A DNA stretch of 32,603 nt from Cyanophyceae cyanobacterium (GCA_050331735.1 JBHJGN010000059.1:1-32603), one strand, 5' to 3'. Positions 1-32,603 are shown, counted from the first letter of the stretch. Notes: generated from the sequence alone by a model not told the origin. Program-made: numbers and translations.

Positions 1-139
1 TGCCTTTTTACGTTTAGAGAATCACTGGTTCAACACCGGCATCAGTTGGTACGAAGCTAAAACTAGCATCGTGCGCGAGGCAGTGCGTTCTTATTTGGCT
101 TTTCCTTGGTTAACTCTCTCGCCAACTGCGTAACTCCTG
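1..139 (+). mobile_element. Right end of an IS701-family insertion sequence (transposase C-terminus plus terminal inverted repeat)
   Basis: Frame 2 reads AFLRLENHWFNTGISWYEAKTSIVREAVRSYLAFPWLTLSPTA*, which resembles cyanobacterial IS701 transposase C-termini. The stop lies inside ACTGCGTAACTCCTG, a typical IS701 end sequence. Confidence 0.75.
2..133 (+). CDS. IS701-family transposase, C-terminal 43 aa (partial, runs off the left edge)
   Basis: Open frame from base 2 to TAA at 131-133; GISWYEAK...AVRSYL...PTA* motif. Confidence 0.75.
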   Translation, partial: AFLRLENHWFNTGISWYEAKTSIVREAVRSYLAFPWLTLSPTA

Positions 140-166
140 TCCATTTAAAACTAAAAACTTACTGTC

Positions 167-2110
167 ATGACTACCACTCAAAAAATCCCCAATACCTTTA
201 GCAACCTATCCTCCCCTCACCATCCCCTCGAACCGCTAACGCCTGAAGAAATTACTACAGCAGTTCGCATTATCAAATCAGAAAAACAGCTAGGTGAAAC
301 CATTCGCTTTCCCACCGTTACCCTGAAAGAACCCGATAAAAAAGCTGTTCTCAGCTACCAAGAAGGCGATGAAATCGAACGAGAAGTATTCATCATCGTC
401 CTCGACAATGCCGATGGGAAAACCTATGAAGCGATTGTCTCCCTCACCCAAGAAACCGTCACATCCTGGAAACACATCCCAGGGGTACAGCCTTCCATTA
501 TGCTCGATGAATTTATCGAGTGCGAAGCGGCTGTTAAAGCAAGTCCCGAATTTCAGGAAGCAATCAAGAAGCGCGGCATTACTGACCCCGATTTAGTCAT
601 GGTCGATCCTTGGTCGGCTGGCTACTACGGTATTGAAGAGGAAGAAGGCAAGCGACTGTCACGGGCGCTGTGCTGGGTGCGTTCTAGCCCCACCGATAAC
701 GGCTACGCCCGACCCATTGAAGGGGTAATTCCCGTGGTGGACTTAAACAAGATGGAAGTGCTTCGAGTCGAGGACTACGGGGTCGTTCCCATACCGCCAC
801 AGTCAGGGAACTACGCCAAAGAGTTTATCGAGGAATTTCGCAGCGACATTAAACCTCTAGAAATCACTCAGCCAGAAGGACCAAGCTTTGAAGTGCAGGG
901 TCACTTCGTGCGCTGGCAGAAGTGGCAGTTTCGCATTGGCTTTACTCCCCGTGAAGGGCTAATTCTCTACACCATCGGCTATGAAGATGGGGGACGGGTG
1001 CGACCGATTATGTACCGCGCCTCTCTATCCGATATGGTGGTTCCCTACGGCGACCCCAGACCGAATCATTACCGCAAAAACGCCTTTGACGTGGGCGAGT
1101 ACGGAGTCGGAACGCTGGCAAATTCCCTCACCTTGGGCTGCGACTGCCTCGGAGAAATCTTCTACTTCGATGCCTTCATGACCGACAGCCGGGGTGAAGT
1201 TACCACCATTGAGAACGCGGTGTGTATGCACGAAGAGGACTTCGGCATCCTCTGGAAGCACGTAGACTGGCGTACTGACCAGACAGAAGTAAGGCGATCG
1301 CGTCGTTTAGTGGTATCATTTATTGCCACAGTTGGCAACTACGAGTACGGCTTCTTCTGGTACTTCTACCAGGATGGCACGATTCAGTACGAGGTCAAGC
1401 TCACCGGCATCGTCAACACCGCTGGCGCAGCGCCCGGAGAAGATCCGAAATATGGTACGCTAGTCGCCCCTCAGCTTAACGCCCCCATCCACCAGCACTT
1501 TTTCAACGTGCGCCTGGATATGTGCGTTGACGGGCAGAATAACTCTGTTTACGAAGTCAATACGGAAGCGGAACCGATGGGTCCAGATAACCCCTACGGC
1601 AATGCCTTCTTGGCTAAATCGACTCTCCTAGCGTCTGAATCCGAAGCGCAGCGAGTAATCGACCCGTTCTCCGGTCGCTACTGGAAGATCGTCAATCCAT
1701 CGAGTCTCAACGGTCTTGGTCAGCCTGTAGCCTACAAGCTAATGCCGGGAGAGAACATTCTGCCCTTTGCTCATCCAGAAGCTAGCGTCAGTAAGCGGGC
1801 TAGCTTTATGAACAAGCATCTGTGGGTGACTCCCTATCAGAGAGATGAAATGTTTGGGGCGGGCGACTATCCTAACCAGCACCCCGGCGGCGAAGGACTA
1901 CCGAAGTGGACCCAGGCAAATCGTTCTGTTGAAGACACTGATGTGGTCGTCTGGTATACCTTTGGTCAACACCACATCACTCGCCCGGAAGACTGGCCCG
2001 TGATGCCCGTTGCCTACACCGGATTCAAGCTAAAACCCCTAGGCTTCTTTGATGCGAATCCTGCCCTAGACGTGCCTCCTAGCTCAAACGGACACGGGAA
2101 ATGCCATTAG
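167..2110 (+). CDS. tynA: Copper-containing primary amine oxidase (TPQ cofactor)
   Basis: 647 aa; TVGNYEYG topaquinone consensus (N-Y-E), HQH copper ligands, HHITRPEDWPVMP C-terminal motif, N-terminal HPLEPL motif. Confidence 0.95.
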   Translation: MTTTQKIPNTFSNLSSPHHPLEPLTPEEITTAVRIIKSEKQLGETIRFPTVTLKEPDKKAVLSYQEGDEIEREVFIIVLDNADGKTYEAIVSLTQETVTSWKHIPGVQPSIMLDEFIECEAAVKASPEFQEAIKKRGITDPDLVMVDPWSAGYYGIEEEEGKRLSRALCWVRSSPTDNGYARPIEGVIPVVDLNKMEVLRVEDYGVVPIPPQSGNYAKEFIEEFRSDIKPLEITQPEGPSFEVQGHFVRWQKWQFRIGFTPREGLILYTIGYEDGGRVRPIMYRASLSDMVVPYGDPRPNHYRKNAFDVGEYGVGTLANSLTLGCDCLGEIFYFDAFMTDSRGEVTTIENAVCMHEEDFGILWKHVDWRTDQTEVRRSRRLVVSFIATVGNYEYGFFWYFYQDGTIQYEVKLTGIVNTAGAAPGEDPKYGTLVAPQLNAPIHQHFFNVRLDMCVDGQNNSVYEVNTEAEPMGPDNPYGNAFLAKSTLLASESEAQRVIDPFSGRYWKIVNPSSLNGLGQPVAYKLMPGENILPFAHPEASVSKRASFMNKHLWVTPYQRDEMFGAGDYPNQHPGGEGLPKWTQANRSVEDTDVVVWYTFGQHHITRPEDWPVMPVAYTGFKLKPLGFFDANPALDVPPSSNGHGKCH

Positions 2111-2229
2111 CCGACAGTTTTGATTGTGATTAAGCTGAAGGGGCGATCGCCTCTCTAGTGACGCTGATTGAGCGCGATTTGAAGTGACCAAGTACAGAAG
2201 AGTGTTGACTAAGCAATCGCCCCCTCTCC

Positions 2230-2862
2230 TCAGCTCAACTGAGTTGGATTTGAGGTAATTAGCTGAATGAGAGTTGCCACCAGGCGATCGCTTTCTAGAG
2301 GAACAATTTCTTTCCCGTGCATCATTTCCTGAAGAATTAAGTAATATACCAATGTCCCAACAAACACTCTCACCGTCGCTTCGGGATCGCTGAGTTTAAG
2401 TTCGGGATGAACCTGCAAATACTGCGTCAGCGCTTCGATGCCTGGTTTAGCAACGTTGCGAACATAGGCTTGGGCTAACTCAGGAAAACGCCCCGACTCC
2501 CCCATCATGATGCGAATAAAATTTAGAAACGTGCGATCGCTCCCCGCATTGTCTAGCAGCCGATGGGCTATTTCTGACAAAACCAGACTTGGTTCTCTTG
2601 CCATCGATTGAGGCTCTTGCAAACCCAAAACTGTCTGAAACTTGTCATGAACTAAGTCCTGAATCAAAGCATTAAATAACCCTTCTTTATCCCCAAAATG
2701 ACTGTAAACAGTAGCTTTAGAAACTCCCGCTGCTTTAGCCACCCGATCCATGCTCGTTGCGGCATAACCATTGGCCAGAAACTCCTGCATGGCTCCTTTT
2801 AAAATTGCTGCGGCTTTCTCTTCAGACTTTTGTCGTTCTGATGTTCTATCTATATCGACCAT
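2230..2862 (-). CDS. TetR/AcrR family transcriptional regulator
   Basis: HTH GYAATSMDRVAKAAGVSKATVYSHFGDKEGLF; divergent from devBCA. Confidence 0.95.
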   Translation of the reverse strand: MVDIDRTSERQKSEEKAAAILKGAMQEFLANGYAATSMDRVAKAAGVSKATVYSHFGDKEGLFNALIQDLVHDKFQTVLGLQEPQSMAREPSLVLSEIAHRLLDNAGSDRTFLNFIRIMMGESGRFPELAQAYVRNVAKPGIEALTQYLQVHPELKLSDPEATVRVFVGTLVYYLILQEMMHGKEIVPLESDRLVATLIQLITSNPTQLS

Positions 2863-2973
2863 GTTTGCTTTGTGCTACTCCTTCTTACAGTCAATCAATT
2901 AAACCTCGGTGGTTGATGGCAAGACGATATCAGCAGAGTGGCAGAAAAAACGATGTTATCTTCTGCCTCCCAA

Positions 2974-3024
2974 CACTCAAAGTTCCGCCAGAGAAAGCTC
3001 CGGCGGCTGCTTTGAGCCAGCTCA
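2974..3024 (+). repeat. 51-bp hairpin dispersed repeat, copy A (intergenic)
   Basis: CACTCAAAGTTCCGCCAGAGAAAGCTCCGGCGGCTGCTTTGAGCCAGCTCA matches the reverse complement of 8516-8566 at 47 of 51 positions; internal palindrome CTCAAAG/CTTTGAG and CCGCC(A/G)GAG/CTCCGGCGG. Confidence 0.85.
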
Positions 3025-3042
3025 ACTGATGACTTCATCATG

Positions 3043-3216
3043 AGCTAACGTATCAGTTCGGAATAAGAATAGCGGCGGTTAAAATCCGCTGCTATTGAGA
3101 CAAAACCTGCCGGCGCAGGTTCCTCAAACCAACCATTTCTGTAGTCCGTGAAGACGGATTGGGTTTTTGTAGCTGCGAATTTATTCGCCATGCGCTTATC
3201 TGAACTCAGGTTAGCT
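3043..3216. mobile_element. MITE/REPIN-like non-autonomous element
   Basis: Imperfect terminal inverted repeats (AGCTAACGTATCAGTTCGGAATAAG ... CTTATCTGAACTCAGGTTAGCT) enclosing four hairpins at 3068-3096, 3104-3121, 3143-3160 and 3175-3188, arranged as two inverted REP-like units. Confidence 0.65.
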
Positions 3217-3264
3217 ATTCAATATTTAGCTAGCTTTTTATTCATCTTACTGCTCTATGCCCCC

Positions 3265-3320
3265 TTGCTAAACTACTTAGTTTAGTTTTATCATAAATAT
3301 ATTGAACTAAACAGTTTGGT
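3265..3320 (+). promoter_or_regulatory. Putative devBCA promoter with two TetR operator palindromes
   Basis: TTGCTA (3265-3270), 18-bp spacer, TATCAT (3289-3294); palindrome CTAAACTA-CT-TAGTTTAG (3268-3285) and ACTAAAC-A-GTTTGGT (3306-3320). Confidence 0.6.
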
Positions 3321-3339
3321 CTAAGTAAGGAAAAGAGCC

Positions 3340-4545
3340 GTGCAGAACATCACCGCAAAGAACCCTAAATCCTCCAAACCCCTCATTCGTCCCGCTACGG
3401 CCCTCATCGCTGCGGCAGTATTAGGAATCGGCGGTATCACTGTGTACGGGCTGCGCCAGTTCTCATCTTCTCAGCCGGAAACCCCGACTGAGGCCACTGC
3501 ACCAAAAATTACTACGGTAACCGCTTTAGGACGCATAGAACCCAATGGGGAAATCGTCGAAATTTCGGCTCCCTCCTCATCTCAAGGCAGTCGTGTCGCT
3601 CAGTTGCTGGTGCAAGAAGGCGATACGGTCGCAGCAGAACAGACCATTGCTATTTTAGACAGCCGCGATCGCCTGCAAGCTGCCCTTAACCAAGCCGAAG
3701 AACGAGTTAGAGTGGCTCAGGCCAACTTAGCAAGGGTAAAGGCTGGCGCTAAAACCGGAGAAATTGAGGCCCAAAGAGCAACCATTGCCCGCATTCAGGC
3801 AGAACGCGACAACGATATTGCTGCCCAAGCAGCGACAGTCGCCCGGTTGACAGCCGAACTCAACAATGCTCAAGTCGAGTATCAGCGCTACCAGCAGCTT
3901 TACACCAACGGAGCCATATCAGCTTCAGAGCGAGACAGCAAGGCACTGACGTTAGAAACGGCTCAAAGACGACTGGAGGAGGCTCAAGCCAATCTAACGC
4001 GCATTCGTGCGGCTCAGCAACAGCAACTGAACGAAGCCCGAGCGACTTTAGAACGAATTGCCGAAGTGCGTCCCGTCGATGTTGAAGTCGCCGCCGCCGA
4101 AGTAAGAGAAGCACAAGCCGCAGTCGCGACAGCCCAGGCGGAACTCGCTCTCGCCACCATCAAAACTCCCCAATCCGGGCAAATTATCAAAATTCTCACT
4201 CGTCCTGGGGAAGACGTTTCTAGCGAGGGCATTGCTACCATCGGACAGACGAGCCAGATGTACGCCATTGCCGAAGTTTATGAAAGCGATATTAGCAAAG
4301 TACAGGTCGGACAGCCAGCCACCATCACCAGCAGCGCTATCTCAGGAGAATTACACGGAACCGTCGAGCGAATCGGCTTAGAAATTCAGCGCCAGGAAGT
4401 GGTGAATACCGATCCCACCGCCAACATTGATGCCAAAGTGGTTGAGGTCAAGGTTCGCCTCAATGAAGAGTCAAGTCAAAGAGTAGCAGGATTAACAAAT
4501 CTACAGGTCACAGTAGCCATTTCTCTTCCCAACAATCAATCATGA
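3340..4545 (+). CDS. devB: ABC exporter membrane fusion protein, DevB family
   Basis: N-terminal TM segment, VTALGRIEPNGE motif, long coiled coil, AEVYESDI and DPTANIDAKVVEVKV motifs; GTG start. Confidence 0.9.
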   Translation: MQNITAKNPKSSKPLIRPATALIAAAVLGIGGITVYGLRQFSSSQPETPTEATAPKITTVTALGRIEPNGEIVEISAPSSSQGSRVAQLLVQEGDTVAAEQTIAILDSRDRLQAALNQAEERVRVAQANLARVKAGAKTGEIEAQRATIARIQAERDNDIAAQAATVARLTAELNNAQVEYQRYQQLYTNGAISASERDSKALTLETAQRRLEEAQANLTRIRAAQQQQLNEARATLERIAEVRPVDVEVAAAEVREAQAAVATAQAELALATIKTPQSGQIIKILTRPGEDVSSEGIATIGQTSQMYAIAEVYESDISKVQVGQPATITSSAISGELHGTVERIGLEIQRQEVVNTDPTANIDAKVVEVKVRLNEESSQRVAGLTNLQVTVAISLPNNQS

Positions 4546-5717
4546 ACAAATTATTCAAAACTCTCCAAAACAGAACCCCTTTAGGTTGGCTACAGCTTAA
4601 GCACGACAAACTGCGTTTGCTAACAGCCCTATCGGGAATTGCCTTTGCCGACATCTTGATCTTTATGCAGTTGGGGTTTAAAGATGCTCTCTATACTACC
4701 AATACTCAGTATCCGCGCCGTCTCAAAGCTGATATTGTATTAACCAGCATCCAAGCCACGAACTTCAATCAATCCTACACGTTTCCTCGGCGACGACTCT
4801 ATCAGGCACTGGATGTTCCTGGAGTAGAGTCTGCTGACGCGGTTTATATTGGTTCTCTCAACTGGCGCAATCCGCAAACCAGAGAAAAGACTTCGATGAC
4901 GGTAATTGGCTTCGATCCAGAACAGCCTGCTTTTGACCTACCAGAAGTTAACAGTCAACTGGATAAGGTTAAGTTACCCGATACCGTTCTGTTTGACAGT
5001 GCCTCTAGAGGTGAATACAAAGACGTAATTGCCCAAGTCGAACAGGGCGTCCCCGTCACGACAGAAAGTGAAGGACGGACAATTACTATTAATGGGTTAT
5101 TTGAGGTGGGGGCTTCCTTTGCCGATGATGGCGCACTGATCGCTAGCGATCAGAACTTTTTGCGCTTGTTTCCCCGCAAGGAAGCGGGCATGGTGAGCGT
5201 AGGACTGATTGACATTGAAGGCAATCGCAATCCAGAAGAAATTAGAGCCGCTTTAAACACCTACCTTCCGGAAGACGTTCGGGCCTATACCTACGAAGAA
5301 TACGTAGACGCAGAACTGGACTATATTCAGAACAGTACGGCGATCGGTTTTGTGTTTAGTCTGGGGACGGCAATGGGATTTATCGTCGGCATTGTGATTG
5401 TCTATCAGGTGCTCTCAACCGACGTCAACGACCATATGGCGGAATACGCCACGTTTAAAGCGATGGGCTATCGCACCTTTTACCTTTTGGGCGTGGTGTT
5501 TGAAGAAGCAATTATCTTGGCTGGCATTGGCTTTATCCCTAGCGTTGCGATCGCTGCTGGACTCTATCGCTTAACCGCAGCGGCAACGGCTTTACCATTA
5601 GCGATGCCTCTGGCAAGAGCCGTTTTCGTATTAATGTTAACTATCGTAATGTGTGGTCTATCGGGGGCGATCGCAGCCCGCAAACTTCAGTCAGCCGATC
5701 CTGCGGATATTTTTTAG
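4542..5717 (+). CDS. devC: ABC exporter permease, DevC family
   Basis: RTPLGWLQL, GIAFADILIFMQLGF, YQVLSTDVNDHMAEYATFKAMGY and KLQSADPADIF; ATGA overlap with devB. Confidence 0.93.
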   Translation: MNKLFKTLQNRTPLGWLQLKHDKLRLLTALSGIAFADILIFMQLGFKDALYTTNTQYPRRLKADIVLTSIQATNFNQSYTFPRRRLYQALDVPGVESADAVYIGSLNWRNPQTREKTSMTVIGFDPEQPAFDLPEVNSQLDKVKLPDTVLFDSASRGEYKDVIAQVEQGVPVTTESEGRTITINGLFEVGASFADDGALIASDQNFLRLFPRKEAGMVSVGLIDIEGNRNPEEIRAALNTYLPEDVRAYTYEEYVDAELDYIQNSTAIGFVFSLGTAMGFIVGIVIVYQVLSTDVNDHMAEYATFKAMGYRTFYLLGVVFEEAIILAGIGFIPSVAIAAGLYRLTAAATALPLAMPLARAVFVLMLTIVMCGLSGAIAARKLQSADPADIF

Positions 5718-5890
5718 ATGATTGTTAATCGTTGATTGTTGGAAGTAGAGAGGCAGATAATAATTCTTAGAGTTGTGGGTATAGCTATACGTTTTAGTTT
5801 CATGTTGATTGCTGATTGGATTGTTCATCGCCCTTCGACTACTAGGCTCAGATGTCTTACGGATTCAGGAAACGCTACATCGGCGATTAG

Positions 5891-5948
5891 CTATCAACCA
5901 TTAACTATCAACAAAACCATCAACCATGAACCATAAACCATCAACAAA
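5891..5948 (+). repeat. STRR-like heptamer tandem repeats (CAACCAT family) overlapping the devA start
   Basis: CAACCAT TAACTAT CAACAAA ... CAACCAT GAACCAT AAACCAT CAACAAA; opposite-orientation degenerate copies near 5717-5741 and 5805-5826. Confidence 0.65.
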
Positions 5949-6639
5949 TCCAGTAATTTCTATCCACAACCTCGATCACTATTTTGGTCAAGGGCAGCTT
6001 CGCAAACAAGTATTATGCGACATTAATCTAGAAATTAATTCAGGAGAAATCGTCATCATGACCGGTCCATCGGGTTCTGGGAAAACAACGCTATTAACCT
6101 TAGTCAGTGGTTTACGTTCGGCTCAATCTGGCAGTTTACGAATACTGGGAGAAGAACTCTGTGGCGCAACGACCGAACAGTTAGTCCAGGCAAGACGACA
6201 CAATGGCTATATTTTTCAGGCACACAACCTCCACAGAAGTTTAACTGCCCTGCAAAACGTCCAGATGGGGTTAGAAGTACAGGGGAAGTTTTCTAGACAA
6301 GCAATGCGCGATCGCAGCAGCGCGATGCTAGAGCAAGTCGGACTCGGCGATCGCCTCCACTACTACCCCGACAAACTCTCTGGCGGACAAAAACAAAGAG
6401 TCGCCGTTGCCCGCGCTTTGGTGAGTCATCCGGCGATTGTCCTGGCTGACGAACCGACAGCCGCCCTAGACAGTAAATCGGGTCGAGATGTCGTTAATCT
6501 AATGCAGAAACTCGCTCAAGAACAGGGCAGCACAATCTTACTCGTTACCCACGACAGTCGCATTCTCGACGTTGCTGATCGCACGGTCCATTTAGAAGAC
6601 GGTAGATTGATCAATAATTCTGTGGCCGCTCTTAATTGA
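5926..6639 (+). CDS. devA: ABC transporter ATP-binding protein, DevA family
   Basis: Walker A GPSGSGKT, signature LSGGQKQR, Walker B LADEPT, H-loop VTHD. Confidence 0.93.
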   Translation: MNHKPSTNPVISIHNLDHYFGQGQLRKQVLCDINLEINSGEIVIMTGPSGSGKTTLLTLVSGLRSAQSGSLRILGEELCGATTEQLVQARRHNGYIFQAHNLHRSLTALQNVQMGLEVQGKFSRQAMRDRSSAMLEQVGLGDRLHYYPDKLSGGQKQRVAVARALVSHPAIVLADEPTAALDSKSGRDVVNLMQKLAQEQGSTILLVTHDSRILDVADRTVHLEDGRLINNSVAALN

Positions 6640-7450
6640 ATAGTGTTCCCTCTGATTTACTAGTTTTTTGTCGATTGTTCATCGTTGATAGTTGATGGTA
6701 GTCAACACTTTCCCAAGGAAACCGCTTCCAAGGAATCCACTGCTGCCATAGTTGAGCCACTGTCCCGTCAGCTATTAAGGTGTCAAGCGTTTTATTAAGA
6801 GCAGCCATTAACTCAGTGTTGTGTTTAGCGGTAGCAATGGCAAACGGAACCTGAGTGGGAACGCTAAAGGCAAGCCGGAGATTGGGATCGTCTTCAGCAG
6901 CAACAATGAGCACCAGTTCGTCATCGATGAGGGCATCGATTTCACCCTGTCTCAGCGCCTCCAGCATTTCTGGCAGCACCTTGTCACTCCCTGGAAACGG
7001 CACTGTCTCAACTCCAGAAAATCCTGCGGCGAGGGCAATATTGGTGCTGTCTGCCAAACCGCCGACTCGCAATCCGGCGAGGTCTTCCGGCGACTGAACT
7101 GAACTCTCAGCACGTACCAGCACCGCCTCGTCAAATAAGCCGTAGGGACGAGTGAAGTTAACGAGAGCTGAGCGTTGAGGGGTAATCGCCTGATTGAACC
7201 ACACGCAGTCATACTGATCGGTTTGCAGGGCAGCATAAAAGTCCGCCATCGGTAGATTGTGCCATACAGGGTTAATGCCTAGGCGATCGCAAACTATTCT
7301 GGCTAAAGTGGGTTCGTATCCCAACCGTTCTCCGTTGCTATTGAGATAGCTCATGGGACGGGCATCAAAGTTGCTAGCAGCAATCGTTAACTGACCAGGA
7401 GTAACCGTTTTCAGTGGCTTCATTGAATTTAGGTGCTCTAGCGTTCTCAT
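6632..7450 (-). CDS. Amino-acid-type (family 3) ABC substrate-binding protein; start may be ATG 7423 (MKPLKTV)
   Basis: GYEPTLA, FNQAITPQR..VNFTRPY, LRQGEIDALIDD and DGTVAQLWQQW are SBP_bac_3-like motifs; no signal peptide is obvious. Confidence 0.85.
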   Translation of the reverse strand: MRTLEHLNSMKPLKTVTPGQLTIAASNFDARPMSYLNSNGERLGYEPTLARIVCDRLGINPVWHNLPMADFYAALQTDQYDCVWFNQAITPQRSALVNFTRPYGLFDEAVLVRAESSVQSPEDLAGLRVGGLADSTNIALAAGFSGVETVPFPGSDKVLPEMLEALRQGEIDALIDDELVLIVAAEDDPNLRLAFSVPTQVPFAIATAKHNTELMAALNKTLDTLIADGTVAQLWQQWIPWKRFPWESVDYHQLSTMNNRQKTSKSEGTLFN

Positions 7451-7630
7451 TGTTCAAGAACACTCTACACTCTATTCCCGCATCTTTGGCGCTACACTCT
7501 ATACTGCCCAGCTCAATCGAATAATGGCAGCCGTGACCGAACCAGTTTGAGGACGATTAACAACTAGCGACCGACAGTGCTCTCCTTCAATTCTGATTAA
7601 CACTCGCGTAGTGATCGCCCCATCCTCATC

Positions 7631-8254
7631 GTGAATCAACTCAAAACCGAACTCCTGCGGTATAACGATGTTATCCGTCTAACTCCCAATGACTCTATCG
7701 CCTACGTGAAGCGAGGTATGATTTATTTCAAACTAGCTCAGATCGATGAATCGATTCAAGATTTCGATCGCGCTGCCACCCTTGATCCGCTCCTCACGCC
7801 CTATCTTTGGCAGCGCGGACTCTCGTACTATTATGCAGGGCGGTATGAAGAAGGAGCCGAACAGTTTACCGTTGATTTAACGGTCAATCCTCATGATGCC
7901 GAAGAAACGATCTGGTGCTACTTGTGTATGGCTTGCTGGCAGGGAGTTTCCGCCGCCCGGGATGCTCTGCTAGTGGTAGAGAAAGAGCCGCGCCTAATCG
8001 TCAGAGCAATTTACGAGCTTTATGCCGGGAGAGCAACGGTAGAGGAAGTATTAAAGTCGGGAAGTACTGATCGCGACCGGTTTTACAGCCATCTGTATGT
8101 TGGCTTGTACTATGAAGCAGCGGGCGAGAAAAAGCGCTCTCGCAACCACATTGCCCAAGCCGTTGCCAGCTTTAAGCTAACAGATTATATGTGGCATGTC
8201 GCTCGCGTTCACCAACAGCTTAGAGAAGATCACAGTCCAGTAGCCGAGCCTTGA
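7631..8254 (+). CDS. Tetratricopeptide repeat protein (NlpI-like)
   Basis: AYVKRGMIYFKLAQIDESIQDFDRA, YLWQRGLSYYY, DLTVNPHDAEE, FYSHLYVGLYYE and DYMWHVARVH. Confidence 0.85.
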   Translation: MNQLKTELLRYNDVIRLTPNDSIAYVKRGMIYFKLAQIDESIQDFDRAATLDPLLTPYLWQRGLSYYYAGRYEEGAEQFTVDLTVNPHDAEETIWCYLCMACWQGVSAARDALLVVEKEPRLIVRAIYELYAGRATVEEVLKSGSTDRDRFYSHLYVGLYYEAAGEKKRSRNHIAQAVASFKLTDYMWHVARVHQQLREDHSPVAEP

Positions 8255-8751
8255 TGCATTTGACCATCAATAAAAATTATTTCGATCTGTTTCCTCGGAT
8301 TCTCAGCATCAGTCCAGCGCCGCTTTTCAGAGTTGCCTCGCTGCCAAACCTGTTCTCCTGAAAAGCCCATAATTACATCAGTAATATACCTCAGAGTCAA
8401 AGGAGCATCATGACCAACCGAGTGCCAGTCATCCCCGTAATAATGACGATGATAAATTTCCTGCCATTTTTCTCTGGTGACGCTTTCTAGAACAAAGCTA
8501 GCAGATGATTCCCTCTGAGCTTGCTCAAAGCAGCCGCCGGAGCACTCTCCGGCGGAACTTTGAGTGGGTGTCTGACTGGGGGTTGCTATCGAAGGGGGAG
8601 CTGCTAGACTGGGGGACAGCGGAGAATAGCTACAGAAAACTAAGCGAATCGTTTGCCCTGATTCTGTTTGCATCAAACAGCTTTGAGACTGGGCAGAGTA
8701 AGTGATCCCGCTCGCTAAAAAAGCGATCGCCACGCCTTGAATTTTATGCAT
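8230..8751 (-). CDS. Hypothetical secreted protein with a Pro/Ser linker containing an in-frame repeat
   Basis: Signal-peptide-like N-terminus (AIAFLASGITYSAQSQ), C-x-M-x4-G-x2-I-x-L-x2-C motif, P/S/T linker, C-terminal globular segment; overlaps the 3' end of the TPR gene by 25 bp. Confidence 0.6.
   Translation of the reverse strand: MHKIQGVAIAFLASGITYSAQSQSCLMQTESGQTIRLVFCSYSPLSPSLAAPPSIATPSQTPTQSSAGECSGGCFEQAQRESSASFVLESVTREKWQEIYHRHYYGDDWHSVGHDAPLTLRYITDVIMGFSGEQVWQRGNSEKRRWTDAENPRKQIEIIFIDGQMHQGSATGL
8516..8566 (-). repeat. 51-bp hairpin dispersed repeat, copy B (inside the 8230-8751 ORF)
   Basis: Minus strand reads CACTCAAAGTTCCGCCGGAGAGTGCTCCGGCGGCTGCTTTGAGCAAGCTCA, 4 mismatches to copy A. 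Confidence 0.85.
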
Positions 8752-8857
8752 TGATCGACATCCACGGCTCTACGCCACTATAGTTCCCACAGATGACACC
8801 TAACTAACGTAGGATAAAGCAGGAAAGACTCAGTGGTGTTGCACCCCGAACAATAAA

Positions 8858-8968
8858 ATGAAGTTAACTGGATTTGATTGGTTAGCCGTAGGCTTAGCAA
8901 TACTCATTGTGAGCAGCGGTTTATGGATGCTGTTTAAAGGGATGTTAGCCTTTGGACAAAAGAAGTAA
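8858..8968 (+). CDS. Putative 36-aa single-pass membrane peptide, absent from the supplied ORF track
   Basis: ATG 8858 to TAA 8968 encodes MKLTGFDWLAVGLAILIVSSGLWMLFKGMLAFGQKK: one hydrophobic helix with a basic C-terminus, filling an intergenic gap. Confidence 0.6.
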   Translation: MKLTGFDWLAVGLAILIVSSGLWMLFKGMLAFGQKK

Positions 8969-9006
8969 CTGTCACGAGCAAAGCAGAATTTTGACTCAAA
9001 CCAGCC

Positions 9007-12000
9007 CTACGGCTGCGAGCACAAGCGGCTCAAAATGAGTTGTCCGCTAGCCAGTCGATACGTTCCTGTTGGTTCAATAATGGGATTACCATACTGCCAG
9101 GAATGAGCAGCGTCAGGATGAGAGGATGAGTCTTGATTGGGAACCGTTTGGATTGTCCCCGTTGGGTAGGCGGATACGGAAGCCTCGCCGGGACGAACCG
9201 GTAGCCCTCCAGCCCCGGTAATGATGAACGTCCCTCGCTGTTCATCTCTAGGGACCACACAGCTATTAGCAATCAAGGTTTCGGTATCAATCACGTTGAC
9301 AGGCAGTTCGCTGGGGCTATTGTGCAGAAAGCTGACGTCCGGTAGGCTAATCTCTCCAGATACCGCACCACTGGCGTTAATATTAACGGACTCATTCCCA
9401 TCCAGGGGATTCAGGTCGGTACTTTCTGGAGCAGGCTGGAAGCGAGAGCCAAAGAAAACGGGAGTATCAAGTCGAATGTCTCCTCCCTGACCATCTCGGG
9501 CAAAAGCCAGAACATCGCTATCGTCGAAAAGCACAATGGAGTTGGCGGTTAGAGTAATATCTCCCCCACCGCCAGCACCACTGGCAACTTCGGTGAGAAT
9601 ATCGCTATCGCCCCGCAGGCGAATATCTCCGGCGGTAATATCAATCGCTCCTCCGGTAGCTTGAGTCGAGCTTGTAGAAATTTCTCCATCCTCAGCTTGC
9701 AGAGTACCAAGAACCTGAATCCCAATCTCCCCTGAGTTGCTAGAGCCTAAGCTACGACTATTAATTTGTGCTCCATTCGTTAGAGAGAGAAAGTTGGCGG
9801 TAATGATGATGCTTCCCGCATTTCCAGATCCCAAGGTGCCGGAAGATAGTAGAGCCTCATTAGCGATGGCGAGTGAGTCGGTAGTAATTTTAATCTCGCC
9901 TCCATTGCCCCTAGCTTTTTCTCCAACAACGCTAAGGAGCGTACTGCCAATTTCCTCGTTCTTCCCCTCAATAACAACGCTCTCGCTGGCATCAATGGTG
10001 ATATCTCCGGCATTTCCCCGTCCAAATGTACTGGCATCTAGGACAGCACCGTTAGTCATTCGCAGGGAACTGGTGGTAATGCTGATGTCTCCCGCGTTTC
10101 CATCGTCACTTGGGTTCTGTGGCTCTGTACCATTAAAAATACGCCCATCGTTGACAGTAACGCTCTCGCTGGCGTTGATTGTAATACTCCCTGCGTCTCC
10201 CCGTCCAAAAGTTCTGGCAGCTAGTCCAGCGCCATCAGCGATGGAAAGAACTTGTGTAGTAATCTCAATTTTGCCTCCATCCCCCTCAGCTCCGGACAGA
10301 ACACCGCCAAAGACTGCACTGACAGCTTCTCCGTTGCTCCCCTCAGAGGAGCCAGTGGTAATCCGAGTTCTGCCTCCATCCCCTTCTCCGGGTAAACCGT
10401 CGAAGAGCGTAGTGTCAACTTCGCTGCTTCCCTCAATGGCCACGCTCTCCCTCGCATGAATAGAGATACTACCGGCATCTCCCCGCCCCGCCGTGTTAAC
10501 ACCGATTGTCGCCCCATCAGCGATTGTCAGGGAGCCAGTGGTAATCTCAATGCTGCCGCCATTGCCCTCGGCTCCGGTTGAGACAAAGCCGGCTACCACT
10601 CCATTATTGAGGGTAATGCTCTCGCTGGCGTTAATCGTGATATTGCCAGTATTTCCCCGCCCAAACGTGGAGGCACTTAATTGAGCGTTATTCGTTACCG
10701 AGAGAGCGCCAGTGTTAACGTCGATACTGCCGCCATTTCCTGTGGCTTGACTGGATACGTTACTGAAGGCAACTCCGTTATCTAATACCACGTCACTGGC
10801 GTTGATGGAGATACTACCGGCATTTCCCCGTCCATAGGTACTGGTACTCAGTCCGCTATGGGTAACTGAAAGAGAGCCAGTATTAATGGTGATATTGCCG
10901 CCATTGCCCTCAGCCCCTTCTGCGACATCGCCGAGGATCCCACTAAAAATTTCCTCGTTCCTCCCCTCAATGGCGACGCTCTCGCTGGCGTTGATGAAGA
11001 CACTACCGGCATTTCCCTGTCCATAGGTACTGGCATCGAGTCCAGCACCATCAGTAACCGAAAAAACATCCGTCGTAATTGTAACGCTGCCGGCATTTCC
11101 TACCGCTTCGTCTCCGGCAATGCTCAAAACTCCACTGATCAATTCCTCGCCCCTCCCCTCAATCGCAACGCTCTCGCTGGCGTTAATAGCAATACTGCCA
11201 GCATTTCCTTGTCCAACAGTGTTAGAAACCAGTCGAGCACCATCGAACACTGAGAGAGAGCCAGTACTGATGTTAATATTGCCTCCTTTGCCGAGCGCTC
11301 CTGGTTCTAACACATTGGCAATGATGCTTTGATCTGTGAGAGTTACGGTTTCTGTTGTTTGAATATCAATGTTTCCTGAGCGAACCTGAGACGCTCCTAA
11401 ATCCGACCCAATTCCAGCTAACAGAAAGCTACCGCCCAGAATCTCTAGGCTGCCCGCGCTAATGACAATACTGCCTCCGTCATCAGCAAGCACAGACACC
11501 GCTGCTTCATTGCTTAAAGCTACATCGGGTCGCGCTTTCTCCCTCGGGAACGATAGCTGCCATTGGCCTTCCTCCCTGATTCCGATTGTTCCTGCTGCGG
11601 CCAATCCGCCCAACTCCACTCGACCTCCTGGAGCCAGCAACGCTCCCCCATCAACCAAAATGCTTCCCGTTGAGTTTGGAGTCGGAGACACGGTTCCTCC
11701 GACGAGCAGTAAGCTCTGACCAGTGGGGACGGCTAAATTGCCTTGGACCGCAATCGAGTGGTGCGGCTGAGTGGCCACTTGATTGAAGAACAACGCCGCC
11801 GGATTGACGGAGAGTAACTGAGAGGGAATTTCTGGATTCGTCGCACTAAACATGTCCTCCTCGCCGAAGCGAATCCCGTTAGCTGTCGTACCGACAAACG
11901 ACCCGTTGACATCTAAGCTGGCATTGGGTCCGAACAAAATGCCGTTGGGGTTAATCAGCAAGAGGTTGGCTTCTCCTAACACCCCCAAGGTGCCCAAGAT

Positions 12001-12387
12001 ATCCGAGGGACTGCCTCCCGTGACGCGACTGAAGATATTTTCCACCCCATCCGGGGTGCTGAAGTAGGCTCCGCGTCCTTCCCCTACGTTGAAATCTTGG
12101 AAACTGTGAAACAGATTCGCTCCCCGTTGAGCGCCGCCGTCGATGCGATCGCTCGGCGTTCCACGGATCGCTGCCGGGGTTACCACCGAGCTTTCTTCTG
12201 CTAAAGAATCATCCGGCGCTATCTGAGCTTCAGCACCGTCACTCACTGCGGTCAGCGCTCCTACTACAGCCATCAACCCTAATCGCAGCAGCCAGCACCG
12301 ACGGCGAGAGGGGGCGATCGCTAGATAGGCCTGCTGAGCTAGCAATCCTTCTCGATCCCGACCGTAGATGTTCATTTTGTGACTCAC
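9007..12387 (-). CDS. Filamentous haemagglutinin N-terminal (TPS) domain exoprotein with beta-helix repeats, paralog 1; start uncertain
   Basis: AEAQIAPD signal cleavage, GANLFHSFQDFNV, NIFSRVTGG, LINPNGILFG; GxAGxIxI repeats; C-terminal ANSC..GTFIITGAGGLP..LSRLC. Confidence 0.9.
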   Translation of the reverse strand: MSHKMNIYGRDREGLLAQQAYLAIAPSRRRCWLLRLGLMAVVGALTAVSDGAEAQIAPDDSLAEESSVVTPAAIRGTPSDRIDGGAQRGANLFHSFQDFNVGEGRGAYFSTPDGVENIFSRVTGGSPSDILGTLGVLGEANLLLINPNGILFGPNASLDVNGSFVGTTANGIRFGEEDMFSATNPEIPSQLLSVNPAALFFNQVATQPHHSIAVQGNLAVPTGQSLLLVGGTVSPTPNSTGSILVDGGALLAPGGRVELGGLAAAGTIGIREEGQWQLSFPREKARPDVALSNEAAVSVLADDGGSIVISAGSLEILGGSFLLAGIGSDLGASQVRSGNIDIQTTETVTLTDQSIIANVLEPGALGKGGNINISTGSLSVFDGARLVSNTVGQGNAGSIAINASESVAIEGRGEELISGVLSIAGDEAVGNAGSVTITTDVFSVTDGAGLDASTYGQGNAGSVFINASESVAIEGRNEEIFSGILGDVAEGAEGNGGNITINTGSLSVTHSGLSTSTYGRGNAGSISINASDVVLDNGVAFSNVSSQATGNGGSIDVNTGALSVTNNAQLSASTFGRGNTGNITINASESITLNNGVVAGFVSTGAEGNGGSIEITTGSLTIADGATIGVNTAGRGDAGSISIHARESVAIEGSSEVDTTLFDGLPGEGDGGRTRITTGSSEGSNGEAVSAVFGGVLSGAEGDGGKIEITTQVLSIADGAGLAARTFGRGDAGSITINASESVTVNDGRIFNGTEPQNPSDDGNAGDISITTSSLRMTNGAVLDASTFGRGNAGDITIDASESVVIEGKNEEIGSTLLSVVGEKARGNGGEIKITTDSLAIANEALLSSGTLGSGNAGSIIITANFLSLTNGAQINSRSLGSSNSGEIGIQVLGTLQAEDGEISTSSTQATGGAIDITAGDIRLRGDSDILTEVASGAGGGGDITLTANSIVLFDDSDVLAFARDGQGGDIRLDTPVFFGSRFQPAPESTDLNPLDGNESVNINASGAVSGEISLPDVSFLHNSPSELPVNVIDTETLIANSCVVPRDEQRGTFIITGAGGLPVRPGEASVSAYPTGTIQTVPNQDSSSHPDAAHSWQYGNPIIEPTGTYRLASGQLILSRLCSQP

Positions 12388-12440
12388 TTTCCTTCAGAAA
12401 CGAGCTTAATAGCGCTTGTCGCCAGTTCAAAAGCCAAGAC

Positions 12441-15400
12441 TTAACGACATCTCCGACTCAAAACGAGCTCTCCGCTGGCAAGCTGATGCACTCCCGTTGG
12501 CTCCACAATCGGATCGCCTGGTTGCCATAAACGAGAACCAGCGCTGGGAACTGACCGGATTGAGCCAGTCGGATAGGAAGAAACCGCCGCCTCGCCGGGA
12601 CGAACCGGTAGCCCTCCGGCCCCGGTAATAATAAACGTGCCTCGCTGACCGCCGCTGGGAACTACACAGCTATTAGCGATGAGGGTTTCGGTATCAATCA
12701 CGTTGATAGGCAGTTCGCTGAGGCTATTGTGCAGAAAGCTGACGTCCGGTAGGCGAATCTCTCCAGACACGGCACCGCTGGCATCGATATCAACGCGCTC
12801 ATTGCCATCGAGGGTATTGGGAGCGGCCTTTTCTGGGAAAGCCTGAAAGCGAGAGCCGAAAAATATCGGAGTTTGTAGCTCAATATCGCCTCCCTGACCG
12901 TCCTGAGCAAAGGCCAGAATATCGCTATCGTCGAAGGCCAAAATAGAGTTCGCCGTTAGAGTAATGTTGCCACCTCCCCCCGCACCGCTACTGACGCTGG
13001 TGCGAATATCGCTGCCCCGCAGACGAATATCTCCAGCGGTAATAGCGATCGCTCCTCCCGCCGCTTGGGTCGCACTCGTTAAGATTTGGCTGTTATCAGC
13101 CTGGAGAGTGCCAAAAACCTGAAGGTTAATTTCCCCGGAGTCTCGGGAGCCAAAACTGCGGCTTTCTATCTGCGCTCCGTCGGATAAGGACAGCAAGCGA
13201 GCGCTAATTTGAATTTCTCCCCCCTTGCCTGCCCCCGAAGCCCTGGCGCTGATTTGGCCGTTGTTGAGCAGTGAGAGGGAACCGGTGGTAATTTTAATCG
13301 GGCCTCCATCGCCTTCGGCTCCGGCAACGACTCCACTAAAGGCCGTTCCGTCGTTGGCGAAGGTGGCGTCGCTAGCGTTAATCGTAATCCGACCGGCATC
13401 TCCCCGTCCTAGGGTGCTGGCGGCTAGTCGAGCGTCATTGGTAACCAAGAGAGAACCTGTCGTAATCTGAATTGGGCCGCCATTGCCCTCAGCGGCTTCT
13501 GCGACACCGCTGAAGGCTAACCCGTTATCGAAGGTGGCGTCGCGGGCGTTAATCGTAATCCGGCCCGCATTTCCCCGTCCCGCCGTGCTGGCACTGAGTA
13601 AAGCATCCTCAGTAACCCGCAGGACATCCGTCGCGATCACAATTCCCCCTCCGTGGCCGTTGGCATTGGGTCCAACATCGCTGGAGACAAACCCTTCACG
13701 CTCGATAGCAACGCTCTCGCTAGCGTTAATCGTAATCTGGCCGGCGTCTCCTCTTCCTAACGTGGTCGCAGAGAGGAGAGCATCATCCGTCACCGAGAGC
13801 AAGCCGGTCGTAATCTCAATTCCGCCTCCGCGGCCCTCGGCATCCGCACCGACACTGCTAGAGACGGTACTAAATGAGGTGTCGCTCCTCCCCTCAATCG
13901 CGACGCTCTCGCTAGCGTTAATCGTAATCTGGCCCGCATTTCCTCGTCCGAAAGTAGTCGCCGTTAGTTGAGCTCCACTGTTGACGAAGAGAGAGTTTGT
14001 GTCAATTTTAATGCTGCCCGCGTCTCCCCGTCCCAAGGTGCCGGAAGACAGTTGAGCTCCACTTTCGAGAGCAAGAGACTCGGCGGTGATTTGAATCTTG
14101 CCCCCACTTCCCTCCGCATCAGAGCCAACATCGTTAGAAACAAATCCGTCAGTGGCGATCGCAATTTCGCGGGCATCGATCGTAATTTGGCCGGCATCTC
14201 CTCGTCCTAGAGTACTAACCGCCAGGAGAGCATTGTCCGTCACCGAAAGAGAGCCTGTGGTAATCTCGATGCCACTGCCGTTTCCCTCCGCATCAGAGCC
14301 AACACTGCTGGAGACGGTACTGAACAAGGTGTCGCTCCTCCCCTCAATCGCAACGCTCTCGCTAGCGCGGATCGTAATTTGACCTGAATCTCCTCTGCCA
14401 AAGGTGTTGGCAGATACTTGAGCCCCCTCTGTCACCCAGAGAGAGCCTGTGGTAATCTCGATGCTGCTGCCATTCCCCTCCGCATCAGAGCCAACGCCGT
14501 TGGAGATAGTACTAGCAAGACCAGCCAGGTTCTCGCTAGTGCCAGCAACGGTAACGTCGCGGGCGCTAATCGTAATTGGTCCCGCATTGCCCCGTTTAAA
14601 CGTATTGGCTGAGAGCTGACCGCCATTCGTTAACAAGAGCGAATCCGTGGTAATGTCAAGGCGGCCTGCATCTCCCTGTCCTAAAGTGCTAGAAGAGAGC
14701 TGAGCTTCATCCGCAATGACAAAAACGTTGGCGTTAATCTCGATGCGGCCACCCTGTCCCTCTGCCGCTTCTCCAACCCCGTTGAAGATAAACCCGCCCT
14801 CGGTGAAGGCAATGTTGCTAGCGTTAATCGTTAGGTTGCCTGCCTGTCCCTGTCCCGAAGTATTGGCCGTGAGGAGCGCGTCCTTCACCAGAAGAGAACC
14901 GGCAGTAATAGTGATATTGCCGCCCCGGCCCTCGGCTTCCGGACCGACATCGCTAGAGACAAAGGCAGCAGTGCTTAAGGCCACGTCGCTGGCGTTTATC
15001 TCTATTTGGCCCGCATCTCCTCGGCCAAACGTGCTAGCACTCAGTCGCCCCCCCTCGGCGATCGAGAGAGAACCTGTCGTGATGTCAATGTTGCCTCCAT
15101 TGCCTTCGGCTCCCGGTCCAACCCCGCTAAAGACTGTACTCACCAAATTCTCACTGCTGCCCTCGATCGCCATGCTCTCGCTGGCGTTAATGAGCAGGCG
15201 GCCTGAACTCCCCTGTTCCTCAGTACTGGCAAGTAACTGACCGCCATTGACGATCGAGAGGGAGCTAGTGGTAATTTCAACGTTGCCGCCATTCCCCCTG
15301 GCGTCGGCGGCTACCACATTGGCAATCAAGCTCGCCTCTGCCAGGGTGACGGTTTCTGCCGTCTCGATCACAATGTCTCCGGCCTGAGCTTGAGGGGCCT

Positions 15401-16295
15401 CTGTTTCAGAGTTGATGCCGGCTCCTAGCTGGCTTCCTCCCAAAACGGCTAAGTTCTGAGCATTAATCGCAATACTGCCTCTGTTACCAACGACATCAAC
15501 TGCCGCCCCATTGTTTAAAACCACATCGGCTCGCGTTCCCTCCTGTGGGAAAGACAATTGCCAATCCTCTCTCACTAGCTTTACGGTTCCCGCTGCGGCT
15601 AATCCGCCCAATTCCACTCGACCGCCCGGTGCCTGTAATTCTCCCCCATCAACGGCAATCGTGCCAGGAGCATCAGGAGTGGCAGCAACTTTCCCCCCCA
15701 CGAGCAGCAAACTCTGCCCCCGAGGAACGGCCAAAGTTCCTTGAACTGCAATAGCGGTGTTTGGCTGAGTGACCACTTGATTGAAGAAAAACGCGGCTGG
15801 ATTGACGGTGAGGAGCTGTGAGGGAACGGTTGGATCAGTCGCGCTAAACCAGTCCTCACCAAAGCCAATCCCGTTGGCTGTCGTGCCAACAAACGACCCG
15901 TTCACATCTAAGCTGGCGTTGGGTCCGAAGAGAAGGCCGTTGGGGTTGAGCAGAAACAGGTTCGCCTCTCCCAATACCCCTAAAGTGCCGAGAATCTCTG
16001 AGAGATTGCCCCCAGTAACGCGGCTAAAGATATTATCAACGCCGTCTGGATTACTAAAGTAGGCTCCGCGTCCTTCCCCTACGTTAAAGTCTTGGAAACT
16101 GTGGAACAGATTCGCTCCCCGTTGGGCGCCGCCGTCGATGCGATCGCTCGGCATCCCGCGAATCACGGTGGGAGATACTACAGAGCTTTCCTTCCCTAAC
16201 GTGCTGTCCGGCGTCATTTGGGCGCAGGCGCGCTCGCCACTGCTGATGCTCCCAATCACTACCCCTCCTAAAACAACCCACCGTACTCTCCCCAT
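12441..16295 (-). CDS. Filamentous haemagglutinin N-terminal (TPS) domain exoprotein, paralog 2
   Basis: Same architecture as paralog 1: ACAQMTPD, GANLFHSF, LNPNGLLFG, many STxGRGDAGxIxI repeats and the conserved C-terminus. Confidence 0.92.
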   Translation of the reverse strand: MGRVRWVVLGGVVIGSISSGERACAQMTPDSTLGKESSVVSPTVIRGMPSDRIDGGAQRGANLFHSFQDFNVGEGRGAYFSNPDGVDNIFSRVTGGNLSEILGTLGVLGEANLFLLNPNGLLFGPNASLDVNGSFVGTTANGIGFGEDWFSATDPTVPSQLLTVNPAAFFFNQVVTQPNTAIAVQGTLAVPRGQSLLLVGGKVAATPDAPGTIAVDGGELQAPGGRVELGGLAAAGTVKLVREDWQLSFPQEGTRADVVLNNGAAVDVVGNRGSIAINAQNLAVLGGSQLGAGINSETEAPQAQAGDIVIETAETVTLAEASLIANVVAADARGNGGNVEITTSSLSIVNGGQLLASTEEQGSSGRLLINASESMAIEGSSENLVSTVFSGVGPGAEGNGGNIDITTGSLSIAEGGRLSASTFGRGDAGQIEINASDVALSTAAFVSSDVGPEAEGRGGNITITAGSLLVKDALLTANTSGQGQAGNLTINASNIAFTEGGFIFNGVGEAAEGQGGRIEINANVFVIADEAQLSSSTLGQGDAGRLDITTDSLLLTNGGQLSANTFKRGNAGPITISARDVTVAGTSENLAGLASTISNGVGSDAEGNGSSIEITTGSLWVTEGAQVSANTFGRGDSGQITIRASESVAIEGRSDTLFSTVSSSVGSDAEGNGSGIEITTGSLSVTDNALLAVSTLGRGDAGQITIDAREIAIATDGFVSNDVGSDAEGSGGKIQITAESLALESGAQLSSGTLGRGDAGSIKIDTNSLFVNSGAQLTATTFGRGNAGQITINASESVAIEGRSDTSFSTVSSSVGADAEGRGGGIEITTGLLSVTDDALLSATTLGRGDAGQITINASESVAIEREGFVSSDVGPNANGHGGGIVIATDVLRVTEDALLSASTAGRGNAGRITINARDATFDNGLAFSGVAEAAEGNGGPIQITTGSLLVTNDARLAASTLGRGDAGRITINASDATFANDGTAFSGVVAGAEGDGGPIKITTGSLSLLNNGQISARASGAGKGGEIQISARLLSLSDGAQIESRSFGSRDSGEINLQVFGTLQADNSQILTSATQAAGGAIAITAGDIRLRGSDIRTSVSSGAGGGGNITLTANSILAFDDSDILAFAQDGQGGDIELQTPIFFGSRFQAFPEKAAPNTLDGNERVDIDASGAVSGEIRLPDVSFLHNSLSELPINVIDTETLIANSCVVPSGGQRGTFIITGAGGLPVRPGEAAVSSYPTGSIRSVPSAGSRLWQPGDPIVEPTGVHQLASGELVLSRRCR

Positions 16296-16457
16296 CGCGG
16301 CTGCTCATCCCCGTAGCTAACAATCTCTCCCTTTAATCTGACGGGTAATGGCTGCGTTCGCAACAGTTCATAGTCACTGGTTTGCTGGCGTTTGTCAGTC
16401 TGACCGCTTCCAGTCCGTTCCGGTTCAAGCCCTCGTTCGCTTCTACAAACGGCGGTT

Positions 16458-17255
16458 CTAAGCACGGCTTTTCATCTCGGCCAATTTCCGCTTCATGGCC
16501 CGAAAAGAGTCGGCTTGCACGATGTTAGCGACTTCACGAGCTTGACGAGAGCGGTCTATCTCAACAGTGGTGACTATTGGTGGCTCGGGCGCTGCTTGCT
16601 GTTGGCGATCGCTGCTCCTGCGAACCAAACTTTGGTAATATAGTATGTTGCCATTGCAGTCGCGAACCGCCCAGGTATTTTCTTCTACCCAAATTTTCTG
16701 GCCGTCTTGCCGATAGGCCTGATACTGAAATTTCACCTCGTTATTCTCTGCCAATAACTGTTTGAACTGAGCATGTTTGCCCGGTTCAACGAACACTTCT
16801 GTGATAGCTTTCAGGCTGCCGACCATAGCATCGGAAGAATCGTAGCCAAAAATGCGAGAGGTTGCTAAGTTAACCCAGACGTACCGATCGTCAGGCGTGA
16901 ATTGATAAATCCCCTCAGAGTGAGCGTCAAGGATTCTCCGGTAGTTTTCTTGGGCAACGCGGAGGGCTTCTACTTGTTGTTTGAGAGAGACGGTCATTCT
17001 CTTCAACGCTTGATTTTGTTCTGCTAGCTGCTGAGGGGTCTGCCACGCTTCTTCAACCAGCGGAGATACATCGTCATAGCCGTCACGAGAGCCTAACTCG
17101 ATTTTGCTGGCTTCTATCTGAGTGATGTCTAGAGCGTTCTCTTTAAGAGCGCATCCTAGCTGCTCTTTAAGCTTTCTCAAGACCGTCGCTTCTCGCTCAA
17201 CGCACAAAACAACTAGGTTTACCATCGGTTTTCTCTGTCTACTGAGCACTTTCAA
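16458..17255 (-). CDS. PAS-domain protein with a degenerate receiver-like N-terminus and helical C-terminal tail; likely start ATG 17225
   Basis: VVLCVEREATVLRKLK resembles REC beta1-alpha1 without the acidic pair; coiled coil; PAS (EGIYQ..YVWVN..IFGY..YRQDGQKIWVEENTWAVRDCNGNILYY); tail VEIDRSRQAREVANIVQADSF. Confidence 0.8.
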   Translation of the reverse strand: MKVLSRQRKPMVNLVVLCVEREATVLRKLKEQLGCALKENALDITQIEASKIELGSRDGYDDVSPLVEEAWQTPQQLAEQNQALKRMTVSLKQQVEALRVAQENYRRILDAHSEGIYQFTPDDRYVWVNLATSRIFGYDSSDAMVGSLKAITEVFVEPGKHAQFKQLLAENNEVKFQYQAYRQDGQKIWVEENTWAVRDCNGNILYYQSLVRRSSDRQQQAAPEPPIVTTVEIDRSRQAREVANIVQADSFRAMKRKLAEMKSRA

Positions 17256-17755
17256 ACATCATACTGAATGTTACTTAATTAGTGACTCAGAAAGTCCTTG
17301 AGACAGGTTTGAAGTAAGTTAATTGTGCTTGTCGGGGCAAATACTCGTTTTCCAGCAGGAAAAATGCCTAAATTTGAGGATAGCGAGGGCCAGAAATTTG
17401 ACAGTTTTAACCATCCGCTCTATCGGTTTTAATGTTAGTAAACATCAGCCTGTGTAGAAAAAATTATTGTTGATTCTGCTTTGAGTAGCTCAATGATTCT
17501 GCTCGTCCTTTACGGCATTATTGGCAGATTTAATGCCTGTTACTCACTTGTCAACAAATGCCTATTTAATTTCCTCGGTCTGTATTGCTAGAGAGTGACT
17601 TATTTTGTGACAATCTTAGCGTTGAAGTTGCCTTGTCCGTTATAGGATTGACTGGAAATTCGTTGCATCAGTTTAGCTCTCATATAGACAGATAGTTACT
17701 GAGTGAAAGGATTCCTCTTTATTTTGTTGAGAGTTAAAGGTTGAAAAGGAAGTTT

Positions 17756-18841
17756 ATGACCAAGAAATCCCGCCAAAAAAATCCCAAGAGCAGCGAATCT
17801 AAGTTTTTTCGGCTAGGACTTAAGCGACAATACCTTTTTCCTTTTGCTTTATTCTGTGTGGCGACAGTAATCTTAAGTTTTCTCGCTGTCAAACCAGATC
17901 CTCAGCGCCTCCAGTCAGAGTCTATTCCAGAGCAGTCAATTCTTCTGGCCCTGGCCAATGAACCCATTCAACCGATTCCCCTCCAGCTAGAACTTGACCC
18001 CCAGAAGGTGGCGCTGGGACAAAAGCTGTTCAGCGATGTGCAGCTATCTGGCAACAATACGATTTCCTGCGCAAGCTGCCATAACCTCAGCGACAATGGA
18101 GCCGATCGCCTAGCGCGTTCAGTGGGGATCAACGATGCTGTTGGTGTCATCAATGTCCCGACGGTGTTTAACAGCGGCTTCAATTTTCGCCAGCACTGGG
18201 ATGGGGTCGTCGAAACTCTCGAGGAGCAGGTCGAGCGACCGATTCGCTCAACCCTGGCGATGGATTCGGACTGGCCAGAAATTGTGAACAAGCTCCAGCA
18301 GTCATCCGAGTACCGCCTTCTGTTTGGGCAACTCTACGAGGAGGGGATCGCAAGCAGCAGCATCAAAGAGGCGATCGCCACGTTTGAACGCTCCCTCTAC
18401 ACGCCCAACTCCCGCTTCGACCAGTATCTACGCGGCGACGAAACGGTGCTGAGTCCTCAAGAAAAAGAAGGCTACCGTCGCTTCAAAGCCTATGGCTGTG
18501 TAAGCTGCCATCAGGGAGTTAACGTTGGGGGAAATCTTTATCAAAGGTTTGGCCTGATGGGAGATTACTTCAAAGATCGCGGGAACGTCACCGAAGCCGA
18601 CCTTGGCCGGTACAACGTCACCGGGGAAGAAAGCGATCGCCACGTCTTTAAAGTGCCTAGCCTGCGCAACATCGCCCTCACCAATCCTTACTTTCATGAT
18701 GGTTCTGCCCAAACCCTTGATGAAGCCGTGCAGGTGATGGGTAAATATCAGCTCGGGCGACAGCTCTCGGCAGAAGATATCGATCTGATTGTCACCTTTC
18801 TCAACACTCTTACGGGCGAATATCAAGGCAATCCACTATGA
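17756..18841 (+). CDS. Diheme cytochrome c peroxidase (CcpA/MauG family) homologue, membrane-anchored
   Basis: Two CxxCH motifs (CASCH, CVSCH), QHWDG, FKVPSLRNIALTNPYFHDGS, distal Met in AVQVMGKYQLG, N-terminal TM segment. ATG 17756 follows AGGA; the ORF track starts at TTG 17741. Confidence 0.92.
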   Translation: MTKKSRQKNPKSSESKFFRLGLKRQYLFPFALFCVATVILSFLAVKPDPQRLQSESIPEQSILLALANEPIQPIPLQLELDPQKVALGQKLFSDVQLSGNNTISCASCHNLSDNGADRLARSVGINDAVGVINVPTVFNSGFNFRQHWDGVVETLEEQVERPIRSTLAMDSDWPEIVNKLQQSSEYRLLFGQLYEEGIASSSIKEAIATFERSLYTPNSRFDQYLRGDETVLSPQEKEGYRRFKAYGCVSCHQGVNVGGNLYQRFGLMGDYFKDRGNVTEADLGRYNVTGEESDRHVFKVPSLRNIALTNPYFHDGSAQTLDEAVQVMGKYQLGRQLSAEDIDLIVTFLNTLTGEYQGNPL

Positions 18842-19908
18842 AAAAAATCTCCTGGCGCAATCTATGTATTCCTCTGTTCGCCGTGATTCTTGTCGTTGCT
18901 CTGATTGTGAAAAGCTTACCGGTCTACTTCGGGAACCACCGACAATATCAACAGGCTTTAGGGCTTCAACGGGAAGAAAAAGCGCTGCTCAGCCAAGAAC
19001 TACTTAAGTCTAGATACGAACTATTTTTCTCCTACGACCCGTTAGTTGCCTACATCACCGCTCTCAAGAATCTGCAAAATCAGCTCCAGGTTTTACCTCC
19101 GTTGCCCGCTGACAAAAAACGACAGTACCAGGCACTGCTACAGGCAGATACGGCTGCGCTAGAGCAGGTCGAAAATCTGTTGGAAGAGTTTAAAATCCAA
19201 AATTCTACTCTGAAGAACTCCCTGCGCTATCTTCCTTCCTTAGCTACAGAAAGCTCCAATTACAGATTCTCAGAAGTTTTCAGCGACCTCGCCCAGAATT
19301 TGCTGCTTTACGAGCTCACCTCCAGCGAAGAGCTGTCTGCGACGATTAAAGCCAGTCTCGAGCAGCTTCAGCAGCTCCAAGAACAAAGCTTTGGCGAAGA
19401 ACGCGCTTTAATCGAGCTGGCTAGCCGTCATGCCGCCATTATTCTCAACTATAAGCCCAAGGTTGACCAAGAAGTTCAGCAACTCCTAGAGCAGCTCTCC
19501 CCGCAGCAGAACGGTAAGCTCAGCATGGCCTATCACTCCTATTACCAAGAAGCTGTGGCCGCTGCCAATACCTATCTCCGGTTTGCCTATGGGGGCTTTC
19601 TGCTGCTGCTCGGCTGGATTGCCTATGCCATTATTAGCCACATTTTGAAATTGCTCAACAAGAGCCAGCAGGCAGAAGCAAAACTTCAGCAGATGAATGA
19701 GGAGTTAGAGGCCAGAGTTAAACAACGCACCGCTCAATTGAGTGAACTCTTAGCATTAGAATGCCTCTCCGAGAAAAAACAGCGCCGAGAAAAAGAGAAG
19801 CTCAAAAAACAGCTTGAGCAGCTTCAAGGGGAATTAGGAACTTCTCGAGATAGCTTTATTAGTCTTAATCCGTCGACAGAATCAACGTTTAGAAATGAGT
19901 CAACTTAG
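18838..19908 (+). CDS. DAHL-type extracytoplasmic sensor protein (2 TM) with only a coiled-coil cytoplasmic tail
   Basis: TM1, all-helical region with LLKSRYELFFSYDPLV and FKIQNSTLKNSLRYLP, TM2, then S-helix-like LQQMNEELEARVKQRTAQL; ATGA overlap with the peroxidase gene. Confidence 0.75.
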   Translation: MKKISWRNLCIPLFAVILVVALIVKSLPVYFGNHRQYQQALGLQREEKALLSQELLKSRYELFFSYDPLVAYITALKNLQNQLQVLPPLPADKKRQYQALLQADTAALEQVENLLEEFKIQNSTLKNSLRYLPSLATESSNYRFSEVFSDLAQNLLLYELTSSEELSATIKASLEQLQQLQEQSFGEERALIELASRHAAIILNYKPKVDQEVQQLLEQLSPQQNGKLSMAYHSYYQEAVAAANTYLRFAYGGFLLLLGWIAYAIISHILKLLNKSQQAEAKLQQMNEELEARVKQRTAQLSELLALECLSEKKQRREKEKLKKQLEQLQGELGTSRDSFISLNPSTESTFRNEST

Positions 19909-20039
19909 AACCTCAACTAGCCAATAGGCTAGGTGAAATGTGGACAATTCGCTGCTCCGGATTTTCCTCAGTTGGGAGAGACGACTGCTTTTCTATTGAA
20001 TAACACCGACTGCCCTTTCACACATCATCACAATCAACC

Positions 20040-21872
20040 ATGTTTAACAACGTCTCTGAACAAACAATGCATCGGGTCAGGTGGTTGTTAACGCTTGGCT
20101 GGCTACTCTTAATTGCCGTCCAATTTTACGATCCCCTCTCTCCCTGGCTGACAGACCCGAGTAATAACCTGAGTCCCCTCCGTCTCGAGACCGGCGTTTG
20201 CGTGAAGGTGCAGGGGGTTTGCCTGGTAGAACAGCCTTACCCGGTGGGAGCACGGCTGTTTTGGGCCACGATTGTTCCTTGCTCGATTATTATTCTCTTA
20301 GTTTTCGGACACGAACTGTGGCGACGCATCTGCCCGCTATCCTTTGTTTCTCAGCTTCCCCGCGCCCTCGGAATCCAAAGACGCTCTAGAAAAGCTAAAA
20401 TCAAGCAGAATTCTTGGCTCGGTCGCAACTATTTGTACTTTCAGTTTGCCCTATTCTACCTCGGTCTCTGCGTACGGATTCTGTTTGTGAATACAGTCGG
20501 GTGGGCGCTGGGCTCTTTCCTGCTGTTAACAATTAGCGCTGCCATTCTAGTCGGCTATCTCTACGAAGGCAAGTCCTGGTGTAACTACTTCTGTCCGATG
20601 GCTCCTGTCCAAAAGATTTATAGTGAACCGGGAGGACTCTTGACCAGCGCTGCCCACACCAACCGCAGCCAAACAATCACTCAATCGATGTGTCGGGTGG
20701 TCGATACAGACGGGAAGGAGCAGAGTGCCTGTGTTGCCTGTCAAACTCCCTGTATTGATATTGATGCAGAGCGGACCTATTGGGACAGCATCAACCGACC
20801 TGATCGCCAGTTACTCTCCTATGGCTATATTGGCTTAGTGTTTAGCTTCTATTTTTACTACTATCTCTATGCTGGTAACTGGGACTACTATTTTTCGGGA
20901 GCCTGGACTCACGAAGAAAAGCTCTTGAGTAACCTATTCGCTCCCGGATTTTACCTGTTTGAAACGCCGATTCCAATTCCGAAGCTTGTCGCCGTTCCCC
21001 TCACTCTCGGTGGCTTTGGTGTGGGAAGCTACTGGCTCGGGCTTCAGGGCGAAAGGCTCTACAAAATTTATCTACGGCGCAGAGGAAAGTATTCTCAAGA
21101 GCTGCTGCGCCATCGTATGTTTACCTTAGCGACGGCTTTTGTTTTTAATCTGTTTTTCTGGTTTGGTGGTCGTCCGATGATTCGGCTGCTGCCCCCCACG
21201 CTGCAAACTCTCTTTACCGTCATCTGCGCGGTTCTGAGTGGATTATGGCTATCCTACACCTGGAAGCGAAGCCCAGAACAGTACCAGCGCGAAAAGCTAG
21301 CCGACTTACTCAGAAGGCAGCTTGGCAAACTGCACCTCAGCGCTGAGTACCTAGAAGGACGCTCGTTAGACCAGCTCGATGCCAACGAAATCTATATTCT
21401 CGCCAAGGTATTACCTCGTTTTACAAAAGCGCAGCGATTTCAGGCTTATAAGGGAGTTCTTCAAGAAGCGTTAGAAGAAGGCTATGTGCAGTCGGCTAGC
21501 AGCTTAGAAGTCCTCAAGCAATTGCGTTTAGAACTAGATATGAGCGATCGAGACCACCAAACACTTCTCACAGAACTTGGCATTGAAGAACCATCACTTT
21601 TCGATCCGCAGCGGCAACGAACCCGCGAAGATTGGGCGCGGCTACAGGGCTTTCGCCATCGTCTTCAGGGGTTAGTCAAACCAAAACGTCGCCGTTCTGC
21701 TAAAGGCTTAGGTCGGGAACTGCTCCAGGTGGTGACGAAGGAAAAATCCCTAGAAGAGGTGTTTGTGCAGGAGAAAGCCTGGCGATCGCTGAGTCGAGAA
21801 TACGCGCTCACGCCCGCGGAACAGGCAGAAATTCTCGCAGACCTCAGTCATTCAGCCAAGCACGACCAATGA
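20040..21872 (+). CDS. Polytopic membrane 4Fe-4S-binding protein (NapH/MauN/FixG-like) with a cytoplasmic helical C-terminal domain
   Basis: Multiple TM helices; WRRICP, WCNYFCP (CxxxCP) and SACVACQTPC (CxxCxxxC) motifs. Confidence 0.8.
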   Translation: MFNNVSEQTMHRVRWLLTLGWLLLIAVQFYDPLSPWLTDPSNNLSPLRLETGVCVKVQGVCLVEQPYPVGARLFWATIVPCSIIILLVFGHELWRRICPLSFVSQLPRALGIQRRSRKAKIKQNSWLGRNYLYFQFALFYLGLCVRILFVNTVGWALGSFLLLTISAAILVGYLYEGKSWCNYFCPMAPVQKIYSEPGGLLTSAAHTNRSQTITQSMCRVVDTDGKEQSACVACQTPCIDIDAERTYWDSINRPDRQLLSYGYIGLVFSFYFYYYLYAGNWDYYFSGAWTHEEKLLSNLFAPGFYLFETPIPIPKLVAVPLTLGGFGVGSYWLGLQGERLYKIYLRRRGKYSQELLRHRMFTLATAFVFNLFFWFGGRPMIRLLPPTLQTLFTVICAVLSGLWLSYTWKRSPEQYQREKLADLLRRQLGKLHLSAEYLEGRSLDQLDANEIYILAKVLPRFTKAQRFQAYKGVLQEALEEGYVQSASSLEVLKQLRLELDMSDRDHQTLLTELGIEEPSLFDPQRQRTREDWARLQGFRHRLQGLVKPKRRRSAKGLGRELLQVVTKEKSLEEVFVQEKAWRSLSREYALTPAEQAEILADLSHSAKHDQ

Positions 21873-22696
21873 CCACAATGATCTCGATTCACTCTTACCG
21901 AGGCGGAACGGGTAAATCCAATTTGGTCGCAAATCTCGCTACGAGTCTTGTCCTTCAGGGACGGCGGGTCGCTATTCTCGACGCGGATATCCAATCTCCC
22001 GGCATTCACCTGCTGTTTGGATTAGACGAGACACAGATCAAGTTGACTCTCAACGATTACCTCTGGGGGCGCTGTCCTCTGTCAGAAGTGGTCTATGATG
22101 TTAGTCCCGTCCTCGATCCTGCTCCTGCCGCTAGCAACCCTGCCAGCAGTGCTTCTCCCACGGCTCAAGCAGTTGGCGATCGCGCTCGCCTTTACCTTGT
22201 GCCCTCCAGCATGAAAGCCACAGAGATTGCTACGGTTCTCAGTGAGGGGTACGATGTCGAACTCCTCTACAGGGGATTGAATGAACTCCGCCACCTGCTC
22301 GCACTAGACTATCTGTTGATTGATACTCATCCGGGTTTGAGTGAAGAAACGCTGCTGGCGATCGGGTTATCGCACCTGATCCTCGTTGTGCTGCGTCCCG
22401 ACTACCAGGATTATCAAGGCACTGCGGTTTTTGTCGAAGTGGCGCGAGAACTGGACGTGTCTCGAATGATGCTGGTTATGAACAAAGTTTTGTTAGAGTT
22501 TGATGCTCAAGCACTACAGCAGCAGCTCGAAACGACCTATCAAGTGCCAGTAGCGGGAGTTTTGCCAGTTTCTACCGAGATGATTCGTCTTGGGAGTCAA
22601 GGCATTTTCTGTTTGCGTTACCCCGAGGCCCTCCTCACTCAAGAAATTAACCGCATCGTTCAAAAAATCCAGGAGGTTGTTGACGTTCAAAGTTAA
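21869..22696 (+). CDS. MinD/ParA family ATPase (variant Walker A RGGTGKS)
   Basis: HSYRGGTGKSN, ILDADIQSPG, YLLIDTHPG; ATGA overlap with the Fe-S gene. Confidence 0.9.
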   Translation: MTTMISIHSYRGGTGKSNLVANLATSLVLQGRRVAILDADIQSPGIHLLFGLDETQIKLTLNDYLWGRCPLSEVVYDVSPVLDPAPAASNPASSASPTAQAVGDRARLYLVPSSMKATEIATVLSEGYDVELLYRGLNELRHLLALDYLLIDTHPGLSEETLLAIGLSHLILVVLRPDYQDYQGTAVFVEVARELDVSRMMLVMNKVLLEFDAQALQQQLETTYQVPVAGVLPVSTEMIRLGSQGIFCLRYPEALLTQEINRIVQKIQEVVDVQS

Positions 22697-22778
22697 AAAG
22701 GCTTTGTTAATGCCGGAGCCAACTCGGTTGTTGCTACACTGAACAGTGTTTTCTCCTTTGTCTTTTGCTCTTTGAATT

Positions 22779-23564
22779 ATGCAAGTAGCAACCTGGAACG
22801 TTAACTCCATTCGCACCCGTCAGCAACAGGTGATAGACTGGCTGCACGGCAATCCTGTGGATGTTTTATGCCTCCAGGAAACAAAAGTGATCGATGCGGA
22901 CTTTCCGAGCCTTCCTTTTGAAGAGTTAGGATATCAGCTAAGCGTTTACGGACAAAAATCCTATAACGGCGTCGCCATCTTGAGCCGCACTCCCTTGCAG
23001 AAGGTAAAGACCGGGTTTGCCCCGGTTGTTGGTGAATCGCTAGCCGCAGACTTTGCAGCCCAGAAACGAGCGATCGCCGGGAGCGTCGCAGATATCTGTA
23101 TCGTTAATCTCTATGTTCCCAACGGCGGAGCCATAGACAGCGATAAATACGACTACAAACTGCGCTGGTTAGGGGTGCTGCGGAAGTATTTGGCAACTCT
23201 TCGCCAGCAAACAGCAGAACTGTGCATCTGTGGCGATTTTAATATTGCCCTAGAAGATCGAGATATTTACAAACCCGAAGGCAAGGAAAACCATATCATG
23301 TCTTCTCCTCGGGAACGGCAAGCACTCCAGAACATCCTAACGCTGGGACTACAGGATGCTTTTCGCAAGTTTACCCCAGAAGGAGGGCACTTTAGCTGGT
23401 GGGATTACCGCGCCGCTGGCTTTCAGCGTAACCGGGGATGGCGCATCGATCATGTTTATCTGACCCCCATGCTTTACGAACGAGCCAAATCCTGTCGAAT
23501 TGACAGAGAGCCGAGAAAGCTTCCGAAACCAAGCGATCATGCTCCGGTCGTTGTTGAGTTTTAG
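22779..23564 (+). CDS. xth: Exodeoxyribonuclease III
   Basis: TWNVNSIR, LCLQETK, YNGVA, YVPNG, GDFNIA, WWDYR, GWRIDH and SDHAPV. Confidence 0.96.
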   Translation: MQVATWNVNSIRTRQQQVIDWLHGNPVDVLCLQETKVIDADFPSLPFEELGYQLSVYGQKSYNGVAILSRTPLQKVKTGFAPVVGESLAADFAAQKRAIAGSVADICIVNLYVPNGGAIDSDKYDYKLRWLGVLRKYLATLRQQTAELCICGDFNIALEDRDIYKPEGKENHIMSSPRERQALQNILTLGLQDAFRKFTPEGGHFSWWDYRAAGFQRNRGWRIDHVYLTPMLYERAKSCRIDREPRKLPKPSDHAPVVVEF

Positions 23565-23580
23565 AGTGACCAGCTCCTTC

Positions 23581-24708
23581 CTAATAGGATAAAAACTCCT
23601 CTAAATGAGGTACGTCTACCCAACAGTTATTCTCATGGGAGCGATGGGTGAGATCCATCAACAGTTGAGAGTAAATTCCTTCTCGTAAAGAAGGCGTCAC
23701 GGATTGCCCCCCATCAATTCCCTGCACCCAGCGATCTACGACGCGGATGAAGGGGGCTAACCGTCCGTCAGCATAAACCTGTGGGAACGCTAAACGCTGA
23801 GGAATGTCCACCGTGGTGAAATTTTTTCCCGCGGTGGCTGCGTGGAGGCGGAACCCGTGGACGTAATCTTTCAAATTGTCGCTGCCTAACACTAGCGTCC
23901 CGCGATCGCCATACACTTCGACCCAGTGTCCTCGTCCTTGATACGTTACCGAACTCAACGTCACCTGACACGGAGTTCCATCGGCTAGTTCTAGCATCAG
24001 CAGGCAGGTGTCGTCCGCATCTACAGGCTTCAGTTCTCCCCCCGCTGCTGGATCGGGGCGTTCGGGGATCGCGCAGCTCAAGCGGGCACACAGCCGTTTC
24101 ACGGGACCAAACAGCCAGCTAATATAGTCAAACGTATGGGAACCAATCGCCCCTAGCGCCCCGCCACCCCGGCTTTTAACGGAATACCAATTCCAGGAGC
24201 GTTCGGGATTGGCGCGGCTGGTTACCAACCAGTCGATTTTGATCAACCGTTTAGTGCCCACGTAGCCTCGGTGGAGATGTTCCGCAAAATACTGCCACTC
24301 CGGAACATAGCGAAACTCGAAATCCGCCGCTGTCACCACACCTTTCTGGGCAGCAAGCTGATAGAGTTCTTTGGTTTGCTGCACCGATAAATTCATGGGC
24401 TTTTCTAACAGAAGATGCTTCCCGGCGGTTAAGGCGGCTTTGGCCATCTCGTAGTGTAAAAAGGGAGGCGTAGAAATGCTGACTCCATCTACTTCCGGCA
24501 GCGACACCAGCTTTTCTAAGTCATTTGAGGCGTAAGGAATATCGTTTTCTTCAGCGATCGCCTGGGCTTTTTGTAGATCTCTGTTGTAGACAGCAACCAC
24601 TTCAGTCCGATGATGTTTCTGCAAGCCAGGTAAATGTATTTTTTGACCAAAGCCTGTTCCGATTACCGCCACTCCAAGTTTACGCTGGTTTTTTTGAGAA
24701 CTGTTCAT
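23581..24708 (-). CDS. Gfo/Idh/MocA family oxidoreductase
   Basis: GVAVIGTGFG Rossmann motif, GKHLLLEKP, GGGALGAIGSHTFD. Confidence 0.92.
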   Translation of the reverse strand: MNSSQKNQRKLGVAVIGTGFGQKIHLPGLQKHHRTEVVAVYNRDLQKAQAIAEENDIPYASNDLEKLVSLPEVDGVSISTPPFLHYEMAKAALTAGKHLLLEKPMNLSVQQTKELYQLAAQKGVVTAADFEFRYVPEWQYFAEHLHRGYVGTKRLIKIDWLVTSRANPERSWNWYSVKSRGGGALGAIGSHTFDYISWLFGPVKRLCARLSCAIPERPDPAAGGELKPVDADDTCLLMLELADGTPCQVTLSSVTYQGRGHWVEVYGDRGTLVLGSDNLKDYVHGFRLHAATAGKNFTTVDIPQRLAFPQVYADGRLAPFIRVVDRWVQGIDGGQSVTPSLREGIYSQLLMDLTHRSHENNCWVDVPHLEEFLSY

Positions 24709-24981
24709 GGGTTAGTTGAAGATTTCAAAAAACATTAAAACGTTCGGTTTTGCCGACGCAATTAATACCAAAAAAGCTTTTGTTTTTTGTCTATTTGCGA
24801 TTGAAATTATTGATTTTCCTGTGTAAAACAATTAGCTATTCAGCCTTAATGAAGCATTCAATTGTTCACTGTGTTCGTCCTACATGCCGCTAAAATAATA
24901 CTATAATAGGCTTAAGCCGGTATAAAAAATAGACATAATTCGTATAGACGACTCTGCTCAAGAATAGGAGTTTATTAGAAA

Positions 24982-27948
24982 TTGGTTACTCAAGTCTCTA
25001 GTCAAAGCTACGAAGCCAAAACTCAGGAAATTGCTAAACAGCTCCTGGCAGCTACCCGAGACCGTTCTTTCTTTGCTCAAATGCGCGATCGCCTGCGGCC
25101 CGATGACCGACTGCTTGACTGGGCCATGAGCAATCCGGGTTTGCGAGTTCAGCTATTCCGCTTCATCGACTGTTTGCCCACTCTCCACAGTAAAGCCGAA
25201 ATCGCCCGCCATTTGCAGCAGTATTTGGGTGCAGAGTCAGTAGAACTGCCCGCAGCGCTCAAGGGCATTCTTAATTTTACCGATCCCACTTCTCCCCCCG
25301 CCCAAGTAGCGGCAGCCACAATCTCGAAAACGGTAGAAACGCTGGCTCAAAAATACATTGCCGGAGAGACCATCGAGCAGGTTCTCACCACAGTAGAACG
25401 CCTACGAAAGGAAAAAATGGCGTTCACCATCGATCTCTTAGGAGAAGCCGTGATCGCCGAAGCCGAAGCGCAAGACTATCTCCAGGGATATCTAGAACTC
25501 ATCGCTCGCCTCACCGAGGAGGCGAAGCAGTGGAAAACAATCGAGGAAATTGATTTAGCAGACGGGGAAGCACTGCCGAGAGTGCAGGTGTCGGTTAAGT
25601 TGACCGCCTTCTATTCTCAATTTGACCCCATCGCTCCGCAAACCAGCAAACAGCAGGTCTGCGATCGCATTCGGGTGCTGCTGCGCCACGCCCAAGCTCA
25701 AGGAGCCGCTGTTCACTTTGATATGGAACAGTACGTGTATAAAAACTTAACTTTGGCGATCCTCAAAGAACTGCTCCTCGAAGAAGAGTTTCGGCACCGA
25801 ACCGACATCGGCATTACGCTACAGGCGTATCTGCGCGATTCCTACGAGGATCTTCAAGACCTGATCGCGTGGGCCAAGGAACGCAGCTATCCAGTGACGG
25901 TACGATTGGTCAAAGGAGCCTACTGGGACCAGGAAACCATCAAATCTCTACAACATCACTGGCCGCAGCCCGTTTACGATGATAAAGCCGCCACCGACGC
26001 GAACTTTGAGCGAATGACCACCCTGCTGCTAGAGAACCATGAGTATCTGTACGCCGCTATCGGAAGTCATAACGTGCGCTCGCAGGCGCTGGCGATCGCC
26101 ATTGCCAACACCCTTAATATTCCCCGTCGCCGCTTTGAGATGCAGGTTCTCTACGGCATGGGCGAACAGCTCGCCAAAGCGCTCGTACAGCAGGGACATC
26201 GCGTACGGGTCTATGCTCCCTACGGGAAACTGCTCCCCGGGATGGCTTACCTGATCCGGCGTTTGCTAGAGAATACGGCCAACAGTTCCTTCCTGCGGCA
26301 GAATTTAGAAGAGCGCCCCATCGAGGAGTTGATTGCTCCCCCCGTTGCCCAAGAGCAAGGGCACGAGCACCACGGCACCTCCTTTCCTAATGCCCCAGAT
26401 ACCGACTACGCCGATGTCGCCCAAAGAGAGAAAGCTCAGCAGGCACTCGCTCAGGTCAGAAACTCTTTCGGGAAAATCTATTGGCCGCTTATAGACGGCC
26501 AGTTCGTCGAAACCAACCGCACGATCGACTCGGTGAATCCTTCCCGCTCAGATGAGGTGGTGGGGAAAGTGGGTCAGATCGCTATCGAGCAAGCTCAGCA
26601 GGCTCTAGAAGCGGCTCAAGCAGCGTTTCCCCAGTGGAGCCGCACCTCCGTCAGAGAGAGAGCCGGAGTACTGCGCAAAGCAGCTCAAATCATGGCAGAA
26701 CGGCGGTACGAACTCGGCGCCTGGATCTGCTTAGAAGTCGGCAAAGTTTTGAGTGAGGCGGATGCGGAAGTGTCAGAAGCGATTGATTTTTGCCGCTACT
26801 ACGCTGATGAAATGGAGCGCCTCGACCAGGGCTACAGCTATGACGTGGCCGGGGAAACGAATCGCTATGTATACCAGCCGCGAGGAGTGGCGGTGGTCAT
26901 TTCTCCCTGGAACTTCCCGCTGGCGATCGCCACTGGCATGACGGTGGCAGCGCTGGTCGCGGGCAACTGTACGCTCCTCAAGCCTGCCGAAACGTCTTCA
27001 GTTATTGCGGCTCAGCTAGCCGAGATTTTGAGGCTGGCAGGAGTGCCCAACGGAGTCTTTCAGTACATTCCGGGCAAAGGTTCAGAAGTAGGAGCCTACC
27101 TGGTTAAGCATCCCAATGTCCACCTGATCGCCTTTACGGGCTCGCGGGAAGTGGGATGCCGAATTTACGCGGATGCTGCCGTTCTTCAACCCGGCCAGAA
27201 GCACCTCAAGCGGGTCATTGCGGAGATGGGCGGTAAAAACGCCATTATCGTGGACGAAAGTGCCGATCTCGATCAGGCTGTAGCCGGAGTGGTCAGGTCG
27301 GCGTTTGGCTACAGCGGTCAAAAATGTTCAGCCTGCTCGCGGGTGATCGTGCTATCTCCGGTGTACGAGGCTTTTGTGAAACGGCTGGTAGAAGCGGCTC
27401 GCTCCCTTAACGTCGGCGCGACGGACAATCCGAGCACCACTGTTGGACCCGTTATTGATGCCACCGCCCGCGATCGCATTCTCGAATACCTCGAGCAAGG
27501 ACGCGCCGAAGCCGAAGTGGCCTTGGCGATGGAAGCTCCTGGCGGTGGCTATTTTGTCGGTCCCACCGTCTTCAAAAATGTTCCAGCCGAGGCGGCGATC
27601 GCCCAAGAGGAAATCTTTGGTCCGGTGCTAGCCGTGCTGCTGGTCAAGGATTTTGATGAAGCGCTAGCGGTGGCGAACCGAACCGATTACGCTCTGACAG
27701 GAGGACTCTATTCTCGGACTCCTCACCATATCGAACGGGCAACGGCAGAATTTTCTGTGGGGAATCTTTACATTAACCGCACTATCACCGGAGCGATAGT
27801 CTCCAGACAACCTTTCGGCGGCTTTAAACTCTCTGGCGTTGGCTCTAAGGCAGGCGGTCCCGACTACCTGCAACAGTTCCTCGAACCCCGCACGATTACT
27901 GAAAATACTCAGCGACAGGGATTTGCCCCCATAGAGGGAGCCGAGTAA
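24982..27948 (+). CDS. putA: Bifunctional proline dehydrogenase / P5C dehydrogenase
   Basis: PRODH motifs (DLLGE, VRLVKGAYWD, SHN, YLIRRLLEN) fused to ALDH motifs (SPWNFP, FTGS, EMGGKN, GQKCSA, EEIFGP); TTG start with AGGAG RBS. Confidence 0.96.
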   Translation: MVTQVSSQSYEAKTQEIAKQLLAATRDRSFFAQMRDRLRPDDRLLDWAMSNPGLRVQLFRFIDCLPTLHSKAEIARHLQQYLGAESVELPAALKGILNFTDPTSPPAQVAAATISKTVETLAQKYIAGETIEQVLTTVERLRKEKMAFTIDLLGEAVIAEAEAQDYLQGYLELIARLTEEAKQWKTIEEIDLADGEALPRVQVSVKLTAFYSQFDPIAPQTSKQQVCDRIRVLLRHAQAQGAAVHFDMEQYVYKNLTLAILKELLLEEEFRHRTDIGITLQAYLRDSYEDLQDLIAWAKERSYPVTVRLVKGAYWDQETIKSLQHHWPQPVYDDKAATDANFERMTTLLLENHEYLYAAIGSHNVRSQALAIAIANTLNIPRRRFEMQVLYGMGEQLAKALVQQGHRVRVYAPYGKLLPGMAYLIRRLLENTANSSFLRQNLEERPIEELIAPPVAQEQGHEHHGTSFPNAPDTDYADVAQREKAQQALAQVRNSFGKIYWPLIDGQFVETNRTIDSVNPSRSDEVVGKVGQIAIEQAQQALEAAQAAFPQWSRTSVRERAGVLRKAAQIMAERRYELGAWICLEVGKVLSEADAEVSEAIDFCRYYADEMERLDQGYSYDVAGETNRYVYQPRGVAVVISPWNFPLAIATGMTVAALVAGNCTLLKPAETSSVIAAQLAEILRLAGVPNGVFQYIPGKGSEVGAYLVKHPNVHLIAFTGSREVGCRIYADAAVLQPGQKHLKRVIAEMGGKNAIIVDESADLDQAVAGVVRSAFGYSGQKCSACSRVIVLSPVYEAFVKRLVEAARSLNVGATDNPSTTVGPVIDATARDRILEYLEQGRAEAEVALAMEAPGGGYFVGPTVFKNVPAEAAIAQEEIFGPVLAVLLVKDFDEALAVANRTDYALTGGLYSRTPHHIERATAEFSVGNLYINRTITGAIVSRQPFGGFKLSGVGSKAGGPDYLQQFLEPRTITENTQRQGFAPIEGAE

Positions 27949-28232
27949 GGCACCGTGGGCGCGGGGAAAGGGAGGAATGGAACAATTTTCTGCCCCCTTA
28001 ACCCGCTCCGGAGGAACATCACATCAATCCGTCAACAGTTGATACAAACAATTCAGAATCGGGAACTCTATTAAGGTAAGACGTTAGGAGTCACTCCCAA
28101 GTTCACCTGGTATACTGCTGGCAGCAGAGTTAACTTTAGCTACCAACTTGCCTCCGATGCCGAGTGGCCCAGATGCAACAGACCCGATTGCTAACTAACT
28201 TTCTGCCAAACAGACTCGACCTCATGTAGCAC

Positions 28233-30128
28233 TTGGCTGGCGATATGCAGCACTCCTCATCCTCTCAGCTCGGACAACAAATTGTTCAGCTCGTCCTGGC
28301 TAGTACCGCTCCCGAGCGCCTCCTGTCAGAAATTGCTGCCCGGCTGGGAAAGTTTTTTCAAGCTGATTTTAGTGTGATTGTTACCACCGTGGCGATAGCG
28401 GATGCCAGTCTTAGCTTAGATTCAGCAGGCGAGCCCCCCAACGCTCTCATCGGCTTCTGGTATGGCAATGATACCGTCAAGCTTTCTCGAGCAGCCCTGC
28501 TCAAGCAGTGTTTAATTGCTCAGGACTTAGTAGCGGCAGAGCCCTTTGCTTCAGTAGACGTTGAGCAGGTTCCGTTTTTGCATGAGCTTCCGGTCAAAGA
28601 ATTGCTACAGATCGTTACGTGCTATCAGGGTGCGATTAATGGAGCTATCTTCCTGGGATTTTCCGAGCCTCAGCGGTGGAGTCGAGAAGAGCAGCTCATG
28701 CAAACGATTGCTGAATCAGTGGCTATAGCCGTTGCCAGCCTTAACTTCCATCAACAAACGCAAATTCAGAGCCGTTACCGCTCACTGTTTAAGATATTTA
28801 GTCAAACTCACACCAGTGCTAATGCTGATGCGCAGCTCGATGTGGCGCTAGAGGCGATCGCGATCGCGCTGCAGGTAGACTGGGGCTGTATTTGGCAGTT
28901 GAAGCACCGAGACCCTTTGAAAAGCCGCAGCGAGCTTCAGGGAACCGCAGAAGCGATCGCGCAATGGTCAGGGTCTATAGACTATGAGGCTCCGTCTTCA
29001 GTTCCTCTAGCCGCTCCCCTCTTCCAGAAAGTCTGGCAACAAGCGCCTCAGCCACTGGCCCTTACCGAACGAGCCGCTTTAGAAACCCAGTCTCCCTCCA
29101 TTGTCGCTGCTGAAGCCTCAGCCCTGCTGGCGGTGCCAATTATCAGCGCTCAAAAACCTGATTTATCGGCGCCAGCGATTCTAGGCTTTGTTGTTCTTCA
29201 ACAGCAACAGCCGCGCGTATGGCAACGAGACGAAATCGAGCTGGTAGAATGGGCTGCCGCTCAGTCTGGCACTGCCGTTACTTATCATCAAACCCTTAAT
29301 CGAGTACAGTCCCTCGTGGAAGAACGGACAGCACAGCTTCGTCTTAGTCTCGAAGTCCAAGCCAAGCTTTCTGAGAAAATGCGCCAGCAAATTTCTAAAC
29401 TCCAGCGTCTGAACCAAGTTAAAGATGAATTTATCGCCAACTTAAGCGATTCTCTTAAGCACCCACTCACCAAAATGAAAATGGCGATTCAAATGCTCAA
29501 GCTAGCCTCAGATGAGGAGCAGCGCCAGCGCTACTTAGAAATTTTAGAGCGAGAATGTGCCAAAGAAATCGGTTTAGTCAACGATTTGTTAACTCTTCAT
29601 CATTTAGAAGCCAACCGTTCCTCACTGTACGCTCAAAAACTCGACCTGAAGGAACTCATTGCCGAATTTGCTCACTCTTTTGAGCAGGAGTGGTCGGAGA
29701 AGGGACTAGCGTTGTCCGTTGATTACACTAACTTCGACGACTCTAAGTCTATCCTAATGTCTATTGATCCAGAAAGTCTGAGGCGAATTCTGCACGAACT
29801 GTTGACCAACGCCAGTAAATTTTCAGCCGCTGATACCGTCATCCACCTGACAATTACTCGGCAAGAACAAAATCAGATGGTTTTCCAGATTACCAATACG
29901 GGAGCGGGCATTTCCACAGAAGAACAAACTTTCATCTTTGATAAATTTCAGCGGGGCAAAAACGCTAGTCAAGGATCTGAGCAGGGAACTGGTCTTGGTT
30001 TGGCTTTGGTCAAGTCGTTAGTCCACAATCTTAACGGCACGATTGAGGTCTGTAGCTGTCCTTGCGAAGATTCTGAAATGTCGATTACCTCCTTTACTGT
30101 CATCCTACCAAGGTTTCAGGGAGCGTAG
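28233..30128 (+). CDS. GAF-domain sensor histidine kinase-like protein with an atypical H-box; start may be ATG 28245
   Basis: Two GAF-like regions, coiled coil, HATPase boxes (ELLTNASKFS, NTGAGI, IFDKF, GTGLGL); H-box reads SDSLKHPL. Confidence 0.85.
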   Translation: MAGDMQHSSSSQLGQQIVQLVLASTAPERLLSEIAARLGKFFQADFSVIVTTVAIADASLSLDSAGEPPNALIGFWYGNDTVKLSRAALLKQCLIAQDLVAAEPFASVDVEQVPFLHELPVKELLQIVTCYQGAINGAIFLGFSEPQRWSREEQLMQTIAESVAIAVASLNFHQQTQIQSRYRSLFKIFSQTHTSANADAQLDVALEAIAIALQVDWGCIWQLKHRDPLKSRSELQGTAEAIAQWSGSIDYEAPSSVPLAAPLFQKVWQQAPQPLALTERAALETQSPSIVAAEASALLAVPIISAQKPDLSAPAILGFVVLQQQQPRVWQRDEIELVEWAAAQSGTAVTYHQTLNRVQSLVEERTAQLRLSLEVQAKLSEKMRQQISKLQRLNQVKDEFIANLSDSLKHPLTKMKMAIQMLKLASDEEQRQRYLEILERECAKEIGLVNDLLTLHHLEANRSSLYAQKLDLKELIAEFAHSFEQEWSEKGLALSVDYTNFDDSKSILMSIDPESLRRILHELLTNASKFSAADTVIHLTITRQEQNQMVFQITNTGAGISTEEQTFIFDKFQRGKNASQGSEQGTGLGLALVKSLVHNLNGTIEVCSCPCEDSEMSITSFTVILPRFQGA

Positions 30129-30364
30129 TGACTGTGGGTTAAAGAGATCCTGCCGTCAGCGACAGGTTCGTGAAGTTTGGTAGCTTAGAGAAGCATGGTG
30201 ACTAGATTTGCCTTAAAGCCGACAAGCTCAGAATGAACAATAGCAAGCTAATTAATTTCTAGTTAAAAGTTGAAGCAAAACGACCTAATACCATTTACCG
30301 AAAGTAGTCAGATAGTTCCCAAACTAACCAAGCATTGGAGGTTCAAGGGCAAAGAGCTGCTGTG

Positions 30365-30399
30365 CTTCCCTTTCCCCTTGACCCCTTCCCCTTTCCCCC
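30365..30399 (+). repeat. STRR-like heptamer repeats (TTCCCCT)
   Basis: CTTCCCT TTCCCCT TGACCCC TTCCCCT TTCCCCC. Confidence 0.65.
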
Positions 30400-30472
30400 A
30401 ACTCATCAAGTCTCCTATTACTTTTTCTAATTGGTATAACAGCGTGAAATAAAGGATGTTTCTTCTTGACCT

Positions 30473-32272
30473 GTGAAAAAGAGTGCGGTCTTTAGATTTC
30501 TTCAGAATGCCACGAACAAGGGCTGGACGCGGGAGCAGCCCTATCTCACGGATAGCTCGCTGTACGGCGGAGACCTCCGTGCTCGGGATATTGCACCAGC
30601 TAAGGCTCGTAGCAATCTATTCCCTCGGATTTCCGCTCCTTTGCAACGGCATCTTGCTTCTCCCCTAGCTCGCCAACTGCAAATCTTTGGCGTAGCCGTT
30701 AAGCTGCTGTGGTTTATTTGGTGGGATTCGGTCGCTGGCAATTCTCACCAGCAAAGACAACGGCGAGCGCGCTGGTTAGTAAAACAACTGCTCAAGTTAG
30801 GACCAACTTTCATCAAAATCGGACAGGCGTTGTCTACTCGAGCCGATTTAATTCCTTTGGAGTATGTGCAGGAGTTAGCACACCTGCAGGATCGAGTTCC
30901 CCAGTTTTGCGAAGATGAGGCGATCTCTATTGTTGAGGCCGAATTAGGAGAGTCAATTTATTGCTTATTTAACCAGTTCGAGCGAGTTCCTCTCGCCTGC
31001 GCTAGTTTGGGTCAGGTGCATAAAGCGCAGTTGCGCAGTGGAGAAAATGTTGTGGTTAAGGTCCAGCGTCCTGGTTTAGAAAAGCTGTTTAACCTAGATT
31101 TTGAGGTGCTGCATCGGCTGGTGCGCTTGGTCACTCGCTACTTCGCCTGGACCAGAAAATACCAGTTAGAAACAGTTTATCAAGAGTTTTTTGAACTGCT
31201 CTATCAGGAAATAGACTATATTCACGAAGGCAAAAATGCTGATCGCTTTCGGGAAAATTTTAAAAGCGATTACCGCATTCTCATTCCCATCGTGTACTGG
31301 CGCTACAGCACCAAGCGGGTGTTAACGATGGAGTACTTGCCGGGAATCAAAATCAACGACCGCTCCGCACTAGAAGCCTGCGGGATTAACCCCGACACGA
31401 TTATTCAGCTCGGAATCTGCTGCTACCTCAAACAGCTACTAGAAGATGGGTTTTTTCAGTCCGATCCCCATCCCGGCAATATGGCGGTGAGTGAAGACAG
31501 TCGCTTAATTTTCTACGATTTTGGCACTATGACTGAGCTGAAGTCGGTGGCAAAAGAGCAGATGATTAAAACATTTTTTGCCGTCTTGCGTAAGGATACG
31601 GATGAGGTCGTCAATACCTTAGTCTACATGGGACTGATTGAACCATCCGCCGATATGACTCCCGTTAAACGCTTAGTTGAGTTTATTTTGGAGCAGTTTA
31701 GAGAGAGACCGATCAACGTCACAGAATTTGAGCATCTCAGCAGCGAGATCTACTTAATGTTTGAGCAGCAGCCTTTTCGGTTGCCCGCTCAGATGACGTT
31801 TGTCATTAAATCTTTAACCACCCTAGACGGCATTGCTCGCGCCCTCGATCCAAACTACAATCTGCTTGCTGCTAGCCAACCCTTCGTGCGCAACGTCATT
31901 CATTCTAATCGTCAAAATTTAGTCCGCTCTTTGGCTCAACAAGCAAAGGACTTCGTGAAGATGAGGTGGCGGCGACCGAGCCCAACGGAAGTCTTGCTGG
32001 GAAGACTAGACTCAAGAATTGAAGAAGGTTTAACAATACGTCTTCGTTCAGAGGGCGATCGCGCTCTCAGGCGCATCCATCTAGGAATCAAAAGTTTGAT
32101 CTATGCGCTTTTGTTTGGTCTGACTTTACTTTCCAGTACTGTCCTGTTGTCCACAGCTTACCATCGCTGGGCTTTTTTGGTATTTTCCTTGTCCGGTCTT
32201 TGGTTTCTGTTTCTGCTCCGTTCATTAATCGCTCTTTCAGTTCAAGAAAGACGCGATCGCTTAGCCAGATAA
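30473..32272 (+). CDS. AarF/ABC1/UbiB atypical protein kinase
   Basis: LGPTFIKIGQALSTRAD, ASLGQVH, VVVKVQRP, FFQSDPHPGN, YDFG, C-terminal TM segments; start uncertain. Confidence 0.93.
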   Translation: MKKSAVFRFLQNATNKGWTREQPYLTDSSLYGGDLRARDIAPAKARSNLFPRISAPLQRHLASPLARQLQIFGVAVKLLWFIWWDSVAGNSHQQRQRRARWLVKQLLKLGPTFIKIGQALSTRADLIPLEYVQELAHLQDRVPQFCEDEAISIVEAELGESIYCLFNQFERVPLACASLGQVHKAQLRSGENVVVKVQRPGLEKLFNLDFEVLHRLVRLVTRYFAWTRKYQLETVYQEFFELLYQEIDYIHEGKNADRFRENFKSDYRILIPIVYWRYSTKRVLTMEYLPGIKINDRSALEACGINPDTIIQLGICCYLKQLLEDGFFQSDPHPGNMAVSEDSRLIFYDFGTMTELKSVAKEQMIKTFFAVLRKDTDEVVNTLVYMGLIEPSADMTPVKRLVEFILEQFRERPINVTEFEHLSSEIYLMFEQQPFRLPAQMTFVIKSLTTLDGIARALDPNYNLLAASQPFVRNVIHSNRQNLVRSLAQQAKDFVKMRWRRPSPTEVLLGRLDSRIEEGLTIRLRSEGDRALRRIHLGIKSLIYALLFGLTLLSSTVLLSTAYHRWAFLVFSLSGLWFLFLLRSLIALSVQERRDRLAR

Positions 32273-32477
32273 CAGCTCAATTCCCCTTTCTTAAAGACCA
32301 TACGGAGCAAGGCAGAAGCGCGCTCAGCAGGAGGTGCGGAATGCACTGCCGTGCTTGCATGGGGAGAACCTTCGGCACAACACGCCTCCTGCCTCTTCAA
32401 GAGGTTAACGTTAATTCCAGCAGAAAACAGAAAACACTCCATCAAGTCAACAGACCGCCCCTAAATCCAAAAAAAAG

Positions 32478-32542
32478 CTTAACTTTCTTTACAAAAGTAA
32501 ATAAATCCGCTAAGGTAAGTAACAACAGGTAAAACGCCTGTT
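32478..32542 (+). promoter_or_regulatory. psbA-type promoter with an HLR1-like repeat and a 5'UTR hairpin
   Basis: TTTACA (32488-32493), 17-bp spacer, TAAGGT (32511-32516); CTTAACTT-TC-TTTACAAA resembles the HLR1 (RpaB) motif; hairpin AACAGGT-AAAAC-GCCTGTT at 32524-32542. Confidence 0.65.
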
Positions 32543-32576
32543 ACAAATTGTTCAAATAACTAGAAATAATTCATCA

Positions 32577-32603
32577 ATGACAACTACCATACAACAGCGC
32601 TCG
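32577..32603 (+). CDS. psbA: Photosystem II D1 protein, N-terminal 9 codons (partial)
   Basis: MTTTIQQRS resembles the D1 N-terminus MTTTLQQR; a psbA-like promoter and UTR lie upstream. Only 9 codons are visible. Confidence 0.75.

Follow-up and report, generated by a model that had tools for sequence, protein, structure and literature searches.

The described system closest to the haem protein and receptor treated here is the cytochrome c peroxidase DocA with the chemoreceptor DocB/Tlp10 of Campylobacter jejuni. The dihaem peroxidase gene of this system lies immediately upstream of the receptor gene, as at the present locus, and Tlp10 is the founding DAHL receptor. In dihaem peroxidases, roles are assigned to the catalytic Glu of the NPxEM motif and to Trp, Gln and Met residues. 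NapH, MauN and CcoG proteins contain two CxxxCP motifs and two ferredoxin-type four-Cys motifs. The signature Lys of MinD lies in KGGxGKT, and MinD–MinE is not the only ParA/MinD system in which a short peptide activates the ATPase; PpfA–TlpT of Rhodobacter is another. According to a passage of a review (PMC3156733), the C. jejuni peroxidases make no contribution to peroxide resistance. Sections of a 2020 review (PMC7766704) describe extra cyanobacterial MinD homologs, namely Synpcc7942_0220 of Synechococcus and All2033 and All2797 of Anabaena (59.4% identical to each other), treat their role as an open question and cite a paper whose title has a ParA-like protein influencing chromosome distribution. 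The literature search found All2033 and All2797 in this one review only, no paper on RGGTGKS-type ATPases, and nothing on the present ATPase family among the matches listed for cyanobacterial MinD2; most subscription papers lay outside its scope, so two-hybrid or knockout results may exist. It returned no paper joining the DAHL domain to cytochrome c, and unrelated results alone for the DAHL domain with cytochrome c peroxidase; a paper on the roles of the peroxidase residues did not come up either.

The window is a 32,603-nucleotide stretch of DNA from a Cyanophyceae cyanobacterium. Five open reading frames are present where a first-pass annotation of the window had placed them. A PAS protein gene (16458–17255, − strand) faces four genes on the + strand, which encode a CCP_MauG peroxidase-like protein with two CXXCH motifs (17756–18841), a DAHL protein (18838–19908), an Fe-S membrane protein (20040–21872) and a MinD-like ATPase with a ParA/CbiA-type P-loop (21869–22696), and both overlaps are ATGA. 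In Pfam and NCBIfam searches, the Fe-S protein gave a sub-threshold Fer4_5 match alone (20.9 bits against a cut-off of 22), and no kinase, cyclase, MCP or DNA-binding domain scored above its cut-off in any of the five proteins, as had also been claimed. The divergent PAS gene was likewise recognized at that stage, but its N-terminal receiver stump and conserved C-terminal tail were missed. A 7,284-base contig of sequencing run X1, possibly the source sample and hence not independent, spans 16000–21188 with 0 differences, so that neither the stop of the DAHL gene nor its junction with the Fe-S gene is an assembly error. Scans for promoters and terminators yielded 8 sites (5.2 expected) and 7 sites (7.4 expected), respectively. 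In the reading preferred here, which is given a probability of about 0.55, the locus is a reduced cluster in which the tail is a likely docking partner of the ATPase, which in turn likely works with the Fe-S protein, and a separate haem/DAHL pair likely senses redox conditions outside the membrane.

The grouping of these genes recurs elsewhere, as the first-pass annotation had expected, in an intact six-gene cluster found in 4/4 species of one genus (g165). On one strand of this cluster lie the genes for the Fe-S protein and ATPase together with those for a GAF-kinase and a receiver-PAS(-tail) protein, and the opposite strand encodes the peroxidase and a DAHL chemoreceptor; the two halves are divergent, and each has its own output. 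The peroxidase and the ATPase of the window group with their g165 counterparts with clade supports of 98/90 and 100/99, respectively. The whole cluster was not found in the other 57 of the 61 family genomes searched and is known from two lineages only. Compared with g165, the present locus has lost the kinase and the core of the receiver, its chemoreceptor breaks off beyond the coil, and the Fe-S and ATPase genes have moved as a pair. What remains, five genes, is a rearranged and reduced version of the six-gene cluster, and its output-less state is derived. The first proposal, of an ATPase that by design stands in place of a two-component relay, is not supported, as the intact form includes a histidine kinase, a receiver domain in full length and the signalling domain of a chemoreceptor.

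The lost parts were sought in the remaining DNA. A GAF kinase at 28233–30128 was rejected as the missing kinase because it matches at only 28% over the ATPase domain, and the best match in the genome reaches 48%, over the kinase core alone. Fourteen of 15 comparisons for DNA remnants of the chemoreceptor domain, the kinase and the ancestral spacers fell within the shuffle range or were marginal, and one, with the kinase–ccp spacer of locus L202, exceeded 100 shuffles. As the lost domains left no trace in the DNA, the cuts are not recent. Run X1 also contains a second organism, more diverged, in which a truncated DAHL gene likewise appears to precede the Fe-S gene: its two contigs have an equal depth of 14.7 and a geometry without room for the missing domain, with no single record bridging the junction. 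In its Fe-S contig, 25 of the 33 differences listed are at third codon positions.

The PAS protein (16458–17225, − strand; 255 residues when read from ATG 17225; ORF prediction began at TTG 17255) combines a receiver stump, a coiled coil, a PAS domain and a tail. It is an ortholog of a REC-PAS-tail response regulator of 327–337 residues and is ~74 residues shorter. The stump (17157–17225, − strand) comprises the first 23 residues of the receiver domain, 15 of which are identical to the ortholog N-terminus. Alignment with the orthologs reveals that other residues stand in place of the acidic pair and that the stretch bearing the phospho-acceptor Asp has been deleted; the protein lacks the complete receiver with this Asp that marks REC-PAS response regulators. 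The PAS domain (16596–16952, − strand; TIGR00229, residues 102–220) has evolved 2–5 times faster than in the orthologs in relative-rate tests, and the PAS region displays 37–48 changes specific to this locus versus 9–19 in the sister (p ≤ 0.006 in 6/6 tests). Because of this acceleration and the loss of the coiled linker ahead of the tail, this copy may have lost its regulation or its expression. The C-terminal helical tail (16461–16568, − strand), which has no annotation, carries the motif EID...V..I....F and is the predicted ATPase partner. Identity in the tail is 15–17/27, compared with 47–52/110 in the PAS core and 5/20 in the linker. CdpA and IrcA of circadian input were considered as relatives and set aside, as the sections consulted of PMC5520375 and PMC8400943 report no link.

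Many sensors carry a tail of this family as their output part, and the family co-segregates with that of the ATPase down to the subclade. The tail is ~40 residues long, has 2,350 protein matches after clustering at 50% and lies in the output position of more than 2,000 protein clusters, as the C-terminus of Cache/HAMP, CHASE2, PAS, GAF, Tll0287, cNMP or receiver sensors. It has no Pfam family, and searches found neither a solved structural relative nor a usable Atlas feature match. When the best five families per protein were considered for 79 tail proteins, a full kinase was found in 1 and a cyclase, GGDEF/EAL or HTH domain in 0. The tail is encoded within ~8 kb at 38/58 ATPase loci (a count that includes training rows) and is present in 46/49 ATPase-positive versus 3/252 ATPase-negative genomes. 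It is retained in 18/21 ATPase-positive genomes without training rows (11/14 without genus g3), at 11/11 further ATPase loci in family f12 and at 3/3 plasmid ATPase loci checked, including those of Rhizobium and Deinococcus. The genome of the window encodes two such ATPases and two tails, with each tail beside one ATPase.

Tail subtype follows ATPase subclade. Among 77 tails, the seven nearest to that of the window (scores of 82–93; next, 68) come from exactly the seven other genomes with an Fe-S-linked ATPase, and three of these tails are unlinked from the ATPase gene. Co-segregation of subtypes may reflect one shared descent, the kin not being independent. Complex prediction gave the tail–ATPase pair a score of 0.36 and the best of three controls 0.00; the runs agreed in at least 80% of contacts, with a partner pLDDT of at least 67. 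The mark for this score was reached by 116/157 solved and 2/215 mismatched pairs. Since only 18 solved pairs, together with both mismatches, reached it at 0.60 or below, the score is a weak pass that may echo MinD–MinE. The first-pass suggestion that the ATPase serves as a sensor output does agree with the family as a whole, given the position of the tail and its co-segregation. It is most likely the tail of the PAS protein, and not the DAHL protein, that connects with the ATPase, and signalling via the tail and a MinD-like ATPase would be a widespread and probably undescribed mode of signal transfer.

The ATPase adopts a MinD fold and belongs to the Fe-S-linked subclade of a family defined by HS[YF]RGGxGKS. 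It has the deviant Walker A, switch I DxD and switch II elements of MinD/ParA proteins, with D38, D40 and D152 invariant, and Arg11 replaces the signature Lys in 70/70 aligned family sequences. Its scores lie below both MinD cut-offs (TIGR01968, 49.3 versus 212.9 bits; TIGR01969, 78.2 versus 201.75 bits). In the 58-row alignment, the family ends at the last core helix without a conserved extension, and the amphipathic C-terminal membrane-targeting helix is absent. Synpcc7942_0220, All2033 and All2797 presumably belong to this family, judging from identity levels and synteny. The family is patchily distributed (49/301 genomes, up to five matches per genome), and its neighbours are signalling or metabolic genes for glutaminase, SpoIIE/STAS, cNMP and wHTH proteins. 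Twelve near-duplicate rows were omitted from the ATPase tree and seven tandem or kin rows from alignment A1.

The Fe-S protein is a polytopic membrane protein of a cyanobacterial family, other forms of which carry added cNMP or EF-hand domains. Truncation, considered in view of homologs of 954–960 residues, was rejected: the closest homologs have 623–654 residues, and the copy in the window is ~20 residues shorter, a natural short form. Nine Cys residues are invariant (54, 61, 98, 181, 185, 218, 231, 234 and 238). The protein has no NCBIfam match and no clear PDB match, the membrane part being barely covered by the comparison. In support of the first-pass reading, the Fe-S gene goes with one subclade of the ATPase tree, in which the eight Fe-S-linked ATPases form a single group (98/77; the uniting branch is not starred). 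The Fe-S gene adjoins the ATPase gene at only 3/58 sampled ATPase loci, and the two genes are adjacent in 4/16 sampled genomes that hold both.

The membrane-anchored peroxidase-like protein resembles dihaem cytochrome c peroxidases. Both CXXCH motifs, the electron-transfer (bridging) Trp, the distal Gln and the axial Met are kept, Ala168 occupies the position of the catalytic Glu, and the distal His is absent. The catalytic Glu is present in 39/42 peroxidases that are not DAHL-linked and in 24/39 that are, so loss of catalysis is not general among the latter; this count leaves out the fragments L151, L164 and L167, and the duplicate row L114 was also dropped. The DAHL protein contains two membrane helices (residues 9–27 and 255–273) and ends after residue ~335, beyond which the orthologs have HAMP and the signalling domain of a chemoreceptor. 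Among the matches listed, every one of the 19 longer DAHL homologs is a chemoreceptor. Homology to the orthologs stops at residue ~335 with no remnant downstream, and the HAMP and signalling hairpin of a chemoreceptor are missing. The cytoplasmic coil below the second membrane helix (19657–19800, + strand) is the best conserved part of the protein, with 36–38 of 48 residues identical (75–79%), compared with ~50% in the DAHL domain.

A ccp gene lies directly upstream of a DAHL receptor gene at 39 of 83 distinct ccp loci, in multiple phyla, and 23 of the 38 pairs measured share the 4-base overlap seen here. The receptors of the 39 other pairs end in a kinase (23), GGDEF/EAL (6), adenylate cyclase (4) or Y1_Tnp-like (3) output; one is not displayed, one is cut by a contig end and one is a complete DAHL-only protein. 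The present locus has the ccp–DAHL gene order without a cytoplasmic output domain on the receptor. Within the cluster-bearing clade, the hairpin tip of the chemoreceptor is eroded in 19/19 homologs among the matches listed, and the catalytic Glu is changed to Val in the three g165-type peroxidases displayed and to Ala in the window. The nearest peroxidase–chemoreceptor pairs outside the cluster (L188 and L189) keep both the tip and the Glu. Elsewhere, an Fe-S homolog is encoded four genes away from a peroxidase–DAHL pair (L083), and a tail protein adjoins another pair (L082).

The eroded tip and the replaced Glu, set beside their retention in L188 and L189, would fit a haem/DAHL pair that, once part of the cluster, exchanged chemotaxis for signalling to the Fe-S protein and ATPase via the coil, the kinase, receiver and chemoreceptor domain having been shed as unnecessary. 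Conservation of the coil above that of the DAHL domain, the arrangement apparently shared by the second organism, and the neighbours at L083 and L082 also argue for such an integrated redox pathway. Its basis, however, is a single evolutionary event. The DAHL protein lacks the tail, the halves of the intact cluster are divergently transcribed toward separate outputs, and no intact ATPase of this family occurs in the flanking DNA examined at the 39 other peroxidase–DAHL loci (0/39) or in a second set of 13 loci (0/13). The pathway is thus rather unlikely, and the linear haem–DAHL–Fe-S–ATPase relay of the first-pass annotation is not borne out. The three separate losses could instead indicate a decaying island, with the DAHL and PAS genes as remnants under relaxed selection, a stand-alone peroxidase and an independent Fe-S/ATPase pair. 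The DAHL gene is accelerated in 2/4 relative-rate tests and the PAS region in all six, and just one of the 39 other DAHL partners is both complete and DAHL-only. Decay is nevertheless doubtful: all frames are open and the deletions in frame, the tail is better kept than the PAS core and linker, acceleration is absent from the peroxidase and ATPase genes (6/6 tests each) and from the Fe-S gene (5/6), the cuts are not fresh, and differences in the second organism's Fe-S contig concentrate at third codon positions. The concern raised initially that the DAHL and PAS genes are recent pseudogenes of ordinary kinases applies by half, because both are truncated derivatives, but of a chemoreceptor and a response regulator.

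The MinD fold would also suit an ATPase that positions division, chromosome or cargo, with the tail proteins as cargo adaptors and not signalling regulators, and the extra cyanobacterial MinD homologs, presumed family members, and the chromosome-distribution title in the sections of PMC7766704 lean this way. A spatial organiser is improbable in view of the patchy distribution, the multiple copies per genome, the missing membrane-targeting helix and signature Lys, and the signalling or metabolic neighbours. In the preferred reading of a reduced cluster with a docking tail, the tail would bind the ATP-bound ATPase dimer and switch the ATPase, as MinE does MinD. The kinase of the intact cluster would control this switch through the receiver; here that control would be lost, and either the PAS domain or a constitutive tail would remain. 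The Fe-S protein may be a partner or target of the ATPase, and the haem protein may serve the DAHL domain as a co-sensor with weak or no catalytic activity.

Through the tail, a candidate function emerges for the extra cyanobacterial MinD homologs and for many Cache/HAMP, CHASE2 and PAS proteins that look 'output-less'. Testing this would be inexpensive, with a 40-residue peptide, a soluble ATPase of 27 kDa and paralog pairs as built-in specificity controls, and the locus adds a pairing of tail subtype, ATPase subclade and Fe-S protein. A bolder version, unlikely as a whole, would be an unrecognized output class in which the tail of thousands of sensors switches an Arg-Walker MinD-type ATPase in a subtype-specific manner; the haem/DAHL receptor would here have been taken over from chemotaxis, connected to the Fe-S protein and this ATPase, and only then have lost the kinase, receiver and tip, with a phosphorylation-free, envelope-to-ATP-switch redox pathway as the outcome.

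Compared with known systems, the ATPase is nearest in structure to archaeal MinD (1hyq, best Foldseek match, E = 8e-17), and a short partner helix is predicted, weakly, on its ATP dimer. It differs from MinD in its ~22% identity, its Arg in place of the signature Lys and the missing C-terminal membrane helix, and the partner peptide differs from MinE in being a sensor C-terminus with no Pfam family or solved relative. FleN/FlhG, the second-ranked fold, is a MinD-type ATPase that regulates a partner protein by acting as a switch, whereas the present ATPase has a different P-loop and no flagellar context or FleQ-type partner. The NapH/MauN-type label given to the Fe-S protein stands as a loose resemblance (polytopic, CxxxCP, weak Fer4_5 match), but the motif set does not: the protein has one full CxxxCP, one single-Cys variant of it and one four-Cys motif, Cx12Cx2Cx3C, where NapH/MauN/CcoG proteins have two ferredoxin motifs. 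The best PDB sequence matches of the haem protein are bacterial dihaem cytochrome c peroxidases of the CcpA and YhjA type (9qdt, E = 1e-85; 1iqc, E = 5e-73), from which it differs by the Ala, the missing distal His and its place within a DAHL-coupled clade. The nearest relatives of the haem/DAHL pair are peroxidases with DAHL chemoreceptors. Unlike DocA/DocB, the pair has its signalling domain deleted (eroded in g165) and its catalytic Glu replaced, and its neighbours are the Fe-S protein, the ATPase and the tail protein. The series from intact chemoreceptor through eroded tip to deletion bears on the role of peroxidase–DAHL pairs such as DocA/DocB.

The window holds five ORFs at the positions and strands claimed by the first-pass annotation, and both ATGA overlaps are confirmed. 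A PAS gene on the reverse strand (16458..17225) is followed by genes for a peroxidase-like haem protein (Ccp; 17756..18841), a DAHL protein (18838..19908), an Fe-S membrane protein (20040..21872) and an ATPase (21869..22696). Domain scans of the five proteins return PAS, CCP_MauG, DAHL, sub-threshold Fer4_5 and a ParA/MinD-type P-loop, respectively. The five-gene observation is real, and the expected co-occurrence in other genomes is found: the whole set, plus a sixth gene, is present in all four genomes of the cyanobacterial genus g165. The five genes are a reduced copy of this rare cluster, which joins two widespread, uncharacterised modules. The window genome is cyanobacterial, and no second genome from its family is among those compared. 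The one metagenome run containing the window DNA (X1, labelled stromatolite metagenome) has a contig identical to 16000-21188 with 0 differences and is possibly the source sample.

In the intact g165 arrangement (4/4 genomes), one strand encodes a GAF-kinase, a REC-PAS protein, the Fe-S protein and the ATPase, and the opposite strand encodes the peroxidase and a chemoreceptor. A DNA-level search did not find the whole arrangement in the other 57 of the 61 genomes of the g165 family. A metagenome query with P0189, one of the longer DAHL homologs described below and labelled Xenococcaceae at its source, retrieved two loci that carry the five genes together with the sixth. The window and g165 proteins are sisters in the peroxidase tree (support 98/90) and the ATPase tree (100/99). 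Relative to the g165 form, the window lacks the kinase, its receiver is shortened by ~74 residues including the phospho-acceptor region, and its chemoreceptor ends at approximately residue 335 with everything downstream gone; the Fe-S/ATPase pair now sits after the DAHL gene. The 19 longer DAHL homologs among the matches listed are without exception DAHL chemoreceptors, 657-675 aa in length and 48-54% identical to the window protein across 94% of it. The output-less state described earlier holds for the present proteins, which contain no output domain above cut-off, but it is a derived state because the g165 form has these domains and the window lost them. Elsewhere in the window, a tandem pair of two-partner-secretion (filamentous haemagglutinin-like) exoprotein genes (1126 and 1284 aa; 9007-16295) lies directly downstream of the PAS gene, genes for a copper amine oxidase, a TetR regulator and a DevBCA-type exporter span 167-6639, and an ORF at 8230-8751 gave zero matches in a Pfam scan.

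The first module consists of the peroxidase and DAHL genes. All four close peroxidase orthologs (E <= 1e-107) in 301 genomes of the phylum precede a DAHL gene. Across many phyla, the next gene encodes a DAHL protein at 39 of 83 distinct ccp loci, with the 4-base overlap of the window in 23 of 38 measured pairs. The outputs of these 39 DAHL proteins are kinase (23), GGDEF/EAL (6), adenylate cyclase (4) and Y1_Tnp-like (3); in the remainder, one output is not displayed, one protein is cut and one is DAHL-only. An Fe-S homolog and a tail protein (see below) each occur at one of the 39 loci, and an intact ATPase of the window family at none within the available flanking DNA; the ccp-DAHL pair is therefore modular and independent of the ATPase. 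The window haem protein has Ala at the position of the catalytic Glu. This Glu is missing from 15 of 39 DAHL-linked peroxidases versus 3 of 42 other proteins, the latter three lying on contigs too short to reveal the next gene.

Many cyanobacterial DAHL receptors behind ccp (P0003-P0022; loci L101, L112, L117, L190, L213 and L214) have a Y1_Tnp (IS200-transposase-like) domain as their sole cytoplasmic part, which looks like a domesticated transposase fold occupying the output position. The adjacent peroxidases form one clade, and a Rieske-type gene follows at L190. In genome G309 (L189:4943-13245), a ccp-chemoreceptor pair lies between Gfo/Idh/MocA oxidoreductase and putA genes; the same genes come after the cluster in the window (23581-27948), hinting at an old address of the pair.

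The second module combines the ATPase with the tail, an unannotated C-terminal helical segment of the PAS protein. The same terminal motif ends the gene immediately upstream of the second ATPase of this type in the genome, and a tail profile detects two proteins at E < 1e-5 in this genome, each beside one ATPase. By profile, a tail lies within ~8 kb at 38 of 58 ATPase loci; tails are also found at 11/11 further ATPase loci of family f12 and at 3/3 plasmid loci. Of the 49 genomes with such an ATPase, 46 have a tail, compared with 3 of the 252 that lack the ATPase (two of these three matches are weak); the counts include related genomes and carry no p-value because kin are not independent. Since the profile was trained on ATPase loci, untrained genomes were counted separately, and 18 of 21 ATPase-positive ones have a tail (11 of 14 after removal of genus g3). 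The profile matches 2,350 representatives; no Pfam family above cut-off and no relative among solved structures was found for the tail. In 79 scanned tail proteins (26 from loci and 53 longer ones of 150 listed representatives), the tail is preceded by Cache/HAMP, CHASE2, PAS, GAF, Tll0287, cNMP or receiver domains, with a full kinase in one. In this domain order the tail sits where an output domain would be. In the literature searched, no description of the tail or its ATPase family as a signalling output was found, and one review treats the role of additional MinD homologs in cyanobacteria as an open question (PMC7766704).

When the ATPase dimer, ATP, Mg and the tail are folded together, the predicted complex scores 0.36, versus 0.00 for three controls, with contact agreement of at least 80% between runs and partner pLDDT of at least 67. 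Of 157 solved pairs, 116 reach the score mark, as do 2 of 215 mismatched ones, but those that reach it at or below 0.60 comprise 18 solved pairs and both mismatches. The predicted complex, which may echo remembered MinD-MinE, hints that the tail could dock on the ATPase. Of the parts described here, the tail-ATPase pair most deserves testing.

Around the second ATPase (G000:C95:12980-20074), the gene row reads AAA_35/PAS-tail, ATPase, glutaminase, SpoIIE phosphatase, DUF6272-type and STAS-type; a glutaminase follows the ATPase at six further loci. A winged-helix protein of 90-116 aa lies within two genes of the ATPase at L011, L013, L014, L029, L031, L032, L037, L038 and L054, and tblastn finds none in the window's genome. 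Other recurrent neighbours are DUF7005 with a two-cNMP protein, and AAA_35. Next to a ccp-DAHL kinase pair at L082:3767-6901, a glutaminase fragment is fused to the first 21 residues of the ATPase, and an intact Cache-HAMP-PAS-tail gene comes after it; this is the ATPase-glutaminase cassette in a form reduced by deletion. The operon at L168:5643-10558 encodes a hybrid kinase and two tail proteins (HisKA-REC-tail and cNMP-tail), and the single ATPase of this small genome is found at a distance of 1.2 Mb, where it is divergent from glucokinase. Provided that the strain is tractable, this would be a simple setting for genetic work.

The window Fe-S protein is a natural short form with nine invariant Cys residues; other family members carry cNMP or EF-hand extensions. 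It has no clear relative among solved structures, and its resemblance to the NapH-type proteins proposed earlier is only partial. Among 58 sampled loci, just three place the Fe-S gene beside the ATPase; in the ATPase tree these three ATPases form one group with the window's protein and the four from g165 (98/77). Of 77 tails, the seven closest to the window's belong to exactly the seven other genomes with an Fe-S-linked ATPase (scores 82-93; all others <=68), and in three of these genomes a separate contig or a distance of megabases parts the tail gene from the ATPase gene. Tails adjoining second ATPase paralogs score 44 (G068), 41 (G228) and 40 (window's genome). This subtype pairing can be explained by one shared descent; the tail, ATPase and Fe-S protein have been kept together even after unlinking. 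At L173, L221 and L222, short HAMP-tail proteins matching Fe-S-linked ATPases adjoin DUF6272/STAS-type partner-switch and receiver-domain genes.

The relay of the first-pass annotation, in which a redox signal passes from haem through the DAHL sensor and Fe-S protein to the ATPase, is not proven as one five-step pathway. On the question of decay or streamlining, relative-rate tests indicate acceleration in the PAS part (6/6), DAHL (2/4) and the Fe-S protein (1/6), and in no test for the peroxidase or ATPase. An integrated pathway would fit the better preservation of the tail (15-17/27 identical) than the PAS core (47-52/110), and of the coil under the DAHL membrane helix (36-38/48) than the DAHL domain (105-110/216). 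It would also fit the chemoreceptor tip, which is eroded in 19/19 homologs among the matches listed, whereas a canonical tip and the Glu are retained in the two closest pairs of peroxidase and chemoreceptor that lie outside the cluster. Two X1 contigs of equal depth suggest, from their geometry, a second organism with the same truncated DAHL before the Fe-S gene, although no single record spans that junction. However, these points all describe a single evolutionary event, and the integrated pathway is judged improbable, if not negligibly so; the five genes are read here as a reduced copy of the two-module cluster.

Among known systems, the first module matches the peroxidase-receptor pair docA-docB of C. 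jejuni, whose peroxidase, according to a review, gives no protection against peroxide (PMC3156733). The ATPase of the second module has a MinD fold and differs from MinD in that an invariant Arg replaces the signature Lys and the membrane helix is absent from the family.
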